DNA from: Clostridia bacterium
GTDB taxonomy: Bacteria; Bacillota; Clostridia; Christensenellales; UBA1242
Assembly: GCA_045638465.1 (NCBI GenBank)
Contig: JAZUBK010000020.1
Coordinates: 27,021 to 91,020 of the forward strand
Direction of reading: 5' to 3'
Length of the DNA stretch: 64,000 bases
Shown here: positions 1 to 64,000 of the stretch, in pieces
How the letters are laid out: every line of letters starts with the position of its first letter
Numbering within the stretch: the stretch's first letter is position 1
Made by a program: the position numbers and the translations under genes
The notes under the pieces: model-generated
Seen by the model: the letters and a program-made list of their open reading frames with translations, nothing else
Databases searched by the model: none
What the model was told of the DNA's origin: nothing

Positions 1-1577
1 GTGCAAAAGAAGGAGAACTTCCTATTGTAAATAGCGACTGTGGTTTGATTACAGATAGAGAAATTGATAAACTATCAAGCTCGTATAAAATAGAGCCTAG
101 CATCAAAACCATCAACCAAAGAGAAAGATTCAAATTGTTTAATCTTTTAACAACGCCAACTGATTCTTTGCACATTTCTTATTCAAAAGGCCTTGACGAA
201 AAGACCTTCGAAGCGGGTTTTGTAAAACAACTTAAAAATATGTTTTATATAGTAACCGCAAAGGGCAAAGAACCTCTTGAGATGTTAGATGATGATTACA
301 ACTATTTTACTTTCTGCGAAAAACTAGGCAGTATGCCTCACGCAGAAAAAATACTTGCAGGATTTATTCGCAATATAGAAGATGGCGTCAGATATACAAA
401 CGAAGATGACATAGCATCTTTATTTACTGTTATTTCGGATAAAAAGCCACACTTGAAGAGTTATAAAAACATAACTAATTATAAAAAAGAAAACACTATC
501 AAAAGCAACTTATTCTTTGGCAAAGGAACAATAAGTGTTTCTGAGGCAGAAAGATACTATGCGTGTCCTTTTAAACACTTTGTTGATTATGGACTAAAGC
601 TAAAAGAAAATAGGGTAGAGTCTTTTGACAATATGCAAGTCGGAAACTTTTTGCATAAGGTGGCAGAAGTATTTGTAAAAGATAATATGGGGGCTTTCCC
701 GCTATCACAAAAAGATATTGTAGATAAAGTTGCGGAGATTTGTGATAAGGTGCTAGATAGTGAGGAGTTTTCTAAGCTTAAAGAAAATGGGGATAATATC
801 CTATCTATAATCAGCATCAAAAAAGAAGCGGTGCGTATGTGCAAGGCAATAAACTATCAAATAGAAAGTTCTGAGTTTAGGCCTATACTTACAGAAGCTC
901 GTTTTGATAGCTCAAACACAATAAAAAGTGTAGAGATAATAGTAGATGATAAAAAGTTAAAAATAGTAGGAGCTATAGATAGGGTAGATGCTTTTGATAA
1001 GTATTTTAGAATAATAGACTACAAAACAGGCAAGTGCGATAGCTCTTTAAAAGAACTTTACTTTGGTAAAAAGTTGCAACTATATGTTTATCAACACGTA
1101 ACTGAGCAAAGCCTAAAGTTAAAACCAGCAGGGGCGTATTATTTCCCTGTAAAAAATAGTTATAATAGTTTGGACGAAAGTGGAAATTATGCATATAAGC
1201 TAAAAGGTTATACTGATAGTAGTGATGATGTAATAATTGCTAGTGACAAAAACCTAAATGATAATTTGGACAGCGATATTATCAGTGTATCTAAGAAAAA
1301 AGGCGGCGGATACTATGCAAAGAGCGAAGTGATGGAAAGCGGTGATATATTGGCCTTAGCGGAGTATGCGATGGAGGCTTTGAAAGTTGCAACCTCTGAG
1401 ATTTTGTCTGGAAACATCACTCCGACACCACTTGGTAAAAACGAGGAAGAGGGTTGTAAATATTGCCCATACAAAGGCATATGCCGATTTGACGAAAGTA
1501 TAGGTGATAGAGTAAGAACCATGAGTGAAGCAATAGAGATAGAAACTATAAGGGGGAGTTTAGATGGCAAAGATTGA
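1..1577 (+). CDS. addB: AddB/RexB helicase-nuclease subunit B, C-terminal ~520 aa (5' end outside window)
   Basis: Frame is open from nt 3 with no stop before the listed start at 45. Nuclease-type motif GAIDRVD...IIDYKTG. Cys cluster ACPF...CKYCPYKGIC is typical of the AddB Fe-S domain. Overlaps addA by 14 nt. Confidence 0.85.
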   Translation, partial: AKEGELPIVNSDCGLITDREIDKLSSSYKIEPSIKTINQRERFKLFNLLTTPTDSLHISYSKGLDEKTFEAGFVKQLKNMFYIVTAKGKEPLEMLDDDYNYFTFCEKLGSMPHAEKILAGFIRNIEDGVRYTNEDDIASLFTVISDKKPHLKSYKNITNYKKENTIKSNLFFGKGTISVSEAERYYACPFKHFVDYGLKLKENRVESFDNMQVGNFLHKVAEVFVKDNMGAFPLSQKDIVDKVAEICDKVLDSEEFSKLKENGDNILSIISIKKEAVRMCKAINYQIESSEFRPILTEARFDSSNTIKSVEIIVDDKKLKIVGAIDRVDAFDKYFRIIDYKTGKCDSSLKELYFGKKLQLYVYQHVTEQSLKLKPAGAYYFPVKNSYNSLDESGNYAYKLKGYTDSSDDVIIASDKNLNDNLDSDIISVSKKKGGGYYAKSEVMESGDILALAEYAMEALKVATSEILSGNITPTPLGKNEEEGCKYCPYKGICRFDESIGDRVRTMSEAIEIETIRGSLDGKD

Positions 1578-4500
1578 TTTTACAAAATCGCAACAAGATG
1601 TAATAGACCATAACGGCAATAACTTACTTGTTTTTGCTAGTGCTGGTAGCGGAAAAACTGCAGTAATTATTGAAAAAATTGCTCAAAGCATAATATCAGG
1701 CTCAACCACCTTAGACAAACTACTTGTAGTTACCTTTACAGAATCTGCAACCGCAGAAATGAAACAAAGACTTTATGATAAACTAAGTGAAAACATAGAT
1801 AAGCCAAATATAAAAGATGAGATAGAAAAACTATCTCTTGCAGATATTTCAACCTTACATGGTTTTTGCCAAAGGTTAATCAAACAATACTTTTTTGAAC
1901 TAGATATAGAGCCTACTTTTTCTATCTTTAGTGATGAAGAAGCTAACTTTTATAAAATCAAGGCTATCGACTATCTTTTGAGAGAAAAGCAAGAGCAAGG
2001 AGCAGATAGTTTTATATCTTTGTGCGAAATGTTTTATAATAACAGAAGTCTTGTATCGCTAAAATCAAATGTTTTAGACTTTTATAACTTTTTGCAATCC
2101 CTAGATAACAAAGACGAATATATGTCTATAACAGCAACTTCTTGTTATACAACCGACCTAAAAAAGAATAATGCTTGTAAGTTTGTTGTTGAGAGATTTT
2201 CAAAAGACTATTTATATTTCAAAACAGCTTTTGATTCTCTAAAAATAGTAAGCCAACAAGCTGGAGAAGAAAAGGTCACAAAAGCAATAGAAGTTGTGAC
2301 AGATGTTCTAACAAAAACTAAAATTAAAACTTTTGAAGAGATGTTTGAATACTTCAAAGTTTTAGACAAAATAAAAAGTCCGTTTGGGCTAAAAGTTCAA
2401 AGTGATATATTAAAGGAAGCCCGTAGTTTGTGGGCTGCATTAGGGGCTTTAATTGATGACTTTTTCAAGATATGTGGCGAAGATGAAGACATAACCAAAA
2501 TTGCCGAAAATATCAAAGCATCAGAACCTGCAGTAAGAGAGTTTCTTTCTTTAGTTTCGGACTTTGAAAAAGAATATACAAAAATCAAAAAACAAAAAAA
2601 GGCACTTGACTTTGACGACTTAGAAAAGTATGCTTTGAAACTTTTAGAGAACGAAAAACTAAGAGAGTCTATACAAGAAAAATACGATGTTTTGTACATA
2701 GATGAATACCAAGATATCAATAGTAAGCAAGAGAAGATTTTGTCTTATGTTACATCTGGTGACAATATGGTAATGGTCGGCGACCTAAAACAAAGTATTT
2801 ATGGTTTCCGTAATAGTTCGCCAGAAATATTAATTTATAAAACTGCCCTTTACAAAAAAAGTGTCGGCGGAAAGTTAATCACCCTAAAAGAAAATTTCCG
2901 TAGTAATCCTATAATACTAGATTTCGTTAACAAAATATTCAATAGAGTAATGAAAGAAAACTTCGGTGGAATAGATTACAAAAAAGACGGTGCTTTCAAA
3001 GGGGCTGCTAAATACAAAAAAGTAGATGATTACAAAGAAGTTTCAATAGACTTTATTAAATATAAAGATAGAGAAAAGAAAGAGACTTACTTTGGCGATG
3101 TATATTCGGTAAAAAATGATAATCGATCAGCATATGTTCGCAGCGTAGCAAAAGTAGAGGCAAAGGTTATCGCTGAAAAAATCAAAAAGATGCTTGGCAA
3201 ACCTTATTATGACGCCAAGAAAAAAGATTTCTTCCCGCTAGAGTATAAAAATTTTACTATACTATGTAGGAGCAAATCTTATATCAAAGAACTTGCTATG
3301 TATTTGCAAAAGTACGAAATACCATGTGTTTCAAAAACTTCTGATAATATATACAATAACCCTGATGTTTTGTTCTTGCTAAATATCCTAAAGGTTGTAA
3401 ATAATCCTCAAGACGATTTAGCTTTGGCATCAATTTTGTCTTCACCATTTTTTGGAATAAAATTTGATGACCTAGCCACAATCAAGAAAAATACAAATCA
3501 AGAATATTTTTATGATTGTGTAAAAGAATATTTGGATAATAATAAAAACGACCTTACTTGCAAATTAAATGAGGCTTATAGCCTTGTATATAAACTAAGA
3601 GAAATGAAAGATTTTTCTACTATATACGATTTGCTTATTTATGCAGATAGGGTTTTGGGTATTTTGAATTATTATTTGCTTTTGCCAGATGGTAGAGCAA
3701 AACATAAAGTATTACAAAACTTTATTGAGCAATTTAACTTTGTGCCATACAATAATGACATTAACGAATATCTAAATTATGTAGATAGTTACCTAAAAGA
3801 TACTGAGATTACTATGGTATCTCCTAGCGGTGATGATTGTGTACATATTGACACAATACACTCAAGCAAAGGTCTTGAGTATGAAGTTGTTTTTGTTGCT
3901 GGTTGTGGCAAACAATTTTCAAACATTACAACACGACAAGATATTTTGAGAGACAAAGATTTGGGCGTGGGAATCAACGCTTATGATATCGACGAACATA
4001 TCAAGTACAAAACTTTGACCAAACAAGCAATAATCGAAAAAGTAAGATTGCAAGAAAAGTTGGAAGAGAGTAGACTTTTATATGTTGCTCTAACACGCGC
4101 AAAAAATTCACTAAATATTATTTGTTCTTTTGATACAGATAATATAGAAGAATTAAGTGAGTATGCAATACGCAAATCTAATAAATATGCAAACTGGATT
4201 CTTGCGGCTTTTGAAAAACCGCTTATCGATAATATAAGAACTTGCGAAGAAGAAAAGACCTTTAACTATAATGACCACTATGAAGTAAATGTTCATTTGC
4301 CAGAAAAATTATTTGAGGTGGAAGAGCTTGTTAATGTAGAAGACGTACTGCTTTGTAGTGGAAGCAAAGTAACTGAGATAAAAGAATATTTAGAGAAAGA
4401 ATATCCTTACAAAGATAGTTTTTCTATCGCTCAAAAAAATACTGTAACTAGTCTTATGATGTTAGAGGCTGAAAGTAGTGAAAGTCTAAATCCAGCCCCA

Positions 4501-5040
4501 AGAAAATTTGGTACAGATGAGCACTCTGCAAAAGCTCTTATTGATTACGCACTGCTTGGAACAATTTATCATAAGATTTTGCAAGAGATAGATTTTGAAA
4601 TTGATAGCGTAGAGAAGGTTGATGATTTTGTAAAATTGTGCAAAGAAAACGACAGTCAAAACGCTCCATATTATGATAAAGTAGATTGCAAAAAAATATT
4701 TACCTGCATAAAAAATATTGCCCCTTTGATTAGAAATAAAGAGGTAGAAAAAGAAAAACAATTTATTGCATATTTGCCTCATAAAGATATTATCGAAGGA
4801 AGCTTACTTGAGGATAAAGTATTATTGCAAGGTGTAATCGACCTAATGGTCGGAAATGGCGGAAATGTAGATATTATCGACTATAAAACAACTAGGGTGG
4901 AAAAACCCGAACAACTGGTCGAAAAATATTATGTTCAGATGAAATTGTATAAACTGGCAGTAGAACGTGCGGTCGGAAAAATGGTTAAAAATGTTTATAT
5001 TTACTCTCTGCACTTAGACACTTTAATAAAAATAATTTAA
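1564..5040 (+). CDS. addA: AddA/RexA ATP-dependent helicase-nuclease subunit A
   Basis: 1158 aa. UvrD-type motifs FASAGSGKT, YIDEYQD, VGDLKQSIYGFR. C-terminal nuclease motif QGVIDLM...IIDYKT. SD agggggag upstream. Confidence 0.9.
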   Translation: MAKIDFTKSQQDVIDHNGNNLLVFASAGSGKTAVIIEKIAQSIISGSTTLDKLLVVTFTESATAEMKQRLYDKLSENIDKPNIKDEIEKLSLADISTLHGFCQRLIKQYFFELDIEPTFSIFSDEEANFYKIKAIDYLLREKQEQGADSFISLCEMFYNNRSLVSLKSNVLDFYNFLQSLDNKDEYMSITATSCYTTDLKKNNACKFVVERFSKDYLYFKTAFDSLKIVSQQAGEEKVTKAIEVVTDVLTKTKIKTFEEMFEYFKVLDKIKSPFGLKVQSDILKEARSLWAALGALIDDFFKICGEDEDITKIAENIKASEPAVREFLSLVSDFEKEYTKIKKQKKALDFDDLEKYALKLLENEKLRESIQEKYDVLYIDEYQDINSKQEKILSYVTSGDNMVMVGDLKQSIYGFRNSSPEILIYKTALYKKSVGGKLITLKENFRSNPIILDFVNKIFNRVMKENFGGIDYKKDGAFKGAAKYKKVDDYKEVSIDFIKYKDREKKETYFGDVYSVKNDNRSAYVRSVAKVEAKVIAEKIKKMLGKPYYDAKKKDFFPLEYKNFTILCRSKSYIKELAMYLQKYEIPCVSKTSDNIYNNPDVLFLLNILKVVNNPQDDLALASILSSPFFGIKFDDLATIKKNTNQEYFYDCVKEYLDNNKNDLTCKLNEAYSLVYKLREMKDFSTIYDLLIYADRVLGILNYYLLLPDGRAKHKVLQNFIEQFNFVPYNNDINEYLNYVDSYLKDTEITMVSPSGDDCVHIDTIHSSKGLEYEVVFVAGCGKQFSNITTRQDILRDKDLGVGINAYDIDEHIKYKTLTKQAIIEKVRLQEKLEESRLLYVALTRAKNSLNIICSFDTDNIEELSEYAIRKSNKYANWILAAFEKPLIDNIRTCEEEKTFNYNDHYEVNVHLPEKLFEVEELVNVEDVLLCSGSKVTEIKEYLEKEYPYKDSFSIAQKNTVTSLMMLEAESSESLNPAPRKFGTDEHSAKALIDYALLGTIYHKILQEIDFEIDSVEKVDDFVKLCKENDSQNAPYYDKVDCKKIFTCIKNIAPLIRNKEVEKEKQFIAYLPHKDIIEGSLLEDKVLLQGVIDLMVGNGGNVDIIDYKTTRVEKPEQLVEKYYVQMKLYKLAVERAVGKMVKNVYIYSLHLDTLIKII

Positions 5041-5068
5041 TTATTTTTTTAAAATGTCGCAAAATAAT

Positions 5069-5096
5069 TTGTAAATAAAAAAAAGTATGTTATACT
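5069..5096 (+). promoter_or_regulatory. Putative sigma-A type promoter TTGTAA-16-TGtTATACT
   Basis: Hexamers read directly. Extended -10 TG at 5088-5089. Lies 30 nt upstream of the ATG at 5127. Confidence 0.4.
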
Positions 5097-5126
5097 AACT
5101 GCAGAAAATATTTTTAGGAGAGTATT

Positions 5127-7085
5127 ATGAACATATTTGATACAGTTGCAAATATTATCAGAAGTGCTGCTGACTTCTTAGGATTTCAATATTTGGCAAT
5201 AATCATACTTGGCCTTATGCTACTTGCTATGCTTATCATGATCATGGGTATCCGCTCATCATATGAAAGCAAGATTTTGAAATCTATTGATAGATTCAAC
5301 AAGTACTTTTCAAGAAAGCCATTTATCACTGATGAGAACTTGGTAGAGTTTAACAGCAAAATGAAAGACGTACCAAAGACTCTTAGAACTCGTTGGCAAA
5401 TGTATATGCTAAACAGAGATGATGCCCCAACAAAATATATCAACATTCATACTTGCGTAGAAAGACCACTTAGAACAAGTCTTATCGATAGAGACGTTCA
5501 AAACTTCTACTTGTTTGTTGGTTTACTTCTTGGTGTATCTTTACTATTTGGATTTGGTGCTGTAGACGGAACACTTACTGTTGGTGAGATTATGTACAGA
5601 GTAGGTCTTATCCCTGCAGTAACACTTTTGATTGGTGTTGTGTTTGCTTTGATTGTAAGAGCATGGAAAAATGCGTTACAAGCCGACCTTTTTGAAAACT
5701 TCCATATTTTTGAACAGTCGTTGACTAGAGCAGTAACTACACTACCAGCTTATGTAGACTATGAAATTTTGTTCTCAAGAAAAGAAATCAAAAATGGTAT
5801 TCCGATTTTGCAACAATATCTTGAAAAGAGAGATTTGCAAGAACAACAAGAACTTGAAAAAGCAAGAGTTAATGCTGTAGAAGTTGAAACTTATAACTTT
5901 GAAGAACTTGGCATCAATGGTTCTTTGGTTTTGGATAGAGCGATGAAAGAGTGCGAAACATTTATTAGTAACCGTAGAAGACTTACTATTGAATGTGGAC
6001 AAATTCAATCAGAAAAAGATAGCTTTACTAAAAACTATGAAACTGCTGAAAAAGATTACCAAAGAAAACTTCAATCAAGTAGAGAAAACTTGGATAGTTT
6101 GAAACAACAACAAGAACAAGCAACAAACCGTATCGAAGGTAACTATATCAGAAAGCAAATTCAAGACGAAATCAAAAAGCAACAACAAATTGAAAAAGAT
6201 AGCGATGAAGCTGCTGCAAGATATAAAGAAGAGCAAGTTGCTCTTGACGAAAAGATCGCTCAAAGAAAAGCAGAGATCGAAGAAAAGAGAAAGTATGTTG
6301 AAACAGTTATGTTGTCAGAGTTCAAAAACTATGCTAACGTTATGTACAAAAAACTTATGGACGCAGCCGTAAAATCAAATGCTGCTAAACTTGAAAAGTT
6401 GTCTGTAGAAAACGAAGAGCTAAAAGAACTTCTTAAAACTTTCCAAACTAACAAGATTGACGTATTTACACTTATTGATAATATTGAAACAAAAGCTGAA
6501 CAAAGTGTTGAGGACAAAGGTTTGTATGATACAGACGAAATCTCAATTCCTCAAAGGTTATATGATGAAAACGGTGAAGCTAGTGAAATCGTAGAAAAAT
6601 CAGAATCTGGCCCTTCACTAGAAGAGATCCAAAAGGCTGAGCAATCAACTTATGTTTCAGAAAATAGCCAACCAGCTCCAGCACCAGCTGAGACTAGTGG
6701 AAACGAACTAGATGATATCCAAAAACAAATCGAGAAAGAAAGTGAAAACTTGTTCAAACAAAAACAAGAACTAAACGAAAGTATCGATAACATATCAAAA
6801 ATGGACGATGGTGACGATGACGAGGACGAGGGCCAAAAACCAGAAGCTGAAGAAGCCCCAGCACCTGCACCAAAACCAGCTCCAAAACCTGCAGCTCCAA
6901 AACCAGCAGCTAAACCTGCTCCAAAACCTGCAGCACCAAAACCAGCGGCTCCAAAACCAGCAGCTAAACCTGCTGCACCAAAACCTGCAGCAAAACCAGC
7001 GGCTAAACCTGCTAAAAAATCTGGTGATGATATGGACGATATCAGCAACGAAATGGAAAACTTGCTAAACTCTCTAAATGATTAA
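5127..7085 (+). CDS. Hypothetical membrane protein: 3 predicted TM helices, long coiled coil, acidic stretch and C-terminal (A)PKPA(A) repeat tail
   Basis: 652 aa with SD aggagag. Hydrophobic segments IILGLMLLAMLIMIMGI, FYLFVGLLLGVSLLFGFGAV and LIPAVTLLIGVVFALIV. E/K/Q-rich heptad-like middle. No recognisable enzyme motif. Confidence 0.6.
   Translation: MNIFDTVANIIRSAADFLGFQYLAIIILGLMLLAMLIMIMGIRSSYESKILKSIDRFNKYFSRKPFITDENLVEFNSKMKDVPKTLRTRWQMYMLNRDDAPTKYINIHTCVERPLRTSLIDRDVQNFYLFVGLLLGVSLLFGFGAVDGTLTVGEIMYRVGLIPAVTLLIGVVFALIVRAWKNALQADLFENFHIFEQSLTRAVTTLPAYVDYEILFSRKEIKNGIPILQQYLEKRDLQEQQELEKARVNAVEVETYNFEELGINGSLVLDRAMKECETFISNRRRLTIECGQIQSEKDSFTKNYETAEKDYQRKLQSSRENLDSLKQQQEQATNRIEGNYIRKQIQDEIKKQQQIEKDSDEAAARYKEEQVALDEKIAQRKAEIEEKRKYVETVMLSEFKNYANVMYKKLMDAAVKSNAAKLEKLSVENEELKELLKTFQTNKIDVFTLIDNIETKAEQSVEDKGLYDTDEISIPQRLYDENGEASEIVEKSESGPSLEEIQKAEQSTYVSENSQPAPAPAETSGNELDDIQKQIEKESENLFKQKQELNESIDNISKMDDGDDDEDEGQKPEAEEAPAPAPKPAPKPAAPKPAAKPAPKPAAPKPAAPKPAAKPAAPKPAAKPAAKPAKKSGDDMDDISNEMENLLNSLND
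6856..7015 (+). repeat. Imperfect tandem ~15-nt (and 12-nt) repeats gcNccaaaaccNgcN encoding PKPAA/AKPA units
   Basis: Read directly: ccaaaacc(a/t)gc recurs about 10 times in phase inside the 5127..7085 CDS. Confidence 0.8.
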
Positions 7086-7135
7086 TTATAACTGAGATTT
7101 TAGGTAACAGTTTTACTTTTGATTAAATAACAAAT

Positions 7136-7170
7136 AAAAAGAGATAGTTTCTTAGGCTATCTCTTTTTTT
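7136..7170. terminator. Bidirectional intrinsic terminator between convergent genes
   Basis: Arms aaaaagagatag (7136-7147) and ctatctcttttt (7157-7168), 9-nt loop, with T-runs on both strands. Confidence 0.75.
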
Positions 7171-7955
7171 TATTTCATTTTGCTAAAGACTGCAAGTTCT
7201 ACTAGTTTATTATGAGATTTTGCTGCAAGTAAAATCTTTTCGGTAATTAGGCAATCTTTTTTTGCGATTATTTCGTTGTTTGTTCCGTATATTGTTTTTG
7301 CTAGTTTTCTGCCAAGCAAATAGTTTTGGCTAGTGATCATTCTTTGAGGTAAAGGATTTTCGCTTATTTTATAATTTTGTTTAGGTTTGAGATCTATATT
7401 GTCAAACTCAATTTTTGGTATTTTATCATCTATTATTTCGGGAACTTTAGGAAGTATTTTCACAAGGTCTAGTTGTGTTGGTTTTGGCATAACCTTTGGC
7501 TTATAGTTATCTTTACTATATTTTGCACCGCTTGAGTTAATAATAAGGTTATTTTCGCCAAAACTAATTATAGAACCAGGGGTGTATTCTTGGTTTTCTA
7601 CAATTATTTTTTCTATTTTGTAATTATTGCCTAATATCATATCTGAAACAACACCTAGTTTGTCGCCTTCTAGATTGTAAACTTCGTTGTTGATTTGATT
7701 ATTATAGTTTATTTTTGTAGCAAACAAAGAAGGAAGCAAACCTTCGCTATTTTTAATAGTAATTGCGTTTTTGCCTATTTTGTAGACTTTGCTTATAGAT
7801 AGTATACACTCTTCGCCGTCTTCGTCTTCAAACAATATAAGGTCGGTGGCTTTTTTTAGCTTTTCGTCAAAACATATATTTTTTACGGTGCCTTCAAGTT
7901 TGCCGTTGTATAAATTAATTACAGGTTTTGAAATAATCTCTGTTACGTTGTACAT
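7170..7955 (-). CDS. Hypothetical protein, PRC-barrel-like N-terminal repeats
   Basis: 261 aa. Two segments resemble PRC-barrel/YlmC-type folds (KPVINLYNGKLEGTVKNICFD; EVYNLEGDKLGVVSDMILG). Assigned by eye only. Confidence 0.4.
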   Translation of the reverse strand: MYNVTEIISKPVINLYNGKLEGTVKNICFDEKLKKATDLILFEDEDGEECILSISKVYKIGKNAITIKNSEGLLPSLFATKINYNNQINNEVYNLEGDKLGVVSDMILGNNYKIEKIIVENQEYTPGSIISFGENNLIINSSGAKYSKDNYKPKVMPKPTQLDLVKILPKVPEIIDDKIPKIEFDNIDLKPKQNYKISENPLPQRMITSQNYLLGRKLAKTIYGTNNEIIAKKDCLITEKILLAAKSHNKLVELAVFSKMK

Positions 7956-8068
7956 ATGTCCTCCTAGATAATAAATGTATATGACGCCAAAAACTTTTTT
8001 AGTATTTTTTTGTGGTGTTTTTTTTGATAATATGTTATGATTTAGATATATTTATAAAGGAGCTATCA

Positions 8069-9475
8069 ATGGGACTTTTTGGTGCGATCAAAAATAAACT
8101 TACAGATACAATTACCTTAAATGATAGTCAAAAAGGCCTTTTGACAAGATACAAGCTAAAAAATGATTCGTTAAAAATTAATCAAGAAGTTGTTGTAAAT
8201 GAAGATTTTGAGGTTGTTACTTGTTATTATGATCAGGTTTGTGATGTCTTGACTCCTGGTAAATATAAATTTAATGACGTACATATGCCAAAACTTTATA
8301 AAAACGTCAAAGCAAAAAAGACAAAGAAAGGTTTTGAGACTCCAAAATCACTACCTGCAGATTTGTATTATGTAAGTAAAACAATGTTTGGTGGGCTGAC
8401 ATTTAAAACCCCATACCGCTTTAAAATGAGAAATGGTGCAAAACTTATCAAAGTAAAAGTGGCTGGAGAGTTTAATATAACAGTTGTTGATAGTTATAAG
8501 TTTTTGAACTCAATGCTTATGGATTATTCGACAATTAACTCAGATCAAGCAAAAAAAGAAATTGGTGCATATGTGGCGTATGCTATTTTGAAATATTCAC
8601 AAAAGAATATTCACAGTGCAAATGAGTTTAGTAATAACGATGCTGCTTTAATAGAACAAATGACTCAGGTTATCGAAAAGGAACTAAAATCTATAGGCCT
8701 TACAATGTCTGATTTCAAAATTACCGAGATTATACCGCCTATAGATGCAGAAAATATTGAGCCAGTAAAGAAAACTGACAAAACACTTGATGACATTTTT
8801 AACACTATCTACAATGGTGAAAAGAAAGCTGAGGAAGAAACAGAGAAAAAAGAAGCCTCAGAAGTGTTTGTCGGACAAAAAACAAATAGTGGTGAGGCGC
8901 AAATGTCAACTGCTAGTGTTATAAACCTTGGCTTTGGACCTTCAGGGCTGTCTGCAACCACTCAACCAAAGACAGAGGAGAGAAACTCAACTGTAGATGA
9001 GTATGAAAAAGCGTCAAAATCGTTTAATGATGATTTAATGGCAAAGCGTCAACAAAATCTTGTCTTTTTAAATAGTGGAGCAGAGCAAAAGCCTCAAACC
9101 CTAGAGCAAAAAAGCGATGATATAAAGAAAGATGACATTATGCTAGGCCGAAATACTATTGGCACAATAGATACTTTGGGCAAGGTAGATATTGCAGATG
9201 ATTTTGTCCAAGCGAATAGAAAGATAGAGTTAGAGGCTTTGAAGAAAAGCCTGGAAGAGCCTGAAAAAGAAATAAAAAGGCCAAAAGTTTTGAAAGAAGG
9301 TCAAGAGTCGAAGGTAGAAAAAACTTGTAGGTCTTGTGGGGCAAAATACACTATAAAAGATAAGTTTTGTCCAAAGTGTGGAAAGAGCACGTTATCTGTT
9401 AGGTATTGTAAGGCTTGTGGAGAGCCAAATGACGATACAGCGCTACTTTGCAAAACTTGTGGAAGTAGGTTATAA
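8069..9475 (+). CDS. SPFH-domain (YdjI/COG4260-like) protein with C-terminal double zinc ribbon
   Basis: Start moved to ATG 8069 (MGLFGAIKNKL), preceded by aaaggag. The C-terminus has CRSCG...CPKCG and CKACG...CKTCG pairs. Layout matches the 'virion core protein-like' SPFH family. Confidence 0.55.
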   Translation: MGLFGAIKNKLTDTITLNDSQKGLLTRYKLKNDSLKINQEVVVNEDFEVVTCYYDQVCDVLTPGKYKFNDVHMPKLYKNVKAKKTKKGFETPKSLPADLYYVSKTMFGGLTFKTPYRFKMRNGAKLIKVKVAGEFNITVVDSYKFLNSMLMDYSTINSDQAKKEIGAYVAYAILKYSQKNIHSANEFSNNDAALIEQMTQVIEKELKSIGLTMSDFKITEIIPPIDAENIEPVKKTDKTLDDIFNTIYNGEKKAEEETEKKEASEVFVGQKTNSGEAQMSTASVINLGFGPSGLSATTQPKTEERNSTVDEYEKASKSFNDDLMAKRQQNLVFLNSGAEQKPQTLEQKSDDIKKDDIMLGRNTIGTIDTLGKVDIADDFVQANRKIELEALKKSLEEPEKEIKRPKVLKEGQESKVEKTCRSCGAKYTIKDKFCPKCGKSTLSVRYCKACGEPNDDTALLCKTCGSRL

Positions 9476-9518
9476 AATAAACAAAAAAACAAACAATAAA
9501 TTTTAAGGAGAGATAATT

Positions 9519-9770
9519 ATGGTTAATAAAGATATGACAGTAGGAGAAATTTTGGGTAAATATTCTAACGCAAAAGAAATCTTGGGTGGGTTTGGACTTC
9601 ATTGTTTTGGTTGTCCTATGAGCCAAATGGAAACAATTGAACAAGCTGCAGCAGCGCACGGCGTAGAACTTGATTTTATGCTAAAGAAACTAAATGAAGA
9701 TTTAGAGGCTCAAGACAAAGCCCCTGCTAAAAAATCTTGCGGTTGCAAATCTAAAAAAGGCACTAAATAA
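9519..9770 (+). CDS. DUF1858 / hybrid-cluster-protein-associated redox disulfide domain protein
   Basis: 83 aa. TVGEILGKYSNAKEILGGFGLHCFGCPMSQMETIEQAA matches the characteristic CxGCP core of DUF1858. SD aaggagag. Confidence 0.65.
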   Translation: MVNKDMTVGEILGKYSNAKEILGGFGLHCFGCPMSQMETIEQAAAAHGVELDFMLKKLNEDLEAQDKAPAKKSCGCKSKKGTK

Positions 9771-10663
9771 TGGCTTTTATAGAAGAAATCATTTCTGTAG
9801 GTAACCACGAAAAAGGCTTTGCGCTTTTTAATAAAACAACTGGCGAGTTTATGAGTGACTTTGTTTATTCTAACATCATAAACACCTCATATGGTTTGCA
9901 CTTTTTGTACAAAGGCGAAAGTCAAGAAGAATACACTATCGTAGACAACTATGGCAAAGAGGTTGCTTTTGACGAAAATTACCTTTGGGGATTACTTGGT
10001 AGAAGTCCTTTTGGGGTTGGGTGTGTTGTTGGTAAGAAAGACAATAAATGTTATCTTGCAAACTGTAAAGGAAAGATATTGTCAAAAGGCTACGACAGAA
10101 GGATTATGTCTCACTCTGCCTCTTCGAGAATTTTTGAAACTGTAAAAATGCTAGAAGACAGCGGAAGAAAACTTGTTGGTCTTATTGCTATGGACGGTAC
10201 AGAACTTGTACCTTGCGAAGATGAGTATATACCAGAGTATGATGATGTATTCGTTTTGACTGAACTTATCGAAAAATATGGTTATGGCCTTATCAAATAC
10301 GCAAGTGATGAGATTTTGGCGTCTGATATGATATTTATTAAACTTTTAGAGGCGGCAGTAAAAAGTATTAGAACTTTGCCTGATTTTGTAAACAATAGGG
10401 AATATGTTTTAAACTTTGCCTCAGAAGGTATATCAAATATGTATTATTTGAGGGCAGACCTTTGCTTTGAAAAGGGGATATACCGAAACAAAGCAGACCT
10501 TGACCCTAAACAAACTCGTGATAAGTTTGAAAATATGATTAATAAGATGGTTGAAGAAGGTTTTATCTCAAACAGAATCTCAGCTGGATATTTGCAAAAG
10601 CAAATTGATATCATATTAGAAAAACTATTGGGCAGATGTGATAAGATATTTATATTCGATTAA
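9770..10663 (+). CDS. Hypothetical protein (possible WG-type beta repeats)
   Basis: 297 aa. Its start overlaps the upstream stop (taATG). Weak repeats such as YLANCKGKILSKGYD and GLIAMDGTELVPCEDEY. No firm family assignment. Confidence 0.4.
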   Translation: MAFIEEIISVGNHEKGFALFNKTTGEFMSDFVYSNIINTSYGLHFLYKGESQEEYTIVDNYGKEVAFDENYLWGLLGRSPFGVGCVVGKKDNKCYLANCKGKILSKGYDRRIMSHSASSRIFETVKMLEDSGRKLVGLIAMDGTELVPCEDEYIPEYDDVFVLTELIEKYGYGLIKYASDEILASDMIFIKLLEAAVKSIRTLPDFVNNREYVLNFASEGISNMYYLRADLCFEKGIYRNKADLDPKQTRDKFENMINKMVEEGFISNRISAGYLQKQIDIILEKLLGRCDKIFIFD

Positions 10664-10688
10664 AAAGAGCTTTTAGGCTCTTTTTTTG
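10662..10688 (+). terminator. Intrinsic terminator
   Basis: Arms aaaaagagc and gctcttttt, loop ttttag, followed by a T-run. Confidence 0.7.
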
Positions 10689-10927
10689 TTATGACTACTA
10701 TAATTTGATAGTTTGAGGGGCTTTTTGTGAGGTGAAGCTCTAGAGTAGCCTAAGGCCACTTTTGGGAGGGATAGCTTTTAGTAGGACGTTTTTTTGCTAT
10801 ATATTATATAATATATATTAATATAGTAGTAACCTATTTATATATTGTGGTCTTGAGTGCCTTTTTACACTATATTTTGGGGCTAAAAAATAACCCAAAA
10901 ATATTCAAACTTTTTTCAAAAAAAGGG

Positions 10928-10956
10928 TTGACTTGAGGGTAATATAAGTGTATAAT
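10928..10956 (+). promoter_or_regulatory. Promoter of the ribosomal protein supercluster: TTGACT-17-TATAAT
   Basis: TTGACT at 10928-10933 and TATAAT at 10951-10956 with an exact 17-nt spacer. It is the only near-consensus promoter in the 530-nt gap before rpsJ. Confidence 0.65.
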
Positions 10957-11192
10957 AACTTTGCTGTGAAAATGGGATGAAGCGTGAAGTTACCACTTAT
11001 AGCTACATAAGGAGGAGAATTTACGCGGACAAGTTTGGCTAAAAGTCAAGCGACTAACCCTTTGCAAGAAGAGAGAAAGCTTAATATTTTTAAGTTTTTT
11101 TTATCGTTCACGGTAAGACACACACGGAAAGGTGTAATATCTTTTAGGAAATGCTAAAAGGGTTAGATTGGGTTAAGGAGGAAGATATATAA
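10957..11192 (+). promoter_or_regulatory. Long (~235 nt) 5' leader of rpsJ with an internal terminator-like hairpin
   Basis: This is the distance from the predicted promoter to the rpsJ ATG. It contains hairpins at 11074-11096 and 11140-11160 (cttttag/ctaaaag). Confidence 0.45.
11074..11101 (+). promoter_or_regulatory. Terminator-like hairpin plus T-run inside the rpsJ leader (candidate attenuator)
   Basis: Arms aaagcttaa and ttaagtttt (one G-U pair), loop tattt, followed by ttttt. The stem is AT-rich and therefore weak. Confidence 0.35.
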
Positions 11193-11498
11193 ATGGCAAC
11201 TCAAAAAATTAGAATTAAGTTACAATCTTATGATCACAACTTAATTGACCTAGCTGCAACTAGAATAATCGAAGCAGCTACAAAAGCAGGTTCAAAGATC
11301 GCTGGACCTATTCCACTACCAACAAACAAAGAGGTAGTAACAATCATCAGAAGCCCACACAAATACAAAGATAGTCGTGAGCAATTTGAAATGAGAACAC
11401 ACAAAAGAGTTATTGATGTTTATACTTCTGCAAAAGCTCTAGATTCACTTATGAAACTAGACCTACCAGCAGGTGTTGATATCAATATCAAACTTTAA
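11193..11498 (+). CDS. rpsJ: 30S ribosomal protein S10
   Basis: 101 aa, begins [17 protein letters not shown] aaggagg. First gene of the conserved cluster. Confidence 0.95.
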
Positions 11499-11518
11499 TT
11501 CGTTAGGGAGAGAATGAT

Positions 11519-12157
11519 ATGAAAAAAGCTATTTTAGGTAAAAAGTTAGGTATGACTCAAGTTTTCACTTCTAACGGATTGGTTATTCCAGTTACCGTTG
11601 TAGAAGCTGGTCCTTGTACAGTTATACAAAAGAAAACTGAAGAAAAAGACGGCTATGAAGCTGTTGTAGTTGGTTTTGGCGAAACTAGAGAAAAACTAGT
11701 TAACAAACCACAAACTGGTGCTTTCAAGAAAGCAAACGTTTCTGTAAAGAAATATGTAAAAGAATTAGATGTTGACAATTATGCAGACCTTGAGGTTGGT
11801 AGCGAAATCAAGTGTGACGTATTTGCAGAAGGCGACATCGTAGACGTAACAGGCACAACCAAAGGTCATGGTTTTAGCGGTAATATCAAAAGACACAACG
11901 CACACAGACTAAAGATGACTCACGGTACAGGTCCTGTACACAGAGAAGTTGGTTCTATGAGTGCTAACTCAACACCAAGCAGAGTATTCAAAAATAAATT
12001 AATGCCAGGCCATTATGGTGACGAGCAAGTTACTATCCAAAACTTGCAAGTAGTAAAAGTTGATGCAGAAAGAAATGTACTTTTAATCAAAGGTGCTATT
12101 CCTGGAAACAAAAACGGACTTGTTACTATCAAATCGGCTGTTAAGGCTGGTAAGTAA
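11519..12157 (+). CDS. rplC: 50S ribosomal protein L3
   Basis: 212 aa, [10 protein letters not shown]...VTVVEAGPC, plus synteny. Confidence 0.95.
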
Positions 12158-12168
12158 GGAGAGTAGTT

Positions 12169-12792
12169 ATGCCAAAAGTTAAAGTATATAATATGGCTGC
12201 TGAAGTTGTAGGAAATATGACTTTGAGTGATGAAGTTTTCGGTTGTGAATACAACGAAGCTCTAATTCATCAAGTAGTAGTAGCTTATAACAACAATCAA
12301 AGACAAGGCACAAAAAGCGCTTTAACTCGTACAGAAGTTAGAGGCCATGCTAAAAAACCTTGGAGACAAAAAGGTACTGGTAGAGCAAGACAAGGTTCTA
12401 CAAAAGGTCCACAATGGGTTGGTGGTGGCGTAGTATTCGCACCAAAACCAAGAGATTTTTCTCAAAAAGTAAACAAACAAGCAAAGGCTGTAGCTTTCAA
12501 ATCTGCTATCAGCGCTAAACTTGCAGAACAAAAAGTCGTAGTTTTAGATGCTTTGACAATCAAAGACGCTAAAACAAAAGAGTTTATGAATGTTGTAAAC
12601 AGCTTCAAAATCGAAGGTAACACAGTAGTTGTTGTTGCTGACAAAGACGAAAAAGTTTTGAGAGCTACAAACAATATTCCTTACATCAATGTAACAACTG
12701 CTGACCTACTAAACACTTATGATCTAGTAGCTTGTAATAAAGTTTATGTTACTAAAGATGCAGTAAAGAAAATAGAGGAGGCTTATAAATAA
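12169..12792 (+). CDS. rplD: 50S ribosomal protein L4
   Basis: 207 aa, [33 protein letters not shown], plus synteny. Confidence 0.95.
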
Positions 12793-13094
12793 TGAATGCC
12801 TACGATATTATAAAAAGACCGCTACTTTCAGAAAAGAGCTATGCTACTATCGCTGATAAAAAATACACATTTGTAGTAGAAAAAAGCGCTAACAAAGTAG
12901 AAATTAGAAAAGCGGTAGAAGAAATATTCAAAGTTAAAGTTCAAAAAGTAAATACACTAATAGTAAAGGGCAAAGAAAAAACTCAAAACACTAAAAACGG
13001 TAGAACAGTTGGTAAAACTAGCGATTATAAAAAAGCAATCGTTTGGCTAACAGCTGATAGCAAACCAATCGAGTTTTTTGAAAGCCTAAACTAA
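12792..13094 (+). CDS. rplW: 50S ribosomal protein L23
   Basis: 100 aa, [12 protein letters not shown], plus synteny. Confidence 0.95.
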
Positions 13095-13114
13095 GGTAAG
13101 CGGAGGAATTAAAA

Positions 13115-13942
13115 ATGGCTGTTAGAAGACATAAACCTACTTCTCCTGCACAAAGACAAATGTCTACTGCTGATTTTTCAGTTTTAACAAAAAAAGCTCC
13201 AGAAAAATCACTACTTGCTGAAAATAGCAAAACAGGTGGTAGAAACTCTTATGGCAGAATTACCGTTAGACACATCGGTGGCGGTAACAGAAGAAAATAT
13301 AGAATTATTGATTTTAGAAGAAGAAAAGATGATGTTCCTGCAACAGTAACTGCAATCGAATATGACCCAAACAGAACTTCATATATCGCATTGCTAACAT
13401 ATGCTGATGGAACAAAATCTTATATCCTAGCACCAGTTGGTCTAAACGTTGGTGACAAGGTTATGAGCGGCGAAAACGCTGAAATTAAAGTTGGTAACTG
13501 CTTACCACTAGCTAATATTCCTGTAGGTTCAGTTGTTCACAACATCGAACTTCAACCAGGAAAGGGCGGACAAATTGCTCGTTCTGCTGGTATCTCTGCT
13601 AGACTTATGGCAAGAGAAGGCAAATATGCAACTCTAAAAATGCCAAGTGGCGAAATGAGACTAGTTCTTGCAACTTGCAGAGCTACTATCGGTCAAGTTG
13701 GCAACATTGAGCATGAAATCATCTCAATCGGTAAAGCTGGTCGTTCAAGACACATGGGTATCAAACCTACAGTTCGTGGTGTTGTTATGAACCCAGTTGA
13801 CCACCCACACGGTGGTGGTGAAGGTAAATCACCAGTTGGTCGTCCAGGACCTGTTACTCCTTGGGGTAAACCTGCTATGGGTCTTAAGACTAGAGATAGA
13901 AAGAAAAGCTCTAACAAATTTATCATAAAGAGAGCTAGATAG
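13115..13942 (+). CDS. rplB: 50S ribosomal protein L2
   Basis: 275 aa, [13 protein letters not shown] and [13 protein letters not shown] motifs. Confidence 0.97.
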
Positions 13943-13953
13943 GAGTTAAAGTT

Positions 13954-14229
13954 ATGAGTAGATCATTAAAGAAAAAACCATTCGTTGAAGAAAGACTTTT
14001 TAACAGAGTTAAAGAAATGAATGAATCTAATACTAAAAAAGTCGTTAAAACTTGGTCAAGAGCATCTGTAATTTACCCAGAATTCGTTGGTCATACAATC
14101 GCTGTTCATAATGGTAAAAAACATATCCCTGTTTATTGCACTGCTGAAATGGTAGGCCATAAACTTGGTGAGTTTGCTCCAACAAGAACATTCAAAGGTC
14201 ATACTTCTGGTAAGACTTCAGGTAGATAA
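13954..14229 (+). CDS. rpsS: 30S ribosomal protein S19
   Basis: 91 aa, [11 protein letters not shown]...[12 protein letters not shown]. Confidence 0.96.
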
Positions 14230-14240
14230 GGAGAACAAAA

Positions 14241-14630
14241 ATGGCAAAAAGAATGAGAGAAAAGGCTGAAGCTAGATTCCAAAACAGAGATACTCGCCCA
14301 ACAGCTATTACTAAAGATATTAGAATTAGCTCAAGCAAAGTAAGAATTGTTATGGACCTAGTACGTGGCAAAAAATACAATGAAGCAGTTGCTATTTTGA
14401 AAAATACTCCAAATGGTGCTGCTGAACCAATCTTAAAGACTATCATGTCTGCTGCTGCTAACGGTGAGCACAACATGGGTCTAAACAAAGACGATATGTT
14501 TGTTGCTGAAATCTGGGCAACAGAAGGACCAACTCTAAAGAGACTAAATATTAGAGCTCGTGGTAGAGTTGACAGAATACTAAAAAGAACAAGCCATATA
14601 ACTGTTATTATGGATACTATTAAGGAATAA
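14241..14630 (+). CDS. rplV: 50S ribosomal protein L22
   Basis: 129 aa, [24 protein letters not shown]. Has a short N-terminal extension. Confidence 0.93.
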
Positions 14631-14646
14631 AGGAGAGAAAAGGCAA

Positions 14647-15321
14647 ATGGGACAAAAAGTTAGTCCACACGGACTTAGAGTAGGAATCAACAAGAGCTGG
14701 GACTCTTCTTGGTTCGCAGGTAAAGATAACTTTGCTAAATTTTTGAAAGAAGACAACGTTATCAGAACTTTTATTAAGAAAAAATATTATGCATGTGCTA
14801 TTTCAAAAATCGGTATCGAAAGAACAGCTAAAAGACTTGTTGTAAACATCTTTACTGCAAGACCTGGCGTTTTGATCGGTCAAAAGGGTGCTGGTGTAGA
14901 AACTTTGAAGAAAGAAGTTTTGAAACTAACTCAAGCAGATGCAGTTTCTATTAACATCAAAGAAATCAAAAACGTTGATGTTGATGCAGTACTAGTTGCA
15001 GAAAGCATCGCTACTCAACTAGAAAAACGTGTTCACTTTAGAAGAGCTATGAAACAAGTTATGCAAAAAGCTATGAAATCAGGCGTTCAAGGTATCAAAA
15101 CTATGGTAAGTGGTCGTCTTGATGGTGCTGATATTGCAAGAAGTGAACATTACCACCTAGGAAATCTTCCACTACAAACTTTGAGAGCTGATATCGACTA
15201 TGGTACAGCAGAAGCTGCTACTACATTTGGTATTGTAGGTGTTAAAGTTTGGATTTACAAAGGCGAAATCCTAGGCAAACTAAATGTTGCTGAAAAAGCT
15301 CCAAAAGGAGGAAACAAGTAA
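14647..15321 (+). CDS. rpsC: 30S ribosomal protein S3
   Basis: 224 aa, [14 protein letters not shown], with KH-domain region. Confidence 0.96.
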
Positions 15322-15322
15322 T

Positions 15323-15760
15323 ATGTTAATGCCTAAAAGAGTAAAAAGAAGAAAACAACAAAGAGGTAGAATGACTGGTAAAGCTACAAGAGGCAATACA
15401 ATCTCTTACGGCGAATACGGTATCGTTGCTACTGAACCATGTTGGATTACTTCTAATCAAATTGAGGCTGCCCGTGTTGCGATGACTCGTTACACAAAAA
15501 GAGGCGGTCAAGTATGGATAAAAATATTCCCTCACAAACCAGTTTCTAAGAAACCTGCTGAAACCAGAATGGGTAGCGGTAAAGGTTCTCCAGAATATTG
15601 GGTAGCTGTAGTTAAACCAGGCAGAGTAATGTTTGAACTTGCAGGTATTCCTGAGGAAAACGCTAGAGAAGCACTAAGACTTGCTAGCCATAAACTTCCA
15701 TGCAAAACTAAAATTGTTAAAAAAGAAGTTGATACTACAACAGAAGGTGGTGCAATCTAA
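15323..15760 (+). CDS. rplP: 50S ribosomal protein L16
   Basis: Start moved to ATG 15323 ([15 protein letters not shown]), directly after the rpsC stop. The 15284 start in the track overlaps rpsC. Confidence 0.94.
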
Positions 15761-15969
15761 TGAAAGTTAACGAAATAAGAAGCATGACAAGCGAAGAACT
15801 AGTTGCAAAACTAGCTAGTCTAAAGACTGAACTATTTAATCTTCGTTTTCAACATGCTACAGGAAACCTAGCTAATCCAATGTTGCTTAACACTTTGAAA
15901 AAAGATATCGCAAAAATCAAAACAGTTATGACTGAAAGAGAAATTGCAGAAAAGGTTAAGAAGGCATAA
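15760..15969 (+). CDS. rpmC: 50S ribosomal protein L29
   Basis: 69 aa, [12 protein letters not shown], plus synteny. Confidence 0.94.
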
Positions 15970-15980
15970 GGGAGGATAAT

Positions 15981-16247
15981 ATGGAAAACAATACAGAAAG
16001 AAACAATCGTAGAACAAAAATCGGTGTTGTAGTTAGTGACAAAATGGACAAAAAATGTGTCGTAGCTGTTACTTCTAACGAAAAACATCCTCTTTATAAA
16101 AAAGTCGTAAAACATACAAAGAAATTCGTTGCTCATGATGAAAATAATGAGTGCAGAGTTGGTGATACAGTAGAAATTATGGAAACTAGACCAATTTCTA
16201 AAACTTGTCACTTCAGACTTCTTCGTATCGTTGAGAGAGTTAAATAG
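15981..16247 (+). CDS. rpsQ: 30S ribosomal protein S17
   Basis: 88 aa, [13 protein letters not shown]...[23 protein letters not shown]. Confidence 0.94.
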
Positions 16248-16265
16248 GAAAGGAGCAAAATTATT

Positions 16266-16634
16266 ATGGTACAACCTCAAACAAGACTTAAAGTCGCTGA
16301 CAACACAGGTGCTAAACAAATTATGTGTATCCGTGTTCTTGGTGGTTCATTCAGAAGAAGCGGTAATATCGGTGATGTAATTATTGCTTCTGTTAAAAAA
16401 GCAACTCCAGGCGGAGTTGTTAAAAAAGGTGACGTTGTAAAAGCTGTTATCGTAAGAACATCTAAAGGTGTTAGAAGAACTGATGGTTCTCATATCAAAT
16501 TTGATGACAATGCAGCTGTTATCATCGATAACCAAAAACAACCTAAAGGAACTCGTATCTTTGGACCTGTTGCAAGAGAATTGAGAGACGGTGGATATAT
16601 GAAGATCGTATCTCTTGCTCCAGAGGTTTTATAA
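16266..16634 (+). CDS. rplN: 50S ribosomal protein L14
   Basis: 122 aa, [22 protein letters not shown]. Confidence 0.96.
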
Positions 16635-16644
16635 GGAGTATATT

Positions 16645-17070
16645 ATGGCTAATATGAACATTAAAAAAGGCGATACAGTTGTAGTTATCGCAGGTAAAGA
16701 TAGCGGCAAAGTTGCCGAAGTACTAGCTTGTTATCCAAAAGATAATAGAGTTACTGTAAAAGGCGTAAACGTTGTAACAAAACACAACAAGCCAAGAAGC
16801 GCACAAGACAAGGGCGGAATTGTTAAAGTTGAAGGCAAAATTGATGCTTCAAACGTTCAACTAGTTTGTCCTGTATGTGGCAAAGCAACAAGAGTTGCTC
16901 ATAAAGAAGTAGATGGCAAAAACGTTAGAGTATGCAAAAAATGTGCTGCTACTATCGATGGAGCTAAAAAAGCTACAAAAGCTGCTGCTAAAACTGAAGA
17001 AAAAGCTGCTCCAAAAGCTAAATCAACTACTACAAAATCTACTACAAAAACTACTAAGGAGGCTAAGTAG
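16645..17070 (+). CDS. rplX: 50S ribosomal protein L24 with CxxC-x18-CxxC insertion and K/A/T-rich C-terminal tail
   Basis: Start moved to ATG 16645 ([25 protein letters not shown] motif). 141 aa versus about 103 aa in B. subtilis. Contains [26 protein letters not shown]. Confidence 0.9.
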
Positions 17071-17075
17071 AATAT

Positions 17076-17618
17076 ATGAATAGACTACAAGAACATTACA
17101 TTAAAAATGTTGTGCCTGCTTGTGTTAAAGAGTATGGTTATAAAAACGTAATGGAAGTTCCAAAGATTGATAAAATTATTATCAACCTAGGTCTTGGTGC
17201 TGACAAAGATAATTCAAAGAGCTTCAATGCAGCTCTAGAAGAAATCGCACAAATCACTGGTCAAAAACCAGTAGCTACAACTGCTAAAAAGTCTATCGCT
17301 AACTTCAAAGTTAGACAAGGACAAAAAGTTGGTGCAAAAGTTACACTTAGAGGCGAAAGAATGTATGAGTTTTTAGATAAACTTATCTCAATCGCATTCC
17401 CAAGAGTTAGAGATTTCAAGGGTATATCTCCAAAAGCATTTGATGGTAGAGGTAACTACGCTCTAGGTATCAAAGAACAACTTATATTCCCAGAAATTTC
17501 ATATGAAAAAGTCGACAAAATTAGAGGTTTTGATGTTGTTATCGTTACAACCGCTAATACAGATAAAGAGGCATTTACTCTTCTAAAAGAAATGGGTATG
17601 CCTTTTGCAACTAGATAA
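17076..17618 (+). CDS. rplE: 50S ribosomal protein L5
   Basis: 180 aa, MNRLQEHY...[13 protein letters not shown]. Confidence 0.96.
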
Positions 17619-17638
17619 GGCAAAGGGGTTTAAATATT

Positions 17639-17824
17639 ATGGCAAGAAAAGCAATGATTGAAAAACAACAAAGAAAGCAAAAATTCACAACTCGTGAATA
17701 TACAAGATGCTCTATTTGTGGCCGCCCACACGCAGTACTAAGAAAATATGGTATCTGCAGAGTATGTTTTAGAAACCTAGCATACAAAGGCGAAATCCCT
17801 GGTGTTAAAAAGGCTAGTTGGTAG
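17639..17824 (+). CDS. rpsN: 30S ribosomal protein S14, short zinc-binding (type Z) form
   Basis: 61 aa, [21 protein letters not shown]. Confidence 0.95.
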
Positions 17825-17835
17825 GAGGAGAAATT

Positions 17836-18234
17836 ATGATAGTTACAGATCCAATCGCAGATATGCTTACTCGTATTCGTAATGCTTTGACAGCAAAACA
17901 TACAGAAGTTCTTATCCCTGCATCAAAAACAAAAAACACTATTGCTCAAATCCTAGTAAGCGAAGGTTACATCACTTCTGCTGAATTAGTGGATTCAGCT
18001 AGTTTTAAATCAATCAAAATCATTCTAAAATATGGTCCTAATGGCGAAAAAGTTATCCAAGGTTTGAAGAGAATTTCTAAACCTGGTCTTAGAGTATATG
18101 CAGAAGCTAAAGATATCCCAATGGTTCTTAACGGACTTGGTATCGCAATCGTTTCTACAAACAAAGGCATTATGACTGATAAGCAAGCTCGTGAACAAAA
18201 TGTTGGTGGCGAAGTTCTTGCTTATATCTGGTAG
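17836..18234 (+). CDS. rpsH: 30S ribosomal protein S8
   Basis: Start moved to ATG 17836 ([16 protein letters not shown]), preceded by aggagg. Confidence 0.95.
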
Positions 18235-18245
18235 GAGGTATTGTT

Positions 18246-18785
18246 ATGTCAAGAATAGGTAGATTACCAATTGATATTCCAGCAGATGTTACTGTTACTC
18301 TAAATGAACAAACTGTTACTGTTGCTGGTAAATTAGGTACTTTAACACAAGATGTTGACAAAACAATCTCTGTTAAAGTTGAAGGAAACCAAGTTGTTTT
18401 AACAAGAGCTAATGAAACTGGCGACGTTAAAGCAAAACATGGTCTATACAGACAACTTATCGCAAACATGGTTAAAGGTGTTAGCGAAGGCTTTAGCAAA
18501 ACTTTGAATATCAACGGTGTTGGTTACAAAGCAACTTTGCAAGGCACAAAAGTAGTTTTGAATATCGGTTTTAGCCACCCAATCGACGTTGTTCCAACAG
18601 AAGGTATCAAACTTGCTGTAAACGGTAACGATATTACTGTTTCTGGTATTGATAAAGCTAAAGTTGGTCAATTCGCTGCTAAAATCAGAGATTTGAAACC
18701 AGTTGAACCATACCATGCTTATGGTATTAAATACGCTGACGAAGTTGTTATCCGCAAAGAGGGTAAGACTTCAGGTAAGAAGTAA
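18246..18785 (+). CDS. rplF: 50S ribosomal protein L6
   Basis: 179 aa, MSRIGRLPIDIPADV. Confidence 0.96.
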   Translation: MSRIGRLPIDIPADVTVTLNEQTVTVAGKLGTLTQDVDKTISVKVEGNQVVLTRANETGDVKAKHGLYRQLIANMVKGVSEGFSKTLNINGVGYKATLQGTKVVLNIGFSHPIDVVPTEGIKLAVNGNDITVSGIDKAKVGQFAAKIRDLKPVEPYHAYGIKYADEVVIRKEGKTSGKK

Positions 18786-18800
18786 AGGAGCGCTTAGAAA

Positions 18801-19169
18801 ATGGTAAGTAAAGAAAATAAAAATGCACAAAGAAAGCATAGACATCTAAGAGTTAGAAAGAAAATTTCTGGAACTAAAGAATGTCCAAGACTAAGTGTTT
18901 ATCGTAGCACTAGCCACATTTATGCTCAAATCATTGATGACGTTGCAGGAAATACACTTGTTAGCGCTTCAACTATGGAAAAGTCGATCGCAACTGCACT
19001 TAAAGGTAAGTCTAAATCAGAACAAGCATACCTTGTAGGTGAAGAAGTTGCTAAAAGAGCTACTAAGAAAGGCATTAAAACTGTTGTTTTTGACCGTGCT
19101 GGATATCTTTATATCGGTAGAGTTAAAAGCCTTGCAGAAGGTGCTAGAAGCGCTGGATTAGAGTTTTAA
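18801..19169 (+). CDS. rplR: 50S ribosomal protein L18
   Basis: 122 aa, [12 protein letters not shown]...[15 protein letters not shown]. Confidence 0.95.
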
Positions 19170-19180
19170 TGGAGGACACT

Positions 19181-19711
19181 ATGGCAAAACAAGAAGTTAA
19201 AAAAGAAAACGCAAAAAGACCTGTTACTCGTAGAGAAGACAGCGAGTTTGACAAAAAGCTTGTTGAAATCAGAAGAGTAGCTAAGGTTGTTAAGGGTGGT
19301 AGAACTATGAGATTTAGCGCCCTAGTAGTTGTAGGAAACAGAAAAGGTCTTGTTGGTATCGGTACTGGCAAATCTGCTGAAGTTCCTGAAGCTATCGAAA
19401 AAGCAACAGCTGCTGCTAAGAAAAACCTAATCACAGTTCCTATCGTTGGAACAACTATTCCTCATAGTGTTACTGGTAAATACGGTTCTTCAAGTGTTCT
19501 TATGTTACCTGCTAAAGAAGGTACTGGTGTTATCGCTGGTGGTAGCGCACGTGCTGTTATCGAACTTGCTGGTATCAAAGATATCACTACAAAAAGACAT
19601 GGTTCTAACAACAAGATCAACGGTGTAAAAGCTACACTAGAAGGTCTAAAAGCACTAAGAACTAGAGAGCAAATTGCTGCACTTCGTGGCAAAGCTCCAG
19701 AAGAAATATAA
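19181..19711 (+). CDS. rpsE: 30S ribosomal protein S5
   Basis: ATG 19181 lies 5 nt after ggagg (19171-19175). The track start at 19169 is also possible. Contains [17 protein letters not shown]. Confidence 0.93.
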
Positions 19712-19730
19712 AAAGGTAGGATTTTTGGAA

Positions 19731-19946
19731 ATGGAAAAAACAACTAATAAATCAAAAAAATCCGCAGGACAACTAAAAGTTACTTATGTTAAAAGCGTAA
19801 TTGGAAGAGAAAAAAGACAAGTTAAAGTTCTAGAAGGTCTTGGCCTTAGAAAACTTAACACTACAAAAGTTTTCCCTGATAATGAGAGCATCAGAGGTAG
19901 CTTGTTCCTTGTTAAACACTTAGTTAAAGTAGAAGAAGTTAAGTAA
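19731..19946 (+). CDS. rpmD: 50S ribosomal protein L30
   Basis: Start moved to ATG 19731. Contains LKVTYVKSVIGREKRQVKVLEGLGLRK. Has about 10 extra N-terminal residues. Confidence 0.9.
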   Translation: MEKTTNKSKKSAGQLKVTYVKSVIGREKRQVKVLEGLGLRKLNTTKVFPDNESIRGSLFLVKHLVKVEEVK

Positions 19947-19957
19947 AGGAGTAAACT

Positions 19958-20401
19958 ATGAATATTCAAACTCTATCTCCTGCTCCAAACTCTCGCAAGA
20001 CTCAAAAGAGACTTGGCAGAGGTATTGGTAGCGGTATTGGTAAGACTAGTGGCAAAGGTCACAAAGGTCAAAATGCTCGTAGTGGTGGCGGTGTAAGACC
20101 AGGATTTGAGGGTGGACAAATACCTCTAATCAGAAGACTTCCAAAAAGAGGTTTCACTAACCAATTTAAGAAAGTTTATGCTATCGTTAACGTATCAGAT
20201 CTTAACAGATTTGAAGACGGAGCTGTTGTAGATGCAGCTGCACTACTAGAAACAAATCTTATCGGCAAAGTAGAAGCTTATGGTGTTAAAGTTCTAGGTA
20301 ATGGCGAACTTACTAAAAAGCTTACTGTAAAAGCTGATAAATTTACTGCACAAGCAAAAGAAAAGATTGAGAAAGCTGGTGGAATCGCCGAGGAGGTATA
20401 A
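19958..20401 (+). CDS. rplO: 50S ribosomal protein L15
   Basis: 147 aa, [21 protein letters not shown]. Confidence 0.95.
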
Positions 20402-21675
20402 TGTTTAAAACCATTAAAGAGGCATTCAAAATAAAAGAAGTAAGAAGAAAGTTATTGATAACTTTTGCCCTTCTATTGGTATACCGTATTGGTTGCTGGT
20501 TGCCTATTCCTGGTATAAACGTTGCAGCTTTTGAAACTGCTACAAAAGCAAATGAGTTTTTGGGTATAATATCTGCTGTTAGTGGTAACGCACTATCTAA
20601 CGGTGCTATTTTGGCCCTAGGCGTTGCTCCTTATATCAACGCATCTATTGCTATTCAGCTTTTGGGTGGTGCTATTCCTGCTCTAGAAAGACTTGCTCAA
20701 CAAGGTGAAGAGGGCAGAAAGAAAATTAACTTTTATACAAGAATAGTAGCATTGGTTTTGGCTGTTGCTCAAGCTATTGGTTTTTCAGTAAGTATGACTG
20801 GTGGATATGACGCTTCTATCTTTGGTGGCGCATGGTTCACTCAAGCTATGGTTATCATTATTATGGTAGCTGGTGCTATGTTTACTGTATGGCTAGGCGA
20901 AAGAATTACTGAAATCGGAGTAGGAAATGGTCTTTCACTTCTTATCTTTGTTGGTATTCTTGCAACTGCTGGTCAAGCTATTGCAGATGCAATCGCAGGA
21001 CTATTTACTAATATTGATGGCATTTGGAATTTGCTTTTGTTCCTACTTGCTGTTATTGTAATTTTTGGACTTATCGCTTGGGTTGACCTTGCAGAAAGAA
21101 AAGTTACAGTACAATATGCAAAACAAATTAAAGGTAGAAAGATGTATGGCGGTCAAGCTAACTCTTTCCCTATCAAACTAAATGCGCAAGGTGTTATGCC
21201 TATAATCCTTGCTATGACAATTTTGTCATTCCCACAACTTATTATGTCTATATTCTGGCCTACAACTCCATATCCTGAATTTTTGGCTATGGGTGGCTGG
21301 TTATATACAGTACTATCTGCACTTTTAATTTTGTTCTTCTCATACTTTATGGCTCAATTAACATTTAAGCCAGATGAGATTGCTAGAACAATGCAACAAA
21401 ATGGCGGATTTATCAATGGTATCAGACCAGGTAAACAAACTGCTGACCATTTGAAGAAAATTTCTGATAGACTAACATTCTTTGGAGCTATCTTCCTAGC
21501 ACTAGTTGCTATGATCCCAACACTTCTATTTACATTTATTAGTGGTGGTAACGGCTCTCTTGTTAATGCTTTTAGCTCTACAGGACTTTTGATCGTTGTT
21601 TCTTGTGCTCTTGAGTTCGATAAACAACTAGAATCTCAACTTCTAATGAGAAGTTATAAAGGCTTTTTGAAATAA
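20401..21675 (+). CDS. secY: Preprotein translocase subunit SecY
   Basis: 424 aa, polytopic, in the conserved position after rplO. Contains GINVAAF...ALGVAPYI. Confidence 0.95.
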   Translation: MFKTIKEAFKIKEVRRKLLITFALLLVYRIGCWLPIPGINVAAFETATKANEFLGIISAVSGNALSNGAILALGVAPYINASIAIQLLGGAIPALERLAQQGEEGRKKINFYTRIVALVLAVAQAIGFSVSMTGGYDASIFGGAWFTQAMVIIIMVAGAMFTVWLGERITEIGVGNGLSLLIFVGILATAGQAIADAIAGLFTNIDGIWNLLLFLLAVIVIFGLIAWVDLAERKVTVQYAKQIKGRKMYGGQANSFPIKLNAQGVMPIILAMTILSFPQLIMSIFWPTTPYPEFLAMGGWLYTVLSALLILFFSYFMAQLTFKPDEIARTMQQNGGFINGIRPGKQTADHLKKISDRLTFFGAIFLALVAMIPTLLFTFISGGNGSLVNAFSSTGLLIVVSCALEFDKQLESQLLMRSYKGFLK

Positions 21676-21693
21676 AGCTAAAAGGGATTTTTT

Positions 21694-22317
21694 ATGAAAA
21701 TTATTCTATTAGGACCTCCAGGAGGAGGCAAAGGTACACAAGCATCTTTAATGAAAGAAAGATACAATGTGCCTCATATCTCAACAGGAGATATCTTTAG
21801 AACAAATATAAAAAACAAAACTGAACTAGGCAAACTTGCAGAAAGTTACATTTCTACAGGTGCCCTAGTTCCAGATTCTGTTACTATTGATTTAGTAAGA
21901 GATAGACTTACTTGGGAGGATTGCAAAAACGGATTTATCCTTGACGGTTTCCCAAGAAACGTTGCTCAAGCAGACGCATTGTCTACAATGACTGATCTTG
22001 ATGCAGCACTACTTATTGACCAAAAATATGAAGTTATTATCCCAAGACTTGCAGGAAGAAGAGCTTGTAAAGATTGTGGAGAAACTCTACATATTGATTG
22101 GCTAAATGGCAAAGATGTTTGCCCAAAATGTGGTGGAGAAATCTACCAAAGAAGTGATGACAAAGAAGAAGTTATTATGGAAAGACTAAAAAATTATGAG
22201 GCTCAAACTGCTCCTTTAATCGCTTATTACAAAGATAAAAACCTACTAAAAGTAGTTAACGCTACTAACACAGTAGAAGATACCTTTGAACTTGTAAAAA
22301 ATATTTTAGAGGATTAA
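21694..22317 (+). CDS. adk: Adenylate kinase (Cys4 zinc lid)
   Basis: P-loop GPPGGGKGTQ. Lid CKDCG...CPKCGG. Confidence 0.95.
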   Translation: MKIILLGPPGGGKGTQASLMKERYNVPHISTGDIFRTNIKNKTELGKLAESYISTGALVPDSVTIDLVRDRLTWEDCKNGFILDGFPRNVAQADALSTMTDLDAALLIDQKYEVIIPRLAGRRACKDCGETLHIDWLNGKDVCPKCGGEIYQRSDDKEEVIMERLKNYEAQTAPLIAYYKDKNLLKVVNATNTVEDTFELVKNILED

Positions 22318-22330
22318 GGTAAAAAATAAT

Positions 22331-23074
22331 ATGATTAAGATAAAGTCTGCTGAAGAAATCGCTATTATGCGTAAAGCAGGTGCTATCACAAGAGACACTT
22401 TACTTTTGCTAGAAAAAAACATTAAACCAGGTGTTACAACAAAACAACTTGACGACCTTGCTTATAGCTTTATAGTTAGAAACAAGGCCGTTCCAAGCTT
22501 TTTGAATTATGGTGGCTTTCCTGCGACTATATGTGCATCTGTTAATGAAAAAGTTGTCCATGGCATACCAAATGATGAACCTTTGAAAGAGGGTGACATC
22601 ATAAGTATTGACGTTGGAGCTTGTTATAAAGGCTATCATGGAGATAGCGCTAGAACTTTTGCCGTAGGCAAGATATCTAGTGATAAGCAAAAGCTTATTG
22701 ATGTTACCAAACAAAGCTTTTTTGAGGGCATCAAAGTCCTAAAAGACGGCGTAAGTTTGGGCGATGTGTCTGCTGCTATTCAAAGATATGTAGAAAAACA
22801 CGGTTTTTCTGTTGTCAGAGATTTAGTTGGACATGGGGTTGGTAAAGAACTTCATGAAGATCCAGCAGTTCCAAATTATGGTTTTGCGGGATTTGGACCA
22901 AAGATTCATGCGGGTACTGTACTTGCGATAGAGCCTATGGTTAATATGGGCACTTATCATGTTAAATTCAGTGAAATAGATGGTTGGACGGTTACTACAA
23001 AAGACGGTAAACCTTCAGCTCATTATGAAAATACCGTTCTTGTCACCGAAAATGGTGTAGAGATATTAACATAA
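22331..23074 (+). CDS. map: Methionine aminopeptidase, type I
   Basis: 247 aa, VHGIP, DVGACYKGYHGDSARTF, GHGVGKELHEDP, EPMV. Confidence 0.94.
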   Translation: MIKIKSAEEIAIMRKAGAITRDTLLLLEKNIKPGVTTKQLDDLAYSFIVRNKAVPSFLNYGGFPATICASVNEKVVHGIPNDEPLKEGDIISIDVGACYKGYHGDSARTFAVGKISSDKQKLIDVTKQSFFEGIKVLKDGVSLGDVSAAIQRYVEKHGFSVVRDLVGHGVGKELHEDPAVPNYGFAGFGPKIHAGTVLAIEPMVNMGTYHVKFSEIDGWTVTTKDGKPSAHYENTVLVTENGVEILT

Positions 23075-23082
23075 GGTGAAAA

Positions 23083-23358
23083 ATGACTAATAATTTTGAA
23101 GTTGGAGATATAGTTGTATCGAAAGCCGGAAGAGATGAGGGCAGGGTTTATATAATCAGCGCACTTGTTGATAAAGATTTTGCTATGCTTGTCGATGGCA
23201 ATTTCAAGAAACTAATTAATCCAAAGAAAAAGAGGGTTAAACACCTAAAAAATTCTGGTATTAAAGTGGAGTCTATTGCAGAAAAATTACTTTCTGACAA
23301 AAAGGTGTTTGATACCGAAGTTTATAGCGCAATCAAAAATTGCGAAATCAATAAATAA
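23083..23358 (+). CDS. KOW-domain small protein found between map and infA
   Basis: 91 aa, EVGDIVVSKAGRDEGRVYII (KOW-like). A gene at this position is common in Clostridia-type clusters. Confidence 0.65.
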   Translation: MTNNFEVGDIVVSKAGRDEGRVYIISALVDKDFAMLVDGNFKKLINPKKKRVKHLKNSGIKVESIAEKLLSDKKVFDTEVYSAIKNCEINK

Positions 23359-23382
23359 GCTAACGCTTAAAAAGGAGATTTT

Positions 23383-23607
23383 ATGCCAAAAGCCGATTGT
23401 TTAGAAACAGAAGGTGTGGTTACAGAAGTATTACCTAATGCAACATTCAAGGTACAACTTCCTAATGGTCATGTTATTACATGCTACATTTCTGGAAAAC
23501 TAAGAATGAATTACATTAAAATACTAGAAGGAGACCAAGTCAAAGTTGAGATGAGCCCATACGATTTAACTAAGGGTCGTATCACTTGGCGTGGCAAACA
23601 AAATTAA
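23383..23607 (+). CDS. infA: Translation initiation factor IF-1
   Basis: 74 aa, [42 protein letters not shown]. Confidence 0.96.
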
Positions 23608-23618
23608 GGAGAAAAATT

Positions 23619-23735
23619 ATGAAAGTTCGTCCATCAGTAAAACCTATTTGCGATAAATGCAAGGTTATTAAAAGAGAAGGCAAAGTTATGGTAATTTGCT
23701 CTAAGAGCAAAAAACATAAACAAACTCAAGGTTAA
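23619..23735 (+). CDS. rpmJ: 50S ribosomal protein L36 (not in supplied ORF track)
   Basis: My own translation gives [40 protein letters not shown] aaggag lies 8 nt upstream. Zinc ligands are in the C-x2-C-x12-C-x5-H arrangement. Confidence 0.93.
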
Positions 23736-23841
23736 TTATAATTTTGATTAGCCTTTTTTGGCTGTAAAAATATAGCTAACCTTGACAGGTTTGTCTTTGT
23801 AAAAAAATCTATATTTTCCTAAAAAAATATCCATTTTTGTA

Positions 23842-23870
23842 TTGAAATATGGTTATTTTTGTGGTATAAT
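23842..23870 (+). promoter_or_regulatory. Internal promoter TTGAAA-17-(TGg)TATAAT ahead of rpsM
   Basis: TTGAAA at 23842-23847, extended -10 TG at 23862-23863, TATAAT at 23865-23870. Confidence 0.6.
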
Positions 23871-24009
23871 ATATTAGTTTTGAAAAAACTCGTGATAGAG
23901 GCGGCTGGATACTATCGTATCTCTCTATCCGTTTACATACAGATAGCTTATTTGTCATAACTTTGTTATGGCTTTTGTGCTGTCAAGATACTATAATTGG
24001 AGGATTATT
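23871..24009 (+). promoter_or_regulatory. Structured ~135-nt leader of rpsM-rpsK-rpsD-rpoA-rplQ
   Basis: Four segments can pair in alternative or crossing ways: gatagag (23894-23900), ctatc (23912-23916), ctctatc (23923-23929) and gatag (23942-23946). There is also a hairpin at 23954-23972. Confidence 0.4.
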
Positions 24010-24378
24010 ATGGCTCGTATTGCTGGTGTAGATTTACCAAGAGAAAAAAGATTGGAAATCGGTCTTACCTATATCAAAGGTATTGGTAGAGTTACTTCTA
24101 ACAAAATCTTAGAGGCTACAAAAATCAGCCCAGATCTTAGAGTTAAAGATTTGACTGAAGAAGATGTTGCAAAACTAAGAGAGTACATCGAACACAACCT
24201 AACAGTTGAAGGCGATTTGCAAAGGGAAGTTTCACTAAACATCAAGAGACTATCAGAAATTGGCTGTTACCGTGGCATTCGTCACCGTAAAGGTTTACCT
24301 GTAAGAGGTCAAAGCACTAAACAAAATGCTAGAACTTGTAAGGGTCCTAAGAAAACAGTTGCTAAAAAGAAAAAGTAA
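24010..24378 (+). CDS. rpsM: 30S ribosomal protein S13
   Basis: Start moved to ATG 24010 ([14 protein letters not shown]), preceded by ggagg. Confidence 0.95.
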
Positions 24379-24423
24379 GGTTAAATAAATAACCTTTATC
24401 AAATATTATAAAGGAGCATAAAA

Positions 24424-24813
24424 ATGGCTGTTGCTAAAAAAACAAAGAAAAGAAAGTCAACTAAAAATTTAGACAAAGGTGCAGTACATATTCAAGCATC
24501 TTTCAATAATACTATGGTTACTTTTACTGATGCTACAGGAAACACTGTTTCTTGGTCAAGCGCAGGAAGCCTAGGTTTCAAAGGCTCTCGTAAGAGCACA
24601 CCTTTTGCAGCTCAACAAGCTGTAGAAGCTGCTGCAAAAACAGCAAAAGAACAAGGTATTAAATCAGTTGAAGTTTATGTTAAGGGCCCTGGTAATGGTA
24701 GAGAATCAGCTATCAGAGCTTTAGCTGCTGCAGAGATAGATGTTACAAAAATTACTGACGTATCACCTATTCCTCACAATGGCTGTCGCCCACCAAAAAG
24801 AAGAAGAGTTTAA
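24424..24813 (+). CDS. rpsK: 30S ribosomal protein S11
   Basis: 129 aa, [18 protein letters not shown]. Confidence 0.96.
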
Positions 24814-24865
24814 TTAATCTGTCTTTACGGGTATTTTATTTGTAAATATATAAAGGAGTTAAATT

Positions 24866-25486
24866 ATGGCAAAATATACAGATGCAGATTGTCGCCTTTG
24901 CCGTAGAGAAGGTTGCAAACTTTTTCTAAAAGGTGATAGATGTGTTTCATCTAAATGTGCTATGGAAAAAAGACCTGTTCTTCCTGGTCAACACGGTGCT
25001 GAAAGAAAGAAAGTTACTGACTATGGTGTACAGCTTCGTGAAAAACAAAAGGTTAAAAGAGCTTATGGTCTACTAGAAAAACAATTTAGAGCTTACTACG
25101 AAGAAGCTGAAAGAATCGCTGGTGTTACTGGTGAAAATATGCTTTCTCTTCTAGAAAGAAGACTTGACAACGTTGTATACAGAATGGGCGTTGGTTCTAG
25201 CCGTAGCGAAAGCCGTCAAATCGTAAGTCACAGACACGTTACAGTTAACGGCAAAATCGTAAACATCCCTTCATACCAAGTTAAAGTTGGCGATGTTATT
25301 GCTATCAAAGAAAGCGATAGAGAAATTGAAATGTTCAAACAACTTAAAGGTGTAAAAATTGCTACACCAAAATGGGTTGAGTTCGATACAGAAAAACTTA
25401 CAGGTAAAGTAAACGCTCTACCACAAAGAGATGATATCGATCTAAATATTCAAGAACACTTGATCGTTGAGTTGTATTCAAGATAG
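24866..25486 (+). CDS. rpsD: 30S ribosomal protein S4 (zinc-finger form)
   Basis: 206 aa, [23 protein letters not shown], with an S4 domain. Confidence 0.95.
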
Positions 25487-25509
25487 TAAAATAGGAGGGA
25501 AGTTTCCTT

Positions 25510-26463
25510 ATGATAGAAATAGAAAAACCAAGAATTATAGCTGAAGAATCTGATAATGGTTGCACTGCAAAATTTGTAATCGAACCACTAGAAAGAGGCT
25601 TTGGTATTACATTGGGTAACTGCCTAAGAAGAACTCTTCTTAGCGCAATGCCTGGTGCAGCTGCAGTTGCAATAAGAATTGCTGGTGCACAACATGAATT
25701 CTCTAATATTCCTGGTGTTACAGAAGATATCACAGATATCGTTTTGAATATCAAAAATCTTGCTGTAAAAACAACAGTTCTTGACAGAGATTTCAGAGCT
25801 ACACTTCACCTAAACGCTGTAGGTCCTTGTGAAGTGTTTGCAAAAGACATTCAAGCAAATGACCAAGTAGAAATACTAAATCCTGATTTGCACATCTGCA
25901 CACTTGATGATGGTGCAAAACTTGATATGGATATCATCATTGGTCGTGGTAGAGGTTATGTATCTGCTGCTCAAAACAAGAGCGAAGAAGACCCTATCGG
26001 CTATATCAGTGTTGACTCAATCTTTACTCCAATCAAAGCTGTAAACTATAGCGTTGAAAGCACAAGAGTTGGTCAATCTATTGACTTTGACAAACTAACA
26101 ATCGATGTTCAAACAAACGGTACTTTGTCTGCAAGAGAAGTTATCTCACTTGCTGCAAAAGTTATCCAAGACCACATCACATTGTTTGTTGACCTTGTAG
26201 ACTTTATGGGTAGTATGGATATCCTTGTTAACAAAGAAGAAAGCAAACAAGTTAAGGTTCTAGAGATGCCTATTGAAGATATGGACCTTTCTGTAAGAAG
26301 TTACAACTGCTTAAAGAGAGCAAATATCAACACTATCGAAGACCTAACTAAAAAATCTAAAGACGATATGCTAAAGGTTAGAAACCTTGGTCAAAAATCT
26401 TTGGAAGAAGTTATATTTAAACTAGAAAGTTACGGATTATCTCTTCGTAACGATGAAGAATAA
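25510..26463 (+). CDS. rpoA: DNA-directed RNA polymerase subunit alpha
   Basis: 317 aa, GFGITLGNCLRRTLLS. C-terminal domain LSVRSYNCLKRANI. Confidence 0.96.
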   Translation: MIEIEKPRIIAEESDNGCTAKFVIEPLERGFGITLGNCLRRTLLSAMPGAAAVAIRIAGAQHEFSNIPGVTEDITDIVLNIKNLAVKTTVLDRDFRATLHLNAVGPCEVFAKDIQANDQVEILNPDLHICTLDDGAKLDMDIIIGRGRGYVSAAQNKSEEDPIGYISVDSIFTPIKAVNYSVESTRVGQSIDFDKLTIDVQTNGTLSAREVISLAAKVIQDHITLFVDLVDFMGSMDILVNKEESKQVKVLEMPIEDMDLSVRSYNCLKRANINTIEDLTKKSKDDMLKVRNLGQKSLEEVIFKLESYGLSLRNDEE

Positions 26464-26478
26464 TAAAAGGGGACAATT

Positions 26479-26991
26479 ATGGCTCAGATTTCAAAATTAA
26501 ACAGACCAACCAAAGAAAGAATGGCACTTATTCGTGGTCAAGCTAGTTCATTTTTGTGGGATGGAAAAATCGAAACAACTGTTGCAAGAGCAAAAACTCT
26601 TCAAAGTTATGTAGAAAAGATTTTGACTCTAGCAATCAACTCATATGAAGATACTGTTAAAGTAACTAAAACAGAAGTTGATAGCAAAGGCGTAAAAATC
26701 AAAAGAGAAGTTGTTAACGATGGTCCTAAAAAACTAGCTGCTAGAAGAGCTATTATGTCTAAACTTTATGATAGACAAGAGCAAAGAAAATCTGGCGAAT
26801 CAAAAGCTACTTTTATCGCTAGAACTGCTGATATCAACCACCCTCTAATTGAAAAAATCTTCAATGTATACGCTCCAAAATATGCTGAAAGAGCTAAAGA
26901 GCTAGGACAAAGAGGTGGCTATACTAGAATCTTAAAGTTAGGCAACAGACGTGGCGACAACGCACCTATGGCTTTGGTAGAATTAGTATAA
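26479..26991 (+). CDS. rplQ: 50S ribosomal protein L17 (long form, 170 aa)
   Basis: [15 protein letters not shown]...[24 protein letters not shown], with an internal insertion of about 45 aa. Confidence 0.93.
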
Positions 26992-27003
26992 TAATAAATC
27001 TTA

Positions 27004-27036
27004 AAAACACACTAAATTTTAGTGTGTTTTTTTTGT
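27004..27036 (+). terminator. Intrinsic terminator ending the ribosomal supercluster
   Basis: Arms acacact and agtgtgt, extended by A/T pairs, followed by an 8-nt T-run. Confidence 0.8.
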
Positions 27037-27098
27037 TGTGTTAATAAGTTATTTAAAAAAAACTTACTGCCTGAGTTGTTCTTTGTTATACAATTTAA

Positions 27099-27127
27099 TT
27101 GCGAAATATGTCGAAGTCTTATATAAT
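27099..27127 (+). promoter_or_regulatory. Promoter TTGCGA-17-TATAAT placing +1 on the ATG at 27134 (leaderless mRNA candidate)
   Basis: The hexamers have an exact 17-nt spacer. The ATG A lies 7 nt after the last -10 base. No SD lies between them. Confidence 0.5.
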
Positions 27128-27133
27128 CTTCGT

Positions 27134-28303
27134 ATGAGTGAAAAGAAGAAAAATTTAATACTATATTTGAGTCTTTCTTTTGGGGTGGTAATTATTATTG
27201 CTACCTATCTTTTGATTTATTTTGCTGCTACAACCAAAGGTTATTTGTACTTTGAAAATTTGTCGATTAAAGCAGATTTTGGCGCAAAATATTCGCTAGA
27301 AGAGTTGGGACTAAATAGTAGTGAAAATTTTGATGATATAGAAATAACTTGCGAAAGAGCAATATATAAAGAAGGTTATGTTTACTTTAACAAAGCAGGT
27401 AAGTCTAAAGTCTTTGCTAAAAGTAATGATATGAGTGCAAAACTTCAAGTAGATGTTGAGTTTGACTCAATAGATGAATATTTTGGCATATATGCAAACG
27501 TTGGAAATGATAGAGTTTTGCTAAATAGAGGTAGTGAAATTGATTTGTATTTGCCAAGCTTAAATAGAGAATTGGCAGAGGCTGACGGATATATTAATAA
27601 GCTTAGTATGGACGTTGTTGCCTTGAAAACCGAAGATAACTATGAGATAAAAGCAGATAGTCATTTGCTTGTGGATAACAATGTTTTGTACTCTCAAACC
27701 TTGGGCAGGGCTAAAGTTTATATAGAGTTTGAAACCTTTGGCAAAAGTTTTGATTTCTTTATAAATGTAAAAGAAATTGGTGTGCAGTCTTTGACTTCTA
27801 GTTATACACACAACACAATGTATGTGGATCTAAATGAAAAGTTTGAAATAGATATAATAGCAAGTCCCTCTTATGCTACAAATAAAGATTATTTAGTAGA
27901 AATAGATGGAAGTGCTGTTGAATATAATGGCGGTATATTTATCGCTAAAGAATACGGTAAAGCCTTTGTTACCTTTGAAAAAGATTTTGGCTTTGTGGTT
28001 GTAGAGGTTGTGGTTTGCTATGTGCCAGATGAGATAAAAGTAGATATTATAAGTGACTTTGTTTATGAAGAAAAAGGAAGAGCTACTATTAATTTTTATA
28101 AGGACAAAGAGCTTGTTGACAGCGATTACCAAATTATTTATCTTCAAGGCGGAGCAGAGGTTGATGGTGCTGCGTTGGTTGTAGATGCTGAGATTAAGTA
28201 CAATGTATTTAGTGCAGAAGTAATTAGCAAAGAAAGTTTTGTTATTAAAGTGTTATCAAACAAAAATTCACAACTTAGTTTTGAGATATATGTAAATAAT
28301 TAA
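27134..28303 (+). CDS. Hypothetical N-terminally membrane-anchored surface protein (Ig-like beta-rich ectodomain)
   Basis: Start moved to ATG 27134 (MSEKKKNLILYLSLSFGVVIIIATYLLIYF, i.e. a basic N-terminus followed by a TM helix). 389 aa with no enzymatic motif. Confidence 0.55.
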   Translation: MSEKKKNLILYLSLSFGVVIIIATYLLIYFAATTKGYLYFENLSIKADFGAKYSLEELGLNSSENFDDIEITCERAIYKEGYVYFNKAGKSKVFAKSNDMSAKLQVDVEFDSIDEYFGIYANVGNDRVLLNRGSEIDLYLPSLNRELAEADGYINKLSMDVVALKTEDNYEIKADSHLLVDNNVLYSQTLGRAKVYIEFETFGKSFDFFINVKEIGVQSLTSSYTHNTMYVDLNEKFEIDIIASPSYATNKDYLVEIDGSAVEYNGGIFIAKEYGKAFVTFEKDFGFVVVEVVVCYVPDEIKVDIISDFVYEEKGRATINFYKDKELVDSDYQIIYLQGGAEVDGAALVVDAEIKYNVFSAEVISKESFVIKVLSNKNSQLSFEIYVNN

Positions 28304-28314
28304 CCATATGTTGT

Positions 28315-28343
28315 TTGACTTTTTTTCGATGTATTATTATAAT
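28315..28343 (+). promoter_or_regulatory. Promoter TTGACT-17-TATAAT
   Basis: TTGACT at 28315-28320 and TATAAT at 28338-28343, about 55 nt upstream of the ATG at 28398. Confidence 0.55.
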
Positions 28344-28397
28344 TATAATATATAATTATGCTTATAATTAGAGATACTCTATAATTTAGGAGAAATT

Positions 28398-31300
28398 ATG
28401 AAAAGAGTTTTAAAAATTTTTGGTATATGCTTAGGTGCAGTTATTATAGGTATGGGGCTACTAATTGGTGGTGCCTGGATTTTTGGTGCGTTTAACGAAA
28501 AGAAGATTCCACCAGAGGACCTATATTTTACTAAAGAAGAGGTTGTGACTTCATCTGCTGCAGCTTTGAGAGTTTCGACAAAGACAAAGGCAGCCAATCA
28601 GAAAAAGATTGATATTAACGTTTCTCCTAGTGGTGTCTTGGACGCTCCAAAAGTTGTTACTTTGGGCGAAGACTTTATCGTATGGCCTATAAAGGGCGAA
28701 GATGGTTATAACGTGGGCGGTATTGTTACTGTTACTGCAAGTTATAATGGTCTTTTGATAGCTAAATGTAGAGTAAAGGTAGACGTGCCTGTTGATGATA
28801 TTATTGTAAAAACTCAACACGCAAGTTTGTCAAAGGGTGAGCAAATAACATTCTCAACTGAGATTGTACCAGCTCGTGCCCTAAATCCTTGGAAAACAGA
28901 TATTATACCTGGTGACCTAAACTTATATGACGATAGAGAAAAGACAGTATTTTATTTCCTTTATGACAATTCTGGTTACCTTATGGATACAACAAAAGCA
29001 TATTTCTTTGATTCTAACAGAAAGACAAATATGCTAAAGAGTACAGATATTGACTCTCAAACAAGACTAGTTGCTATAGAAGAATGTGACTTCTTTGTAA
29101 AAGCTTTTTGCTTTTCTACCTTTGCTAGAGAAGACTACTATAACGTAGAAGATATCGCTGATATGAAATACGAAGACGGCCGTGAGCAAATCAAAGAAGA
29201 GTTTATCAATGTTTTGCAAGAGGCTCGTTCAGAAAGTGGTAATGATAGTGGACAATTTATTTCTGTAACAGACGTATATATCAATGACTTTACTGCTTCT
29301 AGCGAAATTATCAATACATTCCTTTATGAAACAACATATCTTACTGCAAGGACAGAATCTCCTGCAGCAAATGCTTTTAACCTAGATATGAAATTACACC
29401 CAGCAGAAACAAGCGGCGGTTATACTTATGAAGACCTTGATGGCTTTATTGATAATATCGTTCTAGAGTGGACTGATGGTGCAGAATTAAAAATTGCAAA
29501 ACAAGGACAATTTAGCGAAGGAACACCAGCTGATTGGAACTGGAGTATTTGTCCTACAGTTTATGATAACGAAAGCTTGACTGCAACACTAAAGGCTACA
29601 ATCAACTACTTCGATATCAAAACTAACGAAATGGCAACATTAGAAAGATTCTTTGATGTTCAAGTAAATACAAGACCAGTTGCTGGTATCGTAGCAGATA
29701 AGTTCAAAGATGAAACTGGCGAAAACAAAGAATATATCTCTCTAAACTCTGATAGCCCAGATACAGACTCTATCAAACTTGAAGAAGGTTTTGTTAGCGA
29801 AAAGACAGATTCTGGACTTTTGACTCATAGTTACAAATACTTTGACGTTGTACCACAGGTTGGATATGCGTACCCTACATTTAGTTTGGTTAAGTTCTTT
29901 CTGCCAGCAGACAGCGTTATAAGGCCTTATACAGAGGGTAACTACAAAATTTCATTTGAATTTGAAGAAACTTCTAGATCAACTGGTTATAGATTGAATA
30001 TCGCAGATGGTAATATCCAAGGTGATATTTCATTCTTCAAATTAAACGAAACAACAGGTGAGTACGAAGCTATTGCTGGTAGCCCATCTGCTGAAAACGG
30101 AAAATATAGAGCAGAGCTTATTTACAAAAAGACAAATAAAGCTGTTCCTGAGTTTGCTTTCTATGGCGATGGTGCAGAACCAATGGTTGTAAATAACGTT
30201 TTGTATTACGAACAAAATAGTGAATATCCTTTCTGCGAAGTAAACGGAGTAAAAGTAAAAACATTCTTTAACTCAGATAGCATGGTTATCACAAGACAAC
30301 TTGCTGAGATTACTGCAGAAGGTTATGGTAACTTCAACATTATTGCTTCTGTAGTTGTATCTGATAACAACGGATCTATCATTTATAACGAAGATGGCGG
30401 ATTTATTACACTTACAACAAAGACTGTTCAAGTAAGAGTAACAAATAGCGTAAAAGATATTAAACTAAACGTAAGCGCCGAAGACGGTACTACTACTGGT
30501 GTAGAACAAGGCGACTTTAACAGAACAGTAGTACTTGACGAAAACTCAGAGTATTATATCTATATCGCTCCAGGCGATAACACTGCTTTGGACGTTTTGA
30601 CTCAAGCAGTAGAAAAAGGATCTTTTGAAATAACTTATAGAGTTAGAACAGAAAGATTTGACGAAAACGAAGCTGTAATCAATGCTGATGCCTTGACTAT
30701 CAACGAAATAATCGAAGATAGAGATGGCGGTGGTAATTTGATTGGATACAAATTCTTGCTAGGAGTTAATAACGTATATTCTATAGAAAATTCTTCTGGC
30801 GAGACTATGAGTATTATATTCAATATTACATTTGCGGTAAAAGGTACAAGCTTTACTCAAACAAATAATATTGAAATTAGAGACCACGTTTTGAAAGAAG
30901 CAGAAATTGCTTATGGTGATTCTTCTGTTAACCAAATGCAAATTTATGCATCTAACGTAGAAGGTGGCGTTGTTCAATGGAAAGAAAGGAGCAACTCAGC
31001 GGCAGTTGACCTAACTAAGTTTAAATTTGAGTTCTCAAGCGAATATGGTACAGTTAACGTTGCTCCAAACATTACATTTGCTGCAACTAACCATAATGTA
31101 ATCGTTACAAATCTTATCGCTGCAACTCCAGACGAAAATGGCGTATTTATTCTTTCATTAAACAACTTCCCATACTATAATGATGGTGTAAATGTTGATA
31201 TTACTATGGAATACGGCGGCAGCGATGATACTATAAACAAGAGATATGTATATGATCAAGATGGTGATTATTATATATTGAGAAGTTATGAAGAAACAAC

Positions 31301-32627
31301 TGCAGTATTTACTCTTGTTATTTATGGATTCAACATTTCATACAGCCCAAGAGCAGTTGATATTGTTGGCGTAAAAGATCAAACTGTTGATATTACTGAT
31401 GCTTCATATGTAACTATCACTATAAAAGATGCTAAAAACTCTACAGTATCTAAACCTATTACTGACGTTGTTGACTTTAGTATGATGTCTACAGCTTACT
31501 TTAGACTAGATGGTACAGTAATTACTATTCTAAAGAGTATTACAACTCCTCAAAGTATTTCTGTTACTTTGATGATTGGTTCAAATACTTTTGGACAACA
31601 TAACCTAACATTTAAATCACCATATAGTATTACTCAAACAAAGACAACTCCTATTGCGGCACCTCAATCAAATGTTGCTTTGAGCACTTACTTTACTATT
31701 AAACAAGATTCAAACGCAGTAGATTCAAAACTTATTAAATTTGAACTAGGTGATAGTGTAATCGAACAAAATGGCAAAAACGTTTCTGAGTATGTAACAA
31801 TCGCAGCAGATGGTGTGCTAAACGTAAAATATGTTCCATACAACTTCAACATAGATGTTCATATTACCATTTACGAAAAGATAAATACAGACCTTGGCTA
31901 TGAACCTGAAAACCTAGAGAGCAAAGGTACATGGACTGACTTGCTTATCCCAGTTGTAAATGATTACTACGAAAACAACGAAGTATTTGTTGGAAACTCA
32001 GCTACTTTGGGTAATAAGATTTATGGCAACAAGCAAAATAACTTTATCCACATAGAGTCTATCTATGCAGGTAGCGATTATACAATGGAAATCGCCTTTG
32101 AAAACAACTTCTTGTATGAAGGTGCACAATTTGTATATGCTGGTAATAGAGATCAATACTATGGTTATCCTATTTATGCATCTGATATTGTTTCAGAAGA
32201 GCCAATTACAGTAACTGTAACATTGTACATCACAATCCCTGGAAATGGTGATACAATTGCACAATTTGATGTATATGTATATCAATATATGTATGTAGAG
32301 TTTGCAAGAAATGCTGTATTGCAAAGTGGAACATCAGGATTCTCAGTAAGTACTGATGATGACTATAGACTAACTGACTACAACGGTCAAACTGTAACAC
32401 TAGAAGAAGGTGGCGTAAGCTTGTTCTTTAGTGTAAGTGTAGATCCAGAAAGCGTAGACATAATCGAACTTAGAGAAGAAGACTTGGGTGGAACTACTGT
32501 TAATGCAAAACTTGGCATAGAAGAAGAGCAAACAGCATACTTAATAGTTACTCGTAAAATCTTTAACGGAACTGCGGAATACACAATCAATTATAGATTG
32601 GCGATAACTGTAAGACCTCAAGCATAA
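28398..32627 (+). CDS. Giant (1409 aa) N-terminally anchored surface protein, Ig-like/beta-rich, family unknown
   Basis: SD aggag. Signal-anchor KIFGICLGAVIIGMGLLIGGAWIFGAF. T/N/V/Y-rich ectodomain with a Big_2-like segment near the N-terminus. No LPXTG, choline-binding or S-layer motif seen. Confidence 0.6.
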   Translation: MKRVLKIFGICLGAVIIGMGLLIGGAWIFGAFNEKKIPPEDLYFTKEEVVTSSAAALRVSTKTKAANQKKIDINVSPSGVLDAPKVVTLGEDFIVWPIKGEDGYNVGGIVTVTASYNGLLIAKCRVKVDVPVDDIIVKTQHASLSKGEQITFSTEIVPARALNPWKTDIIPGDLNLYDDREKTVFYFLYDNSGYLMDTTKAYFFDSNRKTNMLKSTDIDSQTRLVAIEECDFFVKAFCFSTFAREDYYNVEDIADMKYEDGREQIKEEFINVLQEARSESGNDSGQFISVTDVYINDFTASSEIINTFLYETTYLTARTESPAANAFNLDMKLHPAETSGGYTYEDLDGFIDNIVLEWTDGAELKIAKQGQFSEGTPADWNWSICPTVYDNESLTATLKATINYFDIKTNEMATLERFFDVQVNTRPVAGIVADKFKDETGENKEYISLNSDSPDTDSIKLEEGFVSEKTDSGLLTHSYKYFDVVPQVGYAYPTFSLVKFFLPADSVIRPYTEGNYKISFEFEETSRSTGYRLNIADGNIQGDISFFKLNETTGEYEAIAGSPSAENGKYRAELIYKKTNKAVPEFAFYGDGAEPMVVNNVLYYEQNSEYPFCEVNGVKVKTFFNSDSMVITRQLAEITAEGYGNFNIIASVVVSDNNGSIIYNEDGGFITLTTKTVQVRVTNSVKDIKLNVSAEDGTTTGVEQGDFNRTVVLDENSEYYIYIAPGDNTALDVLTQAVEKGSFEITYRVRTERFDENEAVINADALTINEIIEDRDGGGNLIGYKFLLGVNNVYSIENSSGETMSIIFNITFAVKGTSFTQTNNIEIRDHVLKEAEIAYGDSSVNQMQIYASNVEGGVVQWKERSNSAAVDLTKFKFEFSSEYGTVNVAPNITFAATNHNVIVTNLIAATPDENGVFILSLNNFPYYNDGVNVDITMEYGGSDDTINKRYVYDQDGDYYILRSYEETTAVFTLVIYGFNISYSPRAVDIVGVKDQTVDITDASYVTITIKDAKNSTVSKPITDVVDFSMMSTAYFRLDGTVITILKSITTPQSISVTLMIGSNTFGQHNLTFKSPYSITQTKTTPIAAPQSNVALSTYFTIKQDSNAVDSKLIKFELGDSVIEQNGKNVSEYVTIAADGVLNVKYVPYNFNIDVHITIYEKINTDLGYEPENLESKGTWTDLLIPVVNDYYENNEVFVGNSATLGNKIYGNKQNNFIHIESIYAGSDYTMEIAFENNFLYEGAQFVYAGNRDQYYGYPIYASDIVSEEPITVTVTLYITIPGNGDTIAQFDVYVYQYMYVEFARNAVLQSGTSGFSVSTDDDYRLTDYNGQTVTLEEGGVSLFFSVSVDPESVDIIELREEDLGGTTVNAKLGIEEEQTAYLIVTRKIFNGTAEYTINYRLAITVRPQA

Positions 32628-32645
32628 AACTTATAAAACAAAAAA

Positions 32646-32677
32646 AAATATCTGTCACTTTTGGCAGATATTTTTTT
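32646..32677 (+). terminator. Intrinsic terminator
   Basis: Arms aaatatctgtca and tggcagatattt (one G-U pair), followed by a T-run. Confidence 0.75.
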
Positions 32678-32694
32678 ATAAATATAAAAAATAG

Positions 32695-32723
32695 TTGGTA
32701 TTATTACAAAAAAAGTTTATAAT
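32695..32723 (+). promoter_or_regulatory. Promoter TTGGTA-17-TATAAT
   Basis: Hexamers at 32695-32700 and 32718-32723. Confidence 0.5.
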
Positions 32724-32747
32724 ATAATTACAAACATAGGAGACATT

Positions 32748-33536
32748 ATGGGAGTTTTTGAAAATCAAAATTATTATAACAAAGACAGCTTTAGCGAACT
32801 AACATTTGCTCAACAAAGAGACGTATTTTTGAAGATTCGTTCTTGGGTTGCTACAGTTCCGCTAGAAGTTAGATATAATAACGCTTTGTATAGAAAAACT
32901 ATTATCAAAAGAATAGAACAAATAGCAGCATATGCTTGTTCTGGCCACGTACCAGCTCAAGACTATATGGGTTATATTTACAAGAGAGGCTTTAGTACTT
33001 TCTTCCCAGAAAATTACGAAAGAGCACTTCACTGGAATATCATTGCGGCATCTTCTGGTAGTAAACTAGCACCTCAAAAGATGAAGATATTTTTGAACCC
33101 AGCTATCGATATGATAGTTTTGAGTCCTAGATGGTCACAAATTATCGAATACAACGACCTAAATAGACAAAACTATTTCTGGTTCCTAAGCCAATTCGTT
33201 TGTGACTATTTGTACAAAGATCTAAAGCTTAGTCCTGTAGAAATGTCACACTTGCCACTTATTCAAAGTGATGAACAAGAAGAGGGTAGCGTTATTATCA
33301 AATATGACAAAATCAGAAACGATTGCGTAAAGAAGGCTTTGGATGAACTTATTAAACAACTTCCTGAAGGATTGCCTGAACCAGAATACACTGGTAAAAT
33401 TGGTGAAGAATTGTTTGAAGACGAAACCGAAGAAGCAAGAATCAATGATGAGCCAGATATCGAAGATATACCTGATGCGCCAGAAAGTAATTATGAAGAA
33501 TATGATGATGGCTATATGGACGATGGCGAATATTAA
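32748..33536 (+). CDS. Hypothetical protein with Sel1/TPR-like segment and strongly acidic C-terminal tail
   Basis: 262 aa. YMGYIYKRGFSTFFPENYERALHWNIIAASSGS resembles a Sel1 repeat. The tail is rich in D/E/Y. Confidence 0.4.
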   Translation: MGVFENQNYYNKDSFSELTFAQQRDVFLKIRSWVATVPLEVRYNNALYRKTIIKRIEQIAAYACSGHVPAQDYMGYIYKRGFSTFFPENYERALHWNIIAASSGSKLAPQKMKIFLNPAIDMIVLSPRWSQIIEYNDLNRQNYFWFLSQFVCDYLYKDLKLSPVEMSHLPLIQSDEQEEGSVIIKYDKIRNDCVKKALDELIKQLPEGLPEPEYTGKIGEELFEDETEEARINDEPDIEDIPDAPESNYEEYDDGYMDDGEY

Positions 33537-33542
33537 AAGACA

Positions 33543-33577
33543 AAAAGCACTTAGAAAATTCTAGGTGCTTTTTTTTT
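33543..33577 (+). terminator. Intrinsic terminator
   Basis: Arms aaaagcacttag and ctaggtgctttt, followed by a long T-run. Confidence 0.75.
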
Positions 33578-33628
33578 GTATATTATCAAATTAGTTATAC
33601 AAACTAATCTTAAAAAAGAGGTGTTTGT

Positions 33629-34105
33629 ATGTCTTATAAGATTGTAAAAGAAGTAGATAGATTAGGCCGAATAGTTTTGCCAAAAAGTATAAGACAACAT
33701 CTCAAAATAAAGTGTGGAGATAGTGTATTTTTTGAGTTGCAAAATGATAAAGTTATGCTCGGAAAATACAATGAAATTTTGGGTCTTGTAGACTTTGCAG
33801 AACTTATATGTGAAAGCATCTATGAGATGACTTTTTGTGGGTGTATAATAAATGATAGTGAAAAGATAATTGCAGTCAGTGGTGTGACAAAAAGTTTGGT
33901 TGGTAAGCCATTTGTTGTAGAAAACGACGAAGTGATTTGTGATGAAAAAAGGATAAAAATTAAAGACTATTTTTGTCAGGAGATTGTATCGGGACAAAAG
34001 TGTATCGGCAAAATAATAGTGATATCAAATGAGGATATTGATGACAAAATAAAAACCACCATTTCTATTATTTCACGCTATTTAGGGAAGGTTGCAGTTG
34101 GCTAA
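33629..34105 (+). CDS. spoVT: SpoVT/AbrB-family regulator with GAF-like C-terminal domain (SpoVT-like)
   Basis: N-terminal VDRLGRIVLPKSIRQHLKIKCGDSVFFEL is a SpoVT-AbrB swapped-hairpin motif. C-terminal blocks IIAVSG and CIGKIIVIS align by eye with B. subtilis SpoVT. The following flippase gene reproduces spoVT-yabM synteny. Confidence 0.6.
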   Translation: MSYKIVKEVDRLGRIVLPKSIRQHLKIKCGDSVFFELQNDKVMLGKYNEILGLVDFAELICESIYEMTFCGCIINDSEKIIAVSGVTKSLVGKPFVVENDEVICDEKRIKIKDYFCQEIVSGQKCIGKIIVISNEDIDDKIKTTISIISRYLGKVAVG

Positions 34106-35657
34106 ACAAAACGTAATAAAAGCCGCTTTTATACTTACTTTTTGTGGGGTTTTTTGTAGGATTTTGGGGGCTTTTTATCGTGTGCCACAAGCTAATATGC
34201 TGGGTAGCGAAGGCATGGGAAATTACTATTTGATATTCCCGATTTTTTCGTTTATGATATCTCTTTCGGCTAGTAGTATTCCGCAAAGTTTGTCAAAACT
34301 TGTTGCAGAAGCTGTGCAAAACGGAGAGCAAAATATAGCAAAAAAATACTTTAAATCTAGCCTTTTGCTTATGACTTTTTTTGGGCTTTTTTGTAGCCTT
34401 CTTATGATTTTTTTTGCTCCGATTTTGAGCAAAATTCAACAAAATACTCAGTCGCTAAATAGTTATTTTGCTATTGCTCCTGCGGTGTTTTTTGTCTGTT
34501 TGATTAGTTGTTTTAGGGGGTATTTCCAGGGACATCAAACCATGACTTTTTCGGGTATATCACAGATAATTGAGCAGGTTATAAAAGTTGCTTTTGGGCT
34601 ATATTTGACTAACAAATTGTTGGTTTATGGTATAGAATATGGTGTATTTGGTAGCCTTATTGCAATTACAATTTCGGAGTTTGTTGCTCTTGTTTATTTG
34701 TTTATTTCGTATAAATTTTTTGCAAGAAAAAATGTAAAAAATAGTGATAATACAATCTCTTATAAACAGTGTTTTAAAGATATTATAAAGACAACTTTTC
34801 CATTTACTTTGAGTTATGTTATCTTTCCGTTGTCGGTGTTTTTGGATAGTTTGTTTGTGGTAAAAATTTTAACTACTTCGGGACTTAGTGGAGATTTTGC
34901 TATGGGGGTGTTTGGGCTAAACGGAGGAGTTGTTAATACTTTGACCAATCTTCCAATTGTAATTTCTACAGCCCTTGCAGTAGTTATTGTGCCGTCACTC
35001 AGCGGGGATATAAAAAGCGGAAATAGGGAAGGCTGTAATGAAAAGATAGCTTTGATATTTAAAATTTGCGTTTTGATAATACTTCCATGCGTGATTGTCT
35101 TTGCGATATTTCCAAAAGAAATAATAATGATATTATTTGGCAGCCTTGCAAGTGGCCTTATTGATGAATTAACTATTGCAAGTAATATGCTTATCATATC
35201 AAGTATAGGTGTGTTGTATTTGGGAATATTTCAGGTGAGCAGTGGGATCTTGCAGTCTAGCGGAGATTTTTATGTGCCTGTAAAATCATTGGGTGTAGGG
35301 GTTGTTGTAAGGCTTGTTCTTTGCGTTGTTTTGTGCTTTGTACCCATGGTTAATATCTATGCTATTTCAATTGCAAATGTGGTTTGCTTTTTTATTATCG
35401 CAACGTTTAATGTATCTGCTTTGCAAAAGAGTTTTGATGTAAAAATAAATTATAAGTCGGCGCTTATATTTCCGATTTTATCGTGCGTTTGTATGGCCTT
35501 GGTTATTGTAGGTGCAAAACTTATTTTTGCAAAAATATTTAGCGAAAGTTTGGCTGCTTTTATTTCGTTATTTGTCGGGGGAGTTGTCTATTTGTGCTGT
35601 CTTATATTATTCAAAGCCTTTGGCAAAAGCGAACTTAAATCTATGATAAATGGCTAA
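34092..35657 (+). CDS. MOP-superfamily flippase (MurJ/YabM/SpoVB-type polysaccharide biosynthesis protein)
   Basis: 521 aa with about 14 hydrophobic helices and a typical N-terminus NVIKAAFILTFCGVFCRILGAFYRVP. TTG start at 34092. The TTG at 34098 is better spaced from agggaagg. Confidence 0.7.
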   Translation: MQLAKQNVIKAAFILTFCGVFCRILGAFYRVPQANMLGSEGMGNYYLIFPIFSFMISLSASSIPQSLSKLVAEAVQNGEQNIAKKYFKSSLLLMTFFGLFCSLLMIFFAPILSKIQQNTQSLNSYFAIAPAVFFVCLISCFRGYFQGHQTMTFSGISQIIEQVIKVAFGLYLTNKLLVYGIEYGVFGSLIAITISEFVALVYLFISYKFFARKNVKNSDNTISYKQCFKDIIKTTFPFTLSYVIFPLSVFLDSLFVVKILTTSGLSGDFAMGVFGLNGGVVNTLTNLPIVISTALAVVIVPSLSGDIKSGNREGCNEKIALIFKICVLIILPCVIVFAIFPKEIIMILFGSLASGLIDELTIASNMLIISSIGVLYLGIFQVSSGILQSSGDFYVPVKSLGVGVVVRLVLCVVLCFVPMVNIYAISIANVVCFFIIATFNVSALQKSFDVKINYKSALIFPILSCVCMALVIVGAKLIFAKIFSESLAAFISLFVGGVVYLCCLILFKAFGKSELKSMING

Positions 35658-35716
35658 GCAAAGTTTTTTTGTTTAAAATACTTTTATTTATTGCTAAATT
35701 TTAGTATTATATATGT

Positions 35717-36652
35717 ATGAAAATAAAAAATGTAGAAACACAATCAAATATATTTTTAGCGCCTATGGCTGGTGTTACTGATATTGGTTTTCGCAAAATT
35801 TGTAGAGATTTTGGGGCGGGGCTTACTTATACAGAAATGATAAGTGTAAAAGGCCTTTATTATAACAATAAAAAAACTCAAACTATGCTCCAAATTGCAG
35901 AAAATGAAAAACCATCATGTGTGCAACTTTTTGGCAGTGACCCTGATATTTTCCGCAAAGTAATAATGTCTGGGGTTTTGGATAAATTTGACATTATCGA
36001 TATTAATATGGGTTGCCCCGCACCAAAGATTGTAAATAACGGTGATGGTAGCAAATTACTTTGTGATATAGACAAAGCAAGGCAAATTATTTCGGCCTGT
36101 GTACACGCAACTGATAAGCCAATAACTGTAAAGTTTAGAATGGGTTATAATAACGGCGAAAACATTGCAGTAAGGTTTGCAAAAATGTGTGAAGAAGAAG
36201 GGGCTAGTGCAATAACTATTCACCCCCGCACACGAGAGCAATTTTATAGTGGCAAGGCAGACCTTTCGGTAATAAAAGCTGTAAAACAAGCGGTATCAAT
36301 TCCTGTTATTGGAAACGGCGATGTTGTAGATAAAGAAAGTTACGATGCTATGCTAAATACGGGCTGCGATGCGGTGATGATTGGAAGGGGCGCTCTAGGT
36401 AATCCTGAGATATTTTCAAGCCTTCTAGGGCGAGAAGTAACAAAGCCTAAACTTGATATAATAAAAGAGCATCTTGCCCTTATAGGTCAAATTTACGGCT
36501 CAGAAAAGGCGCTGGTTACTTCTTTCCGCAAACATTTGCTTTGGTATGTGTCAAATTATCACTTGTCAACTCACCTTAAAGTAGAGCTTATGAAATACGA
36601 AACTATCGAAGAAATAATGAAAGTATTGGAAGATTTTTTTAACAACAACTAA
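35717..36652 (+). CDS. dusB: tRNA-dihydrouridine synthase
   Basis: 311 aa, FLAPMAGVTDIGFR, DINMGCPAPK, ITIHPRT. Confidence 0.88.
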   Translation: MKIKNVETQSNIFLAPMAGVTDIGFRKICRDFGAGLTYTEMISVKGLYYNNKKTQTMLQIAENEKPSCVQLFGSDPDIFRKVIMSGVLDKFDIIDINMGCPAPKIVNNGDGSKLLCDIDKARQIISACVHATDKPITVKFRMGYNNGENIAVRFAKMCEEEGASAITIHPRTREQFYSGKADLSVIKAVKQAVSIPVIGNGDVVDKESYDAMLNTGCDAVMIGRGALGNPEIFSSLLGREVTKPKLDIIKEHLALIGQIYGSEKALVTSFRKHLLWYVSNYHLSTHLKVELMKYETIEEIMKVLEDFFNNN

Positions 36653-36673
36653 ATATTAATCATACTATGAAGT

Positions 36674-37165
36674 ATGAATATTGGAATATATAGTTTGTAT
36701 AAAAAAAGCATTGTCGATATAAAGAAAATATTAAAAAACACTGATTGCGAAATTTTAGTTTTTGCTTGTGATTTTTTGCAAGAAAAAAAGCAGATAGAAA
36801 GTCTGCTTTTTTTTGATAAGGTAAGAAAGTATTGTGAGTGTATGACAATTATTTTTGATATTGATTTTTTGCGTGGTGTATGCAATCAAATTTTGGTTTT
36901 TGAAAAGGGAAAGTTTTATACTATTTTTGATGGAAGACTATTGGGTGGTTTTGTGCTAAGGTATAATGGCAAAAAATTACCTTTTGTGATAGGTGATAAT
37001 GTTTACAAAAAACAGTATATAGATTTTGTGCAAAAAGAAAAATTTAGTGCGGTTATACACATTGATTTATTTGGTGAGGGGTATGTTTTTGATGGTGGTT
37101 TGACGATGCATAATTGTAAAATTATTTCCACAAAAAGTGAAGGGGTTTTTGAGTTGAAAATTTAA
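36674..37165 (+). CDS. Hypothetical protein
   Basis: 163-aa ORF with no motif recognised. Coding status rests on length and position only. Confidence 0.35.
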   Translation: MNIGIYSLYKKSIVDIKKILKNTDCEILVFACDFLQEKKQIESLLFFDKVRKYCECMTIIFDIDFLRGVCNQILVFEKGKFYTIFDGRLLGGFVLRYNGKKLPFVIGDNVYKKQYIDFVQKEKFSAVIHIDLFGEGYVFDGGLTMHNCKIISTKSEGVFELKI

Positions 37166-37256
37166 AAAAATTTTTAAATAAATGCCTTTATATAATGTAC
37201 AAAAAATACTAAAAATGATAGAATAATAATGTTAAATAAATAAAAGAAGGTAACAT

Positions 37257-38882
37257 ATGGATATCTTTTATGGTATAGTTACTTTCCTTAGCGGACTGGG
37301 GTTGCTTTTGTATGCGGTAAAGGCATTGGGAGAGGCCCTGGACAAGACGACGGGTAGCAGACTGCGTCAAGGCATAACTAAAGCTGTAAACAATAGGTTT
37401 AGTGCGGCAGGTATGGGGCTTGGTTTTACGGTGCTGCTGCAATCTTCTACGGCATCAATGGCGATGTTCGTTGTTTTGTGTAATGCAGGTGTTATTTCAC
37501 TGGCTCAAGCGGTTTCGGTTGTGCTGGGTGTAAATATCGGTGCGGCACTTACTCACATCGTTGTAATGTTTGGTTCGGTTAAGGTAGTACAAATACTTTG
37601 TATTTTGGTAATAATAGGTGTGTTTATATTTTTGTTTGGTGGATCTTCTACCATTAAAAATGTTGGTAAACTTATCGCTGCTATCGGTCTTATCTTTTTG
37701 GGTATTACCGTTATGTCTCAAGGTATGGCGGTTATCAATGACAAGCACCTAATTGATGGATTTATAGAATCGGTTTCTAGTCCGATTTTGCTAATTTTAA
37801 TATTTATGTTATTTACTTGCATAATACAAACCTCTATGGGTGCTATGGCGGTTTTGATAACCTTTGTTGGTACACTACTTCCGCTAGAGTTATCTGTGTG
37901 GGCGGTTATGGGTATTAACCTTGGTACAAGTATATCTTCTATGCTTGCAACCATTGGTACTTCTATCAATGCAAGGAGGGTAGGTCTTACACACATATTA
38001 TTTAATGTGTTTGGCACGATACTATTTTCGCTGTTGATGTTGTTTATGCCTATTGCAAAGTGGATAACTATGATAACTACAACGCCAGGTTTTGTTATTA
38101 TAATATTCGAACTTTTGTTTAATACAGTAACAGCTTTAATACTTTTGCCGTTTATAAATTATATAGCAAAGTTATTAAAAGTTATATTCAAAGAGCCAAA
38201 GACCAAAAAGTCTTCTGTAGAAGTCATAAGCGAAGATATTGTAAAAATGCCAACTATGGCGATGCCTCAGGTTGTAAACAATTTAACTGCGATGGTAAAA
38301 AGTTTGGTTGACGACTTTTTTATGGGGATAGATTACCTTTTGAAAAAGACACCTAAGCTCAAAGCAAATCTTACAAAAGATTGTGTAGACATAAGTAAGG
38401 CAAACTCAGCCTTAGAAAATGTTATTATTCAACTTACCGCAGGTGTATCAGAAAGCGACCAAAAACTTTTGTCTAAGCTTTTGGATATAGTACACAAAAA
38501 CAGGACAATATTAAGAAAATTACAAAAACTTCTTTTCTATGGCCAAAGATTGGTGGAAACAAAAACTAGCTTTAGTAAAGATGAAATAAACGATATAAAT
38601 GAAATGAGCGACAACATTATGCTGATTAGCGTACAAGCAGTAGAAGCTCTAAAAAATATCGAAGCAAACAGGTCTACTTTGAGTGAAAAGACAATCGTTA
38701 GAGTTTTAGAATACGATAACAAAGTTGATGAAATCAAGAGCAGAGTAAGAGTAAACTCTCTAGAACTTATGAAACAAGACAAAAAGAATGTAGAGAGATT
38801 CTCAACTTATAGCAACATAATCAATGCGATAGAAGACGTGAGCGAAGTTTTTGCAACTATCGCAATAATCGCTTCTGAATAA
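37257..38882 (+). CDS. Na+/phosphate cotransporter family protein with PhoU-like C-terminal domain
   Basis: 541 aa. N-terminal half is polytopic with duplicated GxNIGT-type segments (GVNIGAALT, GINLGTSIS). C-terminal ~200 aa is helical and soluble. Confidence 0.7.
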   Translation: MDIFYGIVTFLSGLGLLLYAVKALGEALDKTTGSRLRQGITKAVNNRFSAAGMGLGFTVLLQSSTASMAMFVVLCNAGVISLAQAVSVVLGVNIGAALTHIVVMFGSVKVVQILCILVIIGVFIFLFGGSSTIKNVGKLIAAIGLIFLGITVMSQGMAVINDKHLIDGFIESVSSPILLILIFMLFTCIIQTSMGAMAVLITFVGTLLPLELSVWAVMGINLGTSISSMLATIGTSINARRVGLTHILFNVFGTILFSLLMLFMPIAKWITMITTTPGFVIIIFELLFNTVTALILLPFINYIAKLLKVIFKEPKTKKSSVEVISEDIVKMPTMAMPQVVNNLTAMVKSLVDDFFMGIDYLLKKTPKLKANLTKDCVDISKANSALENVIIQLTAGVSESDQKLLSKLLDIVHKNRTILRKLQKLLFYGQRLVETKTSFSKDEINDINEMSDNIMLISVQAVEALKNIEANRSTLSEKTIVRVLEYDNKVDEIKSRVRVNSLELMKQDKKNVERFSTYSNIINAIEDVSEVFATIAIIASE

Positions 38883-38904
38883 AAATAAAAGGGGAAAATG
38901 AATT

Positions 38905-40089
38905 ATGAAAAAAACAATTACAGACATTGATGTAAAAGGAAAAAAAGTATTATTGAGAGTGGACTTTAACGTTCCTATCGAAAATGGAGTTATTACAGAT
39001 GATAACCGTATTATGGAATCACTACGCACAATCAACTATTTGATTGAAAACGGAGCTAAACTTATTGTTTGCTCACACCTTGGTAGACCAAAGGGTAAAG
39101 TAGACCTAAAATACACTCTAAAACCAGTAGCAGATAGACTAGCTAGTCTTGTTAAAGCAAATGTTTATTTTGCAGAAGACACTGTTGGTCCAGATGCTAA
39201 AAAGAAAGTAAAAGCTCTAAAAGATGGAGAAATCTTGCTTCTTGAAAACTTGAGATTCCAACCTGAAGAAGAAGCTAACGAACCAAAGTTTGTTAAAAAA
39301 CTTGCTTCTCTTGCAGAAATTTATGTAAACGACGCTTTTGGTACTGCTCATAGAAAACACGCTTCAACTTATGGCGTTGCAGAACTTTTGCCAAATGCAG
39401 TTGGTTATTTGATGGGTAAAGAAATCAGCGTAATCGAAAACTTGTTAACAAAAGCAGAAAAACCATTTGTTGCAATTTTGGGTGGAGCAAAAATTGAAGA
39501 CAAAATCCCAGTAATCGAAAATCTAATCAAAAAAGTAAACACTATCTTGATTGGTGGTGGTATGTCATACACATTTATCAAAGCTCAAGGTGGCAGTATC
39601 GGTCAATCACTAGTTGATGATACAAAACTAGACCTTGCAAAAAAACTTCTTGCAAAAGCTGCAAAGAACGGTGTTGAAATCGTACTTCCAGTAGACGTTG
39701 TTGCAAATACAGAATTTGCAAATAAAGGAAAAATCAAAAAATTCCCAGCAAATGCTATTCCTGACAACTACCAAGGCCTAGATATCGGACCTAAGACAAG
39801 AAAATTGTTCAAAAAATACATTAAAGACGCAAAAACAGTTATCTGGAACGGACCTGTTGGTGTTTGTGAATTTAGCAACTTCAAAGTTGGTACAGACAAA
39901 ATCGCAAAAGCTCTTGCAAAATCAAAAGCCTTCAGCTTTATTGGTGGTGGTGATAGTGCAGCTGCTATTATCAAACTTGGTTATTCTAGTCAAATCAGCC
40001 ATATCTCAACAGGTGGTGGCGCAAGTCTTACAATGTTAGAAGGCAAAAAACTTCCTGGCGTAGAAATTATCAGCAATAAAAGGAAATAA
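38905..40089 (+). CDS. pgk: Phosphoglycerate kinase
   Basis: 394 aa, VLLRVDFNVP, SHLGRPKG, IGGGDSAAA. Confidence 0.95.
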   Translation: MKKTITDIDVKGKKVLLRVDFNVPIENGVITDDNRIMESLRTINYLIENGAKLIVCSHLGRPKGKVDLKYTLKPVADRLASLVKANVYFAEDTVGPDAKKKVKALKDGEILLLENLRFQPEEEANEPKFVKKLASLAEIYVNDAFGTAHRKHASTYGVAELLPNAVGYLMGKEISVIENLLTKAEKPFVAILGGAKIEDKIPVIENLIKKVNTILIGGGMSYTFIKAQGGSIGQSLVDDTKLDLAKKLLAKAAKNGVEIVLPVDVVANTEFANKGKIKKFPANAIPDNYQGLDIGPKTRKLFKKYIKDAKTVIWNGPVGVCEFSNFKVGTDKIAKALAKSKAFSFIGGGDSAAAIIKLGYSSQISHISTGGGASLTMLEGKKLPGVEIISNKRK

Positions 40090-40091
40090 TA

Positions 40092-41615
40092 ATGAAAGAA
40101 GAATTTTGTACACTTCTTATACTTGATGGATTCGGCGAAAGGATTGCTGATGAAGGCAATGCTATAACAAAAGCTGGAATACCATATATAAATAGCCTAA
40201 AAGAAAAATACCCATATACAACTCTTGGTGCTTCAGAAGAAGATGTTGGTATCATTGAGGGACAAATGGGCGATAGCGAAGTTGGACATATGAACATAGG
40301 TGCAGGTAGAGTTGTTATGCAAAACTTGTTAAAAATCAATAACGCTATCAAAGACGGTTCATTTTTTGAAAATGAAAATATAAATAAAATTATGCAAATA
40401 ACAAAAGAAAAGGGTTCAGACTTACACCTTATGGGTCTTGTTTCTGATGGTGGTGTACACAGTCACTACAAGCACCTATTTGCATATCTTGATCTTGCAA
40501 AAAAATATGATATAAAAAATGTTTATATCCACGTGATTACTGATGGTAGAGATACAGAGGTTACTAGTGGTAAAGGTTATATCAAAATTTTACAAGACTA
40601 TATCAAAGAAACTGGTATCGGAAAAATCACATCACTTAGCGGTAGATTGTACGCTATGGATAGAGAACTAAACTGGGACAGAACAAAACAATACTATGAC
40701 GCAGTAGTTTATGGCGATGGTAAATTTGCAAATAGCATAGAAGAAGCTATCGAAAACAGCTATAGCGAAGGCATCACTGATGAGTTTGTTTTGCCTCATG
40801 TAATACTAGATAATGGCAAATCTCACACAATCAAAGACGGCGATAGCCTTATAATGTTCAACTATCGTAAAGATAGACCAAGACAAATTATAGGTTCTCT
40901 TGTGCTTGAAAAGTTTGATGGCTTTAAGCGTAAAGAGTTTAAAGATTTGGCAGTACTTACAACAACAAATCTAAATCCTGAATTTGATGTTTTGGTAGCA
41001 TATGAAGATGTTGTTTTAGACGAATGTATTGCTCAAGTTATAAGCGAAAGCGGTAATAAACTATTAAAAGTTGCTGAAACTACAAAATACGCTCACGTAA
41101 CCTATTATCTAAATGGTACTGTAGAGCCTCCATTTGAAGGTGAAGATAGAAAACTATTTGATAGCGATAAGGTAAAGAACTTTGCCGAAAAACCATTGAT
41201 GCAAGCATCAAAGATTGCAGACTATACAGCAGAGGCTATAAAGTCTCATAAGTATAAGTTTATTGCAGTAAACATTGCCAATGGTGATATGATAGGCCAT
41301 ACTGGTGATATGAAAGCAGCAATAACTACTGTTGCAGAAATAGATAGAGTAGTAAAACAACTAGTAGAAACAACACTTGCCGAAAATGGCTCTATTGTTG
41401 TTACTGCAGACCACGGCAATATTGACGAAATGATAAATGCTCGTGGCGAAGTTTCAACAGCTCACAGCCTAAGTCGTGTACCATTTATTTTGGTTAGCGA
41501 AAAATTCAAAGATGTAAAACTTCAAGAAGGTGGAAAACTAGCAAATATTGCTCCAACTATTTTGAAAGTTTTGGATATTGAAAAATCACCAAAAATGACA
41601 GATCCATTATTTTAA
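40092..41615 (+). CDS. gpmI: 2,3-bisphosphoglycerate-independent phosphoglycerate mutase
   Basis: 507 aa, GDSEVGHMNIGAGR, VTADHGN. Confidence 0.94.
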   Translation: MKEEFCTLLILDGFGERIADEGNAITKAGIPYINSLKEKYPYTTLGASEEDVGIIEGQMGDSEVGHMNIGAGRVVMQNLLKINNAIKDGSFFENENINKIMQITKEKGSDLHLMGLVSDGGVHSHYKHLFAYLDLAKKYDIKNVYIHVITDGRDTEVTSGKGYIKILQDYIKETGIGKITSLSGRLYAMDRELNWDRTKQYYDAVVYGDGKFANSIEEAIENSYSEGITDEFVLPHVILDNGKSHTIKDGDSLIMFNYRKDRPRQIIGSLVLEKFDGFKRKEFKDLAVLTTTNLNPEFDVLVAYEDVVLDECIAQVISESGNKLLKVAETTKYAHVTYYLNGTVEPPFEGEDRKLFDSDKVKNFAEKPLMQASKIADYTAEAIKSHKYKFIAVNIANGDMIGHTGDMKAAITTVAEIDRVVKQLVETTLAENGSIVVTADHGNIDEMINARGEVSTAHSLSRVPFILVSEKFKDVKLQEGGKLANIAPTILKVLDIEKSPKMTDPLF

Positions 41616-41625
41616 GGAGTAGATT

Positions 41626-42387
41626 ATGAATAAAAAAACAATCATTGCAAACTTCAAAATGAACAAAACAAATAGTGAAGTAAAAGATTACCTAAAAGTT
41701 TTCAAAAAACTTGTAAAAGGTAAAGATGCTAATATTGGTATTTGTGTGCCATATACAGACCTTGCTACAGCAGTAAAACTTACTAAAAAGACAGGTATTT
41801 TGGTTGGCGCTCAAAATATGAACGAAAATACATCTGGGGCATACACTGGCGAAGTTTCAGCGGCTATGCTAAAAGATATCGGTGTATATGCTACACTTAT
41901 TGGCCATAGTGAGAGAAGATCTTACTACAACGAAACAAACAAAACAGTAAATGCAAAAGTAGCAAAAGCTTTGGCTGAAGGTATCAGACCTATAGTTTGT
42001 ATCGGTGAAAACCTAGATGAGAGAAATGCAGGAAAAACAAATGCTGTTTTAAAAGCTCAACTAAAAGAAGGCCTAAAAAATATTGCAGAAGATGATTTTG
42101 CAGATGTAATTATCGCATACGAACCAGTTTGGGCTATTGGTACTGGCGTTGTTCCAACTAATGACCAAATCGTAGATGCTATGGCTTCTATCCGCAAAAC
42201 ATTAACTACTATTTATAGCAAAGAAACTGCAGCAAAAACTATTATTCAATATGGTGGTAGCGTGAACGAAAAGAACGCTCTAGAAATTGCATCACTTAAA
42301 GGCGTTGATGGGGCTTTGGTTGGTGGAGCAGGTCTTGATCCAAACAAATTTAATACAATTATTGACAGTTTTTTGGCTGCTAAGTAA
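41626..42387 (+). CDS. tpiA: Triose-phosphate isomerase
   Basis: 253 aa, ANFKMN, IGHSERR, AYEPVWAIGTG. Confidence 0.95.
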   Translation: MNKKTIIANFKMNKTNSEVKDYLKVFKKLVKGKDANIGICVPYTDLATAVKLTKKTGILVGAQNMNENTSGAYTGEVSAAMLKDIGVYATLIGHSERRSYYNETNKTVNAKVAKALAEGIRPIVCIGENLDERNAGKTNAVLKAQLKEGLKNIAEDDFADVIIAYEPVWAIGTGVVPTNDQIVDAMASIRKTLTTIYSKETAAKTIIQYGGSVNEKNALEIASLKGVDGALVGGAGLDPNKFNTIIDSFLAAK

Positions 42388-42406
42388 CTTTGAAAAGTAT
42401 TTTACA

Positions 42407-42435
42407 TTGACAATCTAGCAATTTTAATATATACT
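42407..42435 (+). promoter_or_regulatory. Promoter TTGACA-17-TATACT
   Basis: Hexamers at 42407-42412 and 42430-42435. Confidence 0.55.
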
Positions 42436-42479
42436 CATAATGTTACTACTTGTTATATTTATAAGGGGGGTTGGACATT

Positions 42480-42695
42480 ATGTTTACAAATATGGCTAAT
42501 CAATTTGTAACATTCTTGAGGAATATTAATCCCACAACAAGAATGCTGTGCATGGTTACGTTTATACTACTGGCCTTGTTGTGTATCGTTAAGTTTGTTA
42601 GCAAAAATGTCGAAAAAACCAAAATTTATTGGCTTCATATATCTATAGCATTGTTACTTATTACTGCTTGTGTTTTACTAGCGGTTTATCAATAA
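42480..42695 (+). CDS. Small hypothetical membrane protein (2 TM)
   Basis: ATG 42480 lies 9 nt after a G-rich SD (aagggggg). 71 aa with two hydrophobic helices. Confidence 0.45.
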   Translation: MFTNMANQFVTFLRNINPTTRMLCMVTFILLALLCIVKFVSKNVEKTKIYWLHISIALLLITACVLLAVYQ

Positions 42696-42718
42696 ATTTT
42701 TTTAAGGAGAGATTAATT

Positions 42719-43030
42719 ATGTTGTATAGCTTACTAGGTGCTAAAGGTCTTCCTGTTTGGGTTACTAATAGTTTTCCTGTTATAAGACAAATACTTATGG
42801 TTTTGGTAGCTTTGGCTGCTATTGGTATCATTATTGTTACTATGATTCAACCAGGTGAGTCTTCTGGTGGAACTAATGTTATCACAGGCGCTAGTGAAAG
42901 TTTTTATTCTAAAAACAAAGCTAGTTCTAAGGAAGGTAGATTCAAAAGATTAACAATCTTACTTTCTAGCTTTATTGCAGTTGCAATTATTGTTTATTGC
43001 ATACTTACAGTTATTTACGGTGGTATCTAA
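42719..43030 (+). CDS. secG: Preprotein translocase subunit SecG (probable)
   Basis: Start moved to ATG 42719 after aaggaga. 103 aa with 2 TM helices and a Gly/Ser loop (QPGESSGGTN). Lies between the glycolytic genes and rnr, as in other Bacillota. Confidence 0.6.
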   Translation: MLYSLLGAKGLPVWVTNSFPVIRQILMVLVALAAIGIIIVTMIQPGESSGGTNVITGASESFYSKNKASSKEGRFKRLTILLSSFIAVAIIVYCILTVIYGGI

Positions 43031-43041
43031 TAAAAAAAGTT

Positions 43042-43070
43042 AAGGGGTGGGATTTTTCCACCCTTATTTT
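43042..43070 (+). terminator. Intrinsic terminator
   Basis: Arms aaggggtgg and ccaccctt, followed by atttt. Confidence 0.65.
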
Positions 43071-43086
43071 ATATAAGGAGAAATAA

Positions 43087-45195
43087 ATGGATATTAGACA
43101 AAATGTTTTAGATTGCTTAGAAACACACAACCTATTGCATAACAATTTGCACGAACTTGCAACTATGATTGCAAGTAAACTTTCTTTGGATACAAAAGAG
43201 GTTGTTAGCGCCCTAAAAGAGCTTGTTGCTCAAGGCGACGTTTTCGAATATGACAAAGGCAAATTTGCATCAATAATTTCTCTTGGAATGGTCAAAGGAA
43301 AACTAATGGGCCACACTAGAGGCTTTGGTTTCGTTTCTCGCGGCCCTAAGCAAGAAGACGTATTTATTCCTGCTAAGTTTATGAACGGCGCTATGAACAA
43401 TGATATCGTCCTTGTAGATGTGTTGCAAGACGCCGAAGATGATAAGAGTGAAGTTGGTAAGGTAGTTAAAATTTTGGAAAGAGGGACTGATCAAATTGTT
43501 GGTACATACCAAGCATGTAGAAAATTTGGTTGGGTTATTCCTGATGACCAAAAATTTAATAAAGATATTTTTATTCCTACAGGAAAAAGCAGAGGTGCAA
43601 AAGATGGTGATACTGTTGTAGTAACTATCACAAGTTATGGCGGAGCGAAAAAACCTGAAGGATATGTTAACGAAATTATCGGCGACAAAAACGCACCTGG
43701 TAATGATGTACTAAGTTTAATCAGACAATACAAAATTTACGAAGAGTTCCCAAAAGAAGTAATGGACTATGTTGCTACTGTTCCTCAAGAGGTAACAGAA
43801 AACTCTAAAAAGAATCGTAGAGATTTGACCGACCTTGTAACATTTACAATCGACGGCGAAGACGCAAAAGACTTTGACGATGCAGTGTCACTTACTATCG
43901 AAAATGGAATATATAACCTTGGTGTACATATTGCTGACGTAGGACACTATGTTCAAAAAGATGGTGTTTTGGATAAAGAGGCATACAAAAGAGGTACTAG
44001 CGTGTACTTTTGCGATAGAGTAATACCTATGCTTCCAAAAGAACTTTCTAACGGTATATGTTCACTAAACGAAGGCGTAGAAAGACTTTGTCTTTCTGTG
44101 TTTATGAAAATAGATGCAACAGGTAATGTAATTTCTCATGATATTTGCGAATCTGTAATCAAAAGCAAACATCGTATGACCTATACTTCAGTTTTCAAGA
44201 TGCTTGAGGGCGACGAAGAAGAAATAAGGAAATATTCAGATGTTGCTGATATTATCAAAGATATGGGTGAACTTTCAGAGCTACTTATGAAGGTAAGAAA
44301 TGAAAGAGGAAATATCGACTTTGATTTTCCAGAAACATATTTGGTTATAGATAGCAATGGTAAACTAGTTGACGTTAAAGCAAGGGAAACAAACAGAGCC
44401 CATAGACTTATCGAAACATTTATGGTGCTAACAAATGAAGTAATAGCTGAGCATATGTGCAAAGAAAAATTACCATTTGTTTATCGTGTCCACGAAACAC
44501 CAGATGCAGAAAAAATGACAACATTATTTGCTTTCCTTGATTCTTTTGGAATTCATTATGATTGCGACCTAAGAGATGTAAAACCAAAAGATATTCAAAA
44601 CATAATGAATCAAATTGAAGACAAAGATTATAAAGACGTTATTAGTACAGTTATGTTAAGATCACTTAAAAAAGCAAGATATTTGCCAGAATGTCTTGGT
44701 CACTTTGGTCTTGCTAGTACGTTCTATTGTCACTTTACATCACCTATCAGAAGATACCCAGACCTTATTATCCACAGAATTATCAAACAATATTTGCATG
44801 GTTCTCTAAATAATATTGTTAAAAACGAACTAAAATCTTATGTTGAGACAGCATCTCTTCAATCAAGCGAAAGAGAAAAACTAGCTGAAGAGATGGAAAG
44901 AGCAGTAGACGACCTAAAGAAAGCTCAATATATGACTGACTTTATCGGTGATAGATTCCCAGGCGTTATCTCTGGACTTAACCAAAGAGGTATCTTTGTT
45001 ATGCTAGAAAATACAGCAGAGGGCATAATTAATATTGACTTTTTGCCAAATGACAGCTATGATTATGACGATACTACATTGACACTTAGTGGCAAAAATA
45101 ACCACTTTAGACTAGGTGATAAGGTAGAAATCGAAGTTTCTGGCACAAATATAAGAGAAAGAAAAATCTATTTCAAATTTGTTAAAAAATTATAA
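43087..45195 (+). CDS. rnr: Ribonuclease R
   Basis: 702 aa. RNB motifs IDGEDAKDFDDAV and HFGLASTFYCHFTSPIRRYPDLIIHR. C-terminal S1-like domain. Lies upstream of smpB-ssrA. Confidence 0.92.
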   Translation: MDIRQNVLDCLETHNLLHNNLHELATMIASKLSLDTKEVVSALKELVAQGDVFEYDKGKFASIISLGMVKGKLMGHTRGFGFVSRGPKQEDVFIPAKFMNGAMNNDIVLVDVLQDAEDDKSEVGKVVKILERGTDQIVGTYQACRKFGWVIPDDQKFNKDIFIPTGKSRGAKDGDTVVVTITSYGGAKKPEGYVNEIIGDKNAPGNDVLSLIRQYKIYEEFPKEVMDYVATVPQEVTENSKKNRRDLTDLVTFTIDGEDAKDFDDAVSLTIENGIYNLGVHIADVGHYVQKDGVLDKEAYKRGTSVYFCDRVIPMLPKELSNGICSLNEGVERLCLSVFMKIDATGNVISHDICESVIKSKHRMTYTSVFKMLEGDEEEIRKYSDVADIIKDMGELSELLMKVRNERGNIDFDFPETYLVIDSNGKLVDVKARETNRAHRLIETFMVLTNEVIAEHMCKEKLPFVYRVHETPDAEKMTTLFAFLDSFGIHYDCDLRDVKPKDIQNIMNQIEDKDYKDVISTVMLRSLKKARYLPECLGHFGLASTFYCHFTSPIRRYPDLIIHRIIKQYLHGSLNNIVKNELKSYVETASLQSSEREKLAEEMERAVDDLKKAQYMTDFIGDRFPGVISGLNQRGIFVMLENTAEGIINIDFLPNDSYDYDDTTLTLSGKNNHFRLGDKVEIEVSGTNIRERKIYFKFVKKL

Positions 45196-45212
45196 AAGGA
45201 GGAAAAAGACTT

Positions 45213-45653
45213 TTGAAAGTAATTGCGACTAACAAAAAAGCACACTTCAACTACGAAATACTCGAAAAGTATACCGCAGGTATAGCTCTAGAGGGTAGCG
45301 AAGTAAAATCAATAAGACTAGGTAATATCCGAATTAATGATGCTTTTGTTAGTATCAAAAATTATGAAGTCTTTTTGAAAAACTCTTTTATAAAACAATA
45401 CGAAAAAGCAAGTTCTTTTGTACCTAAAACAGATAGGGATAGAAAGTTGCTTTTAAACAAAAATGAAATTTTGAAACTAAAACAAAAATCAGCAGAAAAG
45501 GGGCTAACGATAGTTCCTTTAGCTGCAGGTTTTGTAAACAATAGAGTAAAGATAGAGATTGGCCTTTGCAAAGGCAAAAAACTATTTGATAAGAAAAACA
45601 CTCTAAAAGAAAAAGACATATCAAGAGAAACTGAAAGACAACTAAAAATTTAG
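45213..45653 (+). CDS. smpB: SsrA-binding protein SmpB
   Basis: TTG start 10 nt after aggagg. 146 aa, NKKAHFNYEILEKYTAGIALEGSEVKSIR. Confidence 0.93.
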   Translation: MKVIATNKKAHFNYEILEKYTAGIALEGSEVKSIRLGNIRINDAFVSIKNYEVFLKNSFIKQYEKASSFVPKTDRDRKLLLNKNEILKLKQKSAEKGLTIVPLAAGFVNNRVKIEIGLCKGKKLFDKKNTLKEKDISRETERQLKI

Positions 45654-45665
45654 TTTTCTCTTTAT

Positions 45666-46016
45666 GGGGGCGACTTGGTTTTGACGGGGAGGTTGAAACC
45701 TTTGTGTAAAGCATATCGCAGGTGTGGACTGCGTCATCAACCGCAAAATGCAATAAATGCAAACAATAACACTTGCCTAGCTGCAGCGTAATGTAGCTTG
45801 TTCTAAGGGCCTTTTCTCGCGGGGACTTTAGAACATTAGTTTAGCGAGAGGCAAACTATTGTTGGTCTTTGGCTGTAGTTTGTTATCTACAAAGACTAGC
45901 TGGTGAACTTCTGTCTATGGAATCGTCACTGGGGAGGAATCAATCATAGAATAAGTATGTAGAAAAGCAATCGTTTACCTTTTCGGACGAGAGTTCAATT
46001 CTCTCCGCCTCCACCA
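45666..46016 (+). ncRNA. ssrA: tmRNA (SsrA), ~351 nt
   Basis: The 5' gggggcg pairs with the 3' cgcctcc, giving the G3-U Ala identity pair, followed by ACCA. T-arm gagagttcaattctctc. Internal tag ORF ends LAAA-TAA. Directly follows smpB. Confidence 0.92.
45759..45791 (+). other. tmRNA tag-coding segment: ANNNTCLAAA-stop
   Basis: GCA resume codon at tmRNA position 94. Reading frame is gca aac aat aac act tgc cta gct gca gcg taa. Confidence 0.6.
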
Positions 46017-46021
46017 CAATG

Positions 46022-46054
46022 TACCCAACTGAACACAGTTGGGTATTTTTTTTT
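46022..46054 (+). terminator. Intrinsic terminator of ssrA
   Basis: Arms tacccaactg and cagttgggta, followed by a 9-nt T-run. Confidence 0.8.
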
Positions 46055-46118
46055 GTAAATTATATGCTTGTTAGCTATTTTTATGTTATAATGTCTTTAG
46101 AATATTGTGGAGTAAAGT

Positions 46119-47786
46119 ATGTCAGAAAAGAAATATGTTATTGATAATAAAAAACTAATGGCTGAATGGGATGTAGAAAAAAATCAAAAACTTGGCTTTT
46201 ATCCAGACAAAATAACTTGTGGTTCAAATAAAAAAGCATGGTGGAAGTGTTCCAAAGAACACGAGTGGCAAGCAGCAATATGCAGTAGAAATATGGGGTC
46301 AGGATGTCCATATTGTTCAGGAAATAAGGTTTTAAATGGTTATAACGATTTAAAGACAGTTAATCCAATTTTAGCAAATGAATGGAATTATAAAAAAAAT
46401 GGAAACTTAACCCCTGAACTTTTTACAGCAAGTAGCAAACAAAAGGTTTGGTGGAAATGTTCAAAAGAACACGAATGGCAAGCTTCAATAAATAGTAGAA
46501 GTAATGGTAGAGGTTGTCCATACTGCTCAAACAAAAAAGTTTTGAAAGGTGTTAATGATTTGCAGACATTAAATCCTGATTTGGCAAGTGAATGGAATTA
46601 TGAAAAAAATGGACAATTAAGCCCGACAGAGGTCTTGCAAAATAGTCATAAAAAAATATGGTGGAGATGTAATAATGGGCACTGTTGGGAAGCAATAATT
46701 GCTGATAGGAATAAAGGAAATGGATGTCCATATTGTTCTGGAAGATACTCCATAAAAGGCAGAAATGACCTATTAACAGTTAATCCAATATTGGCAAACG
46801 AATGGAATTATGAGAAAAACAACGAATTAACACCTAAAGATGTGTTGCCTAATAGCGACAAAAAAGTATGGTGGAGATGTAAAAAAGGTCATGAATGGCT
46901 AGCCTCTATAGGTCATAGAAGTAATGGACGTGGATGTCCTATTTGTGATTCTGAAAGAAAAACCTCTATGCCTGAATATGCAATTGTGTATTATCTAAAA
47001 AAACATGGAATAGAAGTTGTTCATTCCTATAAAGAATTAGGATACGAATTAGACGTTTTTCTTCCAACAAAGAAAATTGCTATCGAGTATGATGGAAGTT
47101 ATTGGCACAAAAATAGAAGAAAAAAAGATTTGGAAAAAAACCAAAAATGTAAAACAGATGGTATTAAATTATATAGAATAAGAGATGGTTTACCTTCATT
47201 AAACGATAGTTCTATAGATTATATTATTGAAGAAAAACAAAAAGATTTTTGTCAAGTGCTTGAAAAAATTTTAAGTGAAATCATAGGTAAAAAAATCAAT
47301 ATTAATTTAGAAAAAGATTCCATAGAAATAGAAAACTTACGAGATTATACAGAAAAGAACAATTCTCTTTTAATGTCCAACCCAGAAGTTGCTAAAGAAT
47401 GGAATTATGCAAAGAATGGTAGTTTAACACCTCAACAATTTTTTGCCCATAGCAATAAAAAGGTATGGTGGAAATGTAAAAATGGTCATGAATGGCAAGC
47501 AAATATAAACGATAGAAATAGAGGTCGAGGTTGTCCATTTTGCGCAAGCAAAAAGATCCTTCAAGGATATAATGATTTAGCCACAATAAATCCATCATTG
47601 GCAAACGAATGGAATTACGAAAAAAATGATGGGCTAAAACCTATAGATGTATTACCTAATAGTCATAAACAAGTGTGGTGGAAGTGCAAAAATGGTCATG
47701 AGTGGCAAGCTGTGATAAAAAGTAGAAATAATGGAAATGGATGTCCATATTGTTATAGATTAAATAAACATAAAAAAGACACTTAG
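46119..47786 (+). CDS. Zinc-ribbon repeat protein (6 DUF4379-like modules) with embedded PD-(D/E)XK / DUF559-like nuclease core
   Basis: 555 aa. Six ~70-aa modules of the form WNYEKNG.L.P..V...S.KKVWWKC..GHEW.A.I..R..G.GCPYC (four N-terminal, two C-terminal). The central segment YELDVFLPTKKIAIEYDGSYWH resembles Vsr/DUF559-type endonuclease cores. Confidence 0.6.
   Translation: MSEKKYVIDNKKLMAEWDVEKNQKLGFYPDKITCGSNKKAWWKCSKEHEWQAAICSRNMGSGCPYCSGNKVLNGYNDLKTVNPILANEWNYKKNGNLTPELFTASSKQKVWWKCSKEHEWQASINSRSNGRGCPYCSNKKVLKGVNDLQTLNPDLASEWNYEKNGQLSPTEVLQNSHKKIWWRCNNGHCWEAIIADRNKGNGCPYCSGRYSIKGRNDLLTVNPILANEWNYEKNNELTPKDVLPNSDKKVWWRCKKGHEWLASIGHRSNGRGCPICDSERKTSMPEYAIVYYLKKHGIEVVHSYKELGYELDVFLPTKKIAIEYDGSYWHKNRRKKDLEKNQKCKTDGIKLYRIRDGLPSLNDSSIDYIIEEKQKDFCQVLEKILSEIIGKKININLEKDSIEIENLRDYTEKNNSLLMSNPEVAKEWNYAKNGSLTPQQFFAHSNKKVWWKCKNGHEWQANINDRNRGRGCPFCASKKILQGYNDLATINPSLANEWNYEKNDGLKPIDVLPNSHKQVWWKCKNGHEWQAVIKSRNNGNGCPYCYRLNKHKKDT
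46164..47770 (+). repeat. Diverged intragenic ~210-nt repeats (6 copies, interrupted by a ~430-nt unique core)
   Basis: gaatggaatta anchors at 46380, 46590, 46800, 47397 and 47607 (spacing exactly 210, 210 and 210 within blocks). A related gaatggg lies at 46164. Confidence 0.85.
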
Positions 47787-47809
47787 TAAAAGTGTCTTTT
47801 ATTTTTTTT
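47774..47809 (+). terminator. Intrinsic terminator overlapping the stop codon
   Basis: Arms aaaagacact and agtgtctttt. The loop contains the TAG stop. Followed by a T-run. Confidence 0.7.
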
Positions 47810-47971
47810 GAGATTAAGGCAATTATTTCCTCTTTTGTTCTGTAATCACATGGAAAATTAATATTACATTCATTAATTGGTAAGGATATTTCCAATGATA
47901 TTTCTTCATTAAATTTAAATTTTGCGAAAGTGGTTATATAAAATGCGTCATATTTGATAGGGTATATATCA

Positions 47972-48010
47972 GTAAAAAAGCACCCAACTAAGCCAGTTGA
48001 GTGTTTTTTG
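47972..48010. terminator. Hairpin terminator (best on the - strand, for the DUF1810 gene), sequence-related to the ssrA terminator
   Basis: Arms cacccaact and agttgagtg. The hairpin is perfect with one G-U pair on the - strand transcript and has a C-A mismatch on the + strand. T-runs are present on both sides. Confidence 0.6.
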
Positions 48011-48036
48011 TATTACAATCAATTAAAGTTCGCCGT

Positions 48037-48447
48037 TTAGAATAGCGATGTCATGGAATCTTCTTTGCCGTCAAAAAACTTTTCTAGGGCTTGGGCATAG
48101 ATTGGGTTTTCTGGCTCTGCGGCTTTAAATAAAGTAAGGCTAGAGCGGAACTTTTTGTCGTCGGGCTCACCAAATATATCATAGGCGTCGCTAGTTTCTA
48201 AATTTAGCAAAATATTTATAAGTTCTTCCATATGAGATTTTAGAAGGTCGTTTTTTAGATAGGCTTTTGCCTCGTCTATATTTTCTATTGCATAATATAT
48301 AGCAGTTTCGCTATATCCAAGGCCTTGGATTTGCGGGAATATAAACCACATATAGTGACTTTTCTTTTTTCCTGCGGTCAGTTCTTGCTTTGCTATGCCG
48401 TAATACTTGTTATGGGCGTCGATAAATCTTTGCATATCGTAATTCAT
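48037..48447 (-). CDS. DUF1810 family protein
   Basis: Start moved to the ATG at 48447 (MNYDMQRFIDAH). KKKSHYMWFIFPQIQGLGYSETAIYYAI...DDKKFRSSLTLF matches the DUF1810 signature as I remember it. Confidence 0.75.
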   Translation of the reverse strand: MNYDMQRFIDAHNKYYGIAKQELTAGKKKSHYMWFIFPQIQGLGYSETAIYYAIENIDEAKAYLKNDLLKSHMEELINILLNLETSDAYDIFGEPDDKKFRSSLTLFKAAEPENPIYAQALEKFFDGKEDSMTSLF

Positions 48448-48454
48448 ATTTTGG

Positions 48455-48483
48455 TTATAACACAATATTTTGGGTATTGTCAA
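48455..48483 (-). promoter_or_regulatory. Promoter TTGACA-17-TTATAA (or TGtTATAAC) placing +1 at the ATG of the DUF1810 gene (leaderless candidate)
   Basis: On the - strand: TTGACA at 48483-48478 and the -10 at 48460-48454. The ATG A at 48447 lies 7 nt after TATAAC. No SD is present. Confidence 0.5.
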
Positions 48484-48490
48484 TTTGACA
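48478..48490. repeat. 13-bp perfect palindrome TGTCAA-T-TTGACA formed by two back-to-back divergent -35 boxes
   Basis: Read directly from the sequence. Confidence 0.85.
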
Positions 48491-48513
48491 GTAGTATGTT
48501 ACAATAATTATAA
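48485..48513 (+). promoter_or_regulatory. Promoter TTGACA-17-TTATAA for the RNase II-family gene
   Basis: Hexamers at 48485-48490 and 48508-48513. SD agagggag follows immediately, so the leader is short. Confidence 0.45.
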
Positions 48514-48534
48514 CAAAAGAGGGAGTAACTGAAT

Positions 48535-50925
48535 ATGGGAAGAAAGGATCAAGTAGTTAATGTTGATAAGTACCTAGAAGAGGCTTATACAACACTTGTG
48601 GTCAATGACTTTTATGGGGTAAGCGGCGATACTGCTGCCGTTGTACAACATTTGGCATCAGATATGGGGCTTTCGACCAAAAGAGTTGCGCACGTTGTCG
48701 CAAAACTTATCGAAGATAAGTATTTAATTTATTCAAAGAAAGAAGGTGGCTTACTTGATGGTAGGCACATTCTAAAAGGTGTTTTTCACCCTTATAAAGA
48801 GGGCAAAGGCTTTGTGACTGTCGAGGGTATGCCTCGAGACCTTAAAGTAAAAGGCACAAAGTATGCTAGAGAAGGCGATATCGTTGAGGTTGTATATTTT
48901 GGCGAAGAGATGCCAGAAAACCTTGGCGTAAGCAGAGTTGTAAAAAGAGTTAACGACCATGTTGTTGGTGTCGTTGCAAAAAATGAAGAGGGCCATTTTG
49001 TACTAAGACCACTTCACGAACCTTATTCAAGAGAATTTTTACTTCCACCAAGCGAATCTACTGCAAACTTTGAGGGTCAAATTTGTAGTATGAAAATAAC
49101 TGTATTTGAATCAAGCAAAGGTTGTGGTGCAGGTACCATCGAAAAAAGCTTTGGTTTTGCAGAAGATCCTATTGCACAAAATGGTGCAATTGCATATAAA
49201 TATGGCTTTGTAAAAGACTTCCCAGAAGATGTAATGGCAGAGGTTGCAAGAATCCCTGATCACGTTACACCAGAAGAAATGCAAGGCAGATTAGACCTAA
49301 GACATCTTCCTATCGTATCTTGCGACCCAAAAAGTTGCAAAGACAAAGACGATGCTTATTATATAGAAAGAACTGCAGCAGGATATAGAGCTTATGTTGC
49401 AATAGCAGACGTTAGCCACTATGTAAGACCTGGCAGCGCCATAGACAAAGAGGCTTTGCACCGTGGAACTAGCTGCTACATTGGTGATGGCGTTTATCCT
49501 ATGCTACCTCCTGCACTATCTAACGGCATATGTTCACTTCATGCAGGGGTAGACAGACTTGCAGTTGTGTCAATAATCGATTTTGATAACAATGGCAATA
49601 TCATAAACACCGACGTACAAAGAGCCGTTGTTAATATCAAACATTCAATTTCATACGAAGAGCAAGAGGCTATCTATCTTGCACAAGATGGTATGGATAA
49701 AAAGTTTGCGGATATCAAACCTGTTGTAGATCTTTTGTACGAAGGTCATAGAGTGCTAGATAGAAATGTAAAATCAAAAGGCAAGATAGAGTTTGAAACT
49801 GACGAACCAAAATATATATTTGATTCTACAAAGACAAAAGTAATCGACGTTGTAGGCCAAGGTCAAGAAGAATCACATGCAGTAGTAGAGTCATTTATGA
49901 TTCTAAACAACGTAGCTATTGCAACTAGAGCTACTCAAAGAGGCCTAAATGTTGCAAGAAGAAATCACCAACCACCAACAGAGGACAAAATAAACTTCTT
50001 TAATCGTGACCTTAAAGCCTTTGGAATTAACTATACAGTAAAAGATTATTCAAAGAGTTTTCAAACTTTGATGGATAGAGCTGATGTAAAATCTAGCAAA
50101 TATTACCCAATTATCGTAAGCAAAGGTCTAAGATCAATGCAAAAAGCAAATTATGGCGTAGAAAGAGAGGGTCACTTTGCTTTAGGACTTCCTGAGTATT
50201 TGCACTGGACATCACCTATCAGAAGATATGTAGACCTTGTAAACCACAGAATTATATTCAATGATCTAGAGCAAAATTCAGAGTGGATATCAAGAGGCAG
50301 ACTAGAGACTTTGACTCAACATTTGTCAGAAAGAGATAGAGCTGCAGAAAGTGCAGAGAATGAGGCTAATAAAGGCCTAAATGCAAACTATGCTGAAGGT
50401 CAAATCGGCAGAGTATTTGATGGCTATGTAAAAGATATCGGCGGCAAAGAAATAACTGTTGGAATTAAAAATAACCTAGTTAACCTAACTGTTCCTGTCG
50501 CAGAATTACAAGGCGGATATAATGCACATTATAAAGCATCAGATAATCATATGCACATAGTAGATGTTAGAACAGGTCACAAATATAGCCTAGGCGATAC
50601 TGTGCCTGTAATGATCGCCAGTGTCGACAGATCAAGAGATGTGATAGTTGCAACAACTGATCTTCACAAAAAACTAGAAAGACCAGCTCAAAGACGCCCA
50701 GAAGTAAAACTTCCAAGTGCAGCAGATCTTCCTAGATTTGAAGATGTAGTAAGAAAACTCCCAGAGACTTTGGGTGAGGAATATACAGCTCAAGTATCAA
50801 GCTTACTTGCTCCTCACGAATACGCAGAACCAAAGCAAGAACCAACAGCTACAAAACCAGAGCAAATTATCGATTCAACCCCAGATTCAACTGCTAAGAC
50901 TCAAGATAGTGGCAAAGCACAATAA
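48535..50925 (+). CDS. Second RNase II/R-family 3'-5' exoribonuclease (RNB domain), divergent paralogue
   Basis: 796 aa. Contains CDPKSCKDKDDAYY (D-x5-D-x-D-D catalytic pattern) and HFALGLPEYLHWTSPIRRYVDLVNHR. Has an N-terminal winged-helix-like segment and a Pro/Glu/Thr-rich tail. Confidence 0.85.
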   Translation: MGRKDQVVNVDKYLEEAYTTLVVNDFYGVSGDTAAVVQHLASDMGLSTKRVAHVVAKLIEDKYLIYSKKEGGLLDGRHILKGVFHPYKEGKGFVTVEGMPRDLKVKGTKYAREGDIVEVVYFGEEMPENLGVSRVVKRVNDHVVGVVAKNEEGHFVLRPLHEPYSREFLLPPSESTANFEGQICSMKITVFESSKGCGAGTIEKSFGFAEDPIAQNGAIAYKYGFVKDFPEDVMAEVARIPDHVTPEEMQGRLDLRHLPIVSCDPKSCKDKDDAYYIERTAAGYRAYVAIADVSHYVRPGSAIDKEALHRGTSCYIGDGVYPMLPPALSNGICSLHAGVDRLAVVSIIDFDNNGNIINTDVQRAVVNIKHSISYEEQEAIYLAQDGMDKKFADIKPVVDLLYEGHRVLDRNVKSKGKIEFETDEPKYIFDSTKTKVIDVVGQGQEESHAVVESFMILNNVAIATRATQRGLNVARRNHQPPTEDKINFFNRDLKAFGINYTVKDYSKSFQTLMDRADVKSSKYYPIIVSKGLRSMQKANYGVEREGHFALGLPEYLHWTSPIRRYVDLVNHRIIFNDLEQNSEWISRGRLETLTQHLSERDRAAESAENEANKGLNANYAEGQIGRVFDGYVKDIGGKEITVGIKNNLVNLTVPVAELQGGYNAHYKASDNHMHIVDVRTGHKYSLGDTVPVMIASVDRSRDVIVATTDLHKKLERPAQRRPEVKLPSAADLPRFEDVVRKLPETLGEEYTAQVSSLLAPHEYAEPKQEPTATKPEQIIDSTPDSTAKTQDSGKAQ

Positions 50926-50931
50926 ACTAGC

Positions 50932-50962
50932 AAAAACACCTAAATTCTTTAGGTGTTTTTTT
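50932..50962 (+). terminator. Intrinsic terminator
   Basis: Arms aaaaacacctaa and ttaggtgttttt, followed by a T-run. Confidence 0.8.
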
Positions 50963-51066
50963 ATATTAAGCATTACAAATGCTCCCAAACAATTTAATTT
51001 TTGGCTAAAGGTGTGCTATAATAAGGCTGGGATAAAAAAAATAAAAGTGCTTTTTTGAGGTATAAT

Positions 51067-51549
51067 ATGAAGAATTTAATTTTACTTTGTGGAAAACCAG
51101 GTTGTGGAAAAACAACTCTTGCAAAAATAATCAAAGAAAAAACAGGTGCGGTGCACTTTTCTGCGGATAGATTTATGCTCAAACTTTTTGGCGAAATCGA
51201 AGATAGAGAATTATTCGAAAGAAAGTTGTTTGCGTGTAAAGAACTTATTTATGAGATTTGTGACGAACTAGAAGGAAAAAATGATATCGTTTTGGATTTT
51301 GGTTTTTGGACACGTAGAGAAAGAGAGTATATCTCAAAAAGGTTTACAAACTTTAATGTTATTTTTGTTTATATGCGACTTGATGATGAAGAAATTTTCC
51401 GTCGCATAGAAAATAGAAATAAACATCTAAAAGCTGATGAGTACTTTATGGACAAAGATACCTTTAGTATTTTGAGTGCTAAGTTTGAAGAACCAAACGA
51501 AAGCGAAGGTAGAATTATTTTTGTAGATAAAGATACTATTATAAAATAG
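51067..51549 (+). CDS. P-loop NTPase / small-molecule kinase-like protein (AAA_33-type)
   Basis: Start moved to ATG 51067, 6 nt after gagg. Walker A is CGKPGCGKTT. About 160 aa, which is kinase-sized. Confidence 0.6.
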   Translation: MKNLILLCGKPGCGKTTLAKIIKEKTGAVHFSADRFMLKLFGEIEDRELFERKLFACKELIYEICDELEGKNDIVLDFGFWTRREREYISKRFTNFNVIFVYMRLDDEEIFRRIENRNKHLKADEYFMDKDTFSILSAKFEEPNESEGRIIFVDKDTIIK

Positions 51550-51574
51550 TTTTTTATAAGCAGGAGGCAGTAAT

Positions 51575-52042
51575 ATGCACAAGATACAAATTGTACACGA
51601 ATATAGAAAAGCTGAGATGAGGAAGTTATTTGATGAGTATTTAACAGAACTTGCTGAGTTTGACCCACACATCCAGTTTGATGAAAATGGAAAGCCAATT
51701 TATAAATGGTTTGATGCTTATTGGCAAGATAGCGATAGATTTCCATTTTTCTATATCATCGATGGAGAAATTGCTGGTCTTGCTATGATAAGAGCAGTAG
51801 GTGAACTAGGATATGAAGTGGCTGAGTTTTATGTTTTGCCAAAATATAGAAAAGGTGGCAATGCTCTTTGGTTTGCTGAAAATCTTTTGAACATGTTTGA
51901 GGGGCAAATAGAAATAGGCACACGAATTGAAAATGTAAGAGCTGTGAAGTTCTGGACTAAATTTGTTCAAAAGTTAGAAGTTTATGCCTGTATTGACGAA
52001 GACGGTTGGAGAAACTGGACAGTATTTAATCAAAATAATTAA
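51575..52042 (+). CDS. GNAT-family N-acetyltransferase
   Basis: 155 aa. EFYVLPKYRKGGNALWFAENL is a GNAT motif A-like segment. SD aggagg. Confidence 0.6.
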   Translation: MHKIQIVHEYRKAEMRKLFDEYLTELAEFDPHIQFDENGKPIYKWFDAYWQDSDRFPFFYIIDGEIAGLAMIRAVGELGYEVAEFYVLPKYRKGGNALWFAENLLNMFEGQIEIGTRIENVRAVKFWTKFVQKLEVYACIDEDGWRNWTVFNQNN

Positions 52043-52050
52043 TATTTTTT

Positions 52051-52078
52051 GTGGCAAAATTATATTTGCCACTTTTTT
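52051..52078 (+). terminator. Intrinsic terminator
   Basis: Arms gtggcaaa and tttgccac, followed by tttttt. Confidence 0.7.
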
Positions 52079-52152
52079 ATTTGCAAAAAGTTTTTTAGTT
52101 ATATTTTGTTATGTTATAATAGTAGCGTAAGTAATTTTTTTGGAGGTTTTTT

Positions 52153-52572
52153 ATGCCGACACAAAAAGCAGGTTGTTATCTTATTAATTTAGAAAAAAGA
52201 GCAATAGCAATAATTTATAGAGATAAGCAAAAAGATTTTTCCTTCCCTAAAGGACACATGGATGAAGGAGAGACTTTGGAGGAGTGCGCAATAAGAGAAA
52301 CTGCCGAAGAAACAAAAAGAGATTGCGAAATAGTAAAAGATATTGCCCCTACTATCGAGCGTTATACAACACCGAAGGGTGAGGAGTGCGAGTGCTATAT
52401 GTATGTTGCAATCGACACTGGCAAGAGCGATAATGATTCGACAGATACTCATTATATGTATTGGGTAGAGATTGATAAGGTAGAAGAAACGTTGTCTTTT
52501 GATAGTTTAAAAAGAGAATGGAATAAAGTAAAAGATATAATAAAAGAAAGATTTTTTAACGAAAATATTTAG
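52153..52572 (+). CDS. NUDIX hydrolase
   Basis: Nudix box GHMDEGETLEECAIRETAEETK (GX5EX7REUXEEXGU pattern). Confidence 0.85.
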   Translation: MPTQKAGCYLINLEKRAIAIIYRDKQKDFSFPKGHMDEGETLEECAIRETAEETKRDCEIVKDIAPTIERYTTPKGEECECYMYVAIDTGKSDNDSTDTHYMYWVEIDKVEETLSFDSLKREWNKVKDIIKERFFNENI

Positions 52573-52583
52573 AGGATAAATTT

Positions 52584-53684
52584 ATGGTAACAATAAGAAA
52601 AACAGAAAGCGGCGAAATAGAAAAAATTATAAAAGTAGCAAATAAATCTTTTAAGGCGATTCGTCCACGTGATTTTGATTTTCGTATCGAAGTACCTTTT
52701 GTATATGGCAGCAAAAAAGATTATAGTGATGTACACCATGTGCTTGAGGAAGATGGTAAAATAGTATCGCTTGTTGGAAATCTAATTCGTGATATAAAAA
52801 TCGGGGACAAAACATTTAGCTATTCTAATGTTGGTACTGTTTGCACCTTGCCAAAATATAGAGGCAATGGCTATATGAAAAAATTGATGAAAAAAGTAGA
52901 GCAAGAAAACATCGATAAAAAAGTTGTGTTTAGTATCCTCACTGGTAATAGAAAAAGATATAATCACTTTGGTTATGAATCATCAGGATTTAAGTTTGAA
53001 TATTCTTTTGCTCCCAATATCACTGGCTATATCAAAAGTGATAAAGTTGTGTTTTTAGAAAATATAGAAAGTAACGATTATGAAGTTTTGTATAATCTTT
53101 ACAAAAAATATTCTCCATTTTGTTTGAGAGAAAAAGAAGAATTTTATACTCACTTTTTAGACACAAGACTCTATAAACAAAAGATAATTTTTGATGGTGA
53201 AGTTGTCGGGTATTTTGTGATGAAACAAAACACAATTATAGAGCTTATAATCACCGACTCAAAACTAATAACTCCGCTTATAATTAAGCTATTCGAAAAG
53301 CCTTATCCATACATTACTTTTAGACTAAATCCCCTTCGTAAAAAGTTGGTTGAGTTCTTTGAAAAGATTTCTTGTAATAAGCAGATGATTGAGTCTAATA
53401 TCTATAAAATTTACGATACAAAAGCCTTCATCGAATTGATGCTAGAGCTAAACAAAAAAATAGTAAAATTTCCAGATTGTACATCTTGTATTAAGGTTGA
53501 TGATGAGGTAATAAAAGTAACTATAAAAGACGGAGAATACACCGTCAAAGAATCAAATTCAACTCCAACAGAAGAATTTACAAAAACCTCTTTTGCTAGG
53601 TTTTGTATGAGCATAACAACATATGATCATACACCAAAAATTTTTCCATTACTATTTGATATAGATGACCTAGATATGTTCTAA
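52584..53684 (+). CDS. GNAT acetyltransferase with long C-terminal extension (Eis/COG4552-like layout)
   Basis: 366 aa. GNAT motif A is VCTLPKYRGNGYMKKLMKKV. The extra ~200 aa are like those of Eis-type enzymes. Assigned by layout only. Confidence 0.5.
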   Translation: MVTIRKTESGEIEKIIKVANKSFKAIRPRDFDFRIEVPFVYGSKKDYSDVHHVLEEDGKIVSLVGNLIRDIKIGDKTFSYSNVGTVCTLPKYRGNGYMKKLMKKVEQENIDKKVVFSILTGNRKRYNHFGYESSGFKFEYSFAPNITGYIKSDKVVFLENIESNDYEVLYNLYKKYSPFCLREKEEFYTHFLDTRLYKQKIIFDGEVVGYFVMKQNTIIELIITDSKLITPLIIKLFEKPYPYITFRLNPLRKKLVEFFEKISCNKQMIESNIYKIYDTKAFIELMLELNKKIVKFPDCTSCIKVDDEVIKVTIKDGEYTVKESNSTPTEEFTKTSFARFCMSITTYDHTPKIFPLLFDIDDLDMF

Positions 53685-53687
53685 AAT

Positions 53688-53701
53688 CGACCTAATGGTC
53701 G
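53688..53701. repeat. Palindrome copy 1: CGACC-taat-GGTCG
   Basis: Read directly. Lies 4 nt after the upstream stop codon. Confidence 0.8.
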
Positions 53702-53771
53702 GGAAAAACAGTATAAATACATAAAAAATCTCATATGTGCTATTTTTTAGTATTTATGCGGGTTATATTGC

Positions 53772-53785
53772 CGACTGTATGGTCG
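53772..53785. repeat. Palindrome copy 2: CGACT-gtat-GGTCG
   Basis: Read directly. Its centre is 84 nt from the centre of copy 1. Confidence 0.8.
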
Positions 53786-53897
53786 AAATAATAAACTAAT
53801 TTTTTGATTGGGGTAAAAACATATTTTAGTTGTCCTTCTAAAAACTAATTACAAAATATAATTAAAAACTAATATAAAAACAAACAAAACAAAAACC

Positions 53898-53911
53898 CGA
53901 CTACAAGGTCG
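53898..53911. repeat. Palindrome copy 3: CGACT-acaa-GGTCG
   Basis: Read directly. Its centre is 126 nt from copy 2. It ends 20 nt before the ATG at 53932. Confidence 0.8.
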
Positions 53912-53931
53912 GATAAAGTAGGAAATATGCG

Positions 53932-54834
53932 ATGCTAGAGACGATAAAAAAGATTTTGGCCAAAGAAAATATAAAGTATAATTCGATTGAAAAATCAACA
54001 TCTGGTTTTACAAATGAAGTGTATTTTATAGATGATAAATATGTTGTAAAAATTGTTGCCAAAAGGTCAAAACCCGAAAAGCTAAAAAAAGAAATTGAGT
54101 TTTATAAAAATGTAAAATTTGACTTTATACCTTCTTATATTTGTAGTGGTAATCTTGATGAAATAAACTACCTTATTATTACAAAATTGAGAGGTAAAAG
54201 TTTGTATTCTGTTTGGCACATATTGACAGATGAACAACGAAACAAATGCTCAAAACAAATTGCAAATATTCTTAAAATTTTTAATCAACAAAAAGGTGAT
54301 TTTTTACCTGAAAAATATATTCATATTGATAACAAAAAACGCTTTCAAAAATCATTTAATCTAAACATAGAGATTTTGGAAAAACGTGGTTTTGATGTTG
54401 GCTTTTTGAAAGACTTTGCAAACACAAAATTAGATGTAATAATGAACAAGCAAAAGTTAGGTCTTGTTTATAATGACGCTCATTTTGATAATTTTATTTT
54501 AGACGAAGAAAAACTTTATCTTATTGATTTTGACAGGGTACTTTATTGTTCGATTGATTATGAACTTTTGATTATTGAGCAGATGCTTGACAACCCTTGT
54601 AAATTTGCAAGTGAGGTAGATGAGCCAAATGTCAAACTTGATGATTACAAAAACATACATCAAATTTTGAAACAAAATTATAAAGACCTTTTTGATTTTG
54701 AGTTTATTGATGACAGAGTTTTTATTTATAGATTTTTGTACAACCTAGGCAACGCTTATGAGTACGATAAGAATGAGTGGATAAAAATTGAACTTGATAA
54801 ATTCAAAAATAGATATAAAAAAACTAAGGATTAA
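53932..54834 (+). CDS. Aminoglycoside/choline-kinase-type phosphotransferase (APH family)
   Basis: 300 aa. N-lobe GFTNEVYFIDDKYVVKI. Catalytic loop YNDAHFDNFIL (HxDxxxxN). Also YLIDFDR. Confidence 0.8.
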   Translation: MLETIKKILAKENIKYNSIEKSTSGFTNEVYFIDDKYVVKIVAKRSKPEKLKKEIEFYKNVKFDFIPSYICSGNLDEINYLIITKLRGKSLYSVWHILTDEQRNKCSKQIANILKIFNQQKGDFLPEKYIHIDNKKRFQKSFNLNIEILEKRGFDVGFLKDFANTKLDVIMNKQKLGLVYNDAHFDNFILDEEKLYLIDFDRVLYCSIDYELLIIEQMLDNPCKFASEVDEPNVKLDDYKNIHQILKQNYKDLFDFEFIDDRVFIYRFLYNLGNAYEYDKNEWIKIELDKFKNRYKKTKD

Positions 54835-55044
54835 AAATCACCTTAGTCAATACTTTAACTGCTGTTAGTGGTACTTGGGTCGTAGTATAATAGCTACCTA
54901 TATACCTATCACAAATAACAATTTGTATGCTAGTATTATAGCGTGGTAATTTTTATTTGTTCAATTAAAAAAATCTTTTTTTGCTAACTATAAAATTTGA
55001 CAAAACTATTTTTATATGATAACTAAAAACATAGGAGAAAAAAT

Positions 55045-55362
55045 ATGCGTTCTGTAAAATGTTCTGGGTGTGGAGCTAATCTTAATTTTGATGGCTCACG
55101 CAAAATAATGAAATGCCAATATTGTGGCACCGTATACAAAGACGATTCAAAATTTGAAAAGGCTGAGACACTATCTACTCAGCAAACCTTTACAACAACC
55201 ACAGGCAATGGACCAGTGTTTGATGTAAATGGTGATAGACCGAAGTTAAATATTCCAATAATAATTATACTTTGTCTGTTCGGGGCGTTTCCTTTTGCGT
55301 TGCTTTATTTTGCAATGACCAAATCAAGACAAAAAGAGTGGGACAAATTTAACGGAAGGTAA
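55045..55362 (+). CDS. Small zinc-ribbon protein with C-terminal TM helix
   Basis: 105 aa. CSGCG...CQYCG ribbon. TM helix IPIIIILCLFGAFPFALLYFAM. SD aggag. Confidence 0.55.
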   Translation: MRSVKCSGCGANLNFDGSRKIMKCQYCGTVYKDDSKFEKAETLSTQQTFTTTTGNGPVFDVNGDRPKLNIPIIIILCLFGAFPFALLYFAMTKSRQKEWDKFNGR

Positions 55363-55499
55363 AAAGGTTATTATTTAGGTAGTGATGGAGAAAAATATTT
55401 AAAACACATTATGAACGATATGGTTGATAACTCAAATATGGGTGTTTTACCAGCCCTTTATATTTCTCTAAACTAAAAAAAATCAAACAGTAAAATTAC

Positions 55500-55540
55500 A
55501 AAACTTCATTTTTGAAATACAAAATGAAGTTTTTTGTTTG
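55500..55540 (+). terminator. Intrinsic terminator
   Basis: 13-bp arms aaaacttcatttt and aaaatgaagtttt, followed by a T-run. Confidence 0.8.
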
Positions 55541-55601
55541 TTTTTTGACTAAAAATTTTACAGTTTAATAAAATAATTTATTAAAGAGCGGAATTTCTGT
55601 A

Positions 55602-55630
55602 TTGACACCATTTGCTGTATGTGTTAAAAT
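55602..55630 (+). promoter_or_regulatory. Promoter TTGACA-17-(TGt)TAAAAT
   Basis: Hexamers at 55602-55607 and 55625-55630. Extended -10 TG at 55622-55623. Confidence 0.55.
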
Positions 55631-55711
55631 ACTTTTGGATGAGGTAGCGTTTTGTCTGCCAAATGTAAAAAAATATAGTAAAAATCGTTTCTTAACATCA
55701 GGGGGAAATTT

Positions 55712-57520
55712 ATGACATTTTTAGACGTATTTTTGAAAGTTCTTGCAATTTTGGGTATTATTGCTGTTGGTACCTTTATTATTGTATTTTTATCTGATTT
55801 ACTTATTTCTATCATTGATAATTCAAATGGTATTTTCTTTAGAAGAAACAAAGGTTCTTCAAATCGTGGTGGTAGCTACGGAAGACCTAAGATGATTACT
55901 CAACAAAGACCTGACGAGTATGAAAAGTTAACATATAACGAGCCAAAACCAGAGCCTAGACCAGAAACTAGACCTGAAGTAAGACAAGCTCCACAACCTG
56001 TAAGACAAGCACCTGTAAGTCCTGCAGCATCTGAGGGTATTGATTACGAAAAAGCTCGTGAAGAAGAACGCCTTGCAGCAAGGGCTTCTATTTCTCCATC
56101 ATCTATTAACAAACAAAAAGCCGAAGAAGACGAAAAGACAGCTGAAAGACTAAGACTAATCGAAGCTAGAAGAAGAGAATTTGAGGCTGCACAAAAAGCT
56201 GCTGAGCAAGAAGCAGAAGACGATGATGAAGATGCAATCGACGAAGAAGAAATAAAGAGAATTATTGCTGGAGCAACAGCACAAGAAACAGCAAAGAAAG
56301 AAGAAGAGAAAATAAACAAAGAGGCTCTTCAATCTGAAATTGAAGAAAAACTAAGAAAAGAATACGAAGCAAAACAAGCAGAAATGACAGCTCAACAAGC
56401 TGAGATCGAAGCAAAACTAAGAGAAGAGCAAGAAGCTAGACTTGCAGAAATCGAAGCAGAAAAAGCAGAGCAAGAAGAAAGAATCGCTATCATGGAAGCT
56501 TACAAAGCGCAACAAGAAGAAAGATTACTAGCTCTAGAAGCAGAAAACGCAGAAAAAGAAACAAAATATGCAGAAGAAGCTCTTAAAATCAAAGACGAAC
56601 AAGAAGCTAAAGAAGCAGAAAAAGAAAGACTAGAAAAAGAAATCGAAATTCTAAAAAGACAACTAGAAGAGGCAAACTCTACAGTTGTTACTCTAACTCA
56701 ACAAGTTAACGAAAAACCAGAACCAGAAGTTCAAGTTGTATACGAAAAAGTTATTACTGGCAAAGGCATGACAAAAGAAGAAATCGAAACAAAACTTGCA
56801 CTTTTGAAACAAAGACTAAAAGCAAACGAAAAAGAACTTTCTGCAAACAAAAAAGATTATTTGCCTCTAAAGAGAGTAAATATGACTTTGGCAAACGACG
56901 AAAAGAAACTAAGAAGAAAAGAAGCTATGGTTGCCAAAAAGAAAGTTATGCTTTATGGCGTAAACAACTATGTTGATATCGACGAAGAAAAAGCAAAAGA
57001 ACTAGCAGAAGAACTAGACCTACTAGAAGGACTAAAACTAAGCGTACAACATTGTCGTGAAGTTATGGAAGCAAACAAAGATAGATACCCAATTCTTGAG
57101 AAAACAAATACTATCTTGACAAACAACATCGAAGGTCTAAAGGCAGATATCGCAGAACTAGAAGCTAGACTTGCTGAGTTCCCTGCAGACGATAGCGATA
57201 ACGAAGACGGTGGCAAAAAAGAAGTTGCTGAAGATAAAAAACCAGCAGTTAAAAAGCCAGAACCTAAAAAAGAAGTAAAGAAAGAAGCTCCTAAAAAAGA
57301 AGAACCAGCTAAAGAAGTGAAAGCTCCAAAAGTTGAAGAGAAAAAAGCAGAAGAAAAACCTGAAGTTAAACAAGAAGTTAAAAAGGAAGAACCTGCAAAA
57401 AAAGCTGAGCCAAAGAAAGACATAAAAAATGATGGAGATATCGACGTAAGCGGCGGCATGGCTGACGATGACGTAGAGGCTTTGGTTAATGCAATACTAG
57501 GAACTACTGATAAAAAGTAA
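55712..57520 (+). CDS. Hypothetical N-terminally anchored coiled-coil protein with Pro-rich linker and K/E/P-rich C-terminal region
   Basis: 602 aa, SD aggggg. TM helix VLAILGIIAVGTFIIVFLSDLLISII. PEPRPETRPEVRQAPQPVRQAP linker. Long E/A/K/Q heptad-like region. The tail is KKPEPKKEVKKEAPKKEEPAKE... Confidence 0.6.
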   Translation: MTFLDVFLKVLAILGIIAVGTFIIVFLSDLLISIIDNSNGIFFRRNKGSSNRGGSYGRPKMITQQRPDEYEKLTYNEPKPEPRPETRPEVRQAPQPVRQAPVSPAASEGIDYEKAREEERLAARASISPSSINKQKAEEDEKTAERLRLIEARRREFEAAQKAAEQEAEDDDEDAIDEEEIKRIIAGATAQETAKKEEEKINKEALQSEIEEKLRKEYEAKQAEMTAQQAEIEAKLREEQEARLAEIEAEKAEQEERIAIMEAYKAQQEERLLALEAENAEKETKYAEEALKIKDEQEAKEAEKERLEKEIEILKRQLEEANSTVVTLTQQVNEKPEPEVQVVYEKVITGKGMTKEEIETKLALLKQRLKANEKELSANKKDYLPLKRVNMTLANDEKKLRRKEAMVAKKKVMLYGVNNYVDIDEEKAKELAEELDLLEGLKLSVQHCREVMEANKDRYPILEKTNTILTNNIEGLKADIAELEARLAEFPADDSDNEDGGKKEVAEDKKPAVKKPEPKKEVKKEAPKKEEPAKEVKAPKVEEKKAEEKPEVKQEVKKEEPAKKAEPKKDIKNDGDIDVSGGMADDDVEALVNAILGTTDKK

Positions 57521-57528
57521 AAATATTA

Positions 57529-57562
57529 AAAAAGACTTGTAGAAAAAACAAGTCTTTTTTTT
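57529..57562 (+). terminator. Intrinsic terminator
   Basis: Arms aaaaagacttgt and acaagtcttttt, followed by a T-run. Confidence 0.8.
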
Positions 57563-57622
57563 ATTAAAAATATTGGTGTAAAAAACTTTAATATGATAAT
57601 ATAATAATATAAGGAAATTGAA

Positions 57623-58501
57623 ATGTTTAGACTATTTAGAAGAAAAGAAAAACAAAATGAAACTTTGAAGAAAAATAAAAAAGTGAAAATAGGCCTTGCT
57701 TTTGGCGGTGGCGGTGCAAGAGGATTTGTGCACGTTGGTGTTATGAAAGCGTTTGAAGAGGCAGGTATTGAGTTTGATGCGGTTGCTGGTACTAGTGCTG
57801 GTAGTATAATGGCAGCTTTTTATGCTGCTGGATATAAGTATGACGAAATCATACCTATTGCAAAATCTATCAAAGAAAAAGATATTCGTAACAGCAAACT
57901 TATTTTTATTCCTTCATCAACCACAGGTATTGAAAATTTGATTACAAACAACCTTGGTAATATAAATGTAAACTCTTTAAAAAAGCCACTTGCCGTAGTT
58001 ACTGTAGACCTTATGTCGGGTAATGAAGTTATCTTTACCAAAGGTAATCTTGCAAAGGTAGTTGCAGGAAGTTGTTGTTATCCAGGAGTTTTTAATCCTG
58101 TAGTTTACGAAAATATGCATCTTATTGATGGCGGGTTGAAAAATAATATTCCTAGCGATGTTTTGAAACTTTTTGATTGTGATTATGTTATAGCGGTAGA
58201 CGCAAACCCATCACGTGGTGGCGGTACTGCATCTCTTAAACTTATGGACGTGCTTGGTGCTAGTCTTAGTATTGGCACAAAGTCAAACTCTGTCAAAGGT
58301 TATATGTTTGCAGACCTAGTCATAAAACCCGACACAAAAAGGTTTAAATCTACTAAAGCTACAGGTATGAATGATATGATAGAAGAAGGTTATACTGCTG
58401 CAAAACTAGTTATACCTGATATTCTAAAAATGATTTCGGTTAAACCAAAAAGAAAAAACAAAACTCCATTTGATAGGGGTGACGACGTAGATGTCATTTA
58501 A
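57623..58501 (+). CDS. Patatin-like phospholipase
   Basis: 292 aa. GGGGARG oxyanion motif, GTSAGS (GxSxG) nucleophile elbow, and a downstream IDGG catalytic Asp motif. Confidence 0.88.
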   Translation: MFRLFRRKEKQNETLKKNKKVKIGLAFGGGGARGFVHVGVMKAFEEAGIEFDAVAGTSAGSIMAAFYAAGYKYDEIIPIAKSIKEKDIRNSKLIFIPSSTTGIENLITNNLGNINVNSLKKPLAVVTVDLMSGNEVIFTKGNLAKVVAGSCCYPGVFNPVVYENMHLIDGGLKNNIPSDVLKLFDCDYVIAVDANPSRGGGTASLKLMDVLGASLSIGTKSNSVKGYMFADLVIKPDTKRFKSTKATGMNDMIEEGYTAAKLVIPDILKMISVKPKRKNKTPFDRGDDVDVI

Positions 58502-58516
58502 TGAGAGGAGGTACCT

Positions 58517-59647
58517 ATGACAAACAAATATATTTTCTCAAAAGCACGTGTTTTAATTTTTTTGCTAGTTGCAGCCATAGTTGGCGTTAGTTTTTTGTTT
58601 GCAGATACTATTGAGTCATTTATAAATCAAGGCGGCGGTGTATCAGCAGGTAGCTTAGAAGAGATAGAAGAAGGCGATTTGCAACTGCACTATATCTATG
58701 CAGGTCAAGCAGACTGCACAGCTATTAGACTTCCTGATAACAAAGTAATGATTATAGACTCTGGCGAAGAAACCAATGCTGAAATGGTAACTACTTATCT
58801 TAATGATGTTTTCTTTGAAAGTGGCGAAAATACTATTGATTATTTTATCTTAACTCATACTGACAAAGACCACATCGGCGGAGCAAAAGTTTTGCTAGAA
58901 AATTATGACGTTAAAGCCGTGTATAGACCAAGAGTTACCAGCAAGTCAGAAACTGCAATTTCTGGGGTTTTGGCAATTACCACAAATATTTGGGATAATA
59001 CCGTAAAAGCAATGTCAAATGCTGACGAAGTAATAACTATTGAGCCAGACCTTGAGATTGAGTATACAGATACCCAAGATGCTCAAAATAGTTATTCATT
59101 TACTTTCTATGGCCCACTAGATGACTATTCTGACCCTAATGATTATTCACCAGTTATGATGTTAGAAAACGCTGGTAAAAAATATATGTTTACTGGCGAT
59201 GCTAGTAGCGATGTCGAAAAAGAATTTTTGGCTGCATACACAAACCATGCTGATTTTGATGTTGACGTGCTAAAAGCAGGGCACCATGGCAGCGACACAT
59301 CTTCTTGCAGTGAATTTTTAGAAGTTGTAAAACCAGAATATACTATTATAAGTTGTGGTATAGATAATAAATATGGTCACCCACACAATGAAGTTATTAA
59401 TAATCTTGAGGCAGCACATTCTCAAATTTTGAGAACAGATGTTAGCGACAGTATACTAATATATAATAGAGATGGCGAGATTAAATACATAGCAGACTTT
59501 TTTGAACCTGCAAAATATAACATTGAGTGGTGGTACATCGCAGCTGGTATTTTGGTAGTGACTGCAGTATTGTGTTTTTACCCAAAATCAAAAGTAAAAA
59601 GTATGGCAAGAAAAGCCGCAAGAGATACATACAAAAATTATAAATAA
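58517..59647 (+). CDS. ComEC/Rec2-related metallo-beta-lactamase-fold protein (stand-alone MBL domain, TM helices at both ends)
   Basis: 376 aa. ILTHTDKDHIGG, FTGDASS, KAGHHGSDTSS and KYGHPH match the ComEC C-terminal MBL domain. Lacks the polytopic competence channel domain. Confidence 0.7.
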   Translation: MTNKYIFSKARVLIFLLVAAIVGVSFLFADTIESFINQGGGVSAGSLEEIEEGDLQLHYIYAGQADCTAIRLPDNKVMIIDSGEETNAEMVTTYLNDVFFESGENTIDYFILTHTDKDHIGGAKVLLENYDVKAVYRPRVTSKSETAISGVLAITTNIWDNTVKAMSNADEVITIEPDLEIEYTDTQDAQNSYSFTFYGPLDDYSDPNDYSPVMMLENAGKKYMFTGDASSDVEKEFLAAYTNHADFDVDVLKAGHHGSDTSSCSEFLEVVKPEYTIISCGIDNKYGHPHNEVINNLEAAHSQILRTDVSDSILIYNRDGEIKYIADFFEPAKYNIEWWYIAAGILVVTAVLCFYPKSKVKSMARKAARDTYKNYK

Positions 59648-59655
59648 GTATAATA

Positions 59656-59688
59656 AAAAGTAAGGTAAATTTTGCCTTACTTTTTTTT
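59656..59688 (+). terminator. Intrinsic terminator
   Basis: Arms aaaagtaagg and ccttactttt, followed by a T-run. Confidence 0.7.
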
Positions 59689-59763
59689 GTTTTTTATACT
59701 ATCATTTATTTGTTTTTGACATAAAAAAATGTTATTATATAGGTATAAAGAGGAAACTACAAA

Positions 59764-60273
59764 GTGAAAAACAATATTACATTTATATGCGTTGTAAATA
59801 GTTTTGGCAGAGAAGTTGCAAAAGCTGTTGCAGAAAAGCTAGATCTTTATTATGCCGATATCAATGATTTTCTTGATTTTAGCATGGCTACAAGTGCTCA
59901 AGAAGTAATCAACCTATGTGGTCCAGAATATCTAGCAAAACTTGAACAAGAAGCTGTAGAAACTGTTGCATCTTTTGAAAACACAATTATTTCTGTGGAA
60001 ACAAGATTTTTTATGAGTCCAAAAAGTCGTCATAGCCTAAAAGACGGCAGCATGATAGTTTATCTAAAGCTTGACAGAAAGTCTTATGACAAATATGTAG
60101 ATAGTGTCAAAGAAGAAGACAAAAAGTTAGAACTAGAAAACATAAAAACAGTATTTGACGAATATGATGCTATGTGCAGTCGTAGTTGTGATATTACTAT
60201 CGACCTAAAAGACCTAAACGAAAAAACAACTGTTAAAAAATCTTTGAAACTCATTAACAATTATTTCAAATAA
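59764..60273 (+). CDS. Shikimate-kinase-like protein with degenerate Walker A
   Basis: GTG start after aagagg. 169 aa. Overall layout resembles AroK (LDLYYADINDFL, GPEYLAKLEQEAV), but the P-loop position reads VVNSFGRE and lacks GKS/T. Confidence 0.4.
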   Translation: MKNNITFICVVNSFGREVAKAVAEKLDLYYADINDFLDFSMATSAQEVINLCGPEYLAKLEQEAVETVASFENTIISVETRFFMSPKSRHSLKDGSMIVYLKLDRKSYDKYVDSVKEEDKKLELENIKTVFDEYDAMCSRSCDITIDLKDLNEKTTVKKSLKLINNYFK

Positions 60274-60290
60274 AAAGGAAAAATATTATT

Positions 60291-62273
60291 ATGAAGATAG
60301 ATGATAAAGTAGTAAATTACCTTAGAGTTACAGGTTGTAACATGATAACAAATGCGGGTTCTGGGCACCCAGGTATTGTCTTGTCTGGAGCGCCAATTTT
60401 GTATTCTATTTACAAAAACGCCTCTATCAATAGTAGCGATAGCCACTATTTTAATAGAGATAGAATCGTAGTATCAGCAGGTCATGGCTCTGCGCTATAC
60501 TATGCTACACTACAACTATTTGGATATAATATTTCTATCGACGACCTAAAGGCTTTTAGAAAGTCAGGTTCTAACACACCTGGTCACCCAGAAGTTTATA
60601 TCACAGATGGAGTAGACTGCTCTACAGGTCCTCTAGGTCAAGGTATTGCTAACGCAGTTGGTTTTGCTATAGCAGAGACATATATGGCTGCAAGATATAA
60701 CCAAGCCGACAACAACCTTATCGACCACTATACATATGCCTTTTGTGGTGACGGCTGTTTGATGGAAGGTGTTGCAAATGAGGCAATCTCTCTTGCTGGA
60801 CATTTAAAACTAAACAAACTTATTGTTTTGTACGATTGCAATAAAGTTACTATCGAAGGTGGCCTAAATATGGTCAATAGCGAAAATGTAAAGTCAAAAT
60901 TTACTGCTCAGGGCTGGAACGTACTTGAGGTAAAAAATGGCAATTCTATTGATGAAATTGAAGTTGCAATCAACCTTGCTAAACAATCAAGAAACAAACC
61001 AAGTTTGATTATTGTAAATACAACTATTGGTTATGGTAGCGACTATGCAGGTAACGCAAAGTGCCACGGCAGTCCGCTAAAACAAGAAGAAATAACAAAC
61101 CTAAAAGTAAACCTAGAATATTTAGAAAGCGACTGGAAGATTCCTACCGATATCAAAAAGCATATCGCAAAAATCAATGACGCTAAACTAAAAAATTACA
61201 AAACTTATCAAAAACTTCTAAACAAATACAAAGTAAAATACTATAGCGATTACGAAGAACTAAGAGATTGCGTAGACGGTATAGAATATGATGTGTTGCC
61301 AATCATAAACGATCACAAACATAAGTTTAGCGATAACCAAAGCACACGTGATATCAATGGCATCGTACTAAACGCAGTAGCAAAAGCTGTTCCTGCTATT
61401 ATCGGCGGAAACGCAGACCTTGGCCCATCTACTAAGGCAGTTTTGAAAGAAGAAGAAACATACACCCCAACAAATAGAGCAGGAAAGAACCTTTGCTTTG
61501 GTATCAGAGAACATGCTATGGGCGCTATCTGCAATGGTATTTCACTTCACGGTGGCTTGATGCCATATTGTGGTACTTTCTTTGCTTTCGAAAACTATAT
61601 GACACCTGCTATTCGTATGTCAGCACTTATGCCAACACCAGTTATTTATACATTTACTCACGATAGCGTAGCCGTTGGCGAAGACGGACCTACTCATCAA
61701 CCAGTAGAACAAATAGCAACACTTAGAGCTATGCCAAATCTTAGAGTGTTTAGACCAGCAAACTACGAGGAAAACTTTGTTGCTTATGACTGCGCACTAA
61801 ATACTAGATACCCAACTGCAATTATACTTTCTCGTCAAAACTTCAGAAGAGTTGCGGGAGATGCAAAAGAAGCTCAAAAGGGCGGTTATATCGTAAAACC
61901 TGCTAAAAATACAAAAGCAACTATTATCGCAACAGGTAGCGAAGTAAGTTTAGCTGTAGAAATAGCAGAAAAACTAGACAAAAGAGGTGTGCCAACAGCA
62001 GTAGTATCTATGCCTTGCGTAGAGTTGTTTGAAGAGCAAAGTGCTCAACATAAAAACAAAACTCTTGGCAAAAACACTCAAGTATATGCAATAGAGGCTA
62101 GTAGCGACAATGTTTGGTATAAGTTCGTAACCGAAAAAGATAATGTATTTAACATTACAGAGTTCGGCAGAAGCTGTGAACCAGAAGAACTTATGAGAGA
62201 ACTAGGCCTTAGCGAAACTAAGATTATGAACAAAATTCTAAAAGACTTCAAAAAGCCAATCATTAAAGAATAA
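60291..62273 (+). CDS. tkt: Transketolase
   Basis: 660 aa, GSGHPG, GDGCLMEGV, THDSVAVGEDGPTHQPVEQ. Confidence 0.95.
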   Translation: MKIDDKVVNYLRVTGCNMITNAGSGHPGIVLSGAPILYSIYKNASINSSDSHYFNRDRIVVSAGHGSALYYATLQLFGYNISIDDLKAFRKSGSNTPGHPEVYITDGVDCSTGPLGQGIANAVGFAIAETYMAARYNQADNNLIDHYTYAFCGDGCLMEGVANEAISLAGHLKLNKLIVLYDCNKVTIEGGLNMVNSENVKSKFTAQGWNVLEVKNGNSIDEIEVAINLAKQSRNKPSLIIVNTTIGYGSDYAGNAKCHGSPLKQEEITNLKVNLEYLESDWKIPTDIKKHIAKINDAKLKNYKTYQKLLNKYKVKYYSDYEELRDCVDGIEYDVLPIINDHKHKFSDNQSTRDINGIVLNAVAKAVPAIIGGNADLGPSTKAVLKEEETYTPTNRAGKNLCFGIREHAMGAICNGISLHGGLMPYCGTFFAFENYMTPAIRMSALMPTPVIYTFTHDSVAVGEDGPTHQPVEQIATLRAMPNLRVFRPANYEENFVAYDCALNTRYPTAIILSRQNFRRVAGDAKEAQKGGYIVKPAKNTKATIIATGSEVSLAVEIAEKLDKRGVPTAVVSMPCVELFEEQSAQHKNKTLGKNTQVYAIEASSDNVWYKFVTEKDNVFNITEFGRSCEPEELMRELGLSETKIMNKILKDFKKPIIKE

Positions 62274-62279
62274 AAAATA

Positions 62280-62309
62280 AAAAGCAGTTTGATTAAACTG
62301 CTTTTTTTT
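62280..62309 (+). terminator. Intrinsic terminator
   Basis: Arms aaaagcagttt and aaactgctttt, followed by a T-run. Confidence 0.8.
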
Positions 62310-62555
62310 ATTTTGTATTTTTGCATTTATAAATGTTTTTTATAATTCAAAACACACATAGTTTTCTTTTGGTTGGCTATCGCTTTTTGTTGCTATCTTA
62401 GAAAAAGAATTTAGAGCAAAAAATTATTATAACTGTTATTATATTGTGTAAAAGTGATTTTATTTCTTTCCATACCCACATTATATCGCAAGGCGTATAT
62501 TTTTTCGATAGGGCAAAGAAAGTGGCAAAAAAGCCCCTTTTAGCGTCAAAATCGA

Positions 62556-62584
62556 TTGACAAACGGGGGGGGGGGTGTTACACT
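62556..62584 (+). promoter_or_regulatory. Promoter TTGACA-17-(TGt)TACACT whose spacer is mostly an 11-G homopolymer
   Basis: TTGACA at 62556-62561. Spacer is aac + G11 + tgt, exactly 17 nt. TACACT at 62579-62584 with an extended -10 TG. AGGAGG at 62597-62602. Confidence 0.55.
62565..62575. repeat. G11 homopolymeric tract
   Basis: Counted directly (6 + 5 G across the line break). It is the longest G/C run I saw in the window. Confidence 0.95.
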
Positions 62585-62615
62585 TAAATGAGTTAAAGGA
62601 GGATTGAAAAAAATA

Positions 62616-63929
62616 ATGAAAAAAGTTCTTACACAAGAAGAAAAAGCTGAGAAAAAGTTTATAAAAAGATACACTTTGTGTAGATTTAATAAACTAGTAA
62701 CAATTATTTTGATTGCAGCTTTTATCGGGTGCACACTTTGTTTCGGTTTAGGCTTGAGAGGCCTTAATACTGGAACAACCACAACACATGATGGGTCTTT
62801 GGGTATCGGTATGACTATACTACTTGCTATTGGTGGTATTGGTTGGGCGGTTATTCCGTTCTTTATATTCAGGAGATGTTCACTAGCTTTTACTTTGATG
62901 GGCGTTGGTTTTTGGGACGTAGGTGTTGCGTTGCCAGGTATGGCTCTTCAAGGCGAAAACTGGGCTTTGGGCGGAGCACTAGTATTCTTTGGGGTGATTG
63001 GTCTACTTCTTGCCGAAAGACGTAGAAACAAAAAGGTTGCTAACTACAAATTGAGAGCAAACGAAGATTTTATCGAAAATGTATTTTTGAGTGCAGATGC
63101 TGATAGATTAACAGGGGCTTTAGATTATGCATCTGGCGTAGAAACAGCTTATAAAGGAAGCTTGTATTTTGCACTTTCTTTTATGCTTGTAGCGATGACA
63201 GGTATAGGTTTGGTACTTCCTTTTGGTAAATGGGCTTATAGCTATAACAAATATCTTTTCTTTGTATCTAGCGATTGGGACCCTGCTACAGAAGAAATTG
63301 TAAACACTAAATTCAAGGGCAAAAAGTTTAAACAAAATAAACCTTATACATATCTTTTAGATGGCTTGATTTTTGTTAACGAAAAACCTTTCTATGCTGC
63401 AAAAACAAATGAAAAATGTAATTATCCTTTGAGAGCATGGGCAAGTTATACATTTAGCGCTGTTTATTTGTTTATTTTCTCAATGATTAGCGAAATCAAC
63501 ATGAAAAAAGCTTCTTTTGTTAGCAAAATGGACACAACTTTGGGTGAATTTGTATTCTCTGCAAAGTATATGGCAGAAAAAGATGAAGAGTGTGCGCAAC
63601 TATTTGTAGATTATGCAAAATCTCAATCTGCAGAAAATAGACAAGAACTTCTTGAAGGTCTTGGAAACTGGATTCAATCAGCTCAAGACGAAAATAGAGC
63701 AGAGCTTGAAAGAATCAATAGATACGAACAAGAAAGAGATAGATTTAACAAAGTCGGCGCAACTCAAGCAAATGTATATGTAGATGATGAGGGCTTGTAT
63801 GCAGAGGGTTATGATGCAGAAGGCGCTAAAAAACAATACAAACTTGATGAGTATGATGAAGCAACTGGTGTTGGCTCATATACCGACGAAAGCGGCAAAA
63901 AAGTCAAAATCAAAAACACAAAAGAATAA
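62616..63929 (+). CDS. Hypothetical polytopic membrane protein with soluble charged C-terminal region
   Basis: ATG 62616. The track's TTG at 62604 abuts the SD and is implausible. About 6 hydrophobic helices. C-terminal region of about 130 aa is helical and acidic. No family recognised. Confidence 0.5.
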   Translation: MKKVLTQEEKAEKKFIKRYTLCRFNKLVTIILIAAFIGCTLCFGLGLRGLNTGTTTTHDGSLGIGMTILLAIGGIGWAVIPFFIFRRCSLAFTLMGVGFWDVGVALPGMALQGENWALGGALVFFGVIGLLLAERRRNKKVANYKLRANEDFIENVFLSADADRLTGALDYASGVETAYKGSLYFALSFMLVAMTGIGLVLPFGKWAYSYNKYLFFVSSDWDPATEEIVNTKFKGKKFKQNKPYTYLLDGLIFVNEKPFYAAKTNEKCNYPLRAWASYTFSAVYLFIFSMISEINMKKASFVSKMDTTLGEFVFSAKYMAEKDEECAQLFVDYAKSQSAENRQELLEGLGNWIQSAQDENRAELERINRYEQERDRFNKVGATQANVYVDDEGLYAEGYDAEGAKKQYKLDEYDEATGVGSYTDESGKKVKIKNTKE

Positions 63930-63945
63930 TATAAAAAACAACAAA

Positions 63946-63976
63946 AAAAGAACTAACGATTTGTTAGTTCTTTTTT
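63946..63976 (+). terminator. Intrinsic terminator
   Basis: Arms aaaagaactaac and gttagttctttt, followed by a T-run. Confidence 0.8.
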
Positions 63977-64000
63977 GTTTGTTTTAGGATAGGTTATTTG

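Follow-up and report, generated by a model that had tools for sequence, protein, structure and literature searches.

Does a run of eleven G residues between the putative promoter boxes of a membrane-protein gene tune that gene, and if so, by which route? The question is raised by a stretch of 64,000 nt (hereafter the window) from an uncultured gut Clostridia bacterium. We consider it fairly likely that the G11 run is a hypermutable repeat in the spacer of a sigma-A-type promoter, tuning the gene downstream of it by slipped-strand changes in length.

Putative promoter, gene and protein

An earlier note on the window, made from its letters alone, had described two promoter hexamers, a 17-nt spacer holding G11, an AGGAGG and an ATG, and every one of its coordinates was confirmed when the sequence was re-read (Table 1). 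In a promoter scan, the TTGACA/TACACT site ranks first on the + strand (10/12 matches, spacer 17, TG present). The GC content of the window is 34.45% over the 64 kb, and G11 is the sole G/C run longer than 6 in it, the next longest being one G6 and one C5. Under a model of independent bases, runs of at least 11 G residues are expected about 9e-4 times per window. The G11 run exceeds this chance expectation, so that the note was right both in calling the run improbable and in finding no comparable one in the window. Besides the tracts and repeats described below, the fetched loci contain no further G/C run of at least 8 nt and no further repeat of at least 16 nt. In the window, GCCCC occurs some 30 nt upstream; this motif is not conserved in other lineages.

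Table 1. Features of the membrane-protein locus, in window coordinates.
Feature	Position	Strand	Remarks
Upstream transketolase ORF	60291-62273		Same gene in L014 has transketolase Pfam domains
Predicted intrinsic terminator of the transketolase (tkt) gene	62279..62306	+	12-bp stem, then T run
-35 hexamer TTGACA	62556..62561	+	Consensus match
Promoter spacer, 17 nt	62562..62578	+	AAC + G11 + TGT
G11 homopolymer, candidate slipped-strand (hypermutable) tract	62565..62575	+	
Extended -10 TGtTACACT	62576..62584	+	TG at 62576-77; TACACT at 62579-84, 4/6 vs TATAAT
Shine-Dalgarno AGGAGG	62597..62602	+	ATG at 62616, 13 nt downstream
CDS, 437 aa, polytopic membrane protein	62616..63929	+	ORF; all orthologues start at this ATG
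Predicted bidirectional intrinsic terminator	63944..63976	.	14-15-bp stem, T runs on both strands

As judged from these elements, the membrane-protein gene is a monocistronic unit with predicted terminators on both sides, and the putative tkt terminator is the one that shields it from read-through. Beyond the downstream terminator, relatives L001 and L014 carry a convergent PFOR gene. According to helix and hydropathy analysis, the protein has 5-6 predicted transmembrane helices, a coiled coil and a small C-terminal beta domain. It belongs to a rare family, with 15 representatives among 1.84 billion proteins. No family was assigned to it by Pfam, NCBIfam, PHROGs or PADLOC, and no fold by Foldseek against the PDB. 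The YgdI/YgdR lipoprotein family (DUF903) was considered for the C-terminal domain and rejected, as the scores stay below the curated cut-offs of PF06004/NF033216 (18.9 bits for a cut-off of 27 and 14.8-16.3 bits for a cut-off of 42). Foldseek gave a local match of 33 residues of this domain to 2rd1 (E=0.79), a sub-threshold DUF903/SH3-like signal, which is a resemblance only.

Further copies of the locus were scarce. An exact look-up of the window protein with both start codons returned no record; P0017 is nevertheless identical to it. The metagenome contig collection gave zero matches by protein patterns or by the exact gene-start 35-mer and hence no added tract alleles, and the genome contig collection gave one partial locus in which the upstream region is absent. 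Since the viral contig collection yielded no relative, the gene is apparently not phage-borne. Rfam searches of the orthologue loci, the whole window and the intergenic region found nothing relevant; beyond tRNAs (loci) and a tmRNA (window), only the tkt terminator hairpin drew matches, and these were sub-threshold.

The earlier note had also proposed that the protein may have a surface-exposed, phage-receptor or host-interaction role. Three observations lend such a role indirect support: the predicted outer loop is hypervariable, alleles in the family are mosaic, and divergence is faster than in the neighbouring gene. A further step, namely that this small family is a dedicated contingency gene whose repeats are kept despite divergence and whose alleles are mosaic and fast-evolving, is offered tentatively, and we would sooner doubt it than assert it.

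The tract in orthologous loci

The comparison of upstream regions covered eight lineages and stopped short of the clade of P0010, the most remote one at 32% identity. Orthologues that are 49-55% identical in protein carry an uninterrupted run of G9-G11 directly 3' of TTGAC, while the rest of their upstream region cannot be aligned and their genomic neighbourhoods are unrelated. For a mononucleotide run to slip, about 8-9 nt or more is long enough, and these tracts reach that length. The neighbourhood in L005 includes spoIIA/spoVA genes, and the host lineage is apparently spore-forming. Because a pure homopolymer should otherwise decay over such divergence, selection appears to maintain the tract. 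The comparison across genomes that the note had suggested thus found the tract kept in the putative promoter spacer of distant orthologues. Among the N-termini of more distant representatives, no poly-Gly read-through was seen that would betray further tracts.

Several elements around the tract are shared as well. The -10 pattern T-A---T is conserved in the upstream alignment, a TGn extended -10 is present in 5/6 G-tract lineages, and a purine-rich block occupies the position equivalent to the Shine-Dalgarno sequence in all orthologues. Sigma-F/G/E-type promoters, suggested by the spoIIA/spoVA genes in L005, were considered by eye and set aside, their consensus elements not fitting.

In total, 6/8 lineages keep a repeat before the gene, with G9-11 in five species-level lineages and a different repeat in a sister clade. 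This sister clade of orthologues lacks the G run and has (GACA)n upstream of the same gene; two contigs that encode the identical protein have 14 and 18 units, respectively. The (GACA)n sits in the apparent leader, some 125 nt before the ATG and outside any promoter spacer. L013 has neither the G run nor (GACA)n, and the upstream region of L004 is unreadable.

The strongest alternative accepts that the tract is mutable and selected, and proposes that it acts other than via -35/-10 spacing, with the TGn extended -10 alone driving transcription. In that case the number of G residues would matter for other reasons: where an upstream activator or UP-like A-rich element is placed, how stiff the local DNA is, or how a regulator binds the G tract. 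The locus would then be a rheostat comparable to Bordetella fim or H. pylori sabA. Such a role would be compatible with the spacers of L005 and L012 (2/6 G-tract lineages), which were assembled as 20 nt and for which a search for alternative -35 boxes found none. It would also suit the perfect TGnTATAAT of L007, L008 and L012, the A-rich block (AAAAT) found 5' of the -35 in most lineages, and the leader position of (GACA)n, an indication that a repeat in this gene family does not have to work through the spacing of the hexamers. However, TTGAC is invariant directly before the tract in 6/6 G-tract lineages. Furthermore, 4/6 of them arrive at a spacer of exactly 17 nt via three builds that mix G and non-G residues differently: AAC+G11+TGT (the window and the L018 strain), TTC+G11+TGG, and G9+TAGAATGC (0+9+8). 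This is hard to explain unless spacing is selected. The -10 of the window (TACACT) is moreover weak and should need a -35. We therefore regard this alternative as unlikely. From their sequences, the 20-nt spacers, three steps off the optimum, would also fit a locked-OFF state, and they leave room for a mechanism beyond plain -35/-10 spacing.

Length variation between strains

Six near-identical contigs from six samples (L018, L019, L020 and L001-3) were compared. No substitution separates them over 2,774 or 1,434 aligned columns, and their differences are confined to the tract, which is G11 in four contigs, G9 in one and marked by deletion of the tract-bordering T in one. A seventh contig of the same strain, available as protein only (P0019), has an N-terminal read-through, DKRGGGVM, that implies G10. 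Four contigs of a sister strain, whose divergence from the window is about 3.7%, have G10. The length differences among contigs are single-base indels at the tract, not inversions. The earlier note had named an invariant tract across strains as one outcome that would speak against its proposal; what was found are lengths of 9, 10 and 11 plus the T-loss variant.

Could these differences be errors in a G run of fixed length, functional or neutral, in front of an effectively constitutive promoter? All tract lengths come from short-read metagenome assemblies, in which poly-G is a known trouble spot and consensus calls of a G11 run can err. In addition, several contigs end at or in the repeat: L001-3 start 9 nt before the tract, L004 inside the tract and L011 inside (GACA)n, and the contig end of P0018 looks noisy. 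Such breaks hint at mixed tract lengths, but they may also stem from a loss of read quality past the poly-G. On the other hand, tract assembly can be reproducible, since G10 is called in each of the four sister-strain contigs (two from ENA assemblies, two from Logan). G9 and G11 in otherwise identical sequence differ by two bases, more than consensus errors typically produce. Nor does any of the five nearby A/T runs (7-8 nt each) vary among the six contigs. Finally, a pure tract kept at about 50% identity together with a second polymorphic repeat points to selection for mutability. Short-read or assembly error is in our view a quite improbable source of the variation. A two-colour poly-G artefact as the origin of the run itself was rejected, as the run is internal, has unique flanks and recurs at this position in more than 15 independent contigs of several species (JGI, ENA, NCBI and Logan assemblies). 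In practice, the tract fragments metagenome assemblies of this locus and leads gene callers to give false N-terminal extensions that read through it.

Hardly credible is a tract acting in an RNA leader from a promoter further upstream (rG4, C-rich pairing) or as a coding frameshift switch: called ORFs of 449-468 aa do read through it in P0001, P0018 and P0019 and the GCCCC motif could pair, but the tract lies outside the CDS, the frame opened at the TTG of TTGACA meets a TGA at 62589-91 in the window, all orthologues align from the downstream, conserved ATG with its own conserved Shine-Dalgarno, the tkt terminator stands upstream, GCCCC is not conserved in other lineages and Rfam is empty in the region, so that both the RNA-leader reading and an intragenic frameshift contingency locus were discarded.

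Proposed mechanism and significance

The poly-G tract is thus probably a mutational dial for the membrane-protein gene: it persists across related species, yet strains that are otherwise identical differ in its length. In the proposed mechanism, a sigma-A-type promoter whose spacer is mostly G run would drive the monocistronic gene, and slipped-strand mispairing at replication would add or remove G residues. Each step would alter both the distance and the angular phasing between TTGACA and the weak, TG-assisted TACACT. The predicted output is high for G11 (17 nt), intermediate for G10 (16 nt) and low for G9 (15 nt) or for G12 and longer, so a clonal population would always hold cells differing in the amount of protein.

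We infer from the sequence that the TTGACA/TACACT hexamers would be a working promoter, that tract length would change expression, and that switching would be frequent and reversible; the protein itself would be exposed and under fluctuating selection, e.g. by phage or host. By analogy with porA (17 > 16 > 15 nt), a graded effect seems more likely than strict ON/OFF. The dynamic range may be modest, and the TGn extended -10 may make the promoter partly independent of -35 spacing, since all promoters but one carry this element. The slipped-strand switch suggested in the earlier note gains support from the comparative tract data, while the two orthologues with a 20-nt spacer sit poorly with it.

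A repeat-in-spacer promoter switch is of a known kind, of which few reports concern this group. For gut Firmicutes, most descriptions of phase variation to date involve invertible promoters, and a 2025 review cites only inversion systems for Clostridia (PMC11868660). If the proposed mechanism is true, uncultured commensal Clostridia would also use slipped-strand contingency loci in the form of a conserved poly-G spacer switch. If the contingency-gene reading of the family also holds, the class would gain its first described surface or phage-receptor-like locus whose phase variation is driven by a repeat (non-inversion). The anonymous membrane-protein family would be something that bacteria need to vary, and a lead for phage-receptor or host-interaction studies.

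Comparison with known systems

Promoter-repeat switches include the poly-C tract of Neisseria meningitidis opc, the poly-A tract of Mycoplasma hyorhinis vlp, the TA repeats of Haemophilus influenzae hifA/B, the poly-G tract of Treponema pallidum tpr and the poly-C tract of Bordetella fim. In each, a repeat in or near the promoter slips and thereby alters transcription of a surface component. They differ from the present locus in the type of repeat and in its position relative to activator sites, and to our knowledge none of them is from the class Clostridia.

Campylobacter jejuni and Helicobacter pylori, whose mismatch repair is defective or absent, have tens of poly-G/C tracts per genome, most of them intragenic and acting as frameshift switches. 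The likeness lies in an AT-rich genome and a G tract of 9-11 nt, conserved in position between strains and polymorphic in length. In contrast, a single promoter tract is found here in 64 kb.

Within the same bacterial class, Clostridioides difficile cwpV, flgB, cmrRST and pdcB/pdcC are controlled by site-specific inversion of promoter or leader DNA (PMC11868660). The locus described here would share with them stochastic heterogeneity in envelope or signalling genes, although it would rely on tract indels instead of inversion.

The closest precedent is N. meningitidis porA, in which expression falls from high to intermediate to low as the poly-G between the -35 and -10 goes from 11G through 10G to 9G (PMC3639595). 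In both cases the poly-G is uninterrupted, here between putative boxes, and the natural 11G, 10G and 9G of porA are the lengths found here. PorA is a membrane protein under immune selection with graded output (PMC3639595). It is, however, an outer-membrane porin of a Gram-negative pathogen for which the effect on expression is proven, whereas the effect is inferred here for a polytopic protein of the cytoplasmic membrane in uncultured Gram-positive-type Clostridia. Compared with porA, the present tract is conserved over genus- or family-level divergence.

Probable promoter and transcription unit

The positions that an earlier note had given for the TTGACA box, the 17-nt spacer, the G11 run, the extended -10, the AGGAGG and the ATG all match the sequence. 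With a consensus -35 and a weak -10 (4/6 matches), the promoter is expected to need the right spacing. We infer that these hexamers form an active promoter. Since terminators are found on both sides of the gene, the unit is monocistronic and reliant on its own promoter. The window has a GC content of 34%, for which about 9e-4 runs of at least 11 G's are expected, and the G/C runs next in length are a single G6 and a single C5. This bears out the claim that the tract is unlikely by chance and has no counterpart of comparable length in the window.

Features of the window, promoters and repeats of relatives, and layout of the encoded protein
Source	Feature	Position	Strand	Layout or remark	Basis
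Window	Strong terminator of upstream transketolase gene	62279-62306			
Window	-35 hexamer	62556-62561	+	TTGACA	sequence
Window	Spacer, 17 nt	G11 at 62565-62575	+	AAC + G11 + TGT	sequence
Window	-10 hexamer	62579-62584	+	TACACT, TG ahead in extended -10 position	sequence
Window	AGGAGG	62597-62602	+		sequence
Window	ORF	62616 (ATG) to 63929	+	437 aa	sequence
Window	Bidirectional terminator, 3' side of unit	63944-63976			
Window	Promoter			TTGACA-AAC-G11-TGT-TACACT, spacer 17	
L018, L001-L003	Promoter, 94% protein identity to window			TTGACA-AAC-G11-TGT-TATGCT, spacer 17	
L007	Promoter, 50% protein identity to window			TTGACC-TTC-G11-TGG-TATAAT, spacer 17	
L008	Promoter, 49% protein identity to window			TTGACT-G9-TAGAATGC-TATAAT, spacer 17	
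L005	Promoter, 55% protein identity to window			TTGACG-A-G11-TATAGAGG-TATACT, spacer 20	
L012	Promoter, 49% protein identity to window			TTGACT-TGTGC-G10-TGTGG-TATAAT, spacer 20	
L009	(GACA)n	1888-1943		14 units	
L010	(GACA)n	1555-1626		18 units	
L011	(GACA)n	1-28		at least 7 units, contig end	
Protein	N-terminus			K/R-rich, predicted inside cell	hydropathy/charge
Protein	Four clear TM helices	residues ~28-135			hydropathy
Protein	Fifth TM helix	residues ~181-205			hydropathy
Protein	Possible sixth TM helix	residues ~271-292			hydropathy
Protein	Coiled coil	residues 339-379		beta domain after	

The G6 (GGGGGG, 42465-42470), the sole other run of six or more G's in the window, lies 9 nt 5' of an ATG and is probably a G-rich ribosome-binding site. 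In several contigs carrying relatives (L001, L004, L005, L018-L020), GGGGG is the Shine-Dalgarno sequence of the studied gene itself. Between Shine-Dalgarno and ATG, the window has a run of seven A's (62607-62613) and the sister strains (L014-L017, L018-L020) have one of eight, giving a distance of 13 versus 14 nt that is fixed between strains and constant within them.

Conservation of the tract

Only about 10 relatives of the window protein were found in a collection of 5.8 billion proteins, and a search of 1.84 billion cluster representatives at E<=1e-3 gave 15 for its family. The sole name they carry is 'MAG: Clostridia bacterium'. The hosts are apparently spore-formers, as one relative sits between spoIIA/sigF and spoVA genes.

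Upstream regions were read for every relative that could be fetched, and the promoter layouts were verified by script. A multiple alignment shows three conserved blocks 5' of the ribosome-binding site and no others: TTGAC, the G run and the -10 pattern T-A---T. The neighbouring genes are different in every lineage; therefore, promoter and tract move together with the gene. Pure homopolymers are easily broken up by mutation, and that this one is still uninterrupted at about 50% protein identity argues for selection on the tract itself. Moreover, four lineages arrive at a total of 17 nt with three different combinations of G's and other bases (window and L018 strain are alike), which argues that selection acts in part on the -35/-10 spacing. 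In every lineage, it is the coding strand that carries the G's. In the window, 33 of the 34 ORFs of at least 200 aa are on the + strand, a strong bias typical of Firmicutes leading-strand organisation.

Differences in tract length

Six contigs of one strain, from six samples (L018, L019, L020 and L001-L003), were compared. No substitutions occur over 2,774 or 1,434 aligned columns and the differences are confined to the tract, with G11 in 4/6, G9 in one and loss of a border T in another. The same stretch also contains five A/T runs of 7-8 nt, all of them invariant. L020 (1487-1498) lacks the T that separates the G run from GTTATGCT; it reads G12 followed by TTATGCT, with a 16-nt spacer and a TG extended -10 motif that is missing its T. 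This may be a real low-expression allele or else an assembly error. In another protein of the same cluster, P0019, the gene call has an extended N-terminus ('...SVDKRGGGVMLKS') whose sole possible origin is G10, while the tract of P0018, taken from a noisy contig end, is ambiguous (11-13 G's). Four contigs (two ENA assemblies, two Logan) of a sister strain that differs from the window by ~3.7% all read G10, so the tract can be assembled reproducibly. Polymorphism restricted to the tract is shown by these data, as are its anatomy and conservation. Comparison across genomes was one of the checks that the earlier note had named in advance for its candidate slipped-strand switch, and it supports the proposal: the tract is kept across orthologues and its lengths differ.

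Five contigs, which come from different samples, have their first base at or inside a repeat. Three JGI contigs (L001-L003) start at the identical base, the T of TTGACA nine bases ahead of the tract; the ENA contig L004 starts inside the G tract and L011 inside (GACA)n. Starts at the tract fit length heterogeneity or poly-G coverage collapse and are suggestive only. Gene callers reading through the tract produced false N-terminal extensions (457, 461 and 468 aa versus 437).

A second repeat in a sister clade

The clade of the relatives P0006 and P0008 has no G run. Its P0006 contigs carry a (GACA)n repeat ending ~125 nt 5' of the ATG, and L009, L010 and L011 all encode the identical protein; the number of units differs between L009 and L010. 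The sister lineage L013 shows no expansion, with only GATAGACAGG in its place. Elsewhere in the window and the fetched loci, there is no other G/C run of at least 8 nt and no other repeat of at least 16 nt. Two different polymorphic repeats before orthologous genes are the pattern that would be expected of a contingency gene.

L009 (about 1800-2068) and L013 (about 3760-4000) have a leader of ~250 nt in common. It starts with the promoter-like ATGCTATACT, with a TGcTATACT element ~250 nt 5' of the ATG, continues with a conserved central part (GACAGG..CTATGCCCTA..CTTTTT..CAAAAT.CAAC.GA.AGAACACTA) and closes with a strong hairpin and T6 directly 5' of the ribosome-binding site. No Rfam family was retrieved in this leader at E<=1; it looks like an attenuator or riboswitch.

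The encoded protein

The window protein has no family above threshold in Pfam, NCBIfam, PHROG or PADLOC. Its AlphaFold model (mean pLDDT 72.9, pTM 0.65) has no fold match in the PDB at E<=1e-3; resemblance is limited to the last ~30 residues, which are similar to the small YgdI/YgdR (DUF903) beta domain and to Tudor/SH3-like folds. Variation among strains is highest in residues 50-64, the first outer loop of the layout predicted from hydropathy and charge, where one clade has a ~40-residue insertion. Alleles are mosaic: P0020 follows the window type (88-98% identity) over the first ~120 residues and the P0002 type (95-100%) from there on, with the switch at about residue 120-125, and P0012 has ~80% identity to the window type over residues 321-400, with residues ~343-372 matching the P0002 type. 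Divergence of the gene also outpaces that of the adjacent, convergent PFOR gene, with nucleotide identities of 93.8% versus 98.2% within the species complex and 73% versus 86% to the sister species. Loop variability, mosaic alleles and fast divergence would fit an exposed protein under diversifying selection; the surface or phage-receptor role put forward in the earlier note stays a hypothesis.

Other features of the window

Three large ORFs have no Pfam match at E<=1e-5 (28398-32627, 1409 aa; 5127-7085, 652 aa; 55712-57520, 602 aa), in otherwise housekeeping surroundings (AddA-like helicase-nuclease, iPGM, transketolase). The same housekeeping surroundings include two RNB-domain proteins of the RNase II/R family, at 43087-45195 and 48535-50925. 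After a tmRNA gene (45666-46016, 156 bits) comes an ORF for a protein of 555 aa (46119-47786), which has six treble-clef zinc-finger repeats (DUF4379) and matches REase_MTES_1575 weakly. Mobile elements commonly integrate at tmRNA genes, so the ORF could belong to such an element or serve in defence.

Proposed mechanism and known systems

A slipped-strand 'volume control' of the promoter is the best-supported reading. G11, with its 17-nt spacer, is predicted to give maximum output, and G10 (16 nt) and G9 (15 nt) progressively less; expression would follow tract length, by switching that would be fast and reversible. The slipped-strand part of the earlier proposal is supported, but its ON/OFF framing should be softened. 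Output is probably graded rather than binary, because a TGn extension is present in all G-tract promoters except L005 and three have a perfect TATAAT.

What this reading chiefly leaves unexplained is why L005 and L012 have a 20-nt spacer; no alternative -35 was found for them. These might be populations resting in the OFF state. Another possibility, ranked second and favoured by these same spacers, is that the tract acts partly through something other than hexamer spacing. Judged by the differences among contigs, which are indels at the tract, the locus does not look like an inverton. A frameshift-type locus was rejected: the frame through the tract stops at a TGA (62589-62591) and all orthologues align from the downstream ATG, placing the tract outside the coding sequence. 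A sequencing artefact as the origin of the G run was likewise rejected.

According to a 2025 review (PMC11868660), the phase variation discussed in Clostridia is all by DNA inversion, and a literature search of a limited collection retrieved no poly-G promoter switch in this class. Elsewhere, porA of N. meningitidis has a poly-G tract between -35 and -10, with 11G, 10G and 9G giving high, intermediate and low expression, and antibody selection enriches shorter tracts (PMC3639595). This graded output is documented for porA; the same behaviour is predicted for the window tract. The locus would belong mechanistically with the promoter-spacer repeat switches of porA, opc and vlp, sharing the tract and its polymorphism between strains, with a position that fits as far as sequence shows. 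It goes beyond the usual promoter-repeat case in the conservation of the tract across deep divergence and in its replacement by a tetranucleotide repeat in a sister clade.
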